Part shown: one piece after another, positions 1-60,297 of the stretch
Position numbering within the stretch: the stretch's first letter is position 1
Layout: every line of letters begins with the position of its first letter
IMG/VR virus record: IMGVR_UViG_3300017941_000009
Location: 1-60,297 of that record
Reading direction: 5' to 3' (one strand)
Source: a virus
Taxonomy: Duplodnaviria > Caudoviricetes
DNA: 60,297 bases
Position numbers and translations under genes: made by a program
Notes under the pieces: model-generated
The model's input: only the letters and a program-made list of their open reading frames with translations
What the model was told of the DNA's origin: nothing
Database searches by the model: none

Positions 1-71
1 ACACCGAGACGGGCGAGATCCACGGACTGCCGGAAGGTACGCCTCCCGCGGAAGAAGAGGTAGACCTGTGA
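1..71 (+). CDS. recT: Probable C-terminal tail of RecT, continuing from the window end
   Basis: Frame from nt 3 reads TETGEIHGLPEGTPPAEEEVDL*. Joined to ...PPDV at 60297 it gives the VDxETGEI motif typical of RecT/SSAP C-termini. The stop overlaps the next GTG (GTGA). Confidence 0.7.
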   Translation, partial: TETGEIHGLPEGTPPAEEEVDL

Positions 72-370
72 GCGAGATCCCTGAGGGCCCGCCGGCGGAT
101 CCAGCCACCAACGGCTCGGATGCCACGGACATCCCGGCGGGTCTCTCGCTCGCGGAGTACGAGGATCTACGCGCGAAACTCGAGGCGGTGCGGAACTGGG
201 GCGTGGGCTCGATGGGCTACAAGCAGGCGTGCGAGCACTTCTACAAGTTCTGCAACGAGCACGGCCACGCCATCCTCGTGACGTGCGCGGCCGCGCTGGG
301 GCAGCCCGCTCCGGCCGACTGGCCCCAGAGCCAAGTGAGTTACGGCAAGGTCACGGAGATGGGCGGCTAG
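68..370 (+). CDS. Hypothetical protein
   Basis: GTGA coupling to the upstream stop, SD-like GAGG, phage-like codon usage. Confidence 0.6.
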   Translation: MSEIPEGPPADPATNGSDATDIPAGLSLAEYEDLRAKLEAVRNWGVGSMGYKQACEHFYKFCNEHGHAILVTCAAALGQPAPADWPQSQVSYGKVTEMGG

Positions 371-652
371 GTGGATTCCCTGCGCCGGGTCCCCTCAGAC
401 GGGGCCGCAGCTCCCTCTCCCTGCGGTGGGGTCACACCCGCCCGGCCAGGGCACCCGCGGCTCGGCCGTGGGGCCCACATCATCTCCTACGATGACGCGG
501 TGCAGTACCTGCTCGCCTTGACGCACCGGCGGCCCTACTTTCAGTTCTCGCGCGACGAGCGGCGCGGCTGGCGCTCCGCGATTGCCGCGCTCCGCGACCG
601 CCGAGAGGAACTCCTGGGCGAGCTGCGCGACCTCGGAGTGCGGATCCCGTGA
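371..652 (+). CDS. Hypothetical protein
   Basis: Abuts the previous stop and is part of a coupled chain; start uncertain. Confidence 0.5.
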   Translation: MDSLRRVPSDGAAAPSPCGGVTPARPGHPRLGRGAHIISYDDAVQYLLALTHRRPYFQFSRDERRGWRSAIAALRDRREELLGELRDLGVRIP

Positions 653-768
653 CGCAGCTAACTCCCGATCCCTCCCGCCGGGTCGTGGTAGCGCTCCTGG
701 TGATCGCGGCGCTTATCGGCCTCGTCGTCGCCTGGATGTGCCTGACGGATGGCGGGAGGCTCCTGTGA
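649..768 (+). CDS. Small single-TM membrane peptide (39 aa)
   Basis: MTQLTPDPSRRVVVALLVIAALIGLVVAWMCLTDGGRLL*, with GTGA overlaps at both ends. Not in the ORF track. Confidence 0.55.
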   Translation: MTQLTPDPSRRVVVALLVIAALIGLVVAWMCLTDGGRLL

Positions 769-1124
769 GCGGCCCGGAGCGCCCCGACTGGGACCTCTTC
801 CACCAGCCGCCAGAGCCCCCCACGGGCCCCCAGACCGACGTCAGCTCCTTCCCGAGGGGCTACCACGCCTGGGTCGCCTTCAAGTCCTCACGGCGCGGCC
901 AGGTCGTCTGGCGCTGGTGGGAGAACCGCGCCCTGATGCTCGCGGCTGCCCCGGATCCCAGGATCTCGGCGCGTACGATGCTCGCACAGGCCAGGGAGAA
1001 GTACCGCGTGAAGATCAACGACCACTGGTCCCCGCTTCTGGCTGACGACCTAGTCGCGCGGCATCCGCACCTCGAGGCGTTCATCGAGCGCCGGGTCCGG
1101 AAGTCCACCGAGAACACGCCGTGA
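765..1124 (+). CDS. Conserved-looking phage hypothetical protein
   Basis: GGAGG SD before GTG 765. The C-terminal KINDHWSPLLADDL...HPHLEAFIERR pattern resembles a common phage family. Confidence 0.65.
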   Translation: MSGPERPDWDLFHQPPEPPTGPQTDVSSFPRGYHAWVAFKSSRRGQVVWRWWENRALMLAAAPDPRISARTMLAQAREKYRVKINDHWSPLLADDLVARHPHLEAFIERRVRKSTENTP

Positions 1125-1127
1125 CTC

Positions 1128-1260
1128 TTGCGTCGTGGACGCAGGCGTGTACGTTGGGGTCGTCGGCGTGTGGACCGTCGGCGTTCGTGTCTCTGTCGGC
1201 CCGTGTCGCCTGCCCGCCCCAGCTTCGGCTGGGGGTCCACCGGGTAGGCACCGGGCCGAT
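1128..1260 (+). ncRNA. Putative promoter plus structured leader (c4/CI antisense-RNA-like)
   Basis: TTGCGT-16-TACGTT (1128..1155). Nested stems 1196-1203/1252-1259 and 1208-1216/1241-1249, UUCG hairpin 1217-1234, and bulge GGTCCAC (1234-1240) complementary to GTGGACC (1170-1176). Confidence 0.45.
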
Positions 1261-1275
1261 CCCGTTGAGGCGCTG

Positions 1276-1872
1276 ATGGAGCGGAAACAAGTATCGACTC
1301 GCACCCGTTTCGAGGTCTTCAAGCGGGACAAGTTCACCTGCCAGTACTGCGGCCGCACTCCGCCGACGGTCATCCTGCACGTTGATCACATCGTCGCCGT
1401 CGCCAATGGGGGCACCGGCGACCCCCTGAACCTCATCACGGCCTGCGCTGACTGTAACCTCGGGAAGGCGGCCGTGCCGCTCGGCCAGGTGCACCGGCCC
1501 ATCGCCGAGCAGATCGCCGAGGCCGAGGAGCGGAAGGCCCAGGTCGAGGCATTCAACGCCTTCCTGATGGAGGCGCGCGACGAGGAGACAAGACAGGTGG
1601 AGGAGGTCGGGCGGTACTGGTACAACAAGTTCGCGAAGACCCCCGAGGAGCGTGACGAGTGGTGCTTCGGACCGGGGCGTATCCCCTCCATCCGCACCTT
1701 CGTGCGCCGCCTACCACTGGCGGAAATCTTCGACGCGATCGACATCGCTGAGGACCGCATCTTCGCCATCGACAGCGGCTCGGACTACAAGCGGTTCAAG
1801 TACTTCTGCGGGGTCTGCTGGCACAAGATCCGCGACCACGAGAACCCGCCGGCGGTCGGTAGCGATGGCTAG
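1276..1872 (+). CDS. HNH endonuclease
   Basis: RFEVFKRDKFTCQYCG...LHVDHIVAVANGG...NLITACADCNLGK is a canonical HNH with Zn ligands. Confidence 0.92.
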   Translation: MERKQVSTRTRFEVFKRDKFTCQYCGRTPPTVILHVDHIVAVANGGTGDPLNLITACADCNLGKAAVPLGQVHRPIAEQIAEAEERKAQVEAFNAFLMEARDEETRQVEEVGRYWYNKFAKTPEERDEWCFGPGRIPSIRTFVRRLPLAEIFDAIDIAEDRIFAIDSGSDYKRFKYFCGVCWHKIRDHENPPAVGSDG

Positions 1873-2686
1873 GATCCGTTCGATTAAGCCGGAACTCCCC
1901 CAGGACGCGAAGCTCGCGAGACTCTCGCGAGGGACTCGCTACCACTTCGTGCTCCTGTGGCTGGTGGCCGACGACGAGGGGTACTTTCGCGCATCCCCGA
2001 GACTTCTACTCGGACAACTCTACCCGCATGACCGAGACCTCGGAGAAGCGGCCGTGGACGGCATGACAGCGGAGCTCCGCGACGGTGGGTTCATCGAAGT
2101 GCAAATGACGGCAGACGGCCCACTTGGGCACATCGTGAACTGGTCGAAACACCAGCGCATCGACAAGCCGTCGAAGTCGCACCTTGCCCCACTATTCGCG
2201 AGTGCCTCGCGAGGGTCTCGCGAGGGTGTCGCGCCTAGGAGTCCTGAGTCTGGAGTCCTGAGTCTTGACCATTCGGCTTCTAACGAAGCCGGGGCAGAGC
2301 CCCGCCCGGATAGCACACCGACACCGGAACGGCACGACCACCGCGACTACAGCGTGGCGATGGGTGCGCTGCGGCAATTCGGGTACAAGGGCGGCACCCC
2401 GACCGACCGAGACGGCAAGATTCTGCGCGACTGGATCCGCAGCGGGAAGCACAGCGGTCCCGAGATCGCCTCGGCCTTCGAGGGCCTGCGCTTGGCGACC
2501 GAGGCGGGAAAGACCTGGCTGAAGCCCGGCGAGCAGTTCACGGCACGGGCGCTCATCAACACACGGAGTGGCGACCTGTCGACTTGGGAAGAGGCGATGA
2601 GAGCGATACGCGACAAAGACAGCAGCGGCGAGCGTACTAGTGGCCTCGTCGGCGTCGGCAAACTACTCGGAGGGCCAACAGCGTGA
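1865..2686 (+). CDS. Phage replication initiator / replisome organizer
   Basis: N-terminal MARIRSIKPE...LWLVADDEG...YPHD...NWSKHQRIDKPSKS is typical of phage wHTH initiators. Confidence 0.8.
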   Translation: MARIRSIKPELPQDAKLARLSRGTRYHFVLLWLVADDEGYFRASPRLLLGQLYPHDRDLGEAAVDGMTAELRDGGFIEVQMTADGPLGHIVNWSKHQRIDKPSKSHLAPLFASASRGSREGVAPRSPESGVLSLDHSASNEAGAEPRPDSTPTPERHDHRDYSVAMGALRQFGYKGGTPTDRDGKILRDWIRSGKHSGPEIASAFEGLRLATEAGKTWLKPGEQFTARALINTRSGDLSTWEEAMRAIRDKDSSGERTSGLVGVGKLLGGPTA

Positions 2687-2946
2687 GCACGAAGAAGCCG
2701 AAGGTCGCGAAGCCCCACAAGGGCAAGCTCTGGTGGATGCTCGAGGTGCAGCGAACGGATGGGTCCTGGCTCGCCACCGGCCGCACGCTCCTGCGCGTGA
2801 ACGCCCCGAAAGGGAAGCACCTGGAGTGGGACGGCCGCGGACGGAAGGTGCGCTGGGTTGTCTCGCCAGTCCAGAGCGAGCTGGCCGACCACGATGACGT
2901 TCGGTTCCCGTTCGTGTCGCGCCCTGCGGCTACGGTGTCTCCGTGA
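2683..2946 (+). CDS. Hypothetical protein
   Basis: GTGA-coupled ORF in the early operon. Confidence 0.55.
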   Translation: MSTKKPKVAKPHKGKLWWMLEVQRTDGSWLATGRTLLRVNAPKGKHLEWDGRGRKVRWVVSPVQSELADHDDVRFPFVSRPAATVSP

Positions 2947-3581
2947 CCGCCCCGGCGCCGGCCGCCGCCGCGCTCGCCCAACGGCTGCATGCCGCCTCTG
3001 ACGTACTCCACCACTTCGGCTGTTACGCCTCATCCGCGAGCCTTTACTCTGCCGCGAGGGACGTGGAGCGCGAGGATGCGGGTCAGGGTTGCCCCGGAGC
3101 CGCACCCGCGCTTGCCGCGCTCGACGCCCTGGCCGCGCGGAGCACCCCGGAACTGCGGCATTGCACCTGTCCACCGGACCACTTTCAAGGGCACCTTCCG
3201 GGGTGTCCGCGCATCGCGCCGCCCGCCCCGTCCGCGCCGCGCGAGAGCGAGCAACGGCGTGAGGGCGGCGTCGGCGATATTGGGAGTCACTTGGCGTCAG
3301 TTGGGCACTCGGAGCGCGAGGCCCTGGCCTACCGACTCAAAGTGGCCGCGTTCAATCTTCGCCAGATGGGCGGCTCACTCTGCCGCGATGAGGCAGCGGA
3401 CGTTGAGTCTGTCGCTGCCGCCCTGCTGCGGTTCCCGGCGCTCCCCGCGCGGGAGACCCCTAGCGCCGAGACGCTGGAGGCATGGTTGACCGCGTGGCTG
3501 GACGCTCCGCCGACCTCGCCGCCGTTTGGCGAGTTCACGGTGGCCCGCCTCGCTGCGGCCCCCACGAAAGGAGACGGATGA
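2943..3581 (+). CDS. Hypothetical mosaic protein
   Basis: Coupled ORF with a CTCP...H...CP motif. Shares the DALAARSTP linker with 3888..4721. Confidence 0.55.
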   Translation: MTAPAPAAAALAQRLHAASDVLHHFGCYASSASLYSAARDVEREDAGQGCPGAAPALAALDALAARSTPELRHCTCPPDHFQGHLPGCPRIAPPAPSAPRESEQRREGGVGDIGSHLASVGHSEREALAYRLKVAAFNLRQMGGSLCRDEAADVESVAAALLRFPALPARETPSAETLEAWLTAWLDAPPTSPPFGEFTVARLAAAPTKGDG

Positions 3582-3901
3582 TGAAGCAACCGAAGCCGCT
3601 GGCCGTATTCCTGCGGGTCGCGGCACCTTCCAAGTCTCTTCGCGCACGGCTCTCGCAGGCGGGCTACTGCGTCGTCCTCGTGGACAGCTTGGAGGATATA
3701 CGGGTTGTCCAACCCATCGTGCTCGGTCTCGGCGACGGCACGACGAACGAGCTAGAGCGCGCCTGCATCGAAGTGCTCGGTGCGGCGAGCGACAGCCGCT
3801 CAATGTACGGCAACGAACTGCGCGCGCTCGTGGCGCAAAAGCTCCTCGGCCGTGCGGCGGCACGCATCGCAGCGAGCGGGGGTCCCGATGCTTCCCGCTG
3901 A
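3578..3901 (+). CDS. Hypothetical protein
   Basis: AGGAG SD and ATGA coupling. Confidence 0.55.
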   Translation: MMKQPKPLAVFLRVAAPSKSLRARLSQAGYCVVLVDSLEDIRVVQPIVLGLGDGTTNELERACIEVLGAASDSRSMYGNELRALVAQKLLGRAAARIAASGGPDASR

Positions 3902-4721
3902 CGCGCCGGACCCCGCGCTGCTGCCCTGCCCGTTCTGCGGCGCGGTCGCTGAGGAGTTCGGACGCGGGGCGCTGATCGGCCCCCTCTACGCCGACGAGCC
4001 GGTGCGCGTCGTTCACTGTACGGCCTGCTACTGCGGGACCGACGAGTTCAAGACGCCCGGCGAGGCCATCGCCGCGTGGAACCGTCGTGCGCGTCCCGCG
4101 CTCCCGACGACGCCCTCCGAGGCGGCACTTCGGTCGGTGCAATACGCGCTCGTCATTGCCGAGGGTTTCGTCCGCAAGGTCGGGCCGAATCACGACGACG
4201 CGGAAGCAACGCTCGGGGCAATTCGGACGGCACTCCACGACCTCTGTGCGGTCCCCGTCCCGAAAGAGCAACCGCTTTCGTGGGACCTCGTACCGCCAGC
4301 CGCTCCCGCCGGGGACGCCGCCGCGCTCGTCACGCGGCTCCGCGACCACGCGCGTTTCTTGGCGGGAATGCCACGGTTGGACCGCTATCACTCGGCAACG
4401 GCAATCCTCGTCACGGACTGCGTGGCTGCCGCTGACGCGCTGGCCGCGCGGAGCACCCCGAAGGCGGCCTCCGCGCCGAGCGACGAGGCCGTGGCCCGCG
4501 AACTGGCGAAGACCTATAAGGGCGTACCGTGGGAGGACTTGGACGACTTACACCGCGCCGATCTTCAGGGGATGGTACTCGTCCACCGTGCCGCCGAGCG
4601 TGCCGCGCTGGCCACCGCCCCCACGAACGCGAAATGCGCTCCCGTGATCTGTGTTGGCGACTCGCCTGCCGCCCAAGATGAACGCCTCACCGCGAAGGAG
4701 TTGCACGATGGCCAAGCGTGA
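3888..4721 (+). CDS. Lar-family (restriction alleviation) zinc-ribbon domain protein
   Basis: LLPCPFCG...VHCTACYCG...EAIAAWNRRA signature. Confidence 0.75.
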   Translation: MLPADAPDPALLPCPFCGAVAEEFGRGALIGPLYADEPVRVVHCTACYCGTDEFKTPGEAIAAWNRRARPALPTTPSEAALRSVQYALVIAEGFVRKVGPNHDDAEATLGAIRTALHDLCAVPVPKEQPLSWDLVPPAAPAGDAAALVTRLRDHARFLAGMPRLDRYHSATAILVTDCVAAADALAARSTPKAASAPSDEAVARELAKTYKGVPWEDLDDLHRADLQGMVLVHRAAERAALATAPTNAKCAPVICVGDSPAAQDERLTAKELHDGQA

Positions 4722-4977
4722 TGGCCTCTACCAGAAGTTCGTCGTCGAGCGGGTAGACGGCCGGAGCGCGCCCGGCGAGAAGCACGACGGGTGCCGCTAC
4801 TTCGTCCTCGACCTCGACCACGACAAGTTCGCCGTCCCGGCACTCCGGTCATATGCGATGGCCTGCCGCGCCGAACTGCCACGACTCTCTGCCGACCTCC
4901 TCGACTTCGTGGCAGCGAAGGAGGACGCGATTCGGACAGCAGGTTTAGCCGCCGCCCCCGAGGAGAAGAAGCCGTGA
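4708..4977 (+). CDS. Conserved phage hypothetical protein
   Basis: GLYQKFVVERVDG...CRYFVLDLDHDKFAVPALRSYA pattern, with an AAGGAG SD. Confidence 0.7.
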   Translation: MAKRDGLYQKFVVERVDGRSAPGEKHDGCRYFVLDLDHDKFAVPALRSYAMACRAELPRLSADLLDFVAAKEDAIRTAGLAAAPEEKKP

Positions 4978-5228
4978 AGCAGATGACGGAATACGAACGC
5001 CAGGCGCGCGTGCGGAACTGCGCCGTTGCGATGGGAAAGTCGGCGCCTTGGGCCTTCGGCGTGATGGCGGCGGCGGACCTCGCGGACGGCTATAACGGCT
5101 GCACCACGCACCCGTGGCGACTTGGCGACTGCATCCTGCTCAAACTCAACCTCATCACGAAGCCGATGGTGCGGAAGAATCGCGGAGCGTCCGCCTCCCC
5201 GGTGCCGCGCAGGGAGCAGACACCGTGA
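4974..5228 (+). CDS. Hypothetical protein
   Basis: GTGA-coupled ORF (MKQMTEYERQ...). Confidence 0.5.
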   Translation: MKQMTEYERQARVRNCAVAMGKSAPWAFGVMAAADLADGYNGCTTHPWRLGDCILLKLNLITKPMVRKNRGASASPVPRREQTP

Positions 5229-5333
5229 CGCCCGGCCGCGCGCGCCGCCTCCTCGCCGCCTGGCTCGCCGCCGCCTTCGGGCTCGGCCTCCTCTGGGGCC
5301 GCCTCGGATGAGCGCGCAGCGCGAGGCCCCGCA

Positions 5334-5717
5334 GTGAAGCGCGGCGGCTGGCTGAAGCGGACCACCCGCTTGCGCTCCAGCGGGAAGCGGCTGAAGCGGT
5401 GCCGCCTGAAGGCCCGGGGCGGGCACCTCTTCAAGAAGGACCGGGATCCCACGTACCTGGCACGGGTTCGCACCTGGACCTGCGTGATGCGCGGGCTCTC
5501 GCCCTGCTGGGGCCGGGTGGATCCCCACCACACGATCAAGCAGTCGCACGCCGGTGCCGACCATGCGGCGGTCCCGCTCTGCCAGGGTCATCACGACGAA
5601 GTGGACCGCATCCCGCGGTCCACTTGGCGCCGGCGCTATCCCGGACTCAATCTCCTCGCGATCGCGCGCGAGCTCTATGAGGACTATGCGGCGGGACTCT
5701 CCGCCGGCGGCAGGTAG
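5334..5717 (+). CDS. DUF968/Ref-like HNH-fold nuclease
   Basis: Basic N-terminus, then YLARVR..CV...C...DPHH...VPLCQGHH. Confidence 0.7.
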   Translation: MKRGGWLKRTTRLRSSGKRLKRCRLKARGGHLFKKDRDPTYLARVRTWTCVMRGLSPCWGRVDPHHTIKQSHAGADHAAVPLCQGHHDEVDRIPRSTWRRRYPGLNLLAIARELYEDYAAGLSAGGR

Positions 5718-5887
5718 TACCCCCGCTCGAGACCCTGTTTGACTATGCGCACCACGTGCGCCGGCACGCGGTGCTTCCCCGCCACCCAGTAGCGCACCGC
5801 CCGATCGGTGACGTGGAGATCCCGCGCGAGCTGGACCTGAGAGAGGCCGAGCACCTGGAGGCCGTCCCGCAGCTCGAGGGGCGACAT
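5684..5887 (-). CDS. XRE-family helix-turn-helix protein
   Basis: LGLSQVQLARDLHVTDRAVRYWVAGKHRVP, with a GGAGG SD. Confidence 0.85.
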   Translation of the reverse strand: MSPLELRDGLQVLGLSQVQLARDLHVTDRAVRYWVAGKHRVPAHVVRIVKQGLERGYYLPPAESPAA

Positions 5888-6459
5888 CAGCCCTCCTTCT
5901 TCCCCAGGAAGTCGATCAGCTTCTCCTCCATCGCCGCGGCCTGCTCGGTGCTGCTGCGTCCGTAGCCGAGCTTCAGCTTGAAGGCGTGGGCCTCCAGGGC
6001 CTTCTCGAGGGCCTGGTCCGCCACCCGCTTCGCGCGCTCCGCCTCCCGCGCGTCCTTCGCCAGCCGCTGCACGAGGGCGATCGCAGGATCCCCCAGGCGG
6101 AAGAAGTAGGGGTCGCTGACCGTGCGATCCTCCTTCTGTCCGTGCACGCGCACGGTGATCGCGTGGGTGTGGGCGTTCACGCCGCGGAACGCCACCTGGA
6201 GCCACTGGTCCTGCTCTTCATCCTCGGGGTCGTCCCAGCGGTAGCGTGACATCTCCAGGAACATCATCGCCGGCACCTTCTGAGCCGCCAGGCGGCTGCT
6301 CACGCGCCGCGCCGTGTCGATCTTCCGCTTCAGGCCGACGAGAGTCTTGTCGGTCCAATGCGTTCCCTGCGTGTCGCGCGCGTAGAACTCTCCCGTCTGG
6401 GGATCCAGGCGGATTTCGAGTCCGGCGTGCGTGCCGACGATCGGGTTGGTCTCCTTCAT
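5887..6459 (-). CDS. Hypothetical early protein
   Basis: Coupled ORF in the leftward operon, GAGGAGG SD. Confidence 0.7.
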   Translation of the reverse strand: MKETNPIVGTHAGLEIRLDPQTGEFYARDTQGTHWTDKTLVGLKRKIDTARRVSSRLAAQKVPAMMFLEMSRYRWDDPEDEEQDQWLQVAFRGVNAHTHAITVRVHGQKEDRTVSDPYFFRLGDPAIALVQRLAKDAREAERAKRVADQALEKALEAHAFKLKLGYGRSSTEQAAAMEEKLIDFLGKKEG

Positions 6460-6776
6460 AGCGCAGCCTCCTCGGTGGGGCCTGGCTCGGCATCGGGCAG
6501 GCCCTCGTTAATGGCGCCGGTGGTGAGGTTGACCCAGCCGCAGAACCAGTAGCGCCAGTTGATGGTGGTGGGCGTGTCGGGCATCCGCCGCGGTGCCGCG
6601 TGGAAGGTGACGTCGGGCCCGATGGCCAGGAACTGCAGGTGCCCGAGCTCCGGGTGCCCCAGATCGACGTTCTGGTACGCGGCCCAGCGGGTGGTGGGCT
6701 TCTCGGCCGTGAGCGCGCGCATCTTGGCGAGCGCCTCGGGATCCGGCCGGTCGGTGTCCAGGATGGGGCGGCTCAC
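6456..6776 (-). CDS. Hypothetical early protein
   Basis: GAGGA SD before GTG; WAAYQNVDLGHPELGHLQFL. Confidence 0.65.
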   Translation of the reverse strand: MSRPILDTDRPDPEALAKMRALTAEKPTTRWAAYQNVDLGHPELGHLQFLAIGPDVTFHAAPRRMPDTPTTINWRYWFCGWVNLTTGAINEGLPDAEPGPTEEAAL

Positions 6777-7003
6777 AGGTTCCTCACCAGGACTTCGTTG
6801 CGGAAGGCCCGCAGCAACCGCCTGCGGTACGGTTCGCCGGCCACGCACATCGTGGCGGCCTCGAAGCGGGCAGCGAGCCACCAGCGGAGCTCAATGCCGT
6901 TCCACTCCTTCGGAAACTTCCCCGCCTTCGCCAGGGCGACCCCGTCTTTCAGGATCGAGCCGGTGAGCTCGCGCAGGAAGCGCGCCTGCTCACGGCGGGT
7001 CAC
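6773..7003 (-). CDS. Hypothetical early protein
   Basis: GTGA-coupled; FPKEWNGIELRWWLA. Confidence 0.6.
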   Translation of the reverse strand: MTRREQARFLRELTGSILKDGVALAKAGKFPKEWNGIELRWWLAARFEAATMCVAGEPYRRRLLRAFRNEVLVRNL

Positions 7004-7242
7004 TGCTCGTCGTCGAAGGCGAGCGTCGGACTCTCGGCGCCGCCCTCGTCCTCGTACGTGACGCCCTGACCGACGAGGTCGTCGAGCTTCGTCACGCCGC
7101 GGGCATCGACCAGGTGCTGGAACATCCGGTGGTCGAAGTGCACGATCGTGAACGGGCGCTTCCCGGGTTCGACCTTGTCGGCCGTCACCCACACGGAGAC
7201 GATGGTTCCGTGATTCTCGACACTGGTGATGGTGCCGTGCAT
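7000..7242 (-). CDS. Hypothetical early protein
   Basis: Coupled ORF with SD. Confidence 0.65.
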   Translation of the reverse strand: MHGTITSVENHGTIVSVWVTADKVEPGKRPFTIVHFDHRMFQHLVDARGVTKLDDLVGQGVTYEDEGGAESPTLAFDDEQ

Positions 7243-7541
7243 CAGATCCCCCGCTGTGCGGCGAAGCGCCGCGTGGCAGCCCGTCCCGCTCGCTCGATCT
7301 TGGCGATGAGCTGGGCTTCGGTGCCCTCGAAGAGGGTGATGAGTGCCCCGCTCCCGTTGTAGGGGCGGGCGATAACCGAGACGGTGCGCCGCTCGTCCTT
7401 CTCGCCGGCGCGCTGCAGGTGCATCTCCACCTCGACCTGCACGCGCCAGGTGTTGGCGCGCACCGTGATGCCGCTCGCCTTCGAGCCCAGGCGCGAGGCT
7501 GGACCCCGGCAGCCGTAGATCTCGCCGCGGAACTCAGCCAC
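7242..7541 (-). CDS. Hypothetical early protein
   Basis: GGAGG SD; AEFRGEIYGCRGPASRLGSKASGI. Confidence 0.65.
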   Translation of the reverse strand: MAEFRGEIYGCRGPASRLGSKASGITVRANTWRVQVEVEMHLQRAGEKDERRTVSVIARPYNGSGALITLFEGTEAQLIAKIERAGRAATRRFAAQRGI

Positions 7542-8196
7542 GGGCCACCTCCTGCTTCGTCCAGAGCGTGGCATCCGCTGCGAACTGCCAGAGGATGCGC
7601 GTCACCACGAACTGCTGGTCCGGGTGGTCCCAGACGTAGTCCCGGAAGCGGTGGAAGAGCTCGTCGCCCGTCTCGCCGCTGTAGTCGCGGCTGGCGCTGA
7701 AGGTGTCGAAGTCACCCTCGCCGTCCTTGCCCTCGACCTTCGTGTAGCCCGCCTCCTCCAGTGCCTTCTCGACCACCCGCTCATCGAGCGCGTGGCGGAA
7801 CTGGTCCCAGGTCAGCCGCCCCTGCACCGGCCAGCCGGGGATGACGTCGTTTTTCCGGCCCTTCGCCAGGGCCTTTGGCAGCGCCGCGGCGTAGCAGGCG
7901 TTGCAGAGGACGCCGTCGTCGAGGGACTGGTACTGCATCACGCCCCAGGTCAGCGGCTCGCTGAAGACGTACTTCCCGCAGCCGTCGCAGAGCCGGTACT
8001 GCTCGTCGAGGCTCTCGTTGGTGAGGAGCTCCCCGTCGATGAAGTTGAGCGTCTCGCCCTTCGTGATGAGGGCCTCGACCTCGGCTTGGCCCTCCGCGTT
8101 GAAGTGCTCCCTGGCCCAGGCGCGCGCCTCTTCGGGCGTGGCGCAGGTCGCCTGGTACGTGACGTTCAGCCCAGCCAGGGCCTGTGGTGCGAACAT
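7534..8196 (-). CDS. Hypothetical early protein with CxxC...CxxC motif
   Basis: AAGGAG SD; LCDGCG...LCNACY. Confidence 0.7.
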   Translation of the reverse strand: MFAPQALAGLNVTYQATCATPEEARAWAREHFNAEGQAEVEALITKGETLNFIDGELLTNESLDEQYRLCDGCGKYVFSEPLTWGVMQYQSLDDGVLCNACYAAALPKALAKGRKNDVIPGWPVQGRLTWDQFRHALDERVVEKALEEAGYTKVEGKDGEGDFDTFSASRDYSGETGDELFHRFRDYVWDHPDQQFVVTRILWQFAADATLWTKQEVARG

Positions 8197-8198
8197 CG

Positions 8199-9262
8199 TT
8201 AGTGCTCCTTCACGTCGGAGGTGAGCATCCGCTCGACCCACTTCATCGCGGACGCGCGCAGCTTGTAGCTCATCGAGGTGCGGCTGTCGTCCAGCACGCC
8301 GAACCAGCCGAAGCGCCCGCGGATAACGGCGGCCCCGCGGTCGTCCTTCCAGATACGGGGCTGGATCTTGCGCCAGGGGGAAGTCATAGCCGCCGTGTCT
8401 CGTGGGCGATCATCCGGTCCAGCGCGAGCAGTGCCGCGGCCGGCGCATCGGGGAGGTTGGCGAGGACGGCAGCCAGCCGCATCCCCCGCTTGGGCTGGTG
8501 CTTCGGGCAGCGCCACTCGGTGCGCCGCGGCTGCCGCTTGTACGGCGGGATGACCCACCGCTCAACGGGGGTCTTCCCGCAGCGGACGGTCTTCCCGTGC
8601 TTCGAGCCCACGGGGCACTCGCAGCGGGCGGGGTTCACGACTGCCTCCCTTCGGTGGTGAGGAGTCCACGGGTGACCCGGCGCCGCCTGGTCGGCAGCTT
8701 CCGCATCAGGAGCGCGCGAGTGTAGAGGGCGCCCCACGGGATCGAGACGTCGGCCGGCCCGCCGCGGCGGCAGCGCAGCGGGCGGAGGATGAGGATGTCG
8801 GACCGCACCTCGGCCACGTAGTCCTGGCCCCGGGTGTCGGTGACAATCCGGCGGACGATGCTCTTCGCGGCGCGGGTCACTGGCCCCTCGCATGATAGCA
8901 GTTCGAGAGGTGCGCGATCGGCGCGTTGGGGCAGTCGCAGTTGGGCCCCTCGACGTCGCCGTCGGCGTAGTGGGTGTTGCCGTGCGCGTCGACACGGACG
9001 ATCTCGCGATCGCCAGGCATCTGCTGGACCCAGGTCTGGCGCGCGTAGTCGAAGTACCAGGATCCGCCAACCATCAAAACGCCCCCTTCCGCGTGGCGCG
9101 CTGCGCGAGCTCGCGCCGGATTTCGTTGATGACTTCCTGCCGGAAGAAGTTGTCGCCGACATTCGGGTCGGCCTCGAGATCCTCGAGATAGACGAGCCGC
9201 ACCACGAGGGCCGGGGTCCGCCATTCGGTGAAGCGGTCGGTCTCGCCCGTGCGCGTGCTCAT
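8199..9262 (-). other. Five small coupled early ORFs (8199..8387, 8384..8638, 8635..8880, 8877..9074, 9074..9262)
   Basis: Four start/stop overlaps chain them, mostly with purine-rich SDs. Function not recognisable. Confidence 0.55.
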
Positions 9263-9693
9263 CAGAACGCCCCTTCCCGGCACGCGCAGGCATCGCGGTG
9301 CGCCACGGGGTTCATGCGGGAGCCGATGTTCTGGTCCCCGGTGGGCTCGAAGGTCCGCTCGAAGCCCTCGGACCCATCGTAGCGGGCCACGCGGCTGATG
9401 ATCACCGCGTCGGGCGTGATCGCGAGCAGCGCCCGGAAGAAGTCCCGGTGCCCGTGCCAGCACACCGCAGCGATCCGCTGGTGGTTGCCGTGCACCGCGC
9501 ACCGGCGCTGGGTGCAGCCCTCGGCGGGCCGCAGGGTGAGGCCGTGGGCGACCCCGCGGCGATTCTGCGTGCTCGGGTCGTACGGGATGCCGCCGCAGCC
9601 GCGGGTGTAGGGTCGGAAGCCGAAGCGCACGCGGACCTTCGTCACGAGTGCGGCTGCCTCGACGGCCTCTTCAGTGGTGTTCCGGATGATCAT
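9262..9693 (-). CDS. Hypothetical early protein
   Basis: GGAGGGG SD; AVCWHGHRDFFRALL motif. Confidence 0.7.
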   Translation of the reverse strand: MIIRNTTEEAVEAAALVTKVRVRFGFRPYTRGCGGIPYDPSTQNRRGVAHGLTLRPAEGCTQRRCAVHGNHQRIAAVCWHGHRDFFRALLAITPDAVIISRVARYDGSEGFERTFEPTGDQNIGSRMNPVAHRDACACREGAF

Positions 9694-9717
9694 TCCCCCT
9701 CCAGGGTGATCGGTGAA

Positions 9718-10605
9718 CTACGACTTCAGGCTGAGTGCCATCGGGCGCTTGCCGAACGCGAACTTCGGATCGTCCTTCGACGGGATGACCGTGACACGCA
9801 GGGAGACGCGCTCGCCCCGCAGCGGCTTCTCGCCGAGGAGGGCGTCTGGGCAGGTGACCCAGAGCTTCCAGCCGGCGTCCGTCTGCACCAACATCTTGAT
9901 GGGCCCGCAGTGACCGCGGACGTAGCCGTCCATCGCCTTCGTGGAGAGCACCAGGCCGGTGACGTCTACGCGGCCCGTTGGCGCGGGCGCGGCGGCCTCG
10001 TGCTCAGCCTCGCGCTGCGCCGCCCGCTCGGCCCGGGTGTCGATCTTCGTGAGCAGGGTCCCCAGGTACGCCATCTGCCGGTCGCTGATGTCGCCGTAGG
10101 TGACGAGCCTGCCGACGATGTCGCGCACAGTGCGCTCTTCGTACTCCTCCGCCTGGTCCTGCTCCGGCAGCGGGGCGGTGTAGAGATCCCAGCAGCGGGA
10201 GAGGCCGGCATCGGCGAGCAGTGCCTGGGCCTTCGCCTTGCCGGCGAGGTGGGCGCGGGCGTCGGTGACGAAGCGGCGCAGGCGTTGCACCTCCTCGGCA
10301 TCGTAGGCGAGGCTGTCCACCTGCTCGGCGCAGTCCTGGCCCATCCGCACGTACGTGTTCGTGGGACGGTGGTAGAAGAGAATCGTGTAGGTCGCCTGGA
10401 CGTTGCCGCAGACCATACAGTTGCCACCGTGCTCGTGCCGGCTGTAGGTGCCGCCGGTCCGCGCCATATGCTCCTGGATCTTCTCGCGGAACGCCTTCAG
10501 CATCAGCGCATCGCCCAGCCCCTCGATGCGGAGGCACTCCGGCGCGACGTACTCGTAGTCGCTCGGGACGATCGCGCTGGGGCGGTGTGGGTCGGTGCGA
10601 GTCAT
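9718..10605 (-). CDS. Hypothetical early protein (Cys motif, C-terminal OB-like beta region)
   Basis: CMVCG...GQDCA; C-terminal GRVDVTGLVLSTK...KLWVT...FAFGKRP. Confidence 0.7.
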   Translation of the reverse strand: MTRTDPHRPSAIVPSDYEYVAPECLRIEGLGDALMLKAFREKIQEHMARTGGTYSRHEHGGNCMVCGNVQATYTILFYHRPTNTYVRMGQDCAEQVDSLAYDAEEVQRLRRFVTDARAHLAGKAKAQALLADAGLSRCWDLYTAPLPEQDQAEEYEERTVRDIVGRLVTYGDISDRQMAYLGTLLTKIDTRAERAAQREAEHEAAAPAPTGRVDVTGLVLSTKAMDGYVRGHCGPIKMLVQTDAGWKLWVTCPDALLGEKPLRGERVSLRVTVIPSKDDPKFAFGKRPMALSLKS

Positions 10606-11012
10606 CAGACCTTCTGGTTCGGTTCGCCGATGGAGGTGCTGATCTGCCGCGGCCGGTCCTGCTTGCCGGCGTATTTCCTCGCGTACCGCTTGCCCTGGTC
10701 GAGGAGGCTCTTCCGCGCCGCCTTGAGTGCCCCATCGACCGACTCGAAGAACCGCGCCGAATGGATCGCGGCGAAGTGCTGGCCGTCCCGACGCGCGTGA
10801 ATGCGGAGTTCGAAGCGCTTGCCATCGAACGGCACTCCGGACTCCCTCGCCCAGCGACTGGTCTCCTCCGGGCGGAACTCCCAGATGACCGCGTAGCCCG
10901 TCACCTTCCGGCCCTTCTCATCCACCAGGTGGTGGTCGGCCTCGAGCTGCCACCACCGGCGCTCGTGCGCGCCGATTCCCGACCGGGCCTTCTCGTCGAT
11001 CGTGGTCTGCAT
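10605..11012 (-). CDS. First gene of the leftward early operon, hypothetical
   Basis: GGAGG SD before ATG 11012, just downstream of the strong promoter. Confidence 0.7.
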   Translation of the reverse strand: MQTTIDEKARSGIGAHERRWWQLEADHHLVDEKGRKVTGYAVIWEFRPEETSRWARESGVPFDGKRFELRIHARRDGQHFAAIHSARFFESVDGALKAARKSLLDQGKRYARKYAGKQDRPRQISTSIGEPNQKV

Positions 11013-11051
11013 CGGATCCTCCGCGTAAGGTTGGTGCCACCACACGCACAC

Positions 11052-11080
11052 ATATTACCGGAACGACTTAGGAATGTCAA
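11052..11080 (-). promoter_or_regulatory. Strong sigma70-type leftward promoter
   Basis: TTGACA-17 bp-TAATAT on the minus strand, in an AT-enriched gap. Confidence 0.85.
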
Positions 11081-11101
11081 GCCCCCCTGCCAAGGTCAGG
11101 C

Positions 11102-11131
11102 TTGACAACAACATACGCGCACCCACATATT
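11102..11131 (+). promoter_or_regulatory. Rightward sigma70-type promoter (probably leaderless transcript)
   Basis: TTGACA-18 bp-CATATT; ATG 11138 begins 6 nt after the -10 box. Confidence 0.7.
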
Positions 11132-11137
11132 GACGGT

Positions 11138-11350
11138 ATGGACGAGCACCCTGCTGGCCGAGACAGCCTCGAGATCCTCGAGAAGCCGAAGTTTGTGTCG
11201 CTGATGGAGGCCGCCTTCTTCCTCGGCGTGCCGTACGACACCGCGCGCCGGCTGCTCCTGACGCACAAGCTCGAGGGCTGCCGGCTGGGCAAGCACTGGC
11301 TGGTGGATCGTGCCAGCCTCACCCGGTACCAGGAGACGATGAAGCCGTGA
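11138..11350 (+). CDS. HTH_17 / excisionase-like DNA-binding protein
   Basis: VSLMEAAFFLGVPYDTARRLL...LEGCRLGKHWLVDRASL. Confidence 0.85.
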   Translation: MDEHPAGRDSLEILEKPKFVSLMEAAFFLGVPYDTARRLLLTHKLEGCRLGKHWLVDRASLTRYQETMKP

Positions 11351-11601
11351 CCGACGAGACGGAAGGACCGCAGCCGCCGACTGGCACCAGCACGCTGATA
11401 CTCGGCCGGAAGATGACGCGCCGGGATGTGGAGCGCGCGAAGCTCGAGCGCGACCTGTCGGAGTTCCTCCAGCAGGCGCTGCGGGACGCCGTCGTGCGGG
11501 CCCAGCCGATCCCGCCCTGGCCCACCGGCATCGAGGTCCCGAACTGGTTCGAGGAGCAGCTCGCCCGCGGCGTGTCGGTGCGCGTGACGATCGGGCTGTA
11601 G
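11347..11601 (+). CDS. Hypothetical protein
   Basis: GTGA-coupled. Confidence 0.6.
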   Translation: MTDETEGPQPPTGTSTLILGRKMTRRDVERAKLERDLSEFLQQALRDAVVRAQPIPPWPTGIEVPNWFEEQLARGVSVRVTIGL

Positions 11602-11943
11602 GTGGCGCCGATCCCACAGAAGGACCTGATCACGAAGCTGGCCGGCTACCTGGCCGTACGGGAGGCGGTGGGCGAGACCGGGAGGCTACTCACGCCGAAA
11701 CAGCTCCCGCGATCGGTGGGGGCGTGGGAGGATCGGCTGCGGTGTGCGCTGCAGGCAACCGACCTCACGCTGGTTCCACCGCCAGGCCGTGGCAGTGGAC
11801 AGCAGGTCCGGCAGGCAGAGCGCGACCAGGTGGAACTGAGCCGCCGGTGGGAAGTGGTGCGGGCCGCGATGGATCAGCCGCACCCCACGCCGGCGCTGAA
11901 GGCGGCGCTCGAGCCGTACATCGCGACGGTCCTGTCCGCGTGA
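11602..11943 (+). CDS. Hypothetical protein
   Basis: Abuts the previous stop. Confidence 0.55.
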   Translation: MAPIPQKDLITKLAGYLAVREAVGETGRLLTPKQLPRSVGAWEDRLRCALQATDLTLVPPPGRGSGQQVRQAERDQVELSRRWEVVRAAMDQPHPTPALKAALEPYIATVLSA

Positions 11944-11953
11944 CGACCGGCTC

Positions 11954-11982
11954 TTGCAACCTGGGACAAGGAGTCCCATATT
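11954..11982 (+). promoter_or_regulatory. Putative sigma70-type promoter
   Basis: TTGCAA-17 bp-CATATT in an intergenic gap. Confidence 0.55.
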
Positions 11983-12000
11983 CGCCCTCGTGGACAGACG

Positions 12001-12177
12001 ATGGTTCTTCTCCTCCGGTGCCCGCGCTGCGGTTGGACGCCCGACCGCGATGCGCCCGAACCGCTGTGCCTGATCTGTGGGCACAGCCTCGTGGTGAAGC
12101 CGCAGGCGTCGGCGAAGCCGAAGACGGAGCAGGCGTACCCGTTCGTCGGCCACGTGAGGGTTCTGAAGACCGCGTAG
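12001..12177 (+). CDS. Small zinc-ribbon protein (58 aa)
   Basis: MVLLLRCPRCGW...LCLICGH...; followed by a 10-bp stem (12177..12210). Not in the ORF track. Confidence 0.6.
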   Translation: MVLLLRCPRCGWTPDRDAPEPLCLICGHSLVVKPQASAKPKTEQAYPFVGHVRVLKTA

Positions 12178-12328
12178 GCCCCGTGGCTCAACCCACCGAA
12201 CCACGGGGCCGCGCTGCGTCGGGCGTCGTCTTCCAGTGGCAGGACGGCCCGCCATGCCCGATGCAGTTCACGATGATCACGGAGTTCTCGGTGCACCGGA
12301 GCCTCGTGCCGCCGGAGGCGATGGGCCT

Positions 12329-12514
12329 GTGAGAACGGCGCTACGCGAGGTACTCGCGGCGTTCGCGGGCGGCGGGATGCTCGCCTTCGGGGCGCTCCTC
12401 GGCCTCGCACTGTCTCTCTGGATGCGTCACGAGACGGCGACTCCAGGGTATGTGCTGGGCATCGCGGTCGTGTGGCTCATCCTGGTTCTCCTCGCACGGA
12501 GGGTGCGCTTGTGA
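12329..12514 (+). CDS. Small 2-TM membrane protein
   Basis: Two hydrophobic segments, GGAGG SD. Confidence 0.55.
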   Translation: MRTALREVLAAFAGGGMLAFGALLGLALSLWMRHETATPGYVLGIAVVWLILVLLARRVRL

Positions 12515-12927
12515 AGTGCGAGACCCTGGATGCGATACCGCCCTTCCGGTGCGTCACGGACCCGTCCCTCGAGCCGGGGACCGTGGTTTTCGGACCCGAC
12601 CTCGCGACCCTCAGGGCAGCGAGTCGCGGCGATCTCGAGGCGGCGCGGAGGTGCGGGATGGTCACGGACGCCAGCGGAGCCACGCCCGCGATGCTCCCGC
12701 TCGAGCGTGCGATGCGGAACATCCTCCGTCCGGAAAGCACCCCGGTGTCCATCCGGGAGGTAGGAGATACGCGGTACGCGCCGTGGGGCGTGCGGGCCTT
12801 CATCCTCCGTGACCACCTCGAGAACGAGCTCCGCACGATGGCGGCGCACTACGGACTCGCGCGCTGCGCACTGGAGCCGAAGCATCCACCGGCTGGCGAT
12901 GCCCTGATCGTCGGGGTGACGGTGTGA
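12511..12927 (+). CDS. Hypothetical protein
   Basis: GTGA-coupled. Confidence 0.55.
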   Translation: MKCETLDAIPPFRCVTDPSLEPGTVVFGPDLATLRAASRGDLEAARRCGMVTDASGATPAMLPLERAMRNILRPESTPVSIREVGDTRYAPWGVRAFILRDHLENELRTMAAHYGLARCALEPKHPPAGDALIVGVTV

Positions 12928-13181
12928 CCACCCCACCGGAGCACGTCCCCTTCGAGGGGGAATGCGGCCGCTGCCACAAGCACGTGCTGGACGGCGAGGT
13001 GTGCTGGTACTGTGGCGGCTGTCTGTGCTACGACTGCTGGCATATCTGGGGACACTGCGGCCATCCGGAGGCCGAGGAGATCAACGAACAGGGGCGCACG
13101 ATGGGACTGAGGGTGGACCGATTCGTAACGCAGGTGCCAGACACGCCCGAGGTACGGGCGGCACTGGGGGTGCAACCGTGA
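12924..13181 (+). CDS. Cys-rich zinc-finger protein
   Basis: CGRCH...CWYCGGCLCYDCW...HCGH. Confidence 0.65.
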   Translation: MTTPPEHVPFEGECGRCHKHVLDGEVCWYCGGCLCYDCWHIWGHCGHPEAEEINEQGRTMGLRVDRFVTQVPDTPEVRAALGVQP

Positions 13182-13642
13182 TGGAGACCCAGCCCTACGG
13201 GTTCTCGGAGATGGAGCGGATAATCCCCGCCCAGCGGGCGGTGAACCGTGCCTGCCGTGAGGTGCTCGCTGCGCGCCTGGACGTACGGCGGGTGTCCTTC
13301 GCCGCCCGCCTACTGGCGCACCTGCGCTGGTTCGCGGCCTGGCTGACTACCGGGACCTGTGGGGCCTCCGGAGAGGTCAACGGCTCCCTGTTGGTCTGCG
13401 ACCGGGCGCGCTACCACCCCGGCGACCACGCGGAGCGGGTGAGCTTCCAGGTCGGCGGGTCCTGGCGGACGGAGCCAGGGCTGCGGCACGTTCCCGTGGT
13501 GGTCCTCCACCCCCGGCGGTCAGGCGACATCGACCTCGCCCACGCGGCAGACGAGGTGCTTCACTTCGAGTTGTACGAACAGTCTGCCCTCCACGCCCGC
13601 GTCGGCCGCGCCTACCCGCGCCCGACCCCCGGGAGTTCGTAA
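13181..13642 (+). CDS. Hypothetical protein
   Basis: TGATG coupling; CGAS...CDRARYHPGDH motif. Confidence 0.55.
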   Translation: METQPYGFSEMERIIPAQRAVNRACREVLAARLDVRRVSFAARLLAHLRWFAAWLTTGTCGASGEVNGSLLVCDRARYHPGDHAERVSFQVGGSWRTEPGLRHVPVVVLHPRRSGDIDLAHAADEVLHFELYEQSALHARVGRAYPRPTPGSS

Positions 13643-13643
13643 G

Positions 13644-13853
13644 GTGAGGCGTATCAGCGCGCCTGGCCCGGGGAGGGACCTGGAGGGGTTCGAGGCGGCG
13701 ATGCGTACCGCTGGCCTTTTCAAGTCCGGGGTGGTCACGGAAGTCACGGTGGAACATGACCGCGGGTGTCCCTGCCCGAAAGGTGCCTCAAGCGAGTCCT
13801 GTACGTGTCGGCGTGTGACGGTAGTCGAGCGACGATCACTGCCTGAGATGTGA
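13644..13853 (+). CDS. Small Cys/His protein
   Basis: VEHDRGCPC...CTC motif. Confidence 0.5.
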   Translation: MRRISAPGPGRDLEGFEAAMRTAGLFKSGVVTEVTVEHDRGCPCPKGASSESCTCRRVTVVERRSLPEM

Positions 13854-13861
13854 GGGGTAGC

Positions 13862-14509
13862 ATGGCCAAGACGAAGCGCCCCACCGGCCGCCGCAAGGCG
13901 CCCGCCGGCGCGAAGAAGAAGGCCCCACCCAAGCCGCGGGTCCGTCGGACCGATGATGTTGCACGTGCAACACCCCTGGCCCAGCTCACGGGCAAGCGGC
14001 GTACGTTCGCGCAGGAGTACGTCCTCGACCACAACGCCACGAAGGCCGCGGAGCGGGCCGGGTACAGCGCCAAGACGGCAGCGCAGCAAGGCTACCGATT
14101 GTTGAGAAATGTTCATGTGGCTGCCGCCGTGGCGTGGCTCGAGGAACGCATCGCGGAGAAGAACCTCGTTACAGCGGATCGGGTCCTCCGTGAGCTGTTG
14201 ATCCTCCTCGACAGCGACGTCCGGCACTTCCTCGTGGACAACGACGGTCAGCTTCAGCTCGCCGCCGGCGCGCCGGACACCGCGTGGCGTGCGGTCTCGA
14301 GCGTGAAGCACAAGACCACCACCTACGGCAACGGCGAGCGCGAGACCACAGTGCACGAGGTGGAGTTCCGGCTGTGGGATAAGCCGGCCGCGGCGCGGAT
14401 GTTGGGCGAGCACCTGGGCCTCTTCCCCCACAAGATCGACCTGTCGGACGTCACGAAGCTGACGGACGAGGAGCTCGCCGCCCGGCGCAAGGCGCTTGGG
14501 CTGAAGTGA
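13862..14509 (+). CDS. terS: Terminase small subunit
   Basis: LTGKRRTFAQEYVLDHNATKAAERAGYSAKTAAQQGYRLL; directly upstream of terL. Confidence 0.93.
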   Translation: MAKTKRPTGRRKAPAGAKKKAPPKPRVRRTDDVARATPLAQLTGKRRTFAQEYVLDHNATKAAERAGYSAKTAAQQGYRLLRNVHVAAAVAWLEERIAEKNLVTADRVLRELLILLDSDVRHFLVDNDGQLQLAAGAPDTAWRAVSSVKHKTTTYGNGERETTVHEVEFRLWDKPAAARMLGEHLGLFPHKIDLSDVTKLTDEELAARRKALGLK

Positions 14510-16038
14510 CCACCCCGCCGGCGCGGCTGGAGCGGTATGCGCTGGAGCTGGAGACCGAGTACCGGCGCCGGCTCCGCGCCCCGGTGTCCGAGCGTCAGGT
14601 GCTGACGTTCCGGCAGTTCATCTGCAGGGTCCACCCTCGGTTCATCTGGTACACGCACTGCGAGCGCCTGGTGGCCGTGCTGCAGCGCGTGGCCGACGGC
14701 GAGATCAAGCGCCTGATCGTGATGGCGCCGCCGCGGCACTCGAAGTCCGAAACCGTCACGCGGCTCTTCAGCGCCTACCTGGTCTACCGCTTCCCCGAGC
14801 GCTGGGTCGGGCTCGCGGCGTACGGAGCGCAGCTCGCCTACACGTTCTCGCGGGCCGCGCGGGCCTTCGCGCGCGCCGCGGGTATGGAGTTCCAGGGCGA
14901 TGCCGAGGCGGTCGAGCAGTGGGAGACCACGAAGGGTGGCGGCCTGTGGGCGGCCGGCGTGGGCGGGCCGGCGACGGGCAAGGGCTTCCACTGCGGGATC
15001 TTGGATGACCCCCTGAAGAACGCCGAGGAGGCTGCCAGCGCCACGATCGCCAACCGGAACCAGGAGTGGTGGGAGTCCACGTGGTACACCCGCCAGGAGC
15101 CGGATGCGGCACTCGTCGTCATCCTGACGCGCTGGCCAGGGCCCGCGGATCTCATCGGCTGGCTCTTCGAGCAGGAAGCGGCGGACGAGCACCCGGAGCA
15201 CTGGCACATCATCGCCTTCGAGGCAGAGAAGTCCGAGGAGCCCTACCCCATCCCGGCGACCTGCACGCTCGAGCCGGACTGGCGGCAGCCGGGCGAGGCC
15301 CTGTGTCCGGAACGCTACCCGCTCGAGAAGCTCCACAAGCTGGCGAAGCGCATTGGCTCGTACTTCTGGAACGCCCTGTACCAGCAGCGGCCTGGCCCCC
15401 GCGAGGGCGGGCTCTTCAAGTACGACTACTGGAAGCTCCTCGAGGCGGTGCCGGCCGTGGGCCGGATGGTGCGCTACTGGGACACGGCGGGCACCGACAA
15501 GAAGGTCGGCAACGACCCCGACTACACGGCTGGCGGCCTGCTCTGCAGGATGGAGGATCTCTGCACAGCGATCGTGGACGTGGTGCGGTTCCGTTACTCG
15601 CCGGCCCGCCGCGATGCGAGGATCCTCGAGGTGGCGCGCGCCGACCTGGAAGCCTATCGTGGTCGCGTGACGTGGTGGTTCGAGACGGAGGTGGGCGTCC
15701 AAGGTGAGGAGCGCACGAAGGCGATCGTGAAGCGGTGTCAGAACCTCGGCCTGACCGTGCACGCGGAACACCCGACCGGGAGCAAGCGCGGCCGCGCTGA
15801 GCCGTTCGCCGCCGCGGCGGAGGCCGGCAACGTCTATCTCTGCCCCGGCGAGTGGCGCGATGGGTTCCGCGCGCGGGCGGCGGACTTCACCGGCGCCGAG
15901 GGCGGCGAAGACGACGAGCTCGACGCGGTCGACGGCGCGTACGCCAAGCTCAACGATGACGAGAGCGCCTTCGGTCCGCCGAAGCCGGCGTCGGAGCGGA
16001 AGAAGGTCCGGCCCCTGTTCGCGAGGGCCACGCCATGA
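14506..16038 (+). CDS. terL: Terminase large subunit
   Basis: Walker A-like APPRHSKS, Walker B GILDDP, coupling motif ILTRW, and nuclease motifs RYWDTA...DYTA...DDELDA. Confidence 0.95.
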   Translation: MTTPPARLERYALELETEYRRRLRAPVSERQVLTFRQFICRVHPRFIWYTHCERLVAVLQRVADGEIKRLIVMAPPRHSKSETVTRLFSAYLVYRFPERWVGLAAYGAQLAYTFSRAARAFARAAGMEFQGDAEAVEQWETTKGGGLWAAGVGGPATGKGFHCGILDDPLKNAEEAASATIANRNQEWWESTWYTRQEPDAALVVILTRWPGPADLIGWLFEQEAADEHPEHWHIIAFEAEKSEEPYPIPATCTLEPDWRQPGEALCPERYPLEKLHKLAKRIGSYFWNALYQQRPGPREGGLFKYDYWKLLEAVPAVGRMVRYWDTAGTDKKVGNDPDYTAGGLLCRMEDLCTAIVDVVRFRYSPARRDARILEVARADLEAYRGRVTWWFETEVGVQGEERTKAIVKRCQNLGLTVHAEHPTGSKRGRAEPFAAAAEAGNVYLCPGEWRDGFRARAADFTGAEGGEDDELDAVDGAYAKLNDDESAFGPPKPASERKKVRPLFARATP

Positions 16039-16634
16039 CCACGCCGTGGACCCACGATGCCCTGGCCGCTGATCTGATGGATGCCCGCCACCTCGCGGGC
16101 GAGATCGCGATGGAGCGGCTCGCGATGAGCGGGGGTCAGCTCGACGTGGCGGCGATGCGGCTGAGCTGGTCTCACCCGCTGCCCACGGGCTACGAGGTGA
16201 AGATCAGTCGGGCCGACTTCCTGAGCGACATCCGCAGCGAGAAGTGGCGCAACTACCTGGGGTGGGTCGAGCGCCTATTCTTCGCCGTGCCGAAGGGGAT
16301 GGTCGAGCGCGACGAAGTGCCGAAGCAGTGCGGGCTGCTCTGGCGCGGTGCCCATAGGTGGACGACGCGGCAGCGCGCGCCGTGGTTGCCGGTGGAGCCG
16401 GACGCCCTGCGGCGGTTCTGCCAGGCGCTGCTGTTCCGGCACTACGCTGCGGCGTGGGATGGCAGCCAGCGTGCGCACCAGAAGGTGATGGACGCCGCGC
16501 GGGACGCCATCCACGGGCCCTGTAAGAACTGCGGCCATCGCTTCACCGGCCACTACGGGTACGGCTGCGCCGGGGACTCGACGGAGCGGTATCTGGTGCC
16601 GTGCCGGTGTAAGCACTTTCAGGCGGCGGCGTGA
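16035..16634 (+). CDS. MmcB-like PD-(D/E)XK nuclease with C-terminal Cys motif
   Basis: LDVAAM...GYEVKISRADFLSDIRSEKWRNYL...LFFAVP...EVPKQCGL. Confidence 0.8.
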   Translation: MTTPWTHDALAADLMDARHLAGEIAMERLAMSGGQLDVAAMRLSWSHPLPTGYEVKISRADFLSDIRSEKWRNYLGWVERLFFAVPKGMVERDEVPKQCGLLWRGAHRWTTRQRAPWLPVEPDALRRFCQALLFRHYAAAWDGSQRAHQKVMDAARDAIHGPCKNCGHRFTGHYGYGCAGDSTERYLVPCRCKHFQAAA

Positions 16635-16876
16635 GCGACCCAGTCAAGATCCCCCCGAAGGACTTCGCTTCGACGGCGCATGAGGTGACGCTCGTGCACT
16701 TCGGTGCCGACGTGCTCGTGACCATCCGCGGCATCGACCTTGAACTAGACAGCCAGAAGGCCGTTCTCACTGCGTTCCTGCACCTCTGTGCGGTCATCCG
16801 GGATGGGGGCCAGAACCCCATGCTCGTGGCGCTCGCGGCGCTGCAGGTGCCCCTCGAAGACGAGCCTCCCTCGTGA
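16631..16876 (+). CDS. Hypothetical protein
   Basis: GTGA-coupled. Confidence 0.55.
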   Translation: MSDPVKIPPKDFASTAHEVTLVHFGADVLVTIRGIDLELDSQKAVLTAFLHLCAVIRDGGQNPMLVALAALQVPLEDEPPS

Positions 16877-17643
16877 GCACCACCCTCCGCGTCATCGATC
16901 CCTTCGTGGTCGGCCTGCAGCTCGGGCGGGTGCAGTCGCCGGCGGCGCTCGCGATCATCGAGCGGACGCCGGGCGCGCTCGAGGCATCGCCCGTCACCCA
17001 CGAGCTGGGGCACCTGCAGCGCTGGCCCGTGGGGACACCCTATCCGAGGATCATCCACGAGTTGACCGAGATCCTGCGTACGCCGCTGCCGATCCTGCAG
17101 GCCAATCGGGACGCGCTGGGCAACGTGCTGCCGCGGGACCTGGGCGGCCAGACGGCGGCCTTGGTGGTGAACGCCACGGGCGTGGGACGGGCCGCGCTCG
17201 AGCTTCTGAGGGACGAGGCACCGGACGTCCGCCGGGTGGCGACCTGGGTCACGACCGGCGACCAGGCGCTCGAGGAGACCGAGGGCTGGCGAGTGCCGCA
17301 GCGCGACCTCGTCGCCGCGGTCCAGGTGCTCGAGCAGCAGAACCGCCTGGAGATGGCGGAGGACCTGGCTGACTACCCGGAGCTCCGCCAGCAGATGGAC
17401 GCCTTCAAGGTGGTGCCGGGCGTGGCGGGCCGGGATCGCTACGACCCGACTGCGGGCGATGACCTGGTGGTGGCCCTGGCGCTGGCCTGCTGGTGGGGTG
17501 AGCTCGTGAGTCCCGGGCGGGTGGAGCTGATCCCCGGCGAGTTCTCGGCGTTCAGCAAGGAGGCGCTGGACTACGAGCGGGAGAAGCGGCGGGTGAAGGG
17601 GTGGCCGGTGGACGCCTCGGGCCCGATGGCGGACGGCGTCTGA
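16873..17643 (+). CDS. Stand-alone terminase nuclease (RNase H-fold) paralog with substituted catalytic residues
   Basis: VGLQLG...ALAIIER, GTPYP, LVVNATGVG, VPQRDLV and DDLVVALALACW match TerL C-terminal domain motifs (normally GLDLG and VDATGVG). Confidence 0.75.
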   Translation: MSTTLRVIDPFVVGLQLGRVQSPAALAIIERTPGALEASPVTHELGHLQRWPVGTPYPRIIHELTEILRTPLPILQANRDALGNVLPRDLGGQTAALVVNATGVGRAALELLRDEAPDVRRVATWVTTGDQALEETEGWRVPQRDLVAAVQVLEQQNRLEMAEDLADYPELRQQMDAFKVVPGVAGRDRYDPTAGDDLVVALALACWWGELVSPGRVELIPGEFSAFSKEALDYEREKRRVKGWPVDASGPMADGV

Positions 17644-17906
17644 TGGGCCAGCGCCAGCGGCGGCACCGCGCCGGCGTGGCGCTTAGTTCCCTCCCCGTGG
17701 GGGCTATCTTCTACCCTCCGCGGATGACGCAACGGCTCATTGAGCGCTGGCGGGTGTGGGGTCCGGGGCACCACGGCGGCGTCTTCGTGCAGGAGCGCGT
17801 GCTGCATCGGGACGGGGGCCGGTGCCGCTACGCCTGGGGGCCGGCGGTGGAGTGGTCAGGTGGGGTGCTGGTCGAACCCGTGGGGCGGAAGCGAAAGACC
17901 CGATGA
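17643..17906 (+). CDS. Hypothetical protein
   Basis: TGATG coupling; ends in an ATGA overlap. Confidence 0.45.
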   Translation: MGQRQRRHRAGVALSSLPVGAIFYPPRMTQRLIERWRVWGPGHHGGVFVQERVLHRDGGRCRYAWGPAVEWSGGVLVEPVGRKRKTR

Positions 17907-18646
17907 ACCCCTCGACGGATCTCACGATCGTGACGACCGTCACGAGCGGCTACGCGAAGTTCCTGCCGGAGTGGGCGGCCAGCCTCGCGGCGCTGAAGTC
18001 GCCGGCGGCGGTCGGCATCATTCTGGGCAACGGCCTGGGCAAGAGGGGCCGGGACATCTGTGCGGCGGTGGAGAACCCCAAGGGGGCGACACCCCTGTAC
18101 TACACCGATGCCGCCTTCATGCCCTGTGGGCAGGCGCGCAACCTCGCAGTGGGATCCTCGGCGACTCGCTGGGTGATGCACCTCGACGCCGACGATACGC
18201 TCCTGCCCGATGCCCTCGAGACCATCGCCGCGGTGGGCGACGACGCCGACGTCATCCAGCTCGGGTACGAGCACTGGTGGCCCGGCAACCCCCACGGCTA
18301 CCCGCGGAAGCGGCTGTACGAGGCGTGCACGGGCCTCGAGGCGCTGGATGCGAAGGCGATCGCCTCGGGCTGCTCACCGTTCCGGAAGAGTCTGTGGGAG
18401 CAGTGGCGCTACCCGGAGCAGCTCGAGGCGAGCTGGGACTACGGCCTCTGGCTGGGCTTCGCGCACCTCGGTGCGCGGTTCCGGCCGACGAAGCGTCCTG
18501 TGTTCAAGTACCGGCAGTGGGGCGGGTCGCACTGGCGGAGGGTGGGGCAGCACCGACACGAGAACCTCCTCGCGCTGCGGCGGTGCCTCGAGGCTGATTT
18601 CGCCGGCGCGCAGCAGGTGAACCTTCTCCTCGGAGCGATCTCGTGA
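17903..18646 (+). CDS. GT-A (GT2-like) glycosyltransferase
   Basis: LTIVT...ARNLAV...WVMHLDADD (DxD)...WDYGLWL...FKYRQW. Confidence 0.88.
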   Translation: MNPSTDLTIVTTVTSGYAKFLPEWAASLAALKSPAAVGIILGNGLGKRGRDICAAVENPKGATPLYYTDAAFMPCGQARNLAVGSSATRWVMHLDADDTLLPDALETIAAVGDDADVIQLGYEHWWPGNPHGYPRKRLYEACTGLEALDAKAIASGCSPFRKSLWEQWRYPEQLEASWDYGLWLGFAHLGARFRPTKRPVFKYRQWGGSHWRRVGQHRHENLLALRRCLEADFAGAQQVNLLLGAIS

Positions 18647-19398
18647 GCACTGTGCAACGACGGCGCGCCCACGCCCCAGAGGACGGGTACGACTTCGGCA
18701 ACAAGCGCCAGTACCGACGGACCATCTGGAATGGCTTCGCGCAGCTGGGGACAGATGGACACGCGCTCCTCATGCCAGCCCTGGAAGGTGATGAGATCGA
18801 CGAGGCGTTGCGTCACGGGTTCCGCGAGGACCACCTCCACGTCGTGGACCACAACCCCGCAGTGGTGGCAACCCTCAAGCGGCGCTACCCTCGCATCCAT
18901 ACCTACGGCGTGGACGTCGTGCGCGCCTGTCGTCGCATAGCGAAGAAGGGGATAGACCTCGTCGCCGCCAACTTCGACTTCTGTGGCCCCGTCTCCCCTG
19001 CGCTCTTTCAACGGGTCCAGCGCGTGGCAGCGATGCACTGTTGGGCTCCCCGGTCACGCCTCGCCGTGACGGTCCTGCGGGGTCGCGAACATGGGACGGC
19101 TCGTACGTGGCTCAGGCGGCGCCTGTTCCTCCAGACGGGACATAACTTCTGGCGCGGATCTGAAGTACGGGCGCTGGCATACGGGAGACCTTCCATCGCG
19201 GATCGTGCTCGCATCGGCGCGGTCGGTGAGGCGTTGATGGATTGGGGCTTCGCCTATGATCCTATGAAGATGACGGTTTGGCTGAGTCGAATCGGGACGT
19301 ACCGTAGTATCGCGGGCAACCAGACGATGCTCTGGATGATGTTCGAGAACGTGCGTGAGGGTGATGGACTCGGTGGCCCTGATGAGGAGGTGCGGTGA
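18643..19398 (+). CDS. Putative class I SAM-methyltransferase-like protein
   Basis: Rossmann-like order LLMP..EG / LHVVDHN / ANFDFCG; weak call. Confidence 0.45.
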   Translation: MSTVQRRRAHAPEDGYDFGNKRQYRRTIWNGFAQLGTDGHALLMPALEGDEIDEALRHGFREDHLHVVDHNPAVVATLKRRYPRIHTYGVDVVRACRRIAKKGIDLVAANFDFCGPVSPALFQRVQRVAAMHCWAPRSRLAVTVLRGREHGTARTWLRRRLFLQTGHNFWRGSEVRALAYGRPSIADRARIGAVGEALMDWGFAYDPMKMTVWLSRIGTYRSIAGNQTMLWMMFENVREGDGLGGPDEEVR

Positions 19399-19571
19399 AG
19401 CAGATCCTCGTCCAACTCCACGACGGCGACACCGTCGTGCCGAAGATGGATGGCTACGTCCTCGAGTGTTGCGGGTGCGGCCGGCGGCATAAGCTGGTGT
19501 TCCACGTGACGCGAGCGGGCCGGGCGAACCACGTGGCGTTCACGATCACGCGGCTGCGGAGGAAGCGATGA
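19395..19571 (+). CDS. Small CCxC..H zinc-binding protein
   Basis: YVLECCGCGRRHKLVF; GAGGAGG SD; coupled at both ends. Confidence 0.55.
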   Translation: MKQILVQLHDGDTVVPKMDGYVLECCGCGRRHKLVFHVTRAGRANHVAFTITRLRRKR

Positions 19572-19653
19572 GCGTCCTGCGCGACATCCTGCATGGCATC
19601 AAGCTCCTGTACTGGGACTATCCGCGCGACTTCATCCGCATCCTGAGGGGCCG

Positions 19654-20673
19654 GTGAAGCACCTCCTGTTTGTGCTGGCACTGGCCGCGTGCGCCGCGGC
19701 ACCGACCGCGCCGGCGCACCGGGCCTGCGACTCGTGCCTGGTGCAGGATCGCCTGGCGGCCGATGCGAGCCTGGCCCTCCCCGACAGCCTGACCACCGTC
19801 GTAGTGAAGACCTACGATGGCGCGAACCAGGTCGTGCACCCCGATGCGATCGCGTTCCCGGTGCCGCTCCACGGCTGGCGCTACGGCCTCCTGGCGATGC
19901 CCTACCCGCCGCGGGAGGGCCGGGACCAGGTCGAGCGGCCCTCGCTCTGGGTGAGTAACAACCGGCGGTACTGGACGACGGTCACGGACAGCACGAAGAA
20001 TCCCATCGCTGCCGCTGTGCGCGGTCATATCTTGTCCGACAATTCCATCTTGTACGACACGGCGTTGGGCGGGTTGCGGATCTACTACCGCGAGAACGTG
20101 CCCAACACCCCGGACCACGTCCTCACGAAGACCTCGCCGGATGGGGGGCTGACGTGGAGTGCGGCCCGTGAGGTCCTCGCACCGGGCCCCAATGACGGCT
20201 TCCACGAGTTCGCCTATCTCTCGCCGACCGAGGTCTACCACCGGATGTGGTACGTCTCGGCGCAGGACGGCTGCTATTCGACGGCTTCTCTGCTCCACGA
20301 GCGGTCCTCGGTCGATGGCGAGCACTGGGGTGCGGAGACCACGGACAGTCTCGTGCAGCCGGGCTACGTGCCCTGGCACATCAACATCGTCTACGATGCG
20401 GCCAGCAGGCAGTACCTTGGCCTCCTCGCCGCTTTCCATCCCGCCGATGGCTGCGCGGCCACGGACCTGTTCCTGATCACGAGCGTGGATGGCACGCACT
20501 GGATGACGTATCCTCAGCCCCTGATGCGTGCGGCGTACGAGTCGACGTTCGTTGACCACGACGCGCAGGGGGCGACGATCCTGTTCTCGCGCATCGGGCC
20601 GGCGAACGGGGTGTTCACGCTGGCCATCCAGCACTACGCCTGGGCGGACCTGTACCAGAGGGTGACCCAATGA
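19654..20673 (+). CDS. Lipoprotein with Asp-box beta-propeller (glycosidase-like)
   Basis: Lipobox MKHLLFVLALAAC; Asp-boxes TSPDGGLTWS, SSVDGEHWG, TSVDGTHW; VVHPD motif. Confidence 0.72.
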   Translation: MKHLLFVLALAACAAAPTAPAHRACDSCLVQDRLAADASLALPDSLTTVVVKTYDGANQVVHPDAIAFPVPLHGWRYGLLAMPYPPREGRDQVERPSLWVSNNRRYWTTVTDSTKNPIAAAVRGHILSDNSILYDTALGGLRIYYRENVPNTPDHVLTKTSPDGGLTWSAAREVLAPGPNDGFHEFAYLSPTEVYHRMWYVSAQDGCYSTASLLHERSSVDGEHWGAETTDSLVQPGYVPWHINIVYDAASRQYLGLLAAFHPADGCAATDLFLITSVDGTHWMTYPQPLMRAAYESTFVDHDAQGATILFSRIGPANGVFTLAIQHYAWADLYQRVTQ

Positions 20674-20903
20674 CGATCCCGGGACAGATCGGGACGTGGA
20701 CCAGCCCGAGCGGCGAGGTGGTGCCGATCGTGGAGCCGGCGATCAACACGCACGTGACCTGGGATGTCACGGCGGTGCTCGACGGCGTGATCCTGCCGAT
20801 GAACGTGGCGTACGCCAGCCTCCTGGCGCAGCGCGACTACTGGCGGCGCAAGGCGGACGAGGCGCGCACGGCGCTCGCCGACCAGAAGTCGGGCGGCCTG
20901 TGA
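20670..20903 (+). CDS. Hypothetical protein
   Basis: ATGA-coupled. Confidence 0.55.
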   Translation: MTIPGQIGTWTSPSGEVVPIVEPAINTHVTWDVTAVLDGVILPMNVAYASLLAQRDYWRRKADEARTALADQKSGGL

Positions 20904-21105
20904 ACGGGAAGGGCTCGGCGCGGCGGCCCGCGGCCTTCGTGCCGCGGTGCGGGACGGTGCGGCACGTCTTCCTCGCCGGCTACGACCGCTGCGTCTGCGG
21001 CGAGCGCAAGCTCTCGGTGCCGCTGTACCGCGGCACGCTTCACCCGGTGGAGATTCCCTCGGAGTTCTATGAGGAGATTCTCCCCCTTGAGGCTCGGAGG
21101 AGGCG

Positions 21106-21840
21106 GTGAGCGTTCACGTTTTCTACACGCCGCACCCGGACGACGAGACGCTCGGGATGGCCGGCGCGATTGCGCGGGCCAAGCGCGAGGGCCACCGCGT
21201 GGTGCTCGTGCTCCTGACGGACTCCATGCCGAGCAAGCGGTTGCAGCGGATCTTCCGGGGTGAGCTCCTCTGCCCGATCCACAACCGCTTCCACGTCTCG
21301 CCGGTGGACCTCGGGAAGGCGAGGATGGCGGAGTTCCGGGCGGCCGCGCGCAAGCTAGGGGTGGACGAGGTGAGCGAGGTCCACATCCCCGAGCAGATCA
21401 TCAGTGAGGACCGGGGTGGCTTCCTCGACAGCATCGTGGCGACTGTGCGGGGCTACGAGGCGCGCTACCCCGGCGCGGTGCACCACTTGGTGAGCGGCGA
21501 CCGCGACATCGCGATGCCGAACCTCCAAGAGACACACCGCACGCACCGGCTCTGCTGGGAGGCGGGACTGCAGCTCGCCGGCGAGGGGCTGCAGGTGCTG
21601 TTCCACCGTGTCTACGTCTACCGCCTGCCGCTGAAGTCGCGCTTTGAGGGAGTGCCGTGGTCTACGGCACCGCGGGTCGAGGTACTGGACGATGAGCTGA
21701 TGAGCGTGAAGCGGGCGGCGCTGGGGGCGTACCAAGTCTGGGATCCCCCGCGGGATCGCATCGCCTTCGCCTACCACTCGGTGCCGGATCTCTTCGAGGG
21801 AGCCGGCAGCGACCCGCACGAGTACGTGGACCTGCCGTGA
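21106..21840 (+). CDS. PIG-L/LmbE family N-deacetylase
   Basis: YTPHPDDETLGMAG, R..E...A...LG and HRTH motifs. Confidence 0.92.
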   Translation: MSVHVFYTPHPDDETLGMAGAIARAKREGHRVVLVLLTDSMPSKRLQRIFRGELLCPIHNRFHVSPVDLGKARMAEFRAAARKLGVDEVSEVHIPEQIISEDRGGFLDSIVATVRGYEARYPGAVHHLVSGDRDIAMPNLQETHRTHRLCWEAGLQLAGEGLQVLFHRVYVYRLPLKSRFEGVPWSTAPRVEVLDDELMSVKRAALGAYQVWDPPRDRIAFAYHSVPDLFEGAGSDPHEYVDLP

Positions 21841-21845
21841 GTGGG

Positions 21846-22010
21846 TCAGCCGCGGCGCGCGAGCACCTTGAGGTGGGTCACGTGCGTCTTGTGGCGCAGG
21901 TGGAACTGGTGCATCAGTTGGCGGCCGAACTCCTGCATCGCGCGGAGTATCACCACCTGCTGGTGCGCGAGGTGCTTGACGTGGGCAACGTGGTCGGTAT
22001 GCGCGGACAT
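21846..22010 (-). CDS. His-rich peptide B (54 aa, HxxH periodicity)
   Basis: MSAHTDHVAHVKHLAHQQVVILRAMQEFGRQLMHQFHLRHKTHVTHLKVLARRG*; AGGGAGG SD; paralog of peptide A. Confidence 0.75.
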   Translation of the reverse strand: MSAHTDHVAHVKHLAHQQVVILRAMQEFGRQLMHQFHLRHKTHVTHLKVLARRG

Positions 22011-22022
22011 CGGAACCTCCCT

Positions 22023-22169
22023 TTAGTGGCGCCTGGCGAGCACCCGCTTGTGGCGCAAGTGGATGAGGTGCTGGTAGTGGTAGATGATGTGGCGCACCAT
22101 GATGTCGTACTGGCGCGCCAAGTACGCGACGTGGTTCAGGTGCTTGACGTGGTCGGTATGCGCGGACAC
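22023..22169 (-). CDS. His-rich peptide A (48 aa, HxxH periodicity)
   Basis: MSAHTDHVKHLNHVAYLARQYDIMVRHIIYHYQHLIHLRHKRVLARRH*; GAGAGGG SD before GTG. Confidence 0.75.
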   Translation of the reverse strand: MSAHTDHVKHLNHVAYLARQYDIMVRHIIYHYQHLIHLRHKRVLARRH

Positions 22170-22244
22170 GGGGCCCTCTCTCGGGATGAACAGTGAAAGG
22201 CGCGGTACTATGATGATGCGCGATGCACGCACGAGCAAGACGCC

Positions 22245-22517
22245 GTGAGCGTCTACGTCGATCACGTGCGGAACTGGGGCTGGAGGCTGGGGCCGAACGC
22301 GCACCTGTTCGCGGACTCTCTCGAGGAGCTGCACGCCTTCGCCCGCACACTGGGACTGCGGAGCGACTGGTTCCAGAACCGACCGGACTTCCCGCACTAT
22401 GACTTGACGGGGAGGCGGCACGCTGCGGCGCTCCGTCATGGAGCCACGCTGGTCAGCAACCAGTTCGTGTTCGAGCGCCTGCAGGTCAACCGTGCAGCGC
22501 GAGAGGCAACGCCGTGA
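22245..22517 (+). CDS. DUF4031 family protein
   Basis: VYVD...HLFADSLEELHAFARTLGLRSDWFQ...PHYDLT...A...GA. Confidence 0.88.
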   Translation: MSVYVDHVRNWGWRLGPNAHLFADSLEELHAFARTLGLRSDWFQNRPDFPHYDLTGRRHAAALRHGATLVSNQFVFERLQVNRAAREATP

Positions 22518-23245
22518 AGGTCTCGATCCTCCTCCCGGCCCATGAGCGGCCGGCGCTGCTGATGCAGGCGATCGCCAGTGCCAGCGCGCAGGAGTTCCTG
22601 GCTGACGAGTACGAGATCGTCGTCGTCCACGACGGCCTCGATGCCGACTGGCTGCCGGTCTCGGACTGGGGGCCTCCCGTGCTGCGCGTCCACGCGATCC
22701 CGCACAAGAGCCTCGGCGCCGCCATCAACGCCGCGGCAAACCTGGCGCGTGGCGACTACCTGACGGTCCTGCCGGACGACGACCTAATCCGGCCGCACAA
22801 GCTGCGCGTTCTGATGGCGGCGCTCGAGGCGCACCCCGAAGCAGATGGTGTGTACGCCCGGCCCCAGTACATCAACGGGGACGGCGAGCCGATCGAGACG
22901 CCCGCCCGGCTCCGCGAGTGGCTGCTCGAGCATCCAGTTGTCACGCCGGCGAGCTTCGCCAGGGACGGGTTGATGGTCCACGGGGTCGCGACAATGTACC
23001 GGCGCGCGGCGTGGCTCAGCACGGGCCCGTGGGATGAGACCCTGCCGACCGCAGAGGAGTGGGAGTGGCACGTGCGGTTCTTCTACACGGGACACACGCT
23101 GGTCGCGGTGGACGCCGTGACGGACTACTACCGGGTGCACGACGCGCAGAAGAGCCGGCGGAAGGCCCGCGGCCAACGCACGCGGCGGGAGGTCCTCGCC
23201 GGGATCCGCCGGCGCTATAGCCCCTGGCCCGAGCAGTACCGATGA
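22514..23245 (+). CDS. GT2 glycosyltransferase
   Basis: KVSILLPAHER...EIVVVHDG...AINAA...ARGDYLTVLPDDD...EEWEW...YRVH. Confidence 0.92.
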   Translation: MKVSILLPAHERPALLMQAIASASAQEFLADEYEIVVVHDGLDADWLPVSDWGPPVLRVHAIPHKSLGAAINAAANLARGDYLTVLPDDDLIRPHKLRVLMAALEAHPEADGVYARPQYINGDGEPIETPARLREWLLEHPVVTPASFARDGLMVHGVATMYRRAAWLSTGPWDETLPTAEEWEWHVRFFYTGHTLVAVDAVTDYYRVHDAQKSRRKARGQRTRREVLAGIRRRYSPWPEQYR

Positions 23246-23754
23246 ATCAGCTTGTGTACCGCGACGAGAACCTCGAGCTCTGGCACGGCCATGCGGCCGA
23301 TTACGAGGGGCGGCGGCCAGACCTCATCTTCACGAATCCCCAGGCGTGGCTGCCGAAGACCTTCTCGGGTGTGCCGATGCTGCTGCACCAGCGACTGTGC
23401 CGCAAGAGGGCTTTGGCGCGCTGGGCGCACGTCCACGAGCGCGACCTCCATCTCATCAGCCTGTGGAACAATGGGCGTGAGGCGTTCTGGACCGTGAACA
23501 TCGAGGTGCCGTGCTGGGTGGAGCTCGGCCGGTATGTCCCGGACCCGCCCGGCCGGTGGCCACTGGGCCTCGCGGACAGCCTGCTGGAGGTCTACGGTAC
23601 GGTGGGTGGCTTACTCTGGGACGGGTTCATGGGCCGTGGCACGGGAGCCAAGGCGGCACTCGGCGCGGGGATGTACTACGTGGGCATCGAGTGCCGGTCG
23701 GAAGCCATCGAACTGGCACGGGCCTATCTCCACCTCGCTCCGGCGGGCGTGTGA
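23242..23754 (+). CDS. Degenerate N4/N6 DNA-methyltransferase-like protein
   Basis: DLIFTNPQA sits where DPPY is expected; motif I LWDGFMGRGT and YVGIE are retained; very short. Confidence 0.65.
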   Translation: MNQLVYRDENLELWHGHAADYEGRRPDLIFTNPQAWLPKTFSGVPMLLHQRLCRKRALARWAHVHERDLHLISLWNNGREAFWTVNIEVPCWVELGRYVPDPPGRWPLGLADSLLEVYGTVGGLLWDGFMGRGTGAKAALGAGMYYVGIECRSEAIELARAYLHLAPAGV

Positions 23755-25538
23755 AGCCGCCACCGAGTCCGTGGGAGGACCGGCACCCCGAGGGGCTGGT
23801 CCTTCGGCCTTGGCGGCCGGCGCCAGAGCCCCGGACGCTCGTCTCCTGCACCATCCTGCGCTCGCGGGACGTCCCGCTCTGGCTCGAGCGGGCGCCGAGC
23901 TGGCGACCGGGGGTGGACCGCTCGATCGTGGTCCTGGGGTCGTGGAGCGAGAAGGAGCCCTCTGCGGTAATCGAAGGTGCCTCGAAGCAGCTCACCGCGC
24001 TGGGCGTGAAGGTGATCCTGCCTCCCGCCGGAGGCTGGCCGGACCAGATCGCCAAGCGATCGGCCTACTTCGCCCGGCTGTCCCCTGGAGAGGTCGCCTT
24101 CATCGTCGATGCGGACGAAGAGCTCGTAGAAGGGCCCGAGGCGCTGCGCCAGGCGGCCGCGGGGGCGTTTGACGTGGGGTGGCTGACCATCGAGGCCCAC
24201 CCGCGGTACGAGCGCGTCTACGGGCAGCCCAGGCTCTTCCTGGTGCCTCCGGAGGGATTGCTCTATCGGGAGCGCCATCACTGGGTATTCACTACCGACG
24301 GCCGGCTGGTGGCGGGCCACAGCTACGGGGGAACCGGCTGGCTGCACGAGCGGGTGCCGCTCACCCTCATCAACCAGGGCGGGAAGCGCCTGCTGGCGCA
24401 CCGGCGGCAAGTGCAGAAGGAGCAGCAGTTCAAGCACTCCGCGTTGGACAGCGGGGCGGACAAGATCGAGCCGTTGTTCATCGCCCAGGTGATGCGGTAC
24501 GACGCGGGGCTGGCCGCCTACCGGCTGCACAGTGCGATCAACTCCACGACGCGAGAGCGCAGCCTGATGCTGTGCGAGGCGGGGAACAACCCCCTCGCCG
24601 GGCCGCTGCAGTACGACCTCGCCGACCGCAGTCTGGCGCGGGGGATCATGGCCGGCGCCGACATCCTGCACTGTCACCTCGACTACACCGGCCTCGCTGC
24701 CGTGGGCGGCCATCCCGACCAGCCGGTGATCATCCACCATCATGGCACGATGTACCGCCGGGATCCCGAGCGGGCGGACCTGCTCGACCGGCGGGCGGCG
24801 CTGCGGCTCGCCAGCACGATGAACCTCCTGCTGCTCGACAAGACCGGCACGCTCCAGTGGCTGCCGAACCCCGTGCCCGTGGCGCTCTACCGCCGAATGG
24901 CAGCCGCGGCGCACGCCGAGCGCCAGGGCCTCGCGCACGAAGTGTGGATCGCGCACTCGCCCAGCAAGCCGAAGCTGAAAGGCACAGGCGAACTCCTGGC
25001 CGTTGTGGAACGCCTGCGGAAGAAGCGTCTCAAGGTGCGGCTGCAGCTCACGATGGGCGTGCCGCACGCCCAAGCACTGTGGACGAAGGCGGCGTGCGAC
25101 CTGTGCTTCGATAGCTTCTGGCTGGGGATCCAGGTCTCGGGGCTCGAGGCGGCAGCGATGGGCCAGCCGGTGCTCGCCGGCGATCAGGACACCGCCGACG
25201 AGTACGTGCGGCGCGTGGGGTCCCTGCCGTACACCTTCGTCACGCCGGAGACGCTGGAGGAGGTCCTCGAGCGGCTGGTCGTGGACGCGGACCACCGGGC
25301 GGAGGAGGCGGCGCGCGTCGGCGCCTATGTGCTGCAGTACCACGACGAGCCGGCGGTCGCACGACGCTACCTCGAGCTCGTGCGCGCAGCGCTGGCCGGG
25401 CAGTGGCGGCGTCGGCTGCGGGACGCCGTGGACACCGAGCGCAAAGTGCTGGCGAAGGCACTGCGGCAGGACGTGAAGACGGATGTGCAGGTCGTCGGTA
25501 CGGACTTCCGCTTGGGCCCGCGCGTGCGATCGCTGTAA
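23751..25538 (+). CDS. Fused GT-A + GT-B glycosyltransferase
   Basis: N-terminal FIVDADE; C-terminal IAHSPSKPKLKGT...CFDSFWLG...SGLEAAAMGQPVL. Confidence 0.85.
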   Translation: MKPPPSPWEDRHPEGLVLRPWRPAPEPRTLVSCTILRSRDVPLWLERAPSWRPGVDRSIVVLGSWSEKEPSAVIEGASKQLTALGVKVILPPAGGWPDQIAKRSAYFARLSPGEVAFIVDADEELVEGPEALRQAAAGAFDVGWLTIEAHPRYERVYGQPRLFLVPPEGLLYRERHHWVFTTDGRLVAGHSYGGTGWLHERVPLTLINQGGKRLLAHRRQVQKEQQFKHSALDSGADKIEPLFIAQVMRYDAGLAAYRLHSAINSTTRERSLMLCEAGNNPLAGPLQYDLADRSLARGIMAGADILHCHLDYTGLAAVGGHPDQPVIIHHHGTMYRRDPERADLLDRRAALRLASTMNLLLLDKTGTLQWLPNPVPVALYRRMAAAAHAERQGLAHEVWIAHSPSKPKLKGTGELLAVVERLRKKRLKVRLQLTMGVPHAQALWTKAACDLCFDSFWLGIQVSGLEAAAMGQPVLAGDQDTADEYVRRVGSLPYTFVTPETLEEVLERLVVDADHRAEEAARVGAYVLQYHDEPAVARRYLELVRAALAGQWRRRLRDAVDTERKVLAKALRQDVKTDVQVVGTDFRLGPRVRSL

Positions 25539-25545
25539 CGGTGAC

Positions 25546-25574
25546 TTGATACGGTTCCGCGGGACCCGTACCGT
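25546..25574 (+). promoter_or_regulatory. Putative promoter upstream of the tail block
   Basis: TTGATA-17 bp-TACCGT with an imperfect palindrome in the spacer. Confidence 0.4.
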
Positions 25575-25595
25575 AGACTCCACGAAGGGGGACGC

Positions 25596-26141
25596 ATGGC
25601 CGGACGGAACGGTGGACGACTGTGGTTGCCGCACGGGGTGGGGCACACACCCCAGCCGGGAGACGAGGGGCACGCCGCGGATCTCCGCGACGTGATGACG
25701 ATCGAGGAGTGGCTGGCAAAGCCGGAGACGCTCGTCACGCGGCGCGAAGCGGCCGCCTTCTGTGAAGCGGTCATCCAGGACCAGGTGCGCGCGGTCTGCC
25801 AGTACGTGGTGGACCACAACAACGCGAAGATCGAGCGGTTCGTCATCTGTACGATCGGCGAGCGCATCCTCGACTACCACGCGCAGCGCTGGTATCGCCG
25901 GCTGTGGCGGTGGATTGCTACCTTCGGGCATCGGCCGATGATGGCACCCGTTCGGGAATCGGCTAGCAGCCTCGCGCAGCACCTCGCCGCAGGAGAACCC
26001 GGCGGCGTGCGGGACGTGCAGTCCCGCATTGCGGAGATTGACCGCCTGCTGGAGGCGGGTGATGCGGGCGAGGAGATGGGGCGGCTCCTCGATGAGCGGC
26101 GCTTGCTCGAAGACCAGCTACCCAAGAGCGCACCCGAATGA
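25596..26141 (+). CDS. Hypothetical protein
   Basis: AAGGGGG SD; helical. Confidence 0.65.
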   Translation: MAGRNGGRLWLPHGVGHTPQPGDEGHAADLRDVMTIEEWLAKPETLVTRREAAAFCEAVIQDQVRAVCQYVVDHNNAKIERFVICTIGERILDYHAQRWYRRLWRWIATFGHRPMMAPVRESASSLAQHLAAGEPGGVRDVQSRIAEIDRLLEAGDAGEEMGRLLDERRLLEDQLPKSAPE

Positions 26142-26488
26142 CCAGCGCCGTGGTGAACGTCCTCATCGTGGCGTTCGTCGGCTGGATCCTCGCGGCGCTG
26201 ATGGTCGGGCTCTGGCTCGGTGAGCGTGGCCGGCGCGCCGCGGCTGAGCGGCTGGTGGTGTACGGCAGTCCGGATGCAGGTGCAGGGACGCAGCCGGTCA
26301 GCCGGGCCCCCTCGAAGGAGGCGGAGGATCGCCTCAGGGACGTGGAGTTCGAGTTCTCGGAGGAGACGGTCAGTCGGGCGATGGCGGACCTCAAGGTCGC
26401 CGCTGATGCCCAGGGTCTCACCGTCAGCGAGGACCAGCTCCGCAACGAAGCGCTGCGGCTGCTGGGCGGGCAGAGCGTAGACGAGTAG
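26138..26488 (+). CDS. Membrane-anchored hypothetical protein
   Basis: N-terminal TM helix, ATGA coupling. Confidence 0.65.
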   Translation: MTSAVVNVLIVAFVGWILAALMVGLWLGERGRRAAAERLVVYGSPDAGAGTQPVSRAPSKEAEDRLRDVEFEFSEETVSRAMADLKVAADAQGLTVSEDQLRNEALRLLGGQSVDE

Positions 26489-26498
26489 TCGCGTGCCG

Positions 26499-26597
26499 AC
26501 ATAGCCCCGCCGAGTCGGCGGGGCCCGGAGAACCGACACGAAGGCCCGGTGTAGCCGCAACGCGCGCGGCGCACCGGGCCTTTGGACGTTGGGGGAG
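26499..26597 (+). promoter_or_regulatory. Structured leader motif, copy A
   Basis: ACATAG-hairpin-CCGGAGAACCGACACGAAGGCCCGG-hairpin-TTT...CGTT-GGGGG SD; second copy at 40989. Confidence 0.65.
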
Positions 26598-26604
26598 AAC
26601 GGCG

Positions 26605-27333
26605 ATGCCAGTTACCACGACCCCGATGAATATCATCACGGCGGCGTACAACTACAGCTCGAAGAACAAGCCGGGGACGATCGCCACGGAGGCGACCGAG
26701 CTCCTGCAGCTCGTGATCCGGCGCTTGCGGCGCCTGTACGCGCTGGCGCCGCGCATCAACTACACCTACTTCGCGGGCTTCGCGGAGGTGGATGCCAACG
26801 CCGAGAGCGGCGGGCCGGAGGATGAGGGCTGGGAGCGGCCCCAGGAAGCGGAGTCCGTCTTCCGCATCGAGCGCACCAGTCACACCGTGGGTGGTCAGGG
26901 CAAGCCGCGCGACGAGGTGAAGATCGTCGGCTACGACGACGTGAAGGCCGAGGAGGGATACGGCTGCGTGTTCCGCATGGGCCAGACGTACTTCTCAGCC
27001 GGCAATCCCCTCGATCCGACCGGCGGGCAGCTCCGCATCTTCTTCAGCCGGCGGCCGACCGATCCTACGACCGTCAACGACCCGCTTGACGTGCAGTGGA
27101 CCGAGCAGTTCAACGACCTACTGATACTCGATGTGGCGGCGTACCTCGCGGCGAAAGATGGCCGGGACGCCGAGGCGGCGAGCCTGCGCGCGGAGCGCAA
27201 GGAGTGGCTGCAGCAGTTCGTGATGTTCCTCGAGCACTGCGAGGCCAACGAGGTGCGGCGGCTGGCCAATGTGCGGCGCTTCAACACGAACACCCTGGTG
27301 CCGCTGACCACCTTCCTGCCCGCGGCCGGGTAA
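26605..27333 (+). CDS. Head-tail adaptor / tail ring-like protein 1
   Basis: N-terminal helix pair, central beta region, C-terminal EQFNDLLILDVAAYLAAK pattern typical of podovirus adaptors. Confidence 0.6.
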   Translation: MPVTTTPMNIITAAYNYSSKNKPGTIATEATELLQLVIRRLRRLYALAPRINYTYFAGFAEVDANAESGGPEDEGWERPQEAESVFRIERTSHTVGGQGKPRDEVKIVGYDDVKAEEGYGCVFRMGQTYFSAGNPLDPTGGQLRIFFSRRPTDPTTVNDPLDVQWTEQFNDLLILDVAAYLAAKDGRDAEAASLRAERKEWLQQFVMFLEHCEANEVRRLANVRRFNTNTLVPLTTFLPAAG

Positions 27334-27342
27334 GGGGCACCG

Positions 27343-28056
27343 ATGAGCACCACTGTTGAAGACATCGCCATCCAGGCCCTGGCCCGCTGCGCGGAGTTCG
27401 GGGGCAGCTATCCGACGACGCGGTCGGTGATGTACCGCCGGGTCGGCGCGCGGCAGCAGGCACTCTACGCGGCCGCCGCGCGCGCCAACCCCGAGTATTT
27501 CGGCGCCGAGGCCATCGGCACACTGGATGCGCAGAAAGCCATCAGCTTGGCGTCGTTGGGCGACCCGGCCGCCGGGGATCCGGTGCCGAACATGGAGCTC
27601 ATCTCGAAGATCGAGGTCGCGGTCTCCAGTGGCGCGGGCGCGCTGCCGGTCGGCACCGAGATCCACGTCGTGCCCATCACCGATGCCATGAACGCCGCTC
27701 TGCCGCCGCGGGTCACGTTCCGCGGTGGGGTCATCGCCCAAGTGGGCACGGACCTCGCGACAGTTACGAAGATCAATGTCTACTACTCGCACCGACCCTT
27801 CAACCTGCGGCCCACGGACAAGGCGGCCCTCATTGAATTGCCGGAGTCCTTCCACGAGCTCCTGGTGCTGGACCTGGCGCGCTGGTTGCTGCGGAAGGCC
27901 AGCTCGGTGACGAAGGAAGTGCGCGAGGTGGCGCTGGCCGCCCTCGAGGCGGAGGAGAAGGAGGAGTTGGTCAACTTCCTCGCCACCGTGCAGGCGTTCA
28001 CCAGCGCGGTGGAGCGCGGGAGGTTCTCTCGGACGCAGGGTTCCACGCGCCAATAG
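27343..28056 (+). CDS. Head-tail adaptor / tail ring-like protein 2
   Basis: VYYSHRP...IELPESFHELLVLDLARWLLRK; paralogous to the previous gene. Confidence 0.6.
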   Translation: MSTTVEDIAIQALARCAEFGGSYPTTRSVMYRRVGARQQALYAAAARANPEYFGAEAIGTLDAQKAISLASLGDPAAGDPVPNMELISKIEVAVSSGAGALPVGTEIHVVPITDAMNAALPPRVTFRGGVIAQVGTDLATVTKINVYYSHRPFNLRPTDKAALIELPESFHELLVLDLARWLLRKASSVTKEVREVALAALEAEEKEELVNFLATVQAFTSAVERGRFSRTQGSTRQ

Positions 28057-28065
28057 GAGGCTCGG

Positions 28066-28458
28066 ATGGCAGTCAAGACGGCGCTACTCGCGCGCAGTGC
28101 AGCGGTCACAGCCCTCATCGCCTACATCGGCGCCGGTGGCAAGCTCACGCTCTACGATGGCGCGGTGCCGACGGATGCTGATACGGCGCTCGGGGGCGGG
28201 AACCACGCGCTCGTGACCTTCACGGTTCCCTCGTGGTCGGTGAGCGGGGATACGGCAACGGCCGCAGCCATCGCGGCGGCGGTCGCCATTGCGAGCGGCG
28301 TGGCCGCCTTCTTCCGGCAGTACCAGGCGGACGGCGTCACCTGCGGATTCCAGGGTACGGTCGGCACGGCAGGGGCGGACTGCCTCATCAACGACACGAC
28401 CATCGTGTCGGGCGCCGCGGTGTCGATGCTCGCGGCCGACTACCAGCTTCCGGCGTAA
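28066..28458 (+). CDS. Small virion structural protein
   Basis: GGKLTLYDGAVPTDADTA...ASGVAAFFR...QGTVGTAGAD...I..G..V pattern seen in phage tail modules. Confidence 0.7.
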   Translation: MAVKTALLARSAAVTALIAYIGAGGKLTLYDGAVPTDADTALGGGNHALVTFTVPSWSVSGDTATAAAIAAAVAIASGVAAFFRQYQADGVTCGFQGTVGTAGADCLINDTTIVSGAAVSMLAADYQLPA

Positions 28459-28467
28459 CGAGGAACC

Positions 28468-30123
28468 GTGGCCGACCGCGCGCCCTACCTCAGCCCCTCC
28501 ATCGTGCACGTGGGGATGAGCAAGTCCTCTCCTGTGAGGCAGGTGCGGATCTACTTCTGGGCGGTGGGCATCGGGCCGGCGTTCGCGGGTTCTGGCCTGA
28601 TGGCATACACGGAGCTGCTGACCAACCTTGCGGCGGCGTACTCGATCGGACTGGGAACGGCATCCTGCGGGTGGCCCGCCTACAATGGCATCACGGGGGA
28701 TGATCCCGGCGCGGCGGAGATTGATGGCTACAACTACCTCGTGGTCACGCTCACGCCGACTGGCGGCAGGGATGTCACGGACGGGAGCATCATCATCAAC
28801 ACGCCGCTCGGCACGGCGGTCATCTACATCCACGGCTTCACCGAGTCGTCGCTCATCTACGATCGGTTCATCGATGCCGACGCCACGGCGCTCAAGGACC
28901 ACACACCGGACACGGCGCCTGCGGGCGACCTCGTCGGCTACCAGGGCCAGCTCGGCAATCAGTCTGCCATCTACGGCGACGACCTCTATCCGGGCTGTTG
29001 CACCGGCAACTTCTATCGGGGGCGCCTCTACTCCGCGCTCCACGATGCGTACTGCTCCTATGTCGATGTGAGCCGGGGCGACCACGATGGCGTGGCCGTC
29101 TCGCAGGGCGTCACGATCCGCGACAGCCGCGTGGCCGGGGTGACGGACGGCGGCGAGGAAACCATCCAGTTCTACTTCGCCCACAAGGATGCCACGCACG
29201 TCTGGCTCAACTGGGAGCAGCGCAAGGACGGTACGGTCTACCAGCACGACTACAACTTCGCCTCCATCGCCCTGGCCCCCAATGCCCAGGCGCGACTCCT
29301 CGCGCACATCAAAGGGGACCAACTCCGGCTCTACACCGGGGATGCGGGAGGCGGGAACTACGTCCTGCAGAAGACTGTGACGCTGGCCACGCCGTGGAAC
29401 GATGCCAGCCACCTGTACGCGGGGGTCGTGCAGCAGCACTACGACTCGACCAGCTACTACGGGAAGCTGCTGACCTTCGGGAGTTCGCAGCTTGCCTTCG
29501 TGGTGACGCCCTCCGGCGGGGCCCTCGGTCCGGGGCGGGATGTGCGCTTCGCCTCCGTGCTGGGCGCGCCGGCGCCGCCCGCGCAGCTCGGGTCCATCGA
29601 TGCCATCCCGAGCGGCTTCCCGTGCCAGGACCTCACCGCGACGGTCGCCTACGTCGAGGGCGCGGGCTGGCTGGCGGTCAGCCTCGGTGCAACCACCACG
29701 CCGGCCGGCTTCACGATGACGGTGGATCCGACGGGCCTCGCCATCGGACTCTATCACGCGACCATCACCTTGGACTCCCCGGATGCGGACTCCGATCCGG
29801 TTGTGGTGGATGTGGAGTATGAGATTATGGATGGGGCCACGCTGACGGCCTTGGCTGCCCCCGGGATGGCCGCCCTGCTCGGGGCATCCTACCACGGGGC
29901 CACGGTAGCGGTCGCCCGGCCCGGGGTCGTCGCGTTCGTCGGTGCCACCTTCCACGCGGTGCTCGCCGCCGTGGCGAGTGCGGGGCGGTCGGCACTCGAG
30001 GCGGAGAGGCCCATCTGGGCTCCGGTCACGGACGGGAACGGGGTCTGGATGCCCGGAGCTGGTGGGGCGGGATCATTCACGAAGCCGGCGGGTGCTGGCG
30101 GTTCCTGGTCGGGGGCGGCCTGA
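28468..30123 (+). CDS. Tail-associated protein with BACON-type Ig-like domain
   Basis: GWLAVSLGATTTPAGFTMTVDPTGLAIGLYHATITL...PVVVDV (about 29665..29826). Confidence 0.65.
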   Translation: MADRAPYLSPSIVHVGMSKSSPVRQVRIYFWAVGIGPAFAGSGLMAYTELLTNLAAAYSIGLGTASCGWPAYNGITGDDPGAAEIDGYNYLVVTLTPTGGRDVTDGSIIINTPLGTAVIYIHGFTESSLIYDRFIDADATALKDHTPDTAPAGDLVGYQGQLGNQSAIYGDDLYPGCCTGNFYRGRLYSALHDAYCSYVDVSRGDHDGVAVSQGVTIRDSRVAGVTDGGEETIQFYFAHKDATHVWLNWEQRKDGTVYQHDYNFASIALAPNAQARLLAHIKGDQLRLYTGDAGGGNYVLQKTVTLATPWNDASHLYAGVVQQHYDSTSYYGKLLTFGSSQLAFVVTPSGGALGPGRDVRFASVLGAPAPPAQLGSIDAIPSGFPCQDLTATVAYVEGAGWLAVSLGATTTPAGFTMTVDPTGLAIGLYHATITLDSPDADSDPVVVDVEYEIMDGATLTALAAPGMAALLGASYHGATVAVARPGVVAFVGATFHAVLAAVASAGRSALEAERPIWAPVTDGNGVWMPGAGGAGSFTKPAGAGGSWSGAA

Positions 30124-32216
30124 TGGGCGATCGCACCGTGGTGCCGCTGCTGTACGGAGCCGGGATGGACCGCGCGACGGGGATGTTCTCCGTCGACGGG
30201 AAGGCGGGCCGCGACCTGCGGAACCTCTACCTGTACCGGGACAAGGCGCAGGTGCGCCACGGTCATGCCCGGGTCAACGACCTCGTGGTCAGTGGCGTCA
30301 CGGTCAAGGACGTGCTGCTGGTGCAGGCCATGTCGGCCGAACAGATCGGCCTCGTGGTGGGATTCGGCAACGACGGCAAGCTGTATCTCTTCCGTGTGGC
30401 AGGGGATGGCGGCGGCCTGTCAGAGATCGGCACCTGGCCAAACCTCGTCGGTGCGGACTTCACGCTGTCCGCGGGCGCACACACACCGCCGCGGGTCCTC
30501 GCGGCTGAGCAGTACAGCAAGATCTTCGTGGCGCACGATGAAGCGAACCGCATCCTGCGGGCCCCGACCGTCTACTACAATCCGTTCGGCGCACCCGCGC
30601 TCAACACGCTCACCGCCGACTTGGACGGCGACGGCAGCGCGGCACCCGTGCTCTTCCGGGGCGTCTCGCCCTACCTCACCTACCTCGTCGGCTGGGGCTT
30701 CGGCACGGAGACCGACCCCGATCATCCTGAGGTGGTGCGCGTCTCGCATCCCGACGACCCGACGCTCCTCGACCCGGATGATTACTTCGAGGCCGGGACC
30801 GGGGGTTCGCCGGTCCTCACCTGCTTGCAGGCCGGCACCGTGGACAACTCCTGCCTGCTGGTGCTGAAGCCGAGCGAGATCCACCAGATCTTCGGCTACG
30901 ACAAGAACACGTTCGGCGTGCGGCAGATTGAGAGTGGGCACGGCGTGGTAGCGAGCCGACTGGCGTACAGCCTCGGCGGGATGGTCTACTTCTGGGACCC
31001 CGAGGGACCGCGCCGCTCCAGCGGTGGGCCCTCCGAAGACCTCGCGTGGCCCCTCGACCTCGACGCGCCGAGTCCCGCGGATCTCGTGGCGGCGGGCGCG
31101 CTCGCCGATGGGTTCTGCTGCTACCTGCCCTCCCGTCGGTGTCTCCTGTTTGTCTTCGGCCCGCGTGTCTACGTCCTGAACCTCTGGGACGCCGGCGCGC
31201 TCAAGTGGAGTTACGGCGAGCTCGGGTTTGCGGCGCAAAGCGGCGGCGTCCTCTACCAGGGCCTCGATGCGCCGAGTGCGCCGCCGACCGCGGCCGCCTC
31301 CGCCGTCACGCTCAGTGGGCCCACCGATACGACGCTGACGTGCGGCTGGACCAACGACGTCGTCGCGCACCTGACGGGTGGAGAAGTGGTGGAGGTGTGG
31401 CTCCACGCGCTCACGGCAGACACCTGGAGGCAGGCAGGCCAGGTCCTGCCCACGGGGCCGAGCACGACCCAGAGCCTCCTGCTCACGGGCCTCGTTCCCG
31501 GCACCCACTACAAGGCGCAGGTGCGCTACCGCCGCGGCCCCTACTACCGTGCGGACTACACTGGCGTGCCGGGCACGTGGCCCTCGGGGTCGCTCTCGGG
31601 GACGGAAGCCCCGCTGATTGCGGCACCTGTGCTCGCCGTGCCGGTGTGGTCCCGGCTCTCGCCCAGCCTAGAGCAGATCGCGCTGGCGTGGACGGGCAGC
31701 GCCCTCGTCTCCTCGCTCGTCTATCGCGACGGGGTGCTCATCGCCACGCTCCCAGCCGGGGTGTTCGGCTACGCGGACCAGACCATCGCAGGAGAGACCT
31801 CCTACGTCTACACCGTGACGCAGAAGGGCGATGACGAGAGTGCGCCCTCGGCGCAGACAGTGTGGTCCGGTCCGCTGCCGGCCGACAGCGTCGTCGGGGA
31901 ATCCTGCGGCATCGGTGAAGGCCCCGGGCCCGGCTACTGGTATCTCAACTTCCACGTGCCGGCCGCCTTCGTGGGACCGGGCACCGCGGCGTTCTACGAG
32001 TCGCTCACCCCCGGTGGCGAAAACTATGGCGCTGCGCCAACGGGCTCGCGGGTGGTGGTGGCCGGCGCGAACTACAGCATCGCCGGTGCCATCTTCGGGG
32101 GCAGCTACTGTCCGGATCCGACGCACGTCTACGGTACCCTCGTGCTCACGGATGCCAACGGTGACGTGAGCGCACCCTCGGCGGAAGGGGACGTGTTCAC
32201 GGTGACGTGCCCATGA
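30123..32216 (+). CDS. Tail nozzle-like beta-propeller protein with C-terminal FN3 domains
   Basis: Propeller-like blades (VRVSHPDDP, LLVLKPSEIHQI, HGVVASR, VYFWDPEG); FN3 motifs LTGLVPGTHYKAQVRY and VYRDGVLI...YVYTV. Confidence 0.65.
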   Translation: MGDRTVVPLLYGAGMDRATGMFSVDGKAGRDLRNLYLYRDKAQVRHGHARVNDLVVSGVTVKDVLLVQAMSAEQIGLVVGFGNDGKLYLFRVAGDGGGLSEIGTWPNLVGADFTLSAGAHTPPRVLAAEQYSKIFVAHDEANRILRAPTVYYNPFGAPALNTLTADLDGDGSAAPVLFRGVSPYLTYLVGWGFGTETDPDHPEVVRVSHPDDPTLLDPDDYFEAGTGGSPVLTCLQAGTVDNSCLLVLKPSEIHQIFGYDKNTFGVRQIESGHGVVASRLAYSLGGMVYFWDPEGPRRSSGGPSEDLAWPLDLDAPSPADLVAAGALADGFCCYLPSRRCLLFVFGPRVYVLNLWDAGALKWSYGELGFAAQSGGVLYQGLDAPSAPPTAAASAVTLSGPTDTTLTCGWTNDVVAHLTGGEVVEVWLHALTADTWRQAGQVLPTGPSTTQSLLLTGLVPGTHYKAQVRYRRGPYYRADYTGVPGTWPSGSLSGTEAPLIAAPVLAVPVWSRLSPSLEQIALAWTGSALVSSLVYRDGVLIATLPAGVFGYADQTIAGETSYVYTVTQKGDDESAPSAQTVWSGPLPADSVVGESCGIGEGPGPGYWYLNFHVPAAFVGPGTAAFYESLTPGGENYGAAPTGSRVVVAGANYSIAGAIFGGSYCPDPTHVYGTLVLTDANGDVSAPSAEGDVFTVTCP

Positions 32217-32719
32217 TCGCCAACCTCTTCCTCGGCGAGTCGGGAGGTGCCCGGCTGCTCGAAGCGGACCAGGGCAGCCACGACGACGGCGAGCGGGTCT
32301 ACGCGCGCCTCGAGACGGTGGCCGCTGGTCCCGGCCTCGGGGGCGAGGCCATCTTCACCGCCCTGTTCATTGGCATTGAGAACAATGCCGATGCGGACGT
32401 GGATGTGACGCCGATCATCACGGGGGCGAACGAGGATGGCACCCCGTTCGAGCGCGAGCTCGAGACCCAGCAGATCACGCTCCACGCCAGCGCGGAACGC
32501 ACGCGCGTCCAGTACCAGCTCGGCGTCTCCGACCCACTGATCATCGGCGGCGTCGAGGTCGGGCGGTTCGCCGCGCGCGCCACCTGGTTCCGGGTGCGCA
32601 TCGTGGCGCTGGTCCATTCGCCGGGCGATCTCCTCTTCCACGGTCTCGGCGTCGAGATGGAAGTCGTGCGCGAGGCCATCCCGACACAGGCGCCAGCGCC
32701 CGTTCCGGCGGGGTCCTAG
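32213..32719 (+). CDS. Probable nozzle C-terminal beta-sandwich encoded separately
   Basis: [12 protein letters not shown]...RATWFRVRI...LLFHGLGVE resembles the C-termini of podovirus nozzle proteins. Confidence 0.5.
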
Positions 32720-35700
32720 TGGCTGGCGGCTTCCGGCGCCAGACCAGTAAGGGGCTGCCACAGCCCCTCTTGCCCGGCGCAGCCGGCGCCGATCTCACGG
32801 CGCTCGTCCGCACCCTGGATTCCTACGTCATCGACCAGTGGGCGTGGAAGGAGCCGGCCACCCAGCGTCTCCTCTACGCCTACAAGGGCGGTACGGTCTT
32901 CACGGGCCTGGCCTTCATCCTGATCCCCGACGGCACGACCCCGCTCGCGGACAACGCCACCAACTACGTCGAACGGGATAGCGCGGGTGCCGTCTCGGTC
33001 AACAGCACGGGCTTCAGCGCCGCCCGGACGCCGATGGCGAAGGTCGCCACGGCCGGCGGCCAGATTGCGACCGTGGAGGACTGGCGGCCCCTGGCGCAGT
33101 CCTCGTCTGGGAACCTCTCGGGGCCCAGTGGCCCCTCTGGTCCCTCGGGCCCCGGCTCGACCGTGTCAGGCCCCAGCGGTCCCTCGGGTCCGAGCGGGCC
33201 GGCGTCTACGGTCTCCGGACCGTCTGGGCCGTCTGGTCCTGTGTCCACGGTCTCGGGCCCCAGTGGTCCCAGTGGCCCTAGCGGCCCCGTCTCGACCGTC
33301 AGCGGCCCTTCGGGGCCGTCGGGACCCTCCGGTCCAGGGGGCGCGGCCTCGACGGTCTCCGGGCCTTCTGGGCCCTCGGGGCCCCACGGTGCCGATTCGA
33401 CGGTGAGCGGGCCGAGCGGGCCATCTGGCCCGCAAGGTGCCGCTTCCACTGTGTCCGGGCCGAGTGGCCCTTCGGGTCCCCAGGGTGCAGCATCCACGAT
33501 CTCCGGCCCGAGCGGGCCGAGCGGACCGAGCGTCACTGGACCTTCGGGACCCTCGGGCCCTTCTGGACCGCAGGGGGCGGCTTCGACGGTCTCGGGCCCG
33601 AGCGGTCCCAGCGGCCCCGTCTCAACCACCAGTGGGCCTTCGGGTCCATCGGGCCCTTCCGGGCCGGGTGGTGCCGCCTCGACAGTGAGCGGCCCCAGCG
33701 GACCCTCAGGGCCCCAGGGAGCGGCCTCGACCGTCAGCGGTCCCTCAGGACCTAGTGGACCGCAGGGAACAGCAAGCACGGTAAGCGGGCCGTCTGGTCC
33801 TTCTGGTCCGTCTGGGCCGCAAGGAACTGCTTCGACGGTGTCGGGGCCGTCGGGACCGAGTGGACCCACGGGTGCCGCATCTACCGTCAGCGGACCGAGC
33901 GGTCCCTCGGGGCCGCAGGGGAACCCCTCGACGGTCTCGGGACCCTCCGGGCCCTCCGGTCCGAGCGGTCCTCAAGGCGCTGCCTCAACCGTTAGCGGGC
34001 CGAGTGGTCCATCCGGGCCACAGGGAGCAGCTTCGACGGTCAGCGGCCCTTCGGGGCCCAGTGGACCCACGGGAGCGGCATCCACGGTCTCTGGCCCGTC
34101 TGGGCCCTCGGGTCCGCAAGGGAATGCTTCGACGGTGAGTGGGCCCTCCGGCCCCAGTGGGCCGTCCGGGCCGCAGGGTGCCGCCAGTACGGTCTCTGGG
34201 CCGTCCGGACCGAGCGGGCCACAGGGCACTGCTTCTACGGTATCTGGGCCCTCGGGTCCTTCGGGTCCTCAGGGTGCAGCATCCACGATCAGCGGCCCCT
34301 CAGGCCCCTCCGGACCACAGGGAAACGCCTCGACCGTGAGCGGGCCGTCTGGGCCAAGCGGCCCTTCGGGACCACAGGGAGCGGCGAGCACGGTCTCTGG
34401 GCCAAGTGGTCCCTCAGGCCCTCAAGGCGCAGCTTCCACGGTCTCGGGGCCCTCCGGACCGAGTGGCCCACAGGGGAATGCCTCGACGGTCTCCGGACCG
34501 AGCGGTCCTTCTGGGCCTTCCGGACCACAGGGAGCTGCCTCCATAGTCTCTGGCCCCTCAGGTCCGAGTGGCCCGCAGGGCGCTGCATCGACCGTTAGCG
34601 GGCCGAGTGGACCGAGTGGACCCCAGGGTGCCGCCTCGACGGTTTCGGGGCCCTCGGGGCCGTCCGGACCGCAAGGCGCGGCATCCACGGTTTCGGGGCC
34701 GAGCGGGCCCAGTGGACCCACGGGCGCAGGGGGCCCGAGCGGACCTTCCGGACCCTCCGGGCCGAGTGTCACCGGCCCGAGCGGCCCCTCAGGACCCAGC
34801 GGGCCGGCGGGATCCCTGGCGCACCACGTCCTCTCGGCTACTCACACGGACTCCAATGCCGCAGCGGCCGGCGTGGCCCGCGGCGATCTCCTGGTGGGCA
34901 ATGCCACGCCGGCTTGGGACCGGCTCGCTTTCCCGGCCTCTCCAACCGGGAAGGTGGTCGTCGCCTCGGCGACGGACATCGGGTGGAGCGCGAACCCGCT
35001 CGGCAGTGCGGCGTGGGCGGCGACGGGGGACTTCGCTCCGGCGGCGGGGACCTTCACGAACACGATAACTCAAAGCCCCGCGACTGACGGGATAGATGGC
35101 ATCATCCTCAACGGCAGGGACTCGGTAAGCGGGAACCTCTACAATGTCTTCCGGCTGATAGCCTATGCCAATTCCGGCGGGGCGACTCCGACGTGGACGT
35201 TGGGAATCATCAATACTGCGAACTCTGCGTGGCAACCCGTACTAACGGCAGCGACCTCTGGCGCGGCGACCTTCGCGGCGGGCCTCACCATCGCCGGTGC
35301 GCTCGCAGGCGTGACGACGACACAGTTCCATGCCATCACCTATACGTGGCCCTCTGCTGATGCGGGAGCCAGCGGTTACGTCCTCTCCTCTAACGCCTCG
35401 GGCACTTTGAGTTGGGTTGCCCAAACGGCCGCCGCGGCGGTGACGAGTGTGGCCGGTCGCACAGGGGCTGTGGTACTGACGGCGGCTGACATCGGGGCGG
35501 GAACATTCCCGAGTGGTCAGTTCAAAATGGGTGGCACACCGTGGGCAGCTTCTCTTGATGCGCTTAACATGGGAGTTAACCAGAGGATTACGTTCCGTAA
35601 CTACAATGACAACGATGACGTTAGCATCAGTGGTGGCTTCAACGGCATATCGGGAAGTGCTCTTACTGTTACTGGATATGGACTAGAGGTGTTGAATCGC

Positions 35701-35832
35701 TTCGGCTGTAACGGCAAGTCGGCTCAACCCGCGTACGCATCCGGTGGTGCGGCGGGTGGGACTCTGGCACAGGTAACGACGTTGGCGAATAACATCCGGG
35801 CGGCGCTCGTTGCCGACGGTATCATGTCGTAG
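32719..35832 (+). CDS. Collagen-like tail fibre
   Basis: About 560 aa of (GPS)n interrupted by GAASTVS; [19 protein letters not shown] fibre motif; distinct C-terminal tip. Confidence 0.88.
33121..34812 (+). repeat. Coding tandem repeat GPSGPS(GPS)[10 protein letters not shown]
   Basis: Visible directly in the translation; synonymous codons vary strongly between copies. Confidence 0.95.
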
Positions 35833-36070
35833 TGGGGTTTGCCGGTCGTGTCGAACTAAGGAGTGTGGAGGCTTCCATTGCGGCATCGACCCGACAGTTT
35901 GCTTCGGGATGTGGCGTCCGTTGCACGAGATTCTCCTGGCCGACGCCTACCGGGATTCTGCCTGGGCCGTGCGGCACGAGATGTTACACGACATCTTACA
36001 GGATGCGGGACATCCACCCGTGTTTGACCGTTGTACAAGTGACATTCTCACCACAGGAGTCCTACGATGA
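35810..36070 (+). pseudogene. HExxH metallopeptidase-like fragment
   Basis: AVRHEMLHDILQDAGHPPVFDRC; no convincing start or SD, and its 5' part overlaps the fibre stop. Confidence 0.4.
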
Positions 36071-36276
36071 CGTACCAGATGAAGGTGCAGTCCGCGAGCA
36101 GCCAGGATGGCCGGATGATGGGGCCGCCCCCGGCGGCTGCCGTTCCGGCGATGCTGAACGTGCAGCTCGTGCCGGTGGATGCCAACATCGGCGGGTTCGG
36201 CTTCTCGGTCGAGAAGACGCCGGACACGATCAGGCAGTACGCGGTGGACACGGTGGTCCCCGTCACGGTCGGCTGA
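36067..36276 (+). CDS. Hypothetical protein
   Basis: AGGAG SD. Confidence 0.6.
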   Translation: MTYQMKVQSASSQDGRMMGPPPAAAVPAMLNVQLVPVDANIGGFGFSVEKTPDTIRQYAVDTVVPVTVG

Positions 36277-36311
36277 GGGCGTAGCCGGCTCAACCCGTTC
36301 CTGGGGGGTGT

Positions 36312-36701
36312 GTGAAGAAGCTCAACTACGGGCAGTTCGGGGCGAAGAAGGATCGGATGTTCTCGCTGACCTGGCTTGGGTATCGTGCCGCCTACCCCAA
36401 GCACTCGGCCGGCTATGAGCAGATGAAGCTCTGCAACCGGATCGGCGAGAAGCTGGAGCAGATGAGCAAGGAGGCGCCGACCCCGCAGGACGCCGCGGAG
36501 CGGCTCCCCACCAAGTCCGTCCTGCTCCTGGATGGTCACGAGCACGAGAAGCTGCTCGCGATGCTGAAGTCGGAGGAGGTCGGCTGGACCTACCTCGCCG
36601 GCAAGGAGGTCGAGGTGCTGATCGAGGCGATGGTATCGGCCCCCGAGGTGGAGGTCGAGGAGAAGGTCCGCGGCCGGGCCAAGAAGAAGGGGAAGCGGTA
36701 G
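36312..36701 (+). CDS. Hypothetical protein (possible fibre chaperone)
   Basis: Position after the fibre; helical; function inferred from context only. Confidence 0.6.
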   Translation: MKKLNYGQFGAKKDRMFSLTWLGYRAAYPKHSAGYEQMKLCNRIGEKLEQMSKEAPTPQDAAERLPTKSVLLLDGHEHEKLLAMLKSEEVGWTYLAGKEVEVLIEAMVSAPEVEVEEKVRGRAKKKGKR

Positions 36702-36734
36702 GATGCCCAGGCGGGGCGCCTCAAGGGGCCGGGC

Positions 36735-38432
36735 ATGAAGTATTCCGGCCTCTTGTCGAAGCGGGACGCCGTCGTTCTTCAGCACTATGCGGCGAAGGCG
36801 CCGCGCATCCTGGAGTTCGGCGCCGGCGGCTCGACCCAGATCTTCGCGCAGTGCGCGCCGGGAACCGTCCTCACCCTCGACACGAACCCGCACTGGATCG
36901 ACCAGACCAAGGCCAGCCTCAAGGCGCTCAAGGTCCCCCCGGGCCGCGTGGCGTTTCGGCTGCTACCCCACGAGACGGGCCCGTCGCTGGACGCGGCGCT
37001 CCAGCGCGAGGCGGCGCCCCGTGCGCCGTATCACCTGGTGTTCAACGACGGCGCGAGCGACCACGAGATGCGGCTGGCGTTTGCCCGTGCCGCCTGGCCG
37101 CTGCTCGCCGAGGGGGGCGCACTCCTGACGCACGATACCCGCCTCCAGCCGGACATCGGATGGCTCTGTACATTTCTGGCGGAGCACTTCGCGACGGTGG
37201 GCCGCGTGTACGCGAACCACCGCGACAGCAACATCACCGTCGTCATCAAGCGCGCTCCATTGCCCTACGAACCCTTTGTCACCGCAACCGACTGGAGACC
37301 CGAGCCGATTATGCCCACCGTCCACCTGTTGGGCCTCGCACACACGATCACCCGCCCTGAGTTCTCGAAGTGCCCCTTCACGGGGAACCTCCTGCGGTTT
37401 CCCAAGATGCTGAAGCCTTTCGGTTACAAGTGCATCCACTATGGCGTCGAGGGGGCGCAGGTCCCCGGTGCGGAGTGTGTCGCGGTGACGAGCGCCGTGC
37501 GGTTCCGGCTGCAGCACAAGGGGCACTCGTGCGATCCGCGCAGTGAGGAGAGCCTCTGGATTCCGGAGGTCTACGAGCTCGACAAGCCGGCGGCGATCGA
37601 GCACCAGAAGGGCATCGTCAAGGCCCTCCTGCCGCGGCTCTCCCGCGGGGACATCGTGTGCTTCCCCTTCGGGCGGGTGCACGAGCGGGTGCTGGCGAAG
37701 CTGCCCCCAGACGTGGTGGCGATCGAAACCGGGATCGGCTACGAGCAGGAATCCTCCATGCCGTTCCAGGTCTTCGTGTCGAACGCCTGGTACTCGTGGC
37801 ACCGGGGCCGTGCGCGGAACATGAACGGCGACTACTACAAGTTCGTGATCGGCAACTCGTTCGATGTCGACGAGTGGACGGTGCGTCCCATCCCCAAGAA
37901 GGGGTATGTGCTCTACCTCGGGCGGTGCAACGAAGACAAGGGGATGCGGATCATCTACGACCTGGCCGCCGCGCGGCCCGACCTGCAGTTCGTCCTCTGT
38001 GGCCAGGGCGCGACGTTCTGGGCCCAGCTCCCGAACATGAAGGCGCTGCCACAGGTCTGGGGCAAGGAGCGGAACACGCTCTTTGCTGGCGCGCAGGTGG
38101 TGTTGATGCCGAGCCTGTACCTCGAAGCGTTCGGGAACGTCTGCGCTGAAGCCCAGCTCTGTGGGCGCCCGGTGCTGAGCACGCCCTGGGGGGCCTTCCC
38201 CGAGATCCTCGCGCACGGGGTGGCAGGCTACCACTGCCGCACCCTGGGGGACTTCCTCAAGGGACTCGAGCTGGCACCGACGCTCAGTCCCAAGGCGATT
38301 CGTGCGCAGGCGGTGGCGCAGTTCTCCCTGCCGGTGGCGGGCGCGAAGTATCACGCGGCCTTCCAGCAGTGCCAGGACCTCCTCGCGGGTCCCGGGTGGG
38401 CCTCGCGAACCCCCCACTGGATCAACGCATGA
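36735..38432 (+). CDS. SAM-methyltransferase + GT-B (GT4-like) glycosyltransferase fusion
   Basis: ILEFGAGGST...LVFNDG...LLTHD, then LYLGRCNEDKG...PSLYLEAFGNVCAEAQLCGRPVL. Confidence 0.9.
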   Translation: MKYSGLLSKRDAVVLQHYAAKAPRILEFGAGGSTQIFAQCAPGTVLTLDTNPHWIDQTKASLKALKVPPGRVAFRLLPHETGPSLDAALQREAAPRAPYHLVFNDGASDHEMRLAFARAAWPLLAEGGALLTHDTRLQPDIGWLCTFLAEHFATVGRVYANHRDSNITVVIKRAPLPYEPFVTATDWRPEPIMPTVHLLGLAHTITRPEFSKCPFTGNLLRFPKMLKPFGYKCIHYGVEGAQVPGAECVAVTSAVRFRLQHKGHSCDPRSEESLWIPEVYELDKPAAIEHQKGIVKALLPRLSRGDIVCFPFGRVHERVLAKLPPDVVAIETGIGYEQESSMPFQVFVSNAWYSWHRGRARNMNGDYYKFVIGNSFDVDEWTVRPIPKKGYVLYLGRCNEDKGMRIIYDLAAARPDLQFVLCGQGATFWAQLPNMKALPQVWGKERNTLFAGAQVVLMPSLYLEAFGNVCAEAQLCGRPVLSTPWGAFPEILAHGVAGYHCRTLGDFLKGLELAPTLSPKAIRAQAVAQFSLPVAGAKYHAAFQQCQDLLAGPGWASRTPHWINA

Positions 38433-38445
38433 AGGTGCCCAAGTC

Positions 38446-38473
38446 TTGCATGGGCGGCCGCCGCCCCCATCTT
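38446..38473 (+). promoter_or_regulatory. Putative promoter upstream of portal
   Basis: TTGCAT-16 bp-CATCTT in an intergenic gap. Confidence 0.4.
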
Positions 38474-38517
38474 AGGGGTGTCGGTACCGTCCTTCTCCTG
38501 ACTGAGGTCGTTCGCGC

Positions 38518-40785
38518 GTGACTGCTCTCTTCCGCCCCCGCGAGAAGCCCCCCACGCCGCAAGGGGATACCACGCCGAGGCACGAGCGCTGGCTCCCGCC
38601 GGCGCTCCGCACGAACAACCAGGAAGACGACCTCGACTCCAAGCGTGCCACCTGGGCTGAGGAGCGGTGGACGGAACAGGATGCCATCTACCGTCTCCGG
38701 GACCGCTCGATCGAAGAGCACATCCGGATGATTGCCGGTCAGCAGTGGTGGGTGTACCACCATCTCCTGGGCTGGCAGGACATCTTCCACTGGATGACGG
38801 ACGACGAGAAGCGCTGGCGCCAGCGCCCCGTCTTTAACCGCATCCTGCCGTGGTTCATCCTCACGCACGCGCGGTTCACCGAGAACCCCTTCATCTGCAC
38901 GTTCCTGCCGGGCCCCGACCAGCACGACGCCGAGGTGGCGGAGATGCTGGACACGCTCTACAAGATCAAGTGGCGCGACACGGGGATGGTGGATGTGTGG
39001 GCGCGGTGTGCCTCGTGGATCATCGCGTCCGGGACGGGCTTCCAGCAGAGCCGGATCGACCTCAGTAAGGGCGAGTTCGAGGACTGGGTCGGCAAGGCGG
39101 AACTCGCGCTGCTCGGCCCCGACGGTCAGCCCGTCCTGCGCGAGGATGGCCAACCCATCACCCGTGAGATCCCCGAGGGCGTGCCGTTCGATGCCAAGGG
39201 CCAGCCGCTCGCCGAGTTGACCTCCGAGGGCCTGCGCATCACCGGCAAGCCGCACCGGGAACGCCGCGGCGATCTGGTGATGGATGTGCACTCGCCGCTC
39301 GAGGTGCGGGGGCAGTGGGGACCGCGGCCGTGGCACGAGCAGAAGATTCACCTGATCCGCTCCTACATCCCCCCGAGCGAGGTGTACGAGCGCTGGGGCG
39401 TCGAGGTCGAGCCGGACGTCACGGATCTTCCCTCGGGGTCAGCGGGCTTTCTGGAGCGGATGCTGTTCGGCTCCGGCTTCTACGGCGCAGCGTCCTCGCC
39501 CGTGCACCCCTACGCGACGGGCAGTGCGCAGGCATCACCCGACGGGTACTGCTGCATCCAGAGCACGTGGATGGCCCCCTCGAAGGCCGTCGAGGGGATG
39601 GAGGAGACAGAGGAGAGCACGGGCGGACGCCTATTGGTGACGGCGAAGGGCAAGACGCTCTTCGATGGTCCGCGCCCCTTCAAGTGTAAGTGGACGAGCC
39701 CAGTCCGTTGCTACGAGTTCATCCGCTTGCCGGGCCGGCCGTGGGGCTCCACCCCACTCGAGATGCTGGTCTCCCCACAGAAGGCGTACAATCAGGGCTG
39801 GAAGCAGGTCCTGGAGAACCGGGCCCTGTGCGCGAACCCGCAGCAGGTGTACGACCTCGATTCCGGCCTCCGCAGCAACCAGGTCGACAACCGCCCGGGT
39901 CGCCAGTACGGTGTCCGGATGAAGAAGGGCGTGAAGCCCATCGACTGGATCATCCCGCCGGCGATGGGGTCGGACGTCTGGCGCAGCCAGCTCGCGCTCT
40001 CACAGGAGCTCTCCTACATCGGCTCGCAGACGGGCACCGATGCCCAGCAGACGATGTCGCGGCGCTCCTCCGCGAAGATGATGGAGGAACTGCGGTTCAA
40101 CGACGACCGCTTCATCGGCCCCACGATGATGCGGTGCGCCGAAGAGAATGGGCGGATGATCGAGGACTGGCGGGCGATGGCGCGCGTGCTCTACACCACG
40201 GAGACCCTCCTCAAGTACACGGGCGAAGACTCGGCGGCGCGTGCAGTCGTGCTGATGCCGCAGCTCCTCGACACCGCGGACGTCACGGTCCAGCCGGACA
40301 TCGAATCCATGAAGCCGGAGGGCCGGGGCGAGCGCCGCCAGCGGGTGTACCAGATGTGGAAGGACAGCGCCTTCGGCGACCCGAAGAGTCCGCAGGCGCG
40401 GCGTATCCTGTACGAGGTGGGGCGGTTCCCGAGCATGGCGCAGATGGTGCCGGGCGGGGTCCACCTCGCTGCCGCGAAGCAAGAGAACGCGAAGATGGTG
40501 CAGGGGCAGGCGTGCCAGGTGGAGGAGTGGCAGGATCACGAGGTGCACCTCGATGCGCACGAGACATTCATGGCGGCGCCGGAGTTCACGCGCCTACCGG
40601 ACGCCGTGCGGGCCATCTTCATCGAGCACCGGCGCCAGACGATGGAGGGCCTGGTGCGGAAGCAGCGGCAGATGCAGCTCATGGCACAGGCGGCCCAGGC
40701 GCCACCGATGCCCCTGCCTGGCGCCCCGGCGCCGGGTGCTCTCCCGGCGGGGGCACCGGCGCAGCCCGCAGGCGCTGCTGCGTGA
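38518..40785 (+). CDS. Portal protein (P22-like, long)
   Basis: 755 aa; GQQW...FNRILP...D.EVAE, PGRPWGSTPLEMLVSPQKAYN, QDHEVHLDAH...; Pro/Ala/Gln tail; upstream of scaffold and capsid. Confidence 0.85.
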   Translation: MTALFRPREKPPTPQGDTTPRHERWLPPALRTNNQEDDLDSKRATWAEERWTEQDAIYRLRDRSIEEHIRMIAGQQWWVYHHLLGWQDIFHWMTDDEKRWRQRPVFNRILPWFILTHARFTENPFICTFLPGPDQHDAEVAEMLDTLYKIKWRDTGMVDVWARCASWIIASGTGFQQSRIDLSKGEFEDWVGKAELALLGPDGQPVLREDGQPITREIPEGVPFDAKGQPLAELTSEGLRITGKPHRERRGDLVMDVHSPLEVRGQWGPRPWHEQKIHLIRSYIPPSEVYERWGVEVEPDVTDLPSGSAGFLERMLFGSGFYGAASSPVHPYATGSAQASPDGYCCIQSTWMAPSKAVEGMEETEESTGGRLLVTAKGKTLFDGPRPFKCKWTSPVRCYEFIRLPGRPWGSTPLEMLVSPQKAYNQGWKQVLENRALCANPQQVYDLDSGLRSNQVDNRPGRQYGVRMKKGVKPIDWIIPPAMGSDVWRSQLALSQELSYIGSQTGTDAQQTMSRRSSAKMMEELRFNDDRFIGPTMMRCAEENGRMIEDWRAMARVLYTTETLLKYTGEDSAARAVVLMPQLLDTADVTVQPDIESMKPEGRGERRQRVYQMWKDSAFGDPKSPQARRILYEVGRFPSMAQMVPGGVHLAAAKQENAKMVQGQACQVEEWQDHEVHLDAHETFMAAPEFTRLPDAVRAIFIEHRRQTMEGLVRKQRQMQLMAQAAQAPPMPLPGAPAPGALPAGAPAQPAGAAA

Positions 40786-40973
40786 GCGCACCGGCACGGG
40801 TCCGGACCGAGGACCTACAGGCCCAGCAGGCGGTCGAGTTGCTGGTCGGGTTGGTCCGAGAGGGGTTCCACGGCAGCGTGGAGATCCACTTCGATCACGG
40901 TCGCCCGGAGCTGGCGAAGAAGCATGTCACGGTGCACTTCGAGAAGCCGCGCGACTTGCTGCGAAGAGGGTAG
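40782..40973 (+). CDS. DUF2292/YezD-like microprotein (63 aa)
   Basis: LVREGFHGSVEIHFDHGRPELAKKHVTVHF fits the [FY]G[SE]VxIx[FV]xxG pattern; GTGA-coupled to portal. Confidence 0.65.
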   Translation: MSAPARVRTEDLQAQQAVELLVGLVREGFHGSVEIHFDHGRPELAKKHVTVHFEKPRDLLRRG

Positions 40974-40988
40974 GTCCGTAGAGTAGGT

Positions 40989-41079
40989 ACATAGCCCGCC
41001 CAGTTGGCGGGTCCGGAAGCCGATCGAAAGGCCCGGGATGCTCCTGAGGGAGCGTCTCGGGCTCTTCGCGTTCAGGGGG
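40989..41079 (+). promoter_or_regulatory. Structured leader motif, copy B
   Basis: ACATAG-hairpin-CCGGAAGCCGATCGAAAGGCCCGG-hairpin-TCTT...CGTT-AGGGGG SD. Confidence 0.65.
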
Positions 41080-41085
41080 CAGCCG

Positions 41086-41352
41086 ATGGAGCACACGTAC
41101 AAGCGGCATGGGGTGGTGAAAGGACTCCGCGAGGACTACGACGACAAGAATCTCGTCGGCGTGGAGTTCGAGGAGCCTGCCCCACCCGCGAAGAAGCGCA
41201 GCCCCAAGTCGCCCGGCATGGTGTCGATGCCCCGCAGCCACACCGTCCCGATGCCGCGCGAGAAGGCCAAGCACTTCGCGGTGGGCGATGCGGTGGAGTA
41301 CGAGGCGACCCTCCGCCACTTCGGGAAGCACGGCGCGAAGGAGGATGCGTAG
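41086..41352 (+). CDS. Hypothetical protein
   Basis: SD directly after leader motif B. Confidence 0.65.
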   Translation: MEHTYKRHGVVKGLREDYDDKNLVGVEFEEPAPPAKKRSPKSPGMVSMPRSHTVPMPREKAKHFAVGDAVEYEATLRHFGKHGAKEDA

Positions 41353-41529
41353 ATGCCCGGCAAACTGAGGCGACACCCGACCTCCGAGGCGCAGCGCAAG
41401 GCGATGGGCGCGGCCGCCTCCGGGCACTCGACGCTCGGGATCCCGAAGTCGGTCGGCAAGGAGTTCATCGCTGCGGATCCCGGCGGCAAGCTGCCCAGGC
41501 GCCGGAAGGTGAAACGGAGGAAGTCCTGA
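41353..41529 (+). CDS. Small basic conserved phage head-region protein
   Basis: [32 protein letters not shown] motif. Not in the ORF track. Confidence 0.75.
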
Positions 41530-41712
41530 TGCCGATCGGCTTGTTCTCCCCGGACGGGAACTACCCCCCGCGGCGAAGCGTGGTGCAGCAGCGCCGCGAG
41601 GCCGCGTGGCGGTTCAAGACAAGTCAGCGCCAGCGCCGCAAGGCGCGCAGGCGGTAGCAGGACGGGGCCGCACTCACGCGCCCCCGAAAACCAGAGTGGG
41701 GGATTGGACACG

Positions 41713-42969
41713 ATGCTCGAAGACCAGGGTTCGCCAGGTGGTGCCGCACCCGCCGCGGAAGCGCCGGGCGGTGCCGCTGCCGCCGCGCCTGCCGCGCCGG
41801 CCGCACCCAGTGGAACGCAGTCCGCGATCGACGCGGCCCGCCAGCGCCTCGCTGAGACAGGCACAATGCTGCCGGCCGAGGAGGCCGACAAGGGCGGCGA
41901 GGGCGAGACGGCGGAGCAGAAGGCGGCGCGGGAAGCCGCAGCCGCTGCCGGACACGAGGGCGAGACCGAAGAGCAGCGGACGGCGCGCGAAGCGGAAGAG
42001 GCCGCGAACGAGCACCCCGAGACCGCCGACGAGAAGACAGCGCGCGAAGCAGCGGAAGCCGCCGCTGCGGAGGAGCACCCCGAGCTGGCGGTCGTGCTCC
42101 CGCCGGACGAGAACCGCGGTGAGAAACCGATCACCATCGATGCCCCGGACCAGGAGGTCGTGAACCGCCTGAACCGCCTGAACAACGAGGCGGCGATCGG
42201 GCGGCAGGTGAAGCAGGAGCGGCGGGCGATCGAGCGGCAGTTCGACCAGCTCGAGGCGGTCGAGGACCTGATCACGCTCGACCCCGCGGGCTTCGTGCTG
42301 GACCGCGTGGACCAGGTGGTCCGGCCCGACGTGGCGATGCACCTCCTGTTCGAGCCGGGGATGCTCGAAGCCGTCCAGGAGCGGCTCGAGCAGATGGGTG
42401 TCGAGGGGGGCATCGCGGCGGCCTTGGAGAGCCCCGAGACGCTGCGTGTCCTGCGGGCCGAGCTCAAGGCCGGCAGATTGGAGATGCGGGAGACGCTCCG
42501 GGAGAAGGCCGATCAGCGGCGGACGCTGCGTGCGGCTGCGGCCCGGGTCTCCGGACAGATCGACGCCCTCATCCCCGAGCACATTGTCGGGGAGCAGCGC
42601 GACCAACTGTATGAGGAGGCGCGACGGGACATCGTCGCGCGCGCGAAGAAGTACGGCGTCCAGGACCTCGATGCGGAGGATGTGGCGCTGTTCGTAGGAC
42701 GGGTGCTGCGGCAGCACGAGATCGCCGCGGTGCCCGCGCGCAGTGCAGGAGACGGGAAGCCGGCAACCTCACGGCCCCCGGTGCCCGCCGCCCGCACGGG
42801 CGCGCAGTTCACGCAAGGCCGAGACGCTCGGCAGAAAGCCGCCGCTGCCGCCCCCGCTGGGGCCGGTGCGCCCGCTGCGAAGCCTCGTCCGACCCTGCCG
42901 CCGACCACGGACGGGCGCATCGCGTATATCCGGCAGCACGGATTGCGCGCGGCGCTCGGCAAGGTGTAA
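41713..42969 (+). CDS. Capsid scaffolding protein
   Basis: Acidic/Ala-rich N-terminus, coiled coil, directly upstream of the capsid gene. Confidence 0.75.
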   Translation: MLEDQGSPGGAAPAAEAPGGAAAAAPAAPAAPSGTQSAIDAARQRLAETGTMLPAEEADKGGEGETAEQKAAREAAAAAGHEGETEEQRTAREAEEAANEHPETADEKTAREAAEAAAAEEHPELAVVLPPDENRGEKPITIDAPDQEVVNRLNRLNNEAAIGRQVKQERRAIERQFDQLEAVEDLITLDPAGFVLDRVDQVVRPDVAMHLLFEPGMLEAVQERLEQMGVEGGIAAALESPETLRVLRAELKAGRLEMRETLREKADQRRTLRAAAARVSGQIDALIPEHIVGEQRDQLYEEARRDIVARAKKYGVQDLDAEDVALFVGRVLRQHEIAAVPARSAGDGKPATSRPPVPAARTGAQFTQGRDARQKAAAAAPAGAGAPAAKPRPTLPPTTDGRIAYIRQHGLRAALGKV

Positions 42970-43008
42970 CCCGCAGGCTGGCGCGCAGACGCGCGCGAGG
43001 AGCAGCAC

Positions 43009-44388
43009 ATGGCTTCCGAAACGACCACCACAGCCCTCATCGACGAGGCGCTGAAGGTGATCTTCGCGAAGAGCATCCATGACGACATCGTGGTGGACCA
43101 CGAGCTCATGGACATCTTCAAGGCGGAGATGAACGTCAAGAGCGACGAGACCACGGGGGGCCGCTGGATCGAGCAGGGCCACTTCTGGCAGTACCCGGCC
43201 GGCTTCGGGTGGCGCCAGGACAATGAGTACATCCCCGAGGCGGTCTCGGCGAAGTTCAAGAACAGCCGGCTCTACCTCCGCAAGGGGCAGGGCGTGCTGG
43301 AGATGAGCGGCGACACGATGCGCAAGGTGCGCACCGACGAGGGGGCCTTCCTCGACTACATGGAGAAGGCGAAGCCCGCCCTGATCGAGGGCGTGAACAA
43401 CGAACTGGACCTCGCCTACCTCGGCACCGGCTCGGGCATCAAGGCGGAGGTGGCGTCGAAGGATGGTGGGGGCTCGACCGCCGGGACGTACAAGCTCGGG
43501 GTGAAGCATCACTCCGGCATCCCCGGCTACACCGAGGCGTGGCTGGCCTTCCTCGAAGGCCAGAACATCATCTTCGGGTCCAACGCGACCTTCCACACCA
43601 TCCGCGCCGGCGCGCCCGGCCGCTACGCGACCGTGGTGGGCATCGTCGAGGATCGCAACCAGATCATCGTGAAGTGCGATGCCACGCTCTACAGCAACAT
43701 CACGGCGGGCGACTGCATCGCCGAGGGCGATGGGGCCGGCTACTCCGCGATGGACCGGGACGGCAACCCGCGCGTCATGGCGGGCCTCCTGGCCGGCGAC
43801 GACAACGGCGAGATCGTCGAGGTGTACAACAACATCGACCGGATGGCGGACGACGCCCGCCTGTGGCGCTCGCACGTCATCGACGCGCAGGCGGAGTCCG
43901 GCGGCGCGCTGTCTGAGGACCTGCTCGACCTGGCCTTCCGCCGGGCCGTGGTCCGCGGCAACGCGAAGATCACCCACATCGTGATGTCGCACTCGGCATC
44001 CACGATGTACTGGCGCGGGCTGCGGGACGGCGTCAACGCCCAGGGCCAGCAGCGGTTCGTGAACGTCGAGGGCAACTTCACCTCCGGCAAGGGCAAGCTG
44101 GGCATCCGCGTCGGGGCCGAGGTCTACCCCGTGCGCGTCTGCCGCAAGCTCCCGCCCGAAGTCGTGTTCGGCCTCCAGGCCGATCGCTGGGCGCGGCTCA
44201 CCCTCGGCGCGCTCACCTGGGAGGAAGAGACCGGCTCCATGTGGAACCGGGTCGTGGACAGCACGGGCCGGAAGGATGCGTACTACAGCACCTTCCACCT
44301 GTACGAGCAGCTCTACTGCATCGCCCCGCAGAAGCAGTTCCGGATCGACGGGCTCAACCCCGCCGAGCACCCGGCCCACGCGAGCTGA
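43009..44388 (+). CDS. Major capsid protein
   Basis: 459 aa after scaffold, GAGGAG SD, strongly biased codons; GTGSGIKA, MAGL...IDR....WRS and YEQLYCIAP patterns of HK97-fold capsids. Confidence 0.85.
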   Translation: MASETTTTALIDEALKVIFAKSIHDDIVVDHELMDIFKAEMNVKSDETTGGRWIEQGHFWQYPAGFGWRQDNEYIPEAVSAKFKNSRLYLRKGQGVLEMSGDTMRKVRTDEGAFLDYMEKAKPALIEGVNNELDLAYLGTGSGIKAEVASKDGGGSTAGTYKLGVKHHSGIPGYTEAWLAFLEGQNIIFGSNATFHTIRAGAPGRYATVVGIVEDRNQIIVKCDATLYSNITAGDCIAEGDGAGYSAMDRDGNPRVMAGLLAGDDNGEIVEVYNNIDRMADDARLWRSHVIDAQAESGGALSEDLLDLAFRRAVVRGNAKITHIVMSHSASTMYWRGLRDGVNAQGQQRFVNVEGNFTSGKGKLGIRVGAEVYPVRVCRKLPPEVVFGLQADRWARLTLGALTWEEETGSMWNRVVDSTGRKDAYYSTFHLYEQLYCIAPQKQFRIDGLNPAEHPAHAS

Positions 44389-45068
44389 TGCAGGTACGAC
44401 GGTGGCTAGGGCAGGTCGCCGGGGCCTTCGGGCTCCGGCGGCCTGAGCCGGACGAGGACAAGGGACCGTCCTCGCCCGCGCGCCTCATCGACATCCCCGG
44501 CCAGGAACGGCAGCCGAGCGCGGAGCTTCTGCACCGGCTCCGCGCGTTGGACACCCGCGCCGAGGTGCTCTACACCGGGCACGGGCACTGGCTCCTGGGG
44601 CACGTCAACGAAGGGATGGACCGCGGGGCGCGTGTGCGGATGGGCCAGCGCATGGCCCTGCGGGTCCGGGCCGGCGACGGCTACGCCTTCACCGAGGATC
44701 GGTGGGCTGCACTGCGGCAGGGGCTGATGTACGCGCAGGGGTTCCACGTGATCTCCGACCTGGAGATCCAGGGGGAGCCCGACGGGCAGTTGGTCGAGGA
44801 GTTGCGGCGCTGCCTGTTCGTGGAGAACGGGGGCGTGCTCGAGACGCCGCGGGCCCTCGCGGAACAGGCAGCACTGCGCGATCGCCAGCGGGAACGCCAG
44901 GTGCGCGAGCGCGACATGGTGCATTGGTTGTGGGGTCGGAGCGTGTACGGCCGTGGAAATCCCGCGCCCGTTACCGTCCCGAGACTGGTTGATGCCACTG
45001 GGAGGCCGTATGGTGGGAGATCTGAGGCTGGGCAGGCGCGCGCTCGCGAGTTCGCCCGGACTGCTTGA
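44388..45068 (+). CDS. Hypothetical protein
   Basis: TGATG-coupled to the capsid gene. Confidence 0.6.
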   Translation: MQVRRWLGQVAGAFGLRRPEPDEDKGPSSPARLIDIPGQERQPSAELLHRLRALDTRAEVLYTGHGHWLLGHVNEGMDRGARVRMGQRMALRVRAGDGYAFTEDRWAALRQGLMYAQGFHVISDLEIQGEPDGQLVEELRRCLFVENGGVLETPRALAEQAALRDRQRERQVRERDMVHWLWGRSVYGRGNPAPVTVPRLVDATGRPYGGRSEAGQARAREFARTA

Positions 45069-45093
45069 GCAGCTTCGGGAGCAGGGCGCGGGA

Positions 45094-45309
45094 ATGGCTT
45101 CGCAGTTCCGGATGGGCCAGAAGCTGCTTCACCCGGAACGCTTCGACGCGCGCGGACAGCGGAAGCCGGAAGCGGCCCCCGTCAGCGCGGAGACCCAGGA
45201 GCTGTTCCCGAAGCACCTCAACGGCCCGCGCTGGCAGCTCTCGGATGGCAGCATCGTCCGCGGCAAGCGCTCGGACGCTGAGGCGGCCGAGCAGAAGCTG
45301 GGACAGTAG
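45094..45309 (+). CDS. Small head-region protein
   Basis: C-terminal FPKHLNGPRWQLSDGSIVRGKRSDAEAAE motif; start uncertain. Confidence 0.55.
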   Translation: MASQFRMGQKLLHPERFDARGQRKPEAAPVSAETQELFPKHLNGPRWQLSDGSIVRGKRSDAEAAEQKLGQ

Positions 45310-45972
45310 GTGACCGTGGCCGGCACCCTGGTTGTGCGCGACCTCGTCACCGCGGCACGGGATGAGCACCCGACGTTCGACGATCGTCGGCACCCCGACC
45401 CCGTGCTACTGCGCGCGTTGTCGCGGTACAACAAGGAGCTGCTCGGCAAGATCATCCGCCTGGACGACTCGAAGGGAGTGGAGTACTTCGACCAAGCACT
45501 CCCGCTGGCGGTGTTCGACAACGGCATCGCCATCCCGGCGTACAAGTACCCGTTTGGGCTGCAGGCCACGGCCCTCGGCCGGACACGGCCACACCCACTC
45601 GACTTGGTGTCGTGGGAGGAGAGTAGCCAGTATCGGCACGCGGGCTACCTCCTCAACGGCATTCTCTTCCTGTGCGGGCGTCCGCACGACTGGACGTCCT
45701 TTTCCAGTGTGCGGTTCCTGTATGTCGCGGAGCCAGCGGCACTGGCGATGGACCTGGCGACGGTGCTGACGGCGATGCCGGACAGCGCGGAGCCCACGCT
45801 CGTCGCCTATCTCGCGCTGAAGATGGCGCAGCGGGGCGGCGCGGGTGAGGGTGAGACGAGGCCGGATCCCGGGGTGTTCGGGGCGCAGTGGCAGGCGGCC
45901 GAGGATCGCCTCCTGGACGAGATGGGCCGGAACACGCAGGCCGTTTCGTCGGTTATACGCGATGTGATGTAA
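45310..45972 (+). CDS. Head-tail adaptor-like protein 3
   Basis: VRDLVTAAR...FLYVAEP...MPDSAEPTLVAYLALKMAQR. Confidence 0.6.
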   Translation: MTVAGTLVVRDLVTAARDEHPTFDDRRHPDPVLLRALSRYNKELLGKIIRLDDSKGVEYFDQALPLAVFDNGIAIPAYKYPFGLQATALGRTRPHPLDLVSWEESSQYRHAGYLLNGILFLCGRPHDWTSFSSVRFLYVAEPAALAMDLATVLTAMPDSAEPTLVAYLALKMAQRGGAGEGETRPDPGVFGAQWQAAEDRLLDEMGRNTQAVSSVIRDVM

Positions 45973-45981
45973 GGAGCTACG

Positions 45982-46905
45982 ATGCCCTCTACCGCAGATT
46001 CGTTCGCGCAGGCCCTGCTCGACTACCGGCGGAAGAGCAGCACGCCCCAGTCGCTGACGGACCTGGAGAACTTCGACCCCACGGCGGCGCTGCAGCAGTA
46101 CGGGGCGGCGGCGACCGGCGACTTCCAGAAGCAGTTCGGCCAGGACGTGACCGACCTGCGGGGTGCCGCGGCCGGCGCGGGACGACTGAAGACCGGCTTC
46201 TACGACCAGGACGTCGGGCGGCTGGCTACCAGCGAGGCGGCACAGGTCACGCGAGACCTCGCGGGCCAGGCGATGAACGCCGCGAGCCTCAAAGCGGGCA
46301 CGCTCGAGAGCGCGACCGGGACCCAGGAAGAGGAGCAGAACCGCTACCTCGACCTCCTCTCGGGCCAGCTCGACCGGGAACAGGCGGCGGCGAACGCGAA
46401 GCAGCAGGGCAAGAGCAGCCTCTTCGGCGCGCTCGGGTCGATCGGCGGCGCCATCGCCGGCGGTCCCATCGGCGCCGCAGCGGGCAAGCTCCTACTCAGC
46501 AGCGAGCGGTTCAAGGACAACATCAAGCCCCTCGAGGGCGCGAGCGAGACCCTGGACCGGCTGCCGGCGAAGCGGTTCACCTACAAGGGCGACGACCAGC
46601 CGCAGGTCGGGGTCATGGCCGAGGACGTCGATCGCGAGCTGCCCGAGGCGTCAGTGCGCGATGAGCAGGGGCGGCCGACGGCGGTGGACTACACGAAGGT
46701 TCTGCCGCTGGTGCTCGAAGCCACGCGCGAGCAGGGCGAGCAGATCCGCCAGCTTCGCGGCGAACTGGACCGGCTGATGGGGGGTGGCCGGCTGGGGGCA
46801 CCGCCGCCGGAGGAGGATGAGGGCATGATGCCGCCACCGCGCCGGCCTGGGATGATGATGGTGGGAGGCGGCCAGGGCCCGATGCCGATGGGAGGGGTGA
46901 ACTGA
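45982..46905 (+). CDS. Ejection/pilot protein with Peptidase S74 (intramolecular chaperone) domain
   Basis: Gly-rich LFGALGSIGGAIAGG segment, then SSERFKDNIKPL...GVMAEDV...VDY and a coiled coil. Confidence 0.8.
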   Translation: MPSTADSFAQALLDYRRKSSTPQSLTDLENFDPTAALQQYGAAATGDFQKQFGQDVTDLRGAAAGAGRLKTGFYDQDVGRLATSEAAQVTRDLAGQAMNAASLKAGTLESATGTQEEEQNRYLDLLSGQLDREQAAANAKQQGKSSLFGALGSIGGAIAGGPIGAAAGKLLLSSERFKDNIKPLEGASETLDRLPAKRFTYKGDDQPQVGVMAEDVDRELPEASVRDEQGRPTAVDYTKVLPLVLEATREQGEQIRQLRGELDRLMGGGRLGAPPPEEDEGMMPPPRRPGMMMVGGGQGPMPMGGVN

Positions 46906-47963
46906 TGCCTTCCCGGTATGGGCCCGGGGTACTCCCTGAGCCGAACTACAGCTTCGCCGACTTTCTCGGCGGCGCGGAGCGCGGCTACGGCTTCGTCCAA
47001 GGGATCGCCGATCGGCGGCGGCAGCGGCAGCAAGAGGATGAGGACCGACGGCGCCAACAGCAGGAACGGGAGGCGGCTGATCGCGCGCGCCCCGGCGCGG
47101 TGGACATCGGCACGTATCTCCAACGGCCCGGCGTGGAGCGTGACCTCAGCCCCCAGACGCTGCACAACATCGGGAGCGCGGGAGTACCCGACGCCACCTC
47201 ACACCTCGAGTTCACCCCAGAAGCGGGGAAGGACCTCTACCAAACAGCGACGGGGCCGGTGGTGAGCCGTGCCGCCGCGCAGGAGCAGTCGCTTGCGCCG
47301 TATCTCAGTCGGATCAAGGCCACCGCTGAGGCACGCTCGGCCTATCCCACGGCGGCCGATCGCGGGGCCGAGGATCGCCGGATAGCGGCAGCCATGAAGG
47401 CGAAGGAAGTGACGACTTCGGCGGCACAGTTCCGCACCCAGTATCCGGATCTCGCTGGCCTCGGTGACGAGCAGGCTGTACGGCTCGGAATGTCCCGGAA
47501 CCAGAGGATCTTCGGCAACGCGAACCCCACGCCGGCGCGGCCACGCGCGGCTGGCGCGGGAGCGACCGAAGCGGACCGGCGCGTCGGCCAGCGTCAGCGT
47601 GAGCGCGATGCGGCGCAGCGCGCCCTGCAGGCCGTCCAGACCGAGGGGGCACGCCTCGGCGCTCCGCGGGCCCCGGCCCCGGACTCGACGGGTCACGCGC
47701 CGGCACCCAGCCCACGGTGGACGGCCTACAAGTCCCGTCTCGACACGGCACAGGCGCGCTTTGATCGCGCGCAGGCGGCGGTAGATGCCGTCCTCAACGG
47801 CGGCGGTGGTCAGGGTGCCAGGCGCGCCGGCGCCGGCCAGAAGACTGCCCAGGCGTGGATTGACGAGGTGGCGGCGGACCCGGCCTGGGCCTCGAAGACC
47901 GACCAGGAGATTCGGGCTGAGGCGCGGCGCCGCGCCCATGCCGCAACGCCCGCGAGGCGGTAG
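46905..47963 (+). CDS. Putative ejection (internal virion) protein
   Basis: Ala/Arg/Gln-rich helical protein between the pilot and the giant protein. Confidence 0.6.
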   Translation: MPSRYGPGVLPEPNYSFADFLGGAERGYGFVQGIADRRRQRQQEDEDRRRQQQEREAADRARPGAVDIGTYLQRPGVERDLSPQTLHNIGSAGVPDATSHLEFTPEAGKDLYQTATGPVVSRAAAQEQSLAPYLSRIKATAEARSAYPTAADRGAEDRRIAAAMKAKEVTTSAAQFRTQYPDLAGLGDEQAVRLGMSRNQRIFGNANPTPARPRAAGAGATEADRRVGQRQRERDAAQRALQAVQTEGARLGAPRAPAPDSTGHAPAPSPRWTAYKSRLDTAQARFDRAQAAVDAVLNGGGGQGARRAGAGQKTAQAWIDEVAADPAWASKTDQEIRAEARRRAHAATPARR

Positions 47964-47965
47964 TC

Positions 47966-50900
47966 GTGCAGGACGGCGTGGGGGTTCCCCAGCAGCCGCA
48001 GGGTGATGACTTCGACCGGGCCGTAGTCCGGCGACGTCGCCCTGCGGCTGCTGCGCCACAGGGAGACGAGTTCGACCAGGCGCCGGTCCACCGTCCCGAG
48101 GCGGTGAGCGACACCACGCCGATCGACCTCAACACCCCCTGGCCGGGTGCTCCCCTCCCCACCGCGAAGCCGCCCGCGCCCCAACCCAACCTCGGGGACT
48201 TCCTCGCACGGAAGGGTCCTACCACTGCCGCCAGCGTCTTCGGGCGCGCGCCGGTAGAGGAAGGGGCAACGAAGGCGCTCGAGGCCGCCGTCGAGCAGTA
48301 CCCCACCCCGCTCCCGACCATCCGGCAGGCACGGACCCGGGCTCACGACACGGGACGGCCTTTCCGGCTGGGGAGTCCCACGGGAGAGGCGACCGTGCGG
48401 CCCGAGACGGAGGTCGATCGCCGCCGCGCAGTGGCGCGCGCGCGTCAGGCGCAGCTCGAGGGATTGACGGAGGAAGAGGCTGCGCATCGGCGCGAGATCG
48501 GTGAGGAGGTGCAAGCTGATCCCCTGGGCATCCCGCGGATCTTCGGGGAGGAGGTACTCCGCCAGACGAAGAAGGGTGTCGGCGACCTGGGGCAGTACCT
48601 CCGCCGGATGTCGATCGCCAGTCAGCCCTCGGACCCCTACGCACGGCGCCCAGAGGGCTCGCCGGTCCTGACCGATGAACAACGAGCCAAGCTGCTCGAG
48701 CCCCTCAATCGGGACATCGAGGAGCGGGAAGCTGAGACGGCGGGGGCAGGTCCGGTGATGCGGCTGGCCCGCACTCAGGTCCCCTTCTTCGCGGCTCTGG
48801 CGCCGCTCGAGCCACTTCTTCCGGCGGTCGAGGCGGCGGCACCCGCCGCTCGTCTGGGTGAGCGGGCGCTGAAGGGCGCGCTCCGCATCGGTCGAACAGG
48901 TGCGGTGGTGGGCGGTGCCTCGGGCCTCACGGAGGCGGCACGTGGTGGCACCCCGGCCCAGGTGGGCGCGGCCGCGGCCGGTGGCTTCGGCGCCGGCGTG
49001 GGGTTCGGGGTGACGGGAGAAGCTCTCGGCTTGGCGCGCGCGGGGTGGGATGCCGCCGTCCAGCGCGCCAAGGAAGCGATGGCGGGCGAGGACGTGGCCC
49101 GCTGGGTCGGCCCTGCGGATCCCTTGGCCCGCGCAGCGACCGGGGACCCTTACGCCACGCTCGGTCTCGATCGGGCAACGGCAACCGCCGAGATGGCGAC
49201 AGCCGCCCGGAACCGGCTGGCGCAGCGGTTCCACCCGGACGTGGCGCCAGACAACCCCCATGCTGGCGCGACGATGTCCGCGGTCAACGCCGCGCATCAG
49301 CTGGTTGTCGAAGACCTCGCGCGGCGTGCGCCGCCCGCCGCGGCTGAAGCCCCTCCGGCGGCTGCCGCCGCGCCGGAACCGCCCCGTCCCGCCCCGACCC
49401 CCGCCGAGCCTGGGGCCCAGGCACCCCCTGCGGCCCCCGCGGCTCCTGTGGCCCCGCCGACGCGCGCGCAGGCCATCGAGCAGGAAATCCAGGCCGCGCT
49501 GCTTCTGCGTGACCACGCCGCGGTCGGGAACGATCCGGCGGGTGTGGCGACGGCTCAGGCCCAGATCAATGCCCTGGCGCACGAGCGGGCGCTGCTCGGA
49601 CTGGCGGGACAGGGGGTCCGGATGCCGGAGCCCGCGCCCGCCGAGCGGCCGGGCCGGGCGCTGCACGACGTCGAGGGACGGCCCATCCCGGGCAGTGAGA
49701 TCCGCCCACCGCTCAAGGCCGGCGAGATCGACCGACCACCGCAGGACGAGTTCGATCAGGCAGAGATCCACCGGCCGAAGGGGTTCGCCAAGGCATCGGA
49801 GGCGATCGCGGCGATGGAGCAGGCCGGCATCGAGATCACGCCCGAGCAGAAGCAGGCGATCACCAGTGTCATCGGCGTGGCCGAGCCCGAGGCGCCGTAC
49901 GGGGCGCCGGCACATCCGACCCTCGTCCCGAGCGAGGCCGTCTCGGTACATCCCCGGGGCTGGGTCCCGCTCGACCATCCCCCGGCCCCCGGCAGCGCCG
50001 AGGAGCTGACGCGCGCCGTCCGTCCATCTCGCCACGTTGTCGGAGAAGATGAAGCGCGTTACGGTGAACGGCCTGACGCGGATGCAGGACGAGGAGGCCC
50101 CCTACGGGAGCCCGCCGCAGGAGAGGGACCTGTTCCGGCTGGACGGGGAGAGGGCGCCGTACCTGAGCCTGGCGCTGGAGCCGGACGACCCCCCAAGGAA
50201 GATCAGGCCGAACTCCCGCTGACGGGCGAGGAGCGGGTGAAGCGCGCCAGCGGGCCCGGCGCGCCGCCGCTCACGCCGGAGCAGGGGGACCTCCTCCGCA
50301 AGCCTCCGACCGCAGGGTCGGCCGACGCGATCGACATCAGCAAGCTTGCCCTCCCGCTGCCGGCCGAGGAGAAGGGCGGCATCCGGTCCGGCTTGCGCGC
50401 CTTGGTGCGCGCCATCACGCTCGGGGTCAATCCGGAGTGGGGCGGTCCCGCCGCGCGCGCGACGGCCGACACCTTCCGGGCCCGCAAGGCGGAGATGTTC
50501 CGGTCGTGGTCTATCCTCAAGACCAACATGGAGCGGGTGGACCGCGTGGTAGCCGCGCTGCCGCGGAGGCAACAGCTCGCGGCTTGGGCCGCGTTCGAGG
50601 CAGGCAAGCCCACCGGGATCAAGGCGCTCGATGCCCCCGAAGGGCTGCCGACGCTCCGGCGCATCAGCGATGCGGCGACGGCGGGCTTGGTGGCGCGGGA
50701 TGAATTGAAGGCCGAAGCCCTCATCGAGAACTGGGTGGGGCGCTACTGGCAGGTGGACCCCGAAGCGGCGCGCGGGCTCGAGGGTATCCTCCAGGGCCGG
50801 CGACCGCTGGCGGGGCCCCGGACCTACCGCAAGCAGCGCACGTGGCCGCGCCTCATCGATGGCCTACAGGCGATCAACGACGCGCAGGCGCGCCTCGCCT

Positions 50901-52948
50901 CCGGCGCGCCGGATGAGGGCGATGCGCGGCTGTCGGGCTTCAAGCCGCTGACCTACAACGTCGTCCGCAGCCTGATGAGCAAGATCGAGGAGATGCTGCG
51001 CGCCACGGCGGCGCACGACATCATCGTGGACGAGATGACCGCGCAGCGCGCGCAGTGGGTCGGGGTGAACGATGACCCGCCGCTCGACGCGAACGGCGAG
51101 CCGTGGGGCAAGGTGGATCCCGAAGGGCGGGATCCGTCGTTCACGAAGTACGGCCCGCGCTCGCTCGGCAAGCAGGGCGAGGTCTACGTCCCGGGGCGCA
51201 TCACGCTCGGCCATCTGTACGCCCCGAAGCAGTCGCTCGCCATCTGGCGTGGCGCTCTCTCGAAGGGGATCCGCGGCGACCCGATCTTCGGGCCGTTCTA
51301 CGAAGCCTACATGGCGCTCGGCAACATGACGACGCAGATCCTGCTCGGCTTCTCCGGCTTCCACGCGGGCACGATCTCGCGCGAGGCCGTGAACGCCTCG
51401 CTCGAGCTGTCGATGTCGGCGGCGCTGGACAAGCGCGCGGGCGCAATCCCGGAGCATCTCGCGCACGCGGTCGGGGCGCCGGCGTTCGACTTTATGATGG
51501 GGCGGCGGATCCTCCAGCAGTACCAGAACCCCGGCGTGCATCCGGAACTCGAGCCCGTGCTGAAGGCGATGATGGCGGGCGGCTACCGCGGCACCGCGGA
51601 GAACGAGTGGTACACAGGCGAGCGGCTGCAGAAGCTGAAGGACGCCTTCCACGAGGCGGTGGAGAAGGAGAACCCCGGCGGCCGGCGCCTGTGGAACGGC
51701 ATCAAGGTCGGGCCGGACCTCCTGTTCGCCGGGGTGGAGTTGCAGGTGATGCCGCTGATGCGGTACTACGTCCCGAACCTGAAGGCGGCGGCCGCCTATC
51801 GCGCGGTCGTGGACGAGATGGCGAAGCTGCCGCCCGGGTATGATCGCGCGCTGTTCCGCGCGCGGATGGCCAAGGTCATCAAGGAGATGGACTATCGATA
51901 TGGGCAGGTGAATTACGATTCGTACTTCATGCCCAAACTCGTGAAGGACTTGGCGCACGCCTTCTTCCTCGCCCCTGGGTGGACAGCGGGCGGCGCCACG
52001 CTGCTCGCGAAGGGCGTCGGACAGGTGCCCTACCGCCTCGCGCGGCGGCTGTTCGGGAAGGACAAGAAGCTCGACGAAGAGGTCGTCGGCCGCACCGCGC
52101 GCTACGTCCTGGCGAGCGTGGTCTTCTTCATGGTGGTGAACGGGATCCTGACCTACCTCCACACGGGCGAGCAGCCCGAGGGGAAGGACTTCTGGTTCCC
52201 GCGGGACGGCACCAGTGATCCAGACGGTAACGCGAATCGCTATGCGATCCCCGGGTACGAGGCCCGTGACTGGTACGACTGGGGCATCGCGCCGGCGCGT
52301 GATGTCGCGCAGGGAAAGCCGTTCAAGGCTGTCAGTCGCATCACGCGGACGCTGATGAACAAGAGCAAGCCAATCCTCGGTGACTTCTTCCGGCTCGCCG
52401 AGAACCGGGACTACTTCGGCAATATGTACTACGACCCCGACCACCCGACGGTGGGCCAAGTGGCCAAGGCGGTGGGCGGCGAGCTCGCGAGTCCGATCAC
52501 GCTTCGCAACGTCCAAGAGCAGATGCGGCGGGCGAAGTCTGGCCAGGCGACCATCGGTGGCGTAGCGCGAAGTTTCATCGGCGTGGCTCCCGTGAAGAAG
52601 GATATTCAGCGCACTGAGGCGCAGAACCTCATGGCCGAGTACCTCGGGCGACGGGGTCGCACGACGCTCACTCCAGAACAACGGGAGAGAAGTCGCGCGC
52701 GCGCTGACACCGTGGCGATGTTGCGTCGAGGTGAGGATGTTGAGGCTTCGTCCGCACTGGAGCGGAGGGCGGCGCGTTCGCGTCTTGAGTCCGGGTTCTT
52801 GATTCTTCCGCTCGACCAAAAGGAAGCCGTCTATGCTGCTGGTGAGCCGTGGGAGAAGGAAGTGTGGCTCCCCCTGCTTGAGGATGCTCGGGCCCGGGAG
52901 GAGGGCGGTCGGGCGCCTCGCCGGCGTGCGGTGCGGAGGCGCCGGTGA
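47966..52948 (+). CDS. Giant ejection / DNA-transfer protein with an internal J-domain
   Basis: 1660 aa; Gly/Ala membrane-like segment; DPYATLGL...RFHPD...VNAAH at about 49145..49306; C-terminal helical region with ENRDYFG. Confidence 0.75.
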   Translation: MQDGVGVPQQPQGDDFDRAVVRRRRPAAAAPQGDEFDQAPVHRPEAVSDTTPIDLNTPWPGAPLPTAKPPAPQPNLGDFLARKGPTTAASVFGRAPVEEGATKALEAAVEQYPTPLPTIRQARTRAHDTGRPFRLGSPTGEATVRPETEVDRRRAVARARQAQLEGLTEEEAAHRREIGEEVQADPLGIPRIFGEEVLRQTKKGVGDLGQYLRRMSIASQPSDPYARRPEGSPVLTDEQRAKLLEPLNRDIEEREAETAGAGPVMRLARTQVPFFAALAPLEPLLPAVEAAAPAARLGERALKGALRIGRTGAVVGGASGLTEAARGGTPAQVGAAAAGGFGAGVGFGVTGEALGLARAGWDAAVQRAKEAMAGEDVARWVGPADPLARAATGDPYATLGLDRATATAEMATAARNRLAQRFHPDVAPDNPHAGATMSAVNAAHQLVVEDLARRAPPAAAEAPPAAAAAPEPPRPAPTPAEPGAQAPPAAPAAPVAPPTRAQAIEQEIQAALLLRDHAAVGNDPAGVATAQAQINALAHERALLGLAGQGVRMPEPAPAERPGRALHDVEGRPIPGSEIRPPLKAGEIDRPPQDEFDQAEIHRPKGFAKASEAIAAMEQAGIEITPEQKQAITSVIGVAEPEAPYGAPAHPTLVPSEAVSVHPRGWVPLDHPPAPGSAEELTRAVRPSRHVVGEDEARYGERPDADAGRGGPLREPAAGEGPVPAGRGEGAVPEPGAGAGRPPKEDQAELPLTGEERVKRASGPGAPPLTPEQGDLLRKPPTAGSADAIDISKLALPLPAEEKGGIRSGLRALVRAITLGVNPEWGGPAARATADTFRARKAEMFRSWSILKTNMERVDRVVAALPRRQQLAAWAAFEAGKPTGIKALDAPEGLPTLRRISDAATAGLVARDELKAEALIENWVGRYWQVDPEAARGLEGILQGRRPLAGPRTYRKQRTWPRLIDGLQAINDAQARLASGAPDEGDARLSGFKPLTYNVVRSLMSKIEEMLRATAAHDIIVDEMTAQRAQWVGVNDDPPLDANGEPWGKVDPEGRDPSFTKYGPRSLGKQGEVYVPGRITLGHLYAPKQSLAIWRGALSKGIRGDPIFGPFYEAYMALGNMTTQILLGFSGFHAGTISREAVNASLELSMSAALDKRAGAIPEHLAHAVGAPAFDFMMGRRILQQYQNPGVHPELEPVLKAMMAGGYRGTAENEWYTGERLQKLKDAFHEAVEKENPGGRRLWNGIKVGPDLLFAGVELQVMPLMRYYVPNLKAAAAYRAVVDEMAKLPPGYDRALFRARMAKVIKEMDYRYGQVNYDSYFMPKLVKDLAHAFFLAPGWTAGGATLLAKGVGQVPYRLARRLFGKDKKLDEEVVGRTARYVLASVVFFMVVNGILTYLHTGEQPEGKDFWFPRDGTSDPDGNANRYAIPGYEARDWYDWGIAPARDVAQGKPFKAVSRITRTLMNKSKPILGDFFRLAENRDYFGNMYYDPDHPTVGQVAKAVGGELASPITLRNVQEQMRRAKSGQATIGGVARSFIGVAPVKKDIQRTEAQNLMAEYLGRRGRTTLTPEQRERSRARADTVAMLRRGEDVEASSALERRAARSRLESGFLILPLDQKEAVYAAGEPWEKEVWLPLLEDARAREEGGRAPRRRAVRRRR

Positions 52949-53706
52949 GCGTCCCGATGCGACCGTTTACCTTCGCGGACGCCCTACGGCGCGCCCGGCC
53001 TGCGGCACAGGACGATACGGCCGTAGGGATCCAGCATCCCCGGGCACTCTCGAGGTTCGGCACCGGCGTACTGGCCGATCAACTTGACAACGTGCTGAGC
53101 CCCACGCCCAAGACCCCTGCGGTCATCGAACCCCGCGGCGGCGACTTCCCGAGTGCCTACCGCTTCGAGTTGAATCAGGAAGTCCCGGCGGGAGCGTATC
53201 GGCGGCACCCGGGCCGAATCCTCCAAGAGGGCGACTTCGGCAACGCCGGCCTTGATCCTATCGCGTTTCAGGAGGTCGAGCGACTGCATCCCGGATGGAC
53301 GGAATCAGCGATGCCCGCGGGGATCCCAGGCGAGGCAGTCGATGCCCCTGCCTCGTACGGCCCCCGTGCGACCCCTGTCGCGAAGGCACGGAACGCGAAC
53401 GTGGCACGTTCGGTCTATGCTGATATCTGGAACGAGTCGGGGGCAGGCACGCTACCAGAGCCACTCGCGACGATTCACTACGATGCGGCGGTCCAGCACG
53501 GGCCTGCGGTGGCGCTCCAGCTCCTTCGCCAGAGTGGGGGAGACCCGGCGACCTACGTGGACCTGCGCGAGGCACGCTACCGGGCCGACATGACTGCGCC
53601 GAACGCCAACAGTCCACGGGGATACTTCAGGGAGAAGCCCGCCAATCAGCGCGGCTGGGTGGAGCAGCGCATCCCGGCGTTGCGCAAGATTGCGAGGCGT
53701 CGGTGA
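52945..53706 (+). CDS. GH108-like lysozyme-domain protein (likely virion-associated)
   Basis: VYADIW...LPEPLATIHYDAAVQHGPAVALQLL...RGW..R. Confidence 0.6.
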   Translation: MSVPMRPFTFADALRRARPAAQDDTAVGIQHPRALSRFGTGVLADQLDNVLSPTPKTPAVIEPRGGDFPSAYRFELNQEVPAGAYRRHPGRILQEGDFGNAGLDPIAFQEVERLHPGWTESAMPAGIPGEAVDAPASYGPRATPVAKARNANVARSVYADIWNESGAGTLPEPLATIHYDAAVQHGPAVALQLLRQSGGDPATYVDLREARYRADMTAPNANSPRGYFREKPANQRGWVEQRIPALRKIARRR

Positions 53707-55052
53707 GCCGCGGCCCGAAGGTCATCGTGGTCACCGAGACGTGGGACGGGCTCGGGTTGGCGATGCTGATGGAGCGCCAGGGCACGGAGGTCCTCGTGGC
53801 GCACGACATCAGCGACCTCAAGGATCCCAAGGACCACGATGCGGCGAAGGTCTGCGGCGAGGGGCTGGTCGAGCGGATGCCCTACGAGAAGGCGGTCAAG
53901 CAGTACAAGGGTGCCGAGGCGATCTGGCTCTTCGACAACAACAGCTTCCCCGAGAAGGCTGATGCGCTGCGCAAGGCCGGCGAGCAGGTGCTCGGCACCG
54001 GGGCGCTCTCGGCGAAGATGGAGAAGGACCGCGCCTACGCCGTCGAGGTGGCCGAGGAGGCGGGGTTCGCCCTGCCGGACTCCCAGGAGTTCTCGGATGT
54101 CGCCAAGGCGGTGGCGTACCTCGAGGCCCACCAGGACACCGCCTACGTCTGCAAGGCGCAGGGCGGGGATGCGGATCTGACGTTCGTGCCGATGCCGAGC
54201 GACCGGGATGCGGTGGCCAACGAGATGCTGCGCGGCTACCTCGCGGCGCTCGAGGAGGCGGCGGAGGGTGACCGGCCGAAGACGTTCCTGCTCCAGGAGC
54301 GGATCAGCGGGGGCATCGAGGTCAACGTCGACCTGTGGATCCACCGCGGGAAGCCGCTCGTGGCGTTCGTGGATCTCGAGGCGAAGCGGCGGCTGAACGG
54401 AGACTTGGGCGAGCTGGTGGGGTGCGGGTTCGACTACCTGTTCCAGGTGCCGATCCTGTCGCCGCTCGTGCGGAAGACGGCGGGCCGGTTCCTCGGTCGG
54501 CCGGAGCTGCGCAACTACACCGGGTCGGTGGACGCGAACGTCATCCTCAAGGATGGCAAGGCGTACTGGCTCGAGGCGTGCAACCGCCTCGGCTACAACG
54601 CCACGCCGACGCTGTTCTACGGTCTGGCCAGCGCGACGATGGAGCGGATCCTCGCCGCGTGGCTCTCGGGGAAGCTGATCAGTCCGCTCTTCCAGCGCGG
54701 GTACGCGGCGAGCCTCTCGCTCTTCGCGAGCGAGCACCAGGCGGGGTTCCCCATCATCGTGCCGCAGAGTGCCGCGGCGCACTTCTGTCCCTACGCGGCG
54801 CGCGAGGGGCAGGATGGGAATCTGGCGATGGTGGGCGGCGGGAAGGCGTGGTACGCCGTAGGAGCGACCGTAGCATACGCACCAGCCGCTCCTGGTGCGG
54901 GACGGCGCGCGCTCGCGGTGGCGCGGGAAATAGTGTATCCGAATAAGGGCTTCAGGACAGATGGACCTGACGATGACGTGCCAACTCTACCGTTGGCGAG
55001 GTTGAGGCGACTTCAGGCCATCGGATTGCTCCCTCGAGGAGCCATCCGATGA
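53703..55052 (+). CDS. PurD-like ATP-grasp amide ligase
   Basis: MEKDRAYA...YVCKAQG, LLQERISGGIE, EAKRRLNGDLGELVGCG and YTGSVDANVIL...LEACNRLG are colinear with GAR synthetase motifs but divergent. Confidence 0.85.
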   Translation: MSRGPKVIVVTETWDGLGLAMLMERQGTEVLVAHDISDLKDPKDHDAAKVCGEGLVERMPYEKAVKQYKGAEAIWLFDNNSFPEKADALRKAGEQVLGTGALSAKMEKDRAYAVEVAEEAGFALPDSQEFSDVAKAVAYLEAHQDTAYVCKAQGGDADLTFVPMPSDRDAVANEMLRGYLAALEEAAEGDRPKTFLLQERISGGIEVNVDLWIHRGKPLVAFVDLEAKRRLNGDLGELVGCGFDYLFQVPILSPLVRKTAGRFLGRPELRNYTGSVDANVILKDGKAYWLEACNRLGYNATPTLFYGLASATMERILAAWLSGKLISPLFQRGYAASLSLFASEHQAGFPIIVPQSAAAHFCPYAAREGQDGNLAMVGGGKAWYAVGATVAYAPAAPGAGRRALAVAREIVYPNKGFRTDGPDDDVPTLPLARLRRLQAIGLLPRGAIR

Positions 55053-55693
55053 TCTGCGAGACGCACGCTCCGTGCGATGGCGGCGGACAAGGTCAATCCG
55101 TAGACGCGGTAACCCTTGTACAGTCGGTGATAGGGTACACCAAGGTGCTCTGCCAACCCTGCGATCGTCCATCGCGCCCCCTTCCAGCGGACTATGATGT
55201 TCGATCGCATATTCCGCATCTGAGTGACTTTGGATGCCCACTGACAATTCCCCGGCCCGTATGGCCCGCTGTTGTCGATGCGGTCCAGTGTGAAGGTCGG
55301 GGGACAGGGACCCATATCAGCGGCGAAGCGCGCGAAGTCGTGCCGCCACTCAGCGGCGACCACAATGCCGCGTGCGCCGTAGAAGGGATATTGCCTGGTG
55401 TTGGGATTGTGGCATCTGCGCTTGGCAGCGCACCACGCCCGGTACTCTCTCGTCGTGGTGCTGTGGCGAGTGGCCCCGTGAGTTGTGTGCGTCAAACTCC
55501 GGGCCTCGGCCTCCAGGCACCCGCAGCTTCTCGTGGCTCCGCGTCTGAGGTTCCCCGGGTAGACCACCTTCGTCCCGCCACAGTCACAGCGGCAGCGCCA
55601 GAGAACCTTGGGGCCAGTCTTGGTGACGCGGCGCACCACCGAGATGGCAACCAGTCGGCCGAAACGCTGTCCGGCAATGTCAATCAGTATCAT
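55013..55693 (-). CDS. Free-standing HNH homing-endonuclease-like protein
   Basis: DIAGQRFGRL...WRCRCDCG...SCGC...YGARGI...TLDRIDNSGPYGPGNCQWA...Q.RN; opposite strand to all neighbours. Confidence 0.9.
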   Translation of the reverse strand: MILIDIAGQRFGRLVAISVVRRVTKTGPKVLWRCRCDCGGTKVVYPGNLRRGATRSCGCLEAEARSLTHTTHGATRHSTTTREYRAWCAAKRRCHNPNTRQYPFYGARGIVVAAEWRHDFARFAADMGPCPPTFTLDRIDNSGPYGPGNCQWASKVTQMRNMRSNIIVRWKGARWTIAGLAEHLGVPYHRLYKGYRVYGLTLSAAIARSVRLADHRMAPRGSNPMA

Positions 55694-55738
55694 CGGGTAA
55701 AAGTAATGCCAACAGCCGGGTTGCGCCAGAACTATCTT

Positions 55739-55813
55739 GTCACCATGCCCCTGGTCCGCCTGCGGAAGCTCCAGGCGCTGGGGCTCCTCCACACCACCGG
55801 GGCGATTCGATGA
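55739..55813 (+). pseudogene. Displaced duplicate of the ATP-grasp gene 3' end
   Basis: VTMPLVRLRKLQALGLLHTTGAIR* versus PTLPLARLRRLQAIGLLPRGAIR* at 54981..55052. Confidence 0.8.
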
Positions 55814-56154
55814 CGCACATGGAGACGGAGGCGGTCCGCCGTGAGATTGCCCAGCGGTTGGCTGACCTCGATGCGAAGGTCACCCAGCGGTTCGACTTTG
55901 AAGCGACGGCGCGTGCGGCGGCGCTTGATGCCGAGGTCAGCGCGCGTGCCGATGCGCTTGCCGCAATGGACAAGCGGCTCGGCCTCTTGAACGAGTTGCG
56001 GACGGGCATCCTCACGCGGGACGAGTTCGAGGCCAAGCACAAGAGCGTCGAGGACCGTCTGCACGGCGTCGAGCGGTTGGTGTGGATGGCCGCCGGTGCG
56101 TCGGGACTGCTCGGGGGTATCATCGCCGCCGCGATCGCGCGGCTACTCAAGTAG
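55810..56154 (+). CDS. Coiled-coil protein with C-terminal TM (lysis cassette)
   Basis: Heptad region followed by LVWMAAGASGLLGGIIAAAIA. Confidence 0.7.
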   Translation: MTHMETEAVRREIAQRLADLDAKVTQRFDFEATARAAALDAEVSARADALAAMDKRLGLLNELRTGILTRDEFEAKHKSVEDRLHGVERLVWMAAGASGLLGGIIAAAIARLLK

Positions 56155-56167
56155 ACCTGGAGGCATT

Positions 56168-56359
56168 ATGTCGCTCGCCCTCTTCCTGTCCTGGGTGTTC
56201 TTCTTCGTCATCCTCGCCGTCATCGCGTGGCTGCTGTGGCGCGCCGTGGGCAAGTTGCCCGCTGGGACGCCGGCGTGGGTGGCCTCCCTCTGTTACGTCC
56301 TCATCCTGGTGGCCTGCGCGATCGCGGTGGCGGTGCGCGCGGGCATTCTACGCGGATGA
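56168..56359 (+). CDS. Small 2-TM protein (holin/antiholin candidate)
   Basis: GGAGG SD; two hydrophobic helices. Confidence 0.65.
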   Translation: MSLALFLSWVFFFVILAVIAWLLWRAVGKLPAGTPAWVASLCYVLILVACAIAVAVRAGILRG

Positions 56360-56613
56360 CGACCCCCGCGGCGCCAGCGCCGCCCCCGGCGCCCTTCTCG
56401 CTGACGGACAGCATCCGGCGCACGGCGCGCGGCCTGTTCATCATCCTCGTGTGCGCGGCCATCGCCGGCTGGCTCTTCGACAAGGATCCGGCGAAGCTCG
56501 TGCCGGTCCTGTGGGTCGTGGTGGTCGCGATGGGCGTAGGCGAGGCTTCCAACGTCGGAAAAAGAGCGACTACGCAGCCGGCCCTGATGCCTTCTTCGAC
56601 CAAGGATGGATAG
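56356..56613 (+). CDS. 2-TM holin candidate
   Basis: Two TM helices, directly upstream of the endolysin. Confidence 0.6.
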   Translation: MTTPAAPAPPPAPFSLTDSIRRTARGLFIILVCAAIAGWLFDKDPAKLVPVLWVVVVAMGVGEASNVGKRATTQPALMPSSTKDG

Positions 56614-57075
56614 ATGACACCTCCCACGATGGCGGAACTGGTCCGCTCCGCGACGGCGCAGGAGCACGGCATCGACAACACGCCGCCTGCGGCGCTCCTC
56701 GCCAACGGCGAACGGCTCTGTGCCTTTCTCGGCGAGGTGTTCGCCATGTGGGGGTCGGACGCCACGATCAGCAGCGGCTACCGCTGCCCTCTGGTGAACA
56801 AGTTGGTCGGCAGCCAAGAGGGCAGCGCCCACGAGGAGTTCCGCGCGGGCGACCTGAATCCCACGGCGATGCCGCTCGAGCAGTGCTTCGATCTCCTGGC
56901 CAGGAGCGACCTACCCTTCGATCAGCTCATCGAGGAGGGGATGGTGCGCGACGGAGTGGTGGTGCTGTGGCTGCACATCGCCATCGCACGCGACGGGGAG
57001 ACCCCGCGGCGGGAGGTGCTGCGCGGCGACGGCGTTCAGGGTCACATGCACTACACCCGCATCGCGGCCGGCTGA
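56614..57075 (+). CDS. Endolysin, peptidase M15 family
   Basis: ISSGYRCPLVNKLVG...SAH....AGD...FDQLI...WLHI. Confidence 0.92.
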   Translation: MTPPTMAELVRSATAQEHGIDNTPPAALLANGERLCAFLGEVFAMWGSDATISSGYRCPLVNKLVGSQEGSAHEEFRAGDLNPTAMPLEQCFDLLARSDLPFDQLIEEGMVRDGVVVLWLHIAIARDGETPRREVLRGDGVQGHMHYTRIAAG

Positions 57076-57094
57076 GGTCGCAGAAGGAACTCTT

Positions 57095-57412
57095 ATGACA
57101 CCGCCCGTGGCACCTCCGGTGCCCCACACGACCCTCTTCTCCCAGCTCTACAACTGGCTGGGGAAGCTCACCTTCCTCCACTGGCCGACCTTGGTCGCCG
57201 AGCTGGCCGGCGGCCTGTTCCTCGTGGCGCTGGTCACGGTGGTGGTGCTCCTGGCGCACGGCTGGGTGGCCCTGTTGCTGCTCGCCACCGCGGGCAGCCT
57301 CGCGTTCGAGCTGAAGCTGGACCCCTCAGGGTTCAAGTGGCTGGACGTGCTCGAGCGTGAGCTCGGCATCCTGGTCGGCGTCCTGATCGTGCACCTGGTG
57401 CTGCGACTGTGA
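57095..57412 (+). CDS. Multi-TM membrane protein (lysis cassette)
   Basis: AAGGA SD; about three hydrophobic segments. Confidence 0.65.
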   Translation: MTPPVAPPVPHTTLFSQLYNWLGKLTFLHWPTLVAELAGGLFLVALVTVVVLLAHGWVALLLLATAGSLAFELKLDPSGFKWLDVLERELGILVGVLIVHLVLRL

Positions 57413-58038
57413 AAGCCCTGCGCTGGTACGCGCTGGTGGCGCTCCTCGCCCTGGCAGGAGGCGTCCTGCTGGGGCGGGCTGGCAGTGGCGCAACGGCCGC
57501 CGAGAAGGCGTCCCGTGACTCCCTCGCGCTCGCCCGCCGGGCGCTGGACGCCGCGGTGCACACCGCCGACAGCCTCCGTGCGCACGGGGACTCTGTGGCG
57601 GGGGCGGCCGTCGCCTCGGCGGCCGGAACCGTCGGGCCAATGCGGCTGCACACGGACACCCAGATCGTCACGGTCGAGCGCCTGGTGCCCGATACCGGCG
57701 CCCTACGCCGTGCGTGGGACGCTGTACCGCTCGCTGTGGCGGCCGAGCGGGCTCATGGAGACACGCTGGTCGCCCGGCTGGCGGCCGATACCCTCCTCAA
57801 GGCCAAGGACCTCAGCGTGGCGTACAGCGAGCGGGCGGCCTATCAGGCCCAGCGGGACGAAGCCCAGCGCCAGCTCGACGCCTGCCTCAAGCGCCGGACC
57901 GAGCCGCCGATCACCCTTGGTGCCACCGCCGGCGGGGTGGTCGTGTACCACGGCGGCACCCTCCTGGTCGGGCCCGGAGCTGCGGCCGGCCTGACGGTGC
58001 GCATCAAGATCCCCCTGCCGAGGTTCCTGGGCGGATAG
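57409..58038 (+). CDS. Spanin-like protein (N-terminal anchor, coiled coil, C-terminal beta hairpin)
   Basis: Last gene of the lysis cassette; architecture only. Confidence 0.55.
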   Translation: MKALRWYALVALLALAGGVLLGRAGSGATAAEKASRDSLALARRALDAAVHTADSLRAHGDSVAGAAVASAAGTVGPMRLHTDTQIVTVERLVPDTGALRRAWDAVPLAVAAERAHGDTLVARLAADTLLKAKDLSVAYSERAAYQAQRDEAQRQLDACLKRRTEPPITLGATAGGVVVYHGGTLLVGPGAAAGLTVRIKIPLPRFLGG

Positions 58039-58039
58039 G

Positions 58040-58112
58040 GGGACACCCAGGGGTACACCCCAGTCGTTCCTATTACGTTCATGTTGACAGGTGTACCCCC
58101 CGGGTGTACCTT
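58040..58112 (+). promoter_or_regulatory. Early promoter with repeated GGTGTACC operators
   Basis: TTGACA(58084)-17 bp-TACCTT(58107). GGTGTACC at 58090 and 58103, inverted copy GGGGTACACC at 58050, partial GGACACC at about 58041. Confidence 0.8.
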
Positions 58113-58122
58113 CGGTATCACG

Positions 58123-58296
58123 ATGATCAAGCTCACCGTGAACGTCTCGAAGATGACCTTCGCCTGGCTCGAGCGGCTGGCTAAGCCGAACGGCCTCACG
58201 CCCCGCGGTGCGGCGCGCGAGGTCCTCGAGCTGGTGCGCGATCCCCAGCGCCCCAATCCCCTCACGAAGCCTCCGTTGCCGGAGTCCCCGCGGTGA
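58123..58296 (+). CDS. Ribbon-helix-helix (CopG/Arc-like) regulator
   Basis: MIKLTVNVSKMTFAWLERLAKPNGLTPRGAAREVL has the strand-helix-G-helix pattern. Confidence 0.7.
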   Translation: MIKLTVNVSKMTFAWLERLAKPNGLTPRGAAREVLELVRDPQRPNPLTKPPLPESPR

Positions 58297-58553
58297 GGGC
58301 CGAGTTCCAGGCCCTCGACATCGATGACCGCCGGAGCCAGGTCAACCTCCGCGCGCGGGTGTTCGACGATGCCGGCGAGCACGTGGCCACCGTGGTGCGC
58401 CTCGCGCCCGATGCCACCCGGCACAGCATCCGCCGCGAAGCGACCTACGTCTGTGGCTGCTGGAAGTCCAACGGGATGACGGTGCAGCGCGAGCACTGCC
58501 TCCACATCCAGTGCGTCGAGGCCGCCGTGGCCGCCGCGGAGACGACCCCGTGA
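58293..58553 (+). CDS. SWIM zinc-finger protein
   Basis: YVCGCW...EHCLHIQCV (CxC...CxH). Confidence 0.65.
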   Translation: MRAEFQALDIDDRRSQVNLRARVFDDAGEHVATVVRLAPDATRHSIRREATYVCGCWKSNGMTVQREHCLHIQCVEAAVAAAETTP

Positions 58554-58834
58554 ACCAGTGGGCCGTGTGCGCTTATGTGCTCGTGGCCTTCTGGGCGCTC
58601 AGTGTCGGGACGGCTGGTCTCTGTGTCGCCGTGGATGTCTGGCTCCAGAGGCGGCGCGCGCGGGCCGTCGACCCCCGCACGGAGCCGGGTGTGTCCGCGG
58701 ACGCGGTGCGCGCCTACCTCGACCAGCAGCGTGCGGCCGAGGATACCGAGCGGAGTATAGCGGCGGACCGCCTCATCGAAGAGACCCAGCTCTATCGTGG
58801 CTCAGACACCGACTACCCGCGGGGGACGTGGTGA
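58550..58834 (+). CDS. Membrane-anchored hypothetical protein
   Basis: N-terminal TM; GTGA-coupled. Confidence 0.55.
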   Translation: MNQWAVCAYVLVAFWALSVGTAGLCVAVDVWLQRRRARAVDPRTEPGVSADAVRAYLDQQRAAEDTERSIAADRLIEETQLYRGSDTDYPRGTW

Positions 58835-59133
58835 GTCTCACGATCAATGCTATCCTCGACCACGCGCAGAAGGAGATCGACGAGGAGCGCGCGGATATGG
58901 TGAAGCATCTCGAGAAGGCGGCAGAGTCTGGTCGTCGGATCGCGATGCTCGAGAGTGCGCTCATCCTCGCGCAGGACCACAAGGCCGCTCAGGCCGGTAC
59001 CGATGCAGCACCGACGGATCCACTAAGCACTCACCCTGGAGGGGGGAATGACAGCACCACAGCAGGAAGCCCCGCCCGTAGTGGGCGTGGAGATGCTCGC
59101 CGAGCAGGTGCGGCGAGTCCAGACGCTTCGTAA
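58831..59133 (+). CDS. Hypothetical coiled-coil protein
   Basis: GTGA-coupled; 3' end overlaps the next gene. Confidence 0.5.
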   Translation: MSLTINAILDHAQKEIDEERADMVKHLEKAAESGRRIAMLESALILAQDHKAAQAGTDAAPTDPLSTHPGGGNDSTTAGSPARSGRGDARRAGAASPDAS

Positions 59134-59581
59134 CGACCTCGCTGGTCGGCAGGAGGAGCTGGGGGAGGCGCAGCGCCAGTTCCTCGTCGCACACGCCGCC
59201 CAGGTCCTCGTCATCAAGGAGCGGGCGGCGGAGGTGGAGGCGGCGGAGATGGCGCTCCGCGCGCTGGCCATCGACCACTTCACCCGCACCGGCGAGACCA
59301 AGCCCACCGCCGGCGTCGAGGTGAAGCAGCGGAACGTCTACGCCATCACCGATGCCGTCGCGGCCCTCGCATGGGCGAAGAGCAGCGGCGTGGGCCTCGT
59401 CCCCGAGAGCATCGACGAGAAGGCCATCCTGAAGGTGGCCACCGTGTCCACCCTGCCCTTCGTCTCCCACACCACCACCCCCCAGGCCCAGATCGCCACG
59501 GACCTGGACAAGGTCCTCGTCACGGTTGGGTCGAGGCCGCGCGGCCCAGAAGGTCCAGCGGGACCGCGAGGTACCCAATGA
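59048..59581 (+). CDS. Gam/Gp157-like coiled-coil protein of the recombination module
   Basis: GGAGGGG SD; coiled coil then GVEVK...ALAWAK...IDEKAILK; upstream of recT. Confidence 0.55.
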   Translation: MTAPQQEAPPVVGVEMLAEQVRRVQTLRNDLAGRQEELGEAQRQFLVAHAAQVLVIKERAAEVEAAEMALRALAIDHFTRTGETKPTAGVEVKQRNVYAITDAVAALAWAKSSGVGLVPESIDEKAILKVATVSTLPFVSHTTTPQAQIATDLDKVLVTVGSRPRGPEGPAGPRGTQ

Positions 59582-60297
59582 CCGCGCCCACCACGGCGAT
59601 GGTGACCCGCGACGAGTTCCTCGCGGAGCTCACGAAGAGGTACGGCGACCAGATCACCGCGCTCGCACCGCAGGGCGCCACGCCCGCGCACTACGCGGCC
59701 TCGCTGAGGCTCTACGCGGCGACCAACCCCGGCCTGCTCAAGTGCACGAAGAAGAGCGTGATGGTTGGGATGCTGCGGGTCGCCCAGACGGGGCTCGAGC
59801 TCGGGGTGACGTGCGACCTCCTGACGTTCAAGGATACGGCGCAGTTCTCGCCGCGCTACCAGGGGATAGTCGAGCTCGCGCTCGGAGCCGGCACGCGGGT
59901 CATCAACGCCGACGTGGTGCGCAAGGGCGATGAGTTCATCTTCGAGAAGGGCACTCGACCCTACATGAAGCACGTGCGGCACGCCGCCGCAGATGCGGAG
60001 GTCACGGGGGCGTACGCCATCGGCGAGATCCGGGTCAACTCCTTCGCGATGGTGTACCTCACGCGGGACGAGATCGAGGACACCCGCAAGCGGTACTCGA
60101 AGAAGTGGTGGGCGAAGAAGGACGGCACGCCCATCCCGCTCGAGACGATCCCGTGGTACGGGCGGAAGACCGCCATCCGGCGGCTGGCCGAGTACCTGCC
60201 GAAGAACGCCCGGCTCGCCGCGGCGCTGCTGTTCGCGGACGAGAAGCCCGAGGAGGAGATCCCGGATGGCGTCAGTGAACCTATCCCGCCGGACGTG
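59578..60297 (+). CDS. recT: RecT-family single-strand annealing protein (runs off the window end)
   Basis: NPGLLKCTKKSV...AQTGLELG...AQF..RYQGIVELA...VVRKGDEF...GAYA...EIE...KTAIRRLAEYLP. Absent from the ORF track because there is no stop. Confidence 0.92.
   Translation, partial: MTAPTTAMVTRDEFLAELTKRYGDQITALAPQGATPAHYAASLRLYAATNPGLLKCTKKSVMVGMLRVAQTGLELGVTCDLLTFKDTAQFSPRYQGIVELALGAGTRVINADVVRKGDEFIFEKGTRPYMKHVRHAAADAEVTGAYAIGEIRVNSFAMVYLTRDEIEDTRKRYSKKWWAKKDGTPIPLETIPWYGRKTAIRRLAEYLPKNARLAAALLFADEKPEEEIPDGVSEPIPPDV

Follow-up and report, generated by a model that had tools for sequence, protein, structure and literature searches.

Two tandem open reading frames (ORFs), pepA and pepB, occupy the minus strand of a 404-nt gap between the PIG-L gene, which ends at 21840, and the DUF4031 gene, which starts at 22245, and on sequence grounds both are probably translated genes. 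The outstanding trait of their products is the periodicity of the histidines (His); His richness alone is not unique to them. The window analyzed here comprises an entire IMG/VR virus record (60,297 bases), whose estimated completeness is 72% and whose GC content is 66-74%. The features of the locus are as follows:

21846-22010, minus strand: pepA, ATG start and TGA stop, 54 amino acids (aa), 10 His
22026-22169, minus strand: pepB, GTG start, 48 aa, 10 His, with its TAA stop at 22023-22025
22016-22022, minus strand: SD-like motif AGGGAGG of pepA, 5 nt before the ATG and abutting the pepB stop
22174-22181, minus strand: SD-like motif AGAGAGGG of pepB, 4 nt ahead of the GTG
21837-22196, plus strand: ORF of 119 aa, read as a shadow of the minus-strand genes
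22170-22244: divergent spacer of 75 nt between pepB and DUF4031, the presumed site of a leftward promoter
22187-22214, plus strand: sigma-70-like site TGAACA-16-TATGAT, from the promoter scan

A pair of paralogous histidine-rich ORFs on the minus strand

An initial annotation of this DNA had reported two paralogous minus-strand ORFs of 54 and 48 aa with 10 His each, and both were present as described when the sequence and the ORF list were consulted. Each ORF was also said to have its own SD, and an SD-like motif does precede both pepA and pepB, while pepB, as the same annotation had remarked of one of the peptides, is hidden in a longer ORF, i.e., one of 138 aa at 22023-22439 on the minus strand. 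The shared elements that had been listed were all seen in the alignment of the two peptides, namely a common start, (M/V)SAHTDHV, a common His register, an ungapped HLRHK at residues 37-41 and a common end, VLARR(G/H). In pepA, His residues stand at positions 4, 7, 10, 13, 16, 34, 37, 40, 43 and 46, and in pepB at positions 4, 7, 10, 13, 27, 31, 34, 37, 40 and 48, so that His makes up 18.5% of pepA and 20.8% of pepB, as compared with 2.4% in the 61 ORFs of the window. Neither peptide contains HH, HxH or Cys.

The two ORFs share a reading frame at a distance of 159 nt, and nothing but the in-frame TAA and four codons stands between them. Given that the SD-like AGGGAGG of pepA directly abuts the pepB stop, the arrangement suggests translational coupling of the two genes.

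Evidence for coding on the minus strand

In this genome of 68% GC, the GC fractions at the three codon positions (GC1/2/3) were decisive: they were 0.75/0.31/0.91 for pepA and 0.65/0.25/0.98 for pepB, which resemble those of neighboring genes, whereas the values for the plus-strand ORF at 21837-22196 were 0.91/0.32/0.68; the latter composition is typical of a frame that lies antisense to, and codon-aligned with, a real gene. Thirty-five genes of the window, with log-likelihoods of 0.25 to 0.74 per codon, served to train a codon model, under which pepA scored 0.52 per codon and pepB 0.64, as compared with -0.01 for the plus-strand ORF. The other five frames of the peptide region had lower codon scores or contained stops. 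Both GC3 and codon likelihood (LLR) thus agree with the earlier placement of the coding frame on the minus strand. SD-like motifs also precede many other genes of the phage, and an 18-nt indel that distinguishes the pepA and pepB copies preserves the frame.

Both ORFs are called proteins in two independent collections. The gene caller of the source called pepA as a protein (P0001), and pepB is on record there as a 71-aa version starting from a TTG at 22238 (P0002), the extension having an LLR of -0.38. The ESM Atlas contains both peptides letter for letter, with pepB in its 48-aa form.

The single frame shared by pepB and pepA, with so little between them, would also permit one four-module protein of ~107 aa to be made by read-through of the TAA, and the plus-strand ORF, which is likewise open, might itself be the real gene. 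However, TAA is a working stop in this phage, given that it terminates 5 of 61 other ORFs of the window, and, as a strong SD also occupies the exact interval between the ORFs, a pair of coupled genes is likelier than a read-through protein. The plus-strand ORF, for its part, has a shadow-type composition and no homolog. The initial annotation had named homologs that conserve the plus-strand frame 21837-22196 as evidence that would count against the peptides; our search for relatives of this ORF returned 238 candidates, none of them at E ≤ 1; Pfam returned nothing for the ORF, and its PHROGs matches were weak (E 0.11 and 0.83). We regard read-through and a plus-strand gene as the least probable of the explanations considered here.

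Histidine register and its conservation

When positions are taken modulo 3, the 10 His of pepA all belong to a single class, which 0 of 20000 random placements achieved, and 8 of the 10 His of pepB do, which 59 of 20000 achieved. Translating the 60-kb window in all six frames gave seven occurrences of HxxHxxHxxH, of which the peptides account for six, while the remaining one lies at 19355-19384 on the minus strand. Stop-free stretches of 45 aa with at least 8 His were found 13 times in the window, including off-frame examples with 13 and 10. The residue immediately after a His is hydrophobic for 6 of 10 His in pepA and for 7 of 9 in pepB.

Among the aligned residues of pepA, His was kept in pepB at 7 of 8 positions as compared with 15 of 40 for the other residues (one-sided Fisher p=0.013). 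Between the two genes, pN/pS was 0.20/0.23 in the N-terminal module, 0.20/0.37 in the C-terminal module and 0.74/0.37 in the middle, such that the diverged middle noted earlier is borne out by a pN of 0.74 between the modules as compared with 0.20 within them. Because the GC3 bias limits pS and the counts are small, dN/dS is uninformative here, and it gave no clear sign of purifying selection between pepA and pepB. The claim that the His register is under selection is therefore favored to a modest degree by the retention of His, but not by dN/dS itself.

Duplication and module architecture

In a BLASTP comparison, pepA and pepB aligned with E=2e-9 and 22 of 53 residues identical. An identical 22-nt start occurs exactly twice in the window, as compared with 0 expected, and its synonymous sites are identical too. 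The tandem duplication unit measures 159 nt, SD included. Each peptide also carries an internal repeat: residues 4-23 of pepA aligned with residues 34-53 at a score of 40 (shuffle mean 21.8, reached by 4 of 1000 shuffles), and residues 4-21 of pepB aligned with residues 31-48 at a score of 44 (reached by 3 of 1000 residue shuffles). Given that each paralog is internally duplicated, the locus consists of four (HxxH)n-LAR modules of ~20 aa, in each of which four to five H-hydrophobic-x triplets are followed by L-A-R-(R/Q). At the DNA level, a 31-nt unit is present in four in-register copies, one per module. TRF detected no tandem array in the peptide genes, and no 9-nt array has survived there. 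This repeat-on-repeat architecture, together with the lack of relatives described below, suggests that pepA and pepB are a recently arisen gene family, in which a short unit was duplicated step by step.

Search for relatives

The family had gone unrecognized in the initial annotation, and our profile, tblastn and pattern searches likewise gave no relative. A shared-word search with pepA across 5.8 billion clusters returned only pepA itself (1 candidate). With a two-peptide profile HMM (HMMER), three matches were obtained among 1.84 billion representatives, two of which were the window's own peptides; the third, a repetitive protein of 1340 aa that was matched in 12 stretches, was rejected as spurious. 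Searches of 177635 PDB sequences with the two-peptide profile (0 matches at E ≤ 10) and of 50,697 GenBank phage records by tblastn with the low-complexity filter on (none at E ≤ 10) gave no match. The sole match in Pfam, PHROGs and NCBIfam was to Pfam GDH_HM3, which was discarded at E=0.014 and 15.9 bits as compared with a cut-off of 24.6 bits. Rfam had no match at the locus, and the ESM Atlas held no usable neighbor of either peptide.

Pattern searches were also performed at the DNA level. Back-translated patterns picked out 15 viral, 177 metagenome and 37 genome stretches, none of which was confirmed, by a confirmation step that was perhaps too strict given that pepB itself scored only E=0.0013 against pepA. 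A degenerate scan for the (M/V)SAHTDHV start yielded 0 viral stretches and 16 metagenome stretches, and in none of these 16 was the start then followed by a His array. Scanning of viral contigs for (CAC-N6)x4-CAC found at least 120 stretches; the 177 frames derived from such stretches were inspected by eye and set aside as essentially 9-nt tandem repeats or shadow frames, and the pepA/pepB architecture was absent from the matches listed. None of three related viral records and neither of two actinobacterial metagenome-assembled genomes (MAGs) matched the peptides. A six-frame search of 401 sampled genomes of the actinobacterial class returned 15 matches at a per-genome E ≤ 0.1 (best 0.002), and these were rejected because all were partial, with no more than 39 of 54 positions aligned, and because their number was at or below chance.

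Near-identical DNA is contained in peat and wetland metagenome runs, and no RNA data set was among the 11 runs listed. Contigs of three other peat runs match 20500-24500 with zero differences, and at the locus itself they cover 20970-22113 (X3), 21711-21861 and 21901-22165 (X4) and 21822-21972 (X6), again with 0 differing letters. One phage genotype hence recurs across peat samples, and the peptide pair is confined to one phage genotype.

The phage and its probable host

The record, which stems from an uncultured phage, contains genes for a small terminase (13850-14509) and a large terminase (14506-16038), a major head protein gene (43009-44388) and an HNH endonuclease gene. Compared with the capsid proteins of Arthrobacter phages, that of this phage shows an identity of just 24.7%. 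The closest cellular relatives of the PIG-L gene are found in Actinomycetota MAGs, and an actinobacterial host is therefore likely. Genes without a Pfam or PHROGs match, i.e., orphans, comprised 8 of 8 leftward genes of the phage and 5 of 10 and 4 of 10 of the others.

Two further observations were made elsewhere in the record. The ORF at 32719-35832 encodes a collagen-like tail-fiber protein of 1037 aa that matches several PHROGs tail-fiber families (best E=5e-55) and that, as do the peptides, has a 3-residue sequence period. At 360-449, a tRNA-Leu (CAG) gene overlaps two composition-supported ORFs, 68-370 and 371-652, and because it overlaps both, at least one of these two ORF calls is probably wrong.

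Genomic neighborhood

The composition-supported genes between 11.1 and 59.6 kb are all rightward, short shadow-type ORFs aside, and the end of PIG-L, a gene of a deacetylase family, lies only 5 nt from the pepA stop. The initial annotation had placed the pair within a plus-strand operon. The surroundings are indeed plus-strand, but the operon is not continuous, as it is interrupted by the 404-nt gap and by a promoter-like site at 22187-22214. The latter, on the plus strand, was the only promoter-like site found in 21000-23000 (1 found as compared with 0.1 expected). It lies just upstream of DUF4031 and follows the peptide cassette, and it suggests that a new rightward transcription unit begins right after the cassette. 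No leftward promoter or terminator-like site was recognized in 21000-23000.

The relatives of the neighboring genes are 35% and 29% identical for PIG-L and 62% identical for DUF4031. No gene near the locus yielded a closer relative than the last of these (L127, 2563-3003), which comes from a 43-kb viral contig bounded by direct terminal repeats and is flanked there by different genes. The initial annotation had suggested that the peptides might supply metal to PIG-L, withhold it from metal-dependent defense enzymes or be substrates of the flanking enzymes, and our analysis yielded no support for any of these roles. Nor are the peptides conserved together with the neighboring genes: a small His-rich ORF was present beside the PIG-L or DUF4031 relatives in none of three loci, and because these relatives lack such peptides, the cassette looks like a lineage-specific insertion. 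Synteny queries with the GT2 gene gave no match, and those with the terminase gave only a 4.7-kb fragment. No metal-related gene was apparent in the neighborhood, the sole exception being PIG-L, which belongs to a zinc-dependent family.

Several neighbors have glycan-handling functions, i.e., two GT2 genes, one gene with a GT4-like C-terminus, PIG-L and a BNR-like lipoprotein. The glycosyltransferase genes (GT2, GT4-like C-terminus and one by PHROGs) and PIG-L, at 17756-18646, 21106-21840, 22514-23245, 23511-25538 and 36735-38432, are dispersed over the region from the terminase to the structural genes. Glycosylation of virions is known among actinobacteriophages, and the phage described here may likewise decorate its virions or else modify the host surface. 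The BNR-like product, encoded at 19654-20673, is a protein of 339 aa whose N-terminus, a hydrophobic run closed by a Cys, resembles that of lipoproteins, and its similarity to BNR/sialidase families is weak (Pfam BNR_2, E=0.0012, below the cut-off; phrog_37952, E=1e-10). An ORF of 170 aa at 23242-23754 has a partial match to N6/N4 DNA methylases that falls below the Pfam cut-off. It overlaps the listed start of the 675-aa ORF at 23511-25538 by 244 nt, and the true start of the latter gene is probably further downstream.

Predicted structure and physicochemical properties

AlphaFold2, run on the single sequences without an alignment, predicted a helix at residues 2-53 of pepA (pLDDT 91.6) and at residues 2-47 of pepB (pLDDT 94.3); confident single-helix models are common for short helical sequences and are silent on oligomers. 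The models give no support to the proposal that the two His arrays of each peptide form a hairpin, given that each is one unbroken helix and that the middle of pepB is without Gly or Pro. A prediction of the pepA-pepB complex, run without controls, scored 0.02 as compared with a mark of 0.34.

The calculated pI values were 11.8 for pepA and 10.6 for pepB, with a net charge of about +6.4 at pH 7 and about +15 at pH 5. Whole-peptide hydrophobic moments at 100 degrees were 0.28 and 0.13, GRAVY values were -0.40 and -0.55, and a hydrophobic segment was absent. The His arrays were weakly amphipathic at 100 degrees (0.10-0.30). An i+3 series in an alpha-helix winds round the axis rather than lining one face, and only a conformation with three residues per turn would place all of the His on one face.

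Three specific assignments were tried and rejected. A canonical coiled coil was dismissed in that the best heptad registers held 9 of 16 and 10 of 14 hydrophobic residues, and 3119 of 5000 and 955 of 5000 shuffles, respectively, did at least as well. For a ribbon-helix-helix (RHH) repressor of Arc/CopG size, Pfam gave no RHH match at E ≤ 1 and the AlphaFold2 models were without a strand. As regards a leader or attenuator based on His codons, there are no consecutive His codons, the downstream minus strand holds only the PIG-L antisense, no terminator-like site was seen, and the folds were no stabler than shuffles (z +0.05 to +0.65 for the four RNA segments folded).

Comparison with known histidine-rich systems

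By analogy, the closest counterparts of the peptides in composition and size are SmbP, a four-helix protein, and its 50-aa two-helix Ni-binding fragment (PMC12955753). As with pepA and pepB, SmbP is small and alpha-helical and has repeated His-bearing helices; the fragment has 10 His in 50 aa as compared with 10 in 54 and 10 in 48 here, all ~20%. Furthermore, the four helices of SmbP correspond to the four modules of the pepA/pepB locus, and the two systems have similar local H-V-x-H...K-H-L strings. However, homology to SmbP was not detected in the profile search of PDB (0 matches at E ≤ 10), and the His spacing in the fragment is 3, 4 and 7, i.e., heptad-like, whereas it is strictly 3 in the peptides. 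The pI of the fragment is 6.33 as compared with 10.6-11.8, and SmbP is one chain of bacterial origin, whereas the peptides are encoded by two genes of a phage.

Hpn and Hpn-2, paralogous His-rich Ni-binding proteins of gastric Helicobacter (PMC4671568), resemble the pair in being two small paralogous proteins of high His content. No sequence relation between them and the peptides was found with Pfam or in the profile HMM search. Hpn proteins have stretches of poly-His together with Cys or Gln and are not known to form regular helices; in pepA and pepB, by contrast, His residues are never adjacent, Cys is absent and the 3-residue register is strict. The polyhistidine-triad (Pht) proteins of streptococci, with an HxxHxH motif and a link to zinc (PMC3842936), share with the peptides the presence of repeated His motifs, including HxxH. 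They differ in being large surface proteins, whereas pepA and pepB are without HxH and without a Pfam match. Finally, de novo ORFs of Drosophila have been proposed as zinc chelators (PMC13756084); organism and sequences differ, and the parallel is a conceptual one only. The idea that chelating metal is an easy first role for a newborn ORF would fit an orphan His-rich pair built from repeats. Membership of the peptides in any named family failed wherever it was checked, and by analogy we would file them among small, His-rich, helical, putatively metal-binding proteins.

Proposed function and alternative explanations

We tentatively propose that pepA and pepB are translated tandem micro-genes whose helical His ladders act via metal or pH; the narrower claim, that selection has acted on a metal- or pH-dependent chemistry of the His, is slightly more doubtful. 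According to this proposal, pepB and pepA would form a leftward cassette between two rightward transcription units of a probably actinobacterial phage, and each product would be a long alpha-helix composed of two ~20-residue modules, giving four His ladders per locus. The imidazoles, carried by ~20% of the residues, would ligate Zn, Ni or Cu or would serve as a pH-titratable switch, metal or proton bridging could join the helices into homo- or hetero-oligomers, and the infected cell would thereby gain a metal-binding peptide or one whose binding is gated by metal or pH. We infer each of these steps, i.e., translation, metal or proton binding, oligomerization and the biological role. The strong basicity of the peptides, their lack of HH, HxH and Cys, the weakly amphipathic nature of the His arrays, the missing homology to known metal-binding proteins in the PDB search and a neighborhood with no apparent metal-related gene other than PIG-L all count against the metal reading. 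Known metal-storage proteins are rich in acidic residues. The more ambitious claim, that the pair represents a new class of "histidine-ladder" micropeptides, recently born and bridged by metal or protons, that manipulates metal availability in the host or a host process dependent on metal or pH, is in our judgment unlikely.

Several other explanations were weighed against this proposal. The charge of the peptides at pH 7 and its increase at pH 5, their high pI, the conserved basic tail LARR, the predicted long helices and the reverse-oriented, self-contained cassette, which is typical of phage accessory genes, would all be expected of basic helical binders of DNA, RNA or a host protein, acting as a regulator or in anti-defense or host takeover, with His tuning the binding. 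Such binders, the main rival, are somewhat less probable than the His chemistry proposed above, as there was no DNA-binding, RHH, anti-defense or regulatory match in Pfam, PHROGs, NCBIfam or PDB, and as they leave the strict 3-residue register of the His unexplained. The same cationic, His-rich and predicted helical character might alternatively point to membrane-active peptides, for example an AMP-like lysis accessory switched on by protonation of His. There are precedents among cationic antimicrobial peptides, some of which are rich in His, and a cationic lysis peptide encoded by a phage has been reported as well. A membrane role is nevertheless very improbable in view of the low hydrophobic moments (0.28/0.13), the negative GRAVY values (-0.40/-0.55), the absence of a hydrophobic segment, and the absence of an identified lysis gene nearby in Pfam and PHROGs.

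It could also be argued that the sequences have no selected function as peptides. If pepA and pepB were young proto-genes that arose as a short repeat unit expanded and duplicated, perhaps translated to some extent, with the His register as a relic of a CAC-based 9-nt repeat, one would understand the clear repeat-on-repeat structure, the failure of protein, viral, metagenome and genome searches to find relatives, and a dN/dS not clearly below 1; moreover, most genes of this phage are orphans. Yet the codon usage and GC3 are fully gene-like, the start, SD, frame and stop are kept in both copies, the retention of His exceeds that of other residues (p=0.013), and TRF finds no surviving 9-nt array, and we accord proto-genes a low probability. 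Lower still is that of an untranslated region, i.e., an antisense transcript, a boundary element between the rightward units, or inert DNA in which the ORFs are incidental. No promoter or terminator was recognized on the minus strand in 21000-23000, as such a region might lead one to expect, and the identity of the 22-nt start, including its synonymous sites, could reflect a nucleic-acid constraint or gene conversion. However, period-3 GC with a GC3 of 0.91-0.98 and gene-like codons would not be expected in non-coding DNA, there was no Rfam match, and the four folds were no stabler than shuffles.

Implications

Were pepA and pepB neutral proto-genes, their interest would go no further than to illustrate how closely such ORFs can resemble genes in a high-GC phage. 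If, on the other hand, the peptides are made and do bind metal or switch with pH, they would constitute a minimal natural His-ladder helix with a 3-residue register, a geometry not used by known His-rich metal proteins, and they might find practical use as very small IMAC-type tags. Should the proposal of translated, metal- or pH-responsive His ladders be true, this phage would possess metal-handling micropeptides of its own, and the locus would offer a clear case of gene birth by repeat-on-repeat duplication.

Follow-up and report, generated by a model that had tools for sequence, protein, structure and literature searches.

Two related leaders of ~100 bases are present in the genome of an uncultivated peat phage (IMG/VR record IMGVR_UViG_3300017941_000009; the whole stretch analyzed, 60,297 nt, is referred to as the window), with copy A heading the tail block and copy B heading the head block. 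We tentatively propose that the element is a leader attenuator gating entry into the late operons, a reading that we regard as quite possible, if short of probable.

According to this proposal, a host sigma-70-type promoter overlapping the end of a microprotein gene would start transcription at about the ACATAG motif of copy B and yield a leader of ~75 to 90 nt, composed of an optional 5' hairpin, a short single-stranded linker, and then a long GC hairpin with a T-containing tail. This hairpin and tail would form an intrinsic-terminator-type signal 10 to 15 nt before the first ribosome-binding site of the head block, so that RNA polymerase would have to read through it for the head genes to be expressed. 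At copy A, the same checkpoint may apply to transcripts initiated further upstream, probably at a candidate promoter at positions 25546 to 25574, and a phage or host antitermination factor would raise read-through late in infection. The scheme would resemble lambda pR'-tR' with Q or PalpB-tB with AlpA.

Anatomy, duplication, and gene context of the leaders

Copy A (positions 26499 to 26597) and copy B (40989 to 41079) each run from ACATAG to a ribosome-binding site and, like the genes and promoters described around them, lie on the plus strand. Part by part, they agree with the initial annotation, which had described two copies with shared components: ACATAG (26499 to 26504 in A; 40989 to 40994, at about +1, in B), hairpin 1 of the predicted fold (26504 to 26524; 40994 to 41012), a linker with CCGGA..CCGA..CGAA (26525 to 26542; 41013 to 41029), hairpin 2, opened by GGCCCGG (26543 to 26580; 41030 to 41063), a T-containing tail (TTTGGACGTT at 26581 to 26590; CTTCGCGTTC at 41064 to 41073), and a G-rich ribosome-binding site (GGGGGAG at 26591 to 26597; GGGGG at 41075 to 41079), followed by an ATG at 26605 and 41086, respectively. 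Both copies start 10 to 15 nt 3' of a stop codon. As had also been noted, the inner sequence of hairpin 2 differs and yet still pairs: the apices of A and B are unrelated, and both copies have stable predicted folds (−70.3 kcal/mol, z = −5.0, equaled by 0 of 200 shuffles, for A; −56.6 kcal/mol, z = −2.9, equaled by 1 of 200, for B).

The best local alignment of copy A in the rest of the window, on both strands, is to positions 40989 to 41036 of copy B, with a score of 44 that was reached by none of 100 dinucleotide shuffles (mean, 31.2; standard deviation, 2.5; maximum, 41). A covariance-model search of the window returned only A and B (79.4 and 77.9 bits; next hit, 12.7 bits, E = 0.19) and, as these two were the training sequences, shows only that the window holds no third copy. 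When the record was searched with copy A by a BLAST-based method, B was not among the matches at E ≤ 10, and ACATAGCCC was not enriched when one mismatch was allowed (5 matches observed versus 7.06 expected). In their 5' halves, A and B share 81% identity, against at most 70% with any orthologue, and copy A is, judged by sequence, a paralogue of copy B. The single-stranded linker is conserved in the two copies. The hairpin 2 apex and the promoter region have diverged between them while the 5' halves have stayed similar, which suggests constraint on the transcribed 5' part of each.

Base-pairing small RNAs also combine a promoter, a short transcript, and a terminator hairpin; with its conserved single-stranded linker, copy B could thus be a discrete trans-acting small RNA of about 75 to 85 nt, with copy A as a processed paralogue. 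We consider this very unlikely, as no complementary target common to both linkers turned up among the 67 translation-initiation regions of the window, the top duplexes of A and B differ and lie only about 2 to 3 standard deviations from the mean, and the element invariably abuts the ribosome-binding site of the gene that follows.

The gene context agrees with the earlier placement of A before the tail block and B before the head block. Copy A lies after g116 (26138 to 26488; third-position GC content [GC3], 0.87), which ends 10 nt 5' of it, at the start of a relocated tail block; by tblastn, g116 homologues were found just upstream of the portal gene in more distant relatives (L034, L089, L096, L108, and others). 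The first gene of the tail block (26605 to 27333) encodes an adaptor-like protein of 242 amino acids whose match to SU10_adaptor (E = 4.2e-5, 24.5 bits) is under the Pfam cutoff of 27 and whose homologue adjoins the w45310 homologue in L125; tail-fibre genes are also found downstream of copy A. The portal protein (38518 to 40785; 755 amino acids) has 182 homologues at E ≤ 0.001, many with precomputed assignments to PF16510 or PF12236, which we take to be the P22-type and T7-type portal families, and it weakly matches SU10_portal and phrog_332. Its TGA stop codon overlaps the GTG start codon of the 63-amino-acid microprotein (40782 to 40973) as GTGA, so the reported coupling of a small protein directly before copy B to the portal gene is upheld. 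Copy B is followed by two small genes, a gene assigned as scaffold by position alone, and the gene for the major head protein (phrog_14242, E = 6e-19). The first head-block gene, g88 (41086 to 41352), has tblastn matches in 11 of 99 loci and also in L124, and its start codon is fixed by an N terminus, MEHT.K, that is conserved in relatives.

Promoters and the terminator-like hairpin

The promoter of copy B (40956 to 40984) consists of a −35 box, TTGCTG (40956 to 40961), inside the 3' end of the microprotein gene, a 17-nt spacer, and a −10 box, TAGAGT (40979 to 40984). A strict TTGNNN-N16-18-TANNNT pattern occurs at most 60 nt upstream in all five high-GC orthologous leaders (copy B, L087, L025, L077, and L078), with spacers of 17 to 18 nt and with each instance arising in ≤1.3% of 2,000 shuffles, and a looser TT[GT]NNN form occurs in three of the four low-GC sequences tested. 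Within the window, the strict pattern has nine matches on both strands, three of them intergenic, the copy B promoter among these. The −35 box context GACTTGC is retained whether it is coding (window and L078) or lies 3' of the stop codon (L025 and L087), which points to a constraint on DNA rather than on protein. A terminator/promoter scan missed the copy B promoter because it scores against the Escherichia coli consensus. The initial annotation mentions neither the conserved promoter of copy B nor the lack of one at copy A.

The distance from the −10 box to ACATAG varies from 4 to 13 nt across leaders and is 19 nt in L081; hence, ACATAG is not strictly the start site, and kGTAGGnACATAG spans the transcription start that we infer in 10 of 12 sequences. 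No −35/−10 pattern is present within 60 nt upstream of copy A. The likely source of transcripts reaching copy A is the candidate sigma-70-type promoter before g181/g116 (25546 to 25574; TTGATA, 17 nt, TACCGT), which is another of the three intergenic strict matches and is a pattern match only. No RNA run was found to contain the sequence.

A GC hairpin stands just 5' of the ribosome-binding site in 12 of 12 leaders (copies A and B and 10 from relatives collected via the portal protein), and the order of promoter, hairpin, and ribosome-binding site is identical in 8 of 8 lineages. The base of the hairpin 2 stem, GGCC(C)/(G)GGCC, is conserved, while the apices share neither sequence nor length. 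Covariation, which the initial annotation had put forward as a check, was found to be modest: among five aligned high-GC sequences, 90.2% of cells are paired versus 81.1% in shuffles, 7 of 500 of which reach 90.2%, and 4 of 11 pairs have changed on both sides. The high-GC orthologous leaders end in a GC-rich hairpin and T-run 10 to 15 nt before the ribosome-binding site, and relatives of lower GC content have TTTTTGCGTT, or a sequence close to it, as the tail, a textbook terminator sequence. The window copies have weak T-tracts (TTT for A, CTTC for B), and in L077 and L087 the Ts do not abut the stem. A simple terminator scan passed over both copies, as well as the L124 and L086 leaders, because bulges in the stems fall outside its rule. 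Since hairpin 2 is terminator-like, a role in late-gene transcription is reasonable and would comprise termination at hairpin 2, read-through, and perhaps a switch.

A less likely but still appreciable alternative is that the leaders are passive boundaries, i.e., leaky insulating terminators and RNA-end caps that fix expression ratios with no timed switch, the hairpin at the 3' end shielding the upstream message and the 5'-proximal hairpin guarding head or tail mRNAs against 5'-end-dependent decay. Like ordinary intrinsic terminators and 5'-untranslated-region stabilizers, the leaders have a GC-rich stem and a T-containing tail just after a stop codon, the usual site of an operon-end terminator, and fast apex turnover with pairing kept. 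Hairpin 1 of copy B would begin about 3 to 5 nt from the inferred 5' end, a 5'-proximal geometry that stabilizes mRNAs such as ompA; the weak T-tracts would be expected of partial terminators; and no regulator was found among the 67 window open reading frames (ORFs) compared with Pfam. However, the promoter lies upstream of the hairpin rather than downstream, an arrangement that is unusual for a plain operon boundary and yet is kept in all eight lineages. Hairpin 1 is absent from L025 and the low-GC lineages, so a 5' cap is not universal, and a passive hairpin does not account for the conservation of the single-stranded linker in the two copies; the leaders further differ from ordinary boundary hairpins in their conserved 5' part (ACATAG and linker) and in the duplication of the entire cassette.

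The microprotein upstream of copy B

The initial annotation had assigned control of the leaders to the microprotein, which carries FHGSVEIHFDHG and which it labeled DUF2292-like. That the microprotein controls both operons at the level of termination or translation, by attaching to their leader RNA at the linker or in the TAG-rich 5' region, is in our view improbable. All five high-GC lineages do have a microprotein-like ORF immediately 5' of the leader, and the CCGG..CCGA linker and hairpin 1 were found only in these microprotein-bearing lineages; moreover, the gene is in the operon headed by A and adjoins B, making a feedback loop possible. This co-occurrence amounts to a single phylogenetic split, however, and is thus no evidence for or against binding. 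The leader core (promoter, ACATAG, GC hairpin and T-run, ribosome-binding site, and g88 homologue) occurs in three lineages without the microprotein, in which a different small ORF occupies its place; one of them is a Gemmatimonadales prophage whose 6.4-Mb host assembly contains no homologue (best E = 0.41). For the core, the motif is therefore independent of the microprotein, an outcome that the initial annotation had named as refuting its hypothesis.

The protein itself does not favor such a role. A search of 1.84 billion proteins yielded only 4 representatives at E ≤ 1e-3. The microprotein matched no RNA-binding family, and none of eight family members matched DUF2292 (PF10055) at E ≤ 1, so that the label was not sustained. 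DUF2292 (YezD/OscA-type) proteins, for which we know of no function, are of similar size, and sub-threshold leads in the ESM Atlas connect the microprotein to DUF2292-containing clusters (feature score, 0.84) whose models resemble its helix and beta-hairpin at template modeling (TM) scores of 0.56 to 0.59, under the bar of the service. The AlphaFold2 model of the microprotein comprises one helix and a beta-hairpin (pLDDT, 76). No match was found in the PDB by sequence, and the best by fold had an E value of 4.4. The net charge, counted from the sequence, is about +1, which is atypical for an RNA binder, and a position between portal and head genes would equally suit a morphogenesis accessory. 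A HutP-type antiterminator (PF09021) was also considered and rejected: one of eight members matched at chance level (E = 0.089; 13.5 bits versus a cutoff of 25), and Foldseek found no HutP fold among PDB matches to the microprotein. What stands of the proposed late-gene RNA switch is the duplicated, structured leader with its terminator-like hairpin 2; the actor and mechanism put forward for it are not supported.

Mu Com, a zinc-finger protein, opens a structured leader at mom, and the leaders here could similarly fold over the ribosome-binding site until a factor or condition opens them. Some minimum-free-energy folds indeed pair the ribosome-binding site or its flank (L025, L083, and copy A). 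The predicted unpaired probability of the site is nevertheless inconsistent, at 0.12 in A, 0.58 in B, and 0.0004 to 0.99 in relatives (median, 0.31 across 31 window genes whose site is good), making a translational operator extremely unlikely. The window microprotein contains no cysteine and hence no zinc-finger cysteines, and a Com-type translational activator was rejected.

Comparison with known regulatory systems

Close parallels to the proposed attenuator are Q and AlpA, with which a small loaded factor bypasses a leader terminator downstream of a promoter. AlpA binds a promoter element and RNA polymerase then bypasses the downstream terminator tB (PMC9371919). The likeness lies in a sigma-70-type promoter and an intrinsic-terminator-type hairpin within about 100 nt, before late or lysis genes, and in conserved sequence across the start site. 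In contrast to those systems, the terminator-like hairpin here lies directly on a ribosome-binding site, and there is no clear −10-like pause element: TAGGnA of the conserved start region has the A at position 2 and no T at position 6, and the conserved GTAGGnACATAG likewise lacks the final T. No Q or AlpA homologue or other antiterminator family was found among the 67 window ORFs scanned against Pfam, on a contig estimated to be about 72% complete. The one small helix-turn-helix protein, an HTH_17 protein at 11102 to 11350 (best PDB match 4j2n, E = 0.09), looks like an excisionase. The leader is preceded by a promoter in B, but no recognizable one precedes A; a factor loaded strictly at a promoter, as in the Q type, could not work at A and leaves the second copy unexplained.

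Lambda nutL and nutR are two copies near the heads of two operons, nut sites combine a boxA-like linear motif and a boxB-like hairpin and are served by the arginine-rich N protein, and HK022 put has a two-stem-loop anatomy. With these, and with Bacillus subtilis EAR and Tn916 canT, the leaders share structured RNA signals near operon heads, as well as a nut-like layout of one promoter-proximal copy and one further downstream. They differ in that they have no sequence or Rfam similarity to any of these elements, which act on separate terminators downstream, whereas here the second hairpin is itself terminator-like. Rfam gave no match in the whole window (best E values around A and B, 1.7 and 7.1, far under gathering scores), and no N-like protein was recognized in the window. 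RNA-only antitermination elements are described as RNA-level signals acting on elongating polymerase (PMC11658703).

A nut-type site in every leader was ruled against by the lineages that lack hairpin 1. In a narrower form, ACAUAG, hairpin 1, and the CCGG..CCGA linker would be a nut/put-like antitermination signal with its own terminator, a portable cassette partnered by the DUF2292-like microprotein and working in B beside a promoter and in A at a distance of about 950 nt from one. We regard this as quite improbable; if true, it would provide the first function for a DUF2292-type fold and add a novel type of antitermination to phages whose hosts may be Gemmatimonadota.

Genome layout and the two leader copies

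The window is linear, has a G+C content of 68.8% and an estimated completeness of about 72% (CheckV), and its DNA is present in metagenome runs from peat and wetland, with no RNA run among those identified. As there were no DNA matches and no portal-protein matches among the 50,697 GenBank phage records searched, we place the phage in a clade without a cultured or GenBank relative, for which the sole host clue is a prophage in a metagenome-assembled Gemmatimonadales genome. Our gene map, built from GC3-supported open reading frames (ORFs) and family scans, shows early genes on either strand (1-13 kb) and, after them, a long array of plus-strand genes. This array comprises the terminase small and large subunits (13850-16038); a block of glycosyltransferase, deacetylase, and methylase genes, then g181, g116, and copy A; an adaptor-like gene, virion proteins, and a collagen-like tail fibre (26605-35832); a methyltransferase/glycosyltransferase fusion; the portal gene (38518-40785); a 63-aa ORF, copy B, g88, and g58, in that order; a putative scaffold gene, assigned by position; the major head protein gene (43009-44388; phrog_14242, E 6e-19); and further virion genes.

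The initial annotation had described related leaders before the two structural blocks, and this was borne out: copy A (26499-26597) and copy B (40989-41079) have all the listed parts in common, namely, ACATAG, hairpin 1, a linker (CCGG..CCGA), hairpin 2, a T-containing tail, and a ribosome-binding site. The best local alignment of A elsewhere in the window is B (40989-41036), with a score of 44 that exceeds all 100 dinucleotide shuffles (mean 31.2, SD 2.5, maximum 41), and both copies fold more stably than shuffled sequences. The significance rests on the entire 50-nt 5' half together with matching position and architecture; the 9-mer ACATAGCCC by itself is not enriched, and a BLAST-based search with A as the query did not report B. 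No third copy was found in the window with a covariance model, and Rfam gave no match at the gathering level or at relaxed thresholds. An exact-pattern scan of IMG/VR for ACATAG plus hairpin 1 returned 21 stretches, none with the remainder of the element, and the pattern ACATAG..GGCCCGG..CCGGGCC returned 111 stretches, with none of the 82 matches inspected (80 loci) being related. Contigs from one peat run (X2) are identical to the window over A and over B, with no joint connecting the two; this agreement is uninformative on function.

Promoter and hairpin of the leader among relatives

The portal protein has 182 homologues at E≤0.001, and alignment-driven locus searches yielded 52 IMG/VR loci, 47 metagenome loci, and 4 loci in GTDB genomes, the last including a Gemmatimonadales assembly with 59% portal identity; IMG/VR single-protein locus searches with portal and adaptor queries gave no match. 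A homologue of g88, the first head-block gene after B, lies 3' of the portal gene only in the closest clade (~56-65% portal identity), in 11 of 99 loci and in prophage locus L124. Reading the sequence upstream of g88 in every such locus, we distinguished eight lineages, five of high GC (window copy B; L087; L025; L077; and L078/79/80) and three of lower GC (L081/83; L082/86/107; and L124). The arrangement is constant across the eight: first a -35/-10 pair and the conserved GTAGGnACATAG (L078 has ACGTAA), next a stretch that varies, then a GC hairpin (base GGCC(C)/(G)GGCC) and a tail that contains T's and ends in GC(G/A)TT, and last a strong ribosome-binding site followed by the start codon. 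A custom scan for a hairpin plus T's, applied to 41 more distant loci (portal identity 33-48%), detected no conserved element in the interval from portal to scaffold. A covariance-model search, as the initial annotation had proposed, recovered the known leaders and beyond them only a weak match in locus L034 (E 0.077; model R1, 100 loci, 662,231 bases).

The strict promoter pattern TTGNNN-N16-18-TANNNT is present in all five high-GC leaders, in each case occurring in at most 1.3% of shuffles, and a looser form is present in three of the four low-GC sequences tested; no such pattern lies in the 60 nt upstream of copy A. Only nine strict matches occur in the whole window on both strands, three of them intergenic: 11080-11052 (early, divergent), 25546-25574 (before g181), and that of B. 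The -35 box is kept both where it is coding and where it lies past the stop codon, which argues for a DNA signal. Based on this conserved pattern, what had been described as the leader of B is predicted to be a promoter plus a 5' untranslated region whose +1 falls at about ACATAG. T7-like phage RNA polymerase promoters contain ..CTATAG, which ACATAG loosely resembles; we rejected a promoter of this type, as A and B match at 6 of the 16 bases upstream of ACATAG and no ORF scanned matches an RNA_pol family. TAG/TAA triplets are repeated both before and inside ACATAG in the window (40940-40994) and in orthologous leaders, often 8 nt apart (TAG-N5-TAG-N5-TAG in L087 and L025), a recurrence for which the -10 box and stop codons partly account. 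The early match on the minus strand (11052-11080) is a near-consensus promoter (TTGACA, 17 nt, TAATAT) in a 50-nt divergent gap, adjoining an 82-aa HTH_17 excisionase-like gene (11102-11350), and this is probably the early switch region.

A long hairpin occupies the same place in every leader folded, with z-scores from -1.3 to -6.1; the L078 and L124 folds are singly not significant, with 22 and 10 of 200 shuffles, respectively, being as stable. From lineage to lineage, and from A to B, the apex has neither sequence nor length in common, and the base is kept. Covariation, a test proposed in the initial annotation, provides modest support for the hairpin: in the five related, alignable sequences, 90.2% of cells pair (shuffles, 81.1%), and both sides have changed in 4 of 11 pairs. 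What follows the stem in the lower-GC relatives, TTTTTGCGTT or a near variant of it, has the form of a textbook terminator tail; the window tails, TTTGGACGTT and CTTCGCGTTC, are weaker, and a gap separates the T's from the stem in L077 and L087. A simple terminator scanner requiring perfect stems flagged no leaders. In our reading, the hairpin is a signal of the intrinsic-terminator type whose strength varies.

The microprotein and the readings of the leader

The 63-aa ORF (40782-40973), which overlaps the portal stop codon, is a real and narrowly distributed gene, with only four representatives at E≤1e-3 among 1.84 billion proteins. ORFs at the same position in L078, L087, L077, and L025 carry the motif F-x-G-x-[LIV]-x-[LIV] and are probably homologous to it (18-23% identity). 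It had been labeled DUF2292-like; none of eight members matches DUF2292, and one of the eight matches HutP, at E 0.089. A profile search of PDB sequences gave a best E of 0.9, and Foldseek with the AlphaFold2 model (one helix plus a beta-hairpin, pLDDT 76) found nothing in the PDB below E 4.4; leads from the ESM Atlas to DUF2292-containing clusters fall below the Atlas's own bar.

In the three lower-GC lineages, a different small cysteine-containing ORF, as read from the sequence, occupies the position of the microprotein, and no homologue of the microprotein is present in the 6.4-Mb assembly that contains L124 (best E 0.41). Since the core leader is present in lineages without the microprotein, the core is independent of it; the linker and hairpin 1 occur only in microprotein-bearing lineages, a distribution that amounts to one split in the tree. 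The original interpretation finds partial support: a late-gene leader with a terminator-type hairpin is present, but its tie to the microprotein is unsupported and, for the leader core, contradicted. We consider a switch in which the microprotein binds the linker improbable.

The order of promoter, terminator-like hairpin, and ribosome-binding site is as would be expected of an attenuator gating an operon, and we tentatively favor a regulated attenuator. The lambdoid Q systems and AlpA provide the closest worked examples; there, a factor loaded at the promoter lets polymerase bypass a leader terminator (PMC9371919 for AlpA). However, copy A lacks a promoter and the best-conserved part of A and B would be transcribed, which argues against a strictly promoter-loaded factor; both features better fit RNA-level signals such as nut, put, EAR, and canT, as these are presented in PMC11658703. 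They fit equally well a passive element that only terminates or stabilizes, a reading that we regard as rather unlikely. No antiterminator family was found among the 67 window ORFs, with about a quarter of the genome missing. Two further readings carry little weight: the leader might give rise to a trans-acting small RNA, but the translation starts of the window hold no linker target common to A and B, or it might act as a translational operator, but the accessibility of the ribosome-binding site is inconsistent across leaders.

To our knowledge, almost nothing is known about the timing of late genes in such phages, and a conserved host-type promoter followed directly by a terminator-like hairpin would offer a concrete control point for them. 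If read-through of the proposed attenuator is factor dependent, the element would represent a system of late-gene antitermination with no sequence relationship to Q, N, or AlpA; if not, it would be an ordinary attenuator plus stabilizer, mainly of use in annotating the clade. We regard it as a narrowly distributed new example of a known control-region type. Its importance is moderate, and only a demonstration that read-through depends on a factor would raise it strongly.

Copy A, the tail block, and other features of the late array

The 5' half of copy A is 81% identical to that of B versus 56-70% identical to the orthologous leaders of other phages, which makes A a paralogue of B that arose or was homogenized within the lineage. 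Its promoter-equivalent region is decayed: the -35 position reads CTGCTG and the -10 position TCGCGT/TAGTCG. Two SU10-adaptor-like genes are present in the window (26605-27333 and 45310-45972), homologues of which are adjacent, 3' of the head genes, in an Opitutia locus (L125, 16196-17481), and g116, which ends 10 nt before A, lies directly upstream of the portal gene in several more distant relatives. Based on these two adjacencies, the tail block appears to have moved to between g116 and the portal gene, with A at its 5' junction. The promoter-less paralogue before this relocated block suggests a transcribed cassette movable as a unit. The placement of an adaptor-like paralogue with the tail block, upstream of the portal gene, implies a relocated ~12-kb module in the clade; in L124, tail-fibre homologues also lie upstream of the portal gene. 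The adaptor protein was not found in the L124 genome or in the L025 record, and no start of a tail block is seen in the extended L124 region, into which a repeat with 17 copies intrudes. This repeat is a probable insertion sequence interrupting the prophage: its 400-nt unit, on the upstream side of the prophage (L124 1-400 and 4525-4924; G001:C9), occurs identically 17 times in the Gemmatimonadales assembly.

Several other features of the late array deserve mention. Sugar-modifying genes are unusually numerous (16035-25538 and 36735-38432), including two GT2 glycosyltransferases, a PIG-L deacetylase, DUF4031, a methylase fragment, and the methyltransferase-GT1 fusion. Past the major head gene, 564 nt (44389-44952) are devoid of a GC3-supported ORF and open with a GC hairpin, GCCGGGGCC..GGCTCCGGC, which has no T-run and is possibly a terminator without a U-tract. 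Further 3' of the head genes, a 1660-aa ORF (47966-52948) has as its sole match a sub-cutoff DnaJ domain (residues 394-453, E 2.8e-5). Within the methyltransferase/glycosyltransferase gene, 142 nt (37976-38119) are replaced by an identical 33 letters in a contig of each of the four peat runs compared with the region, suggestive of a variant common to the runs or of a related strain.
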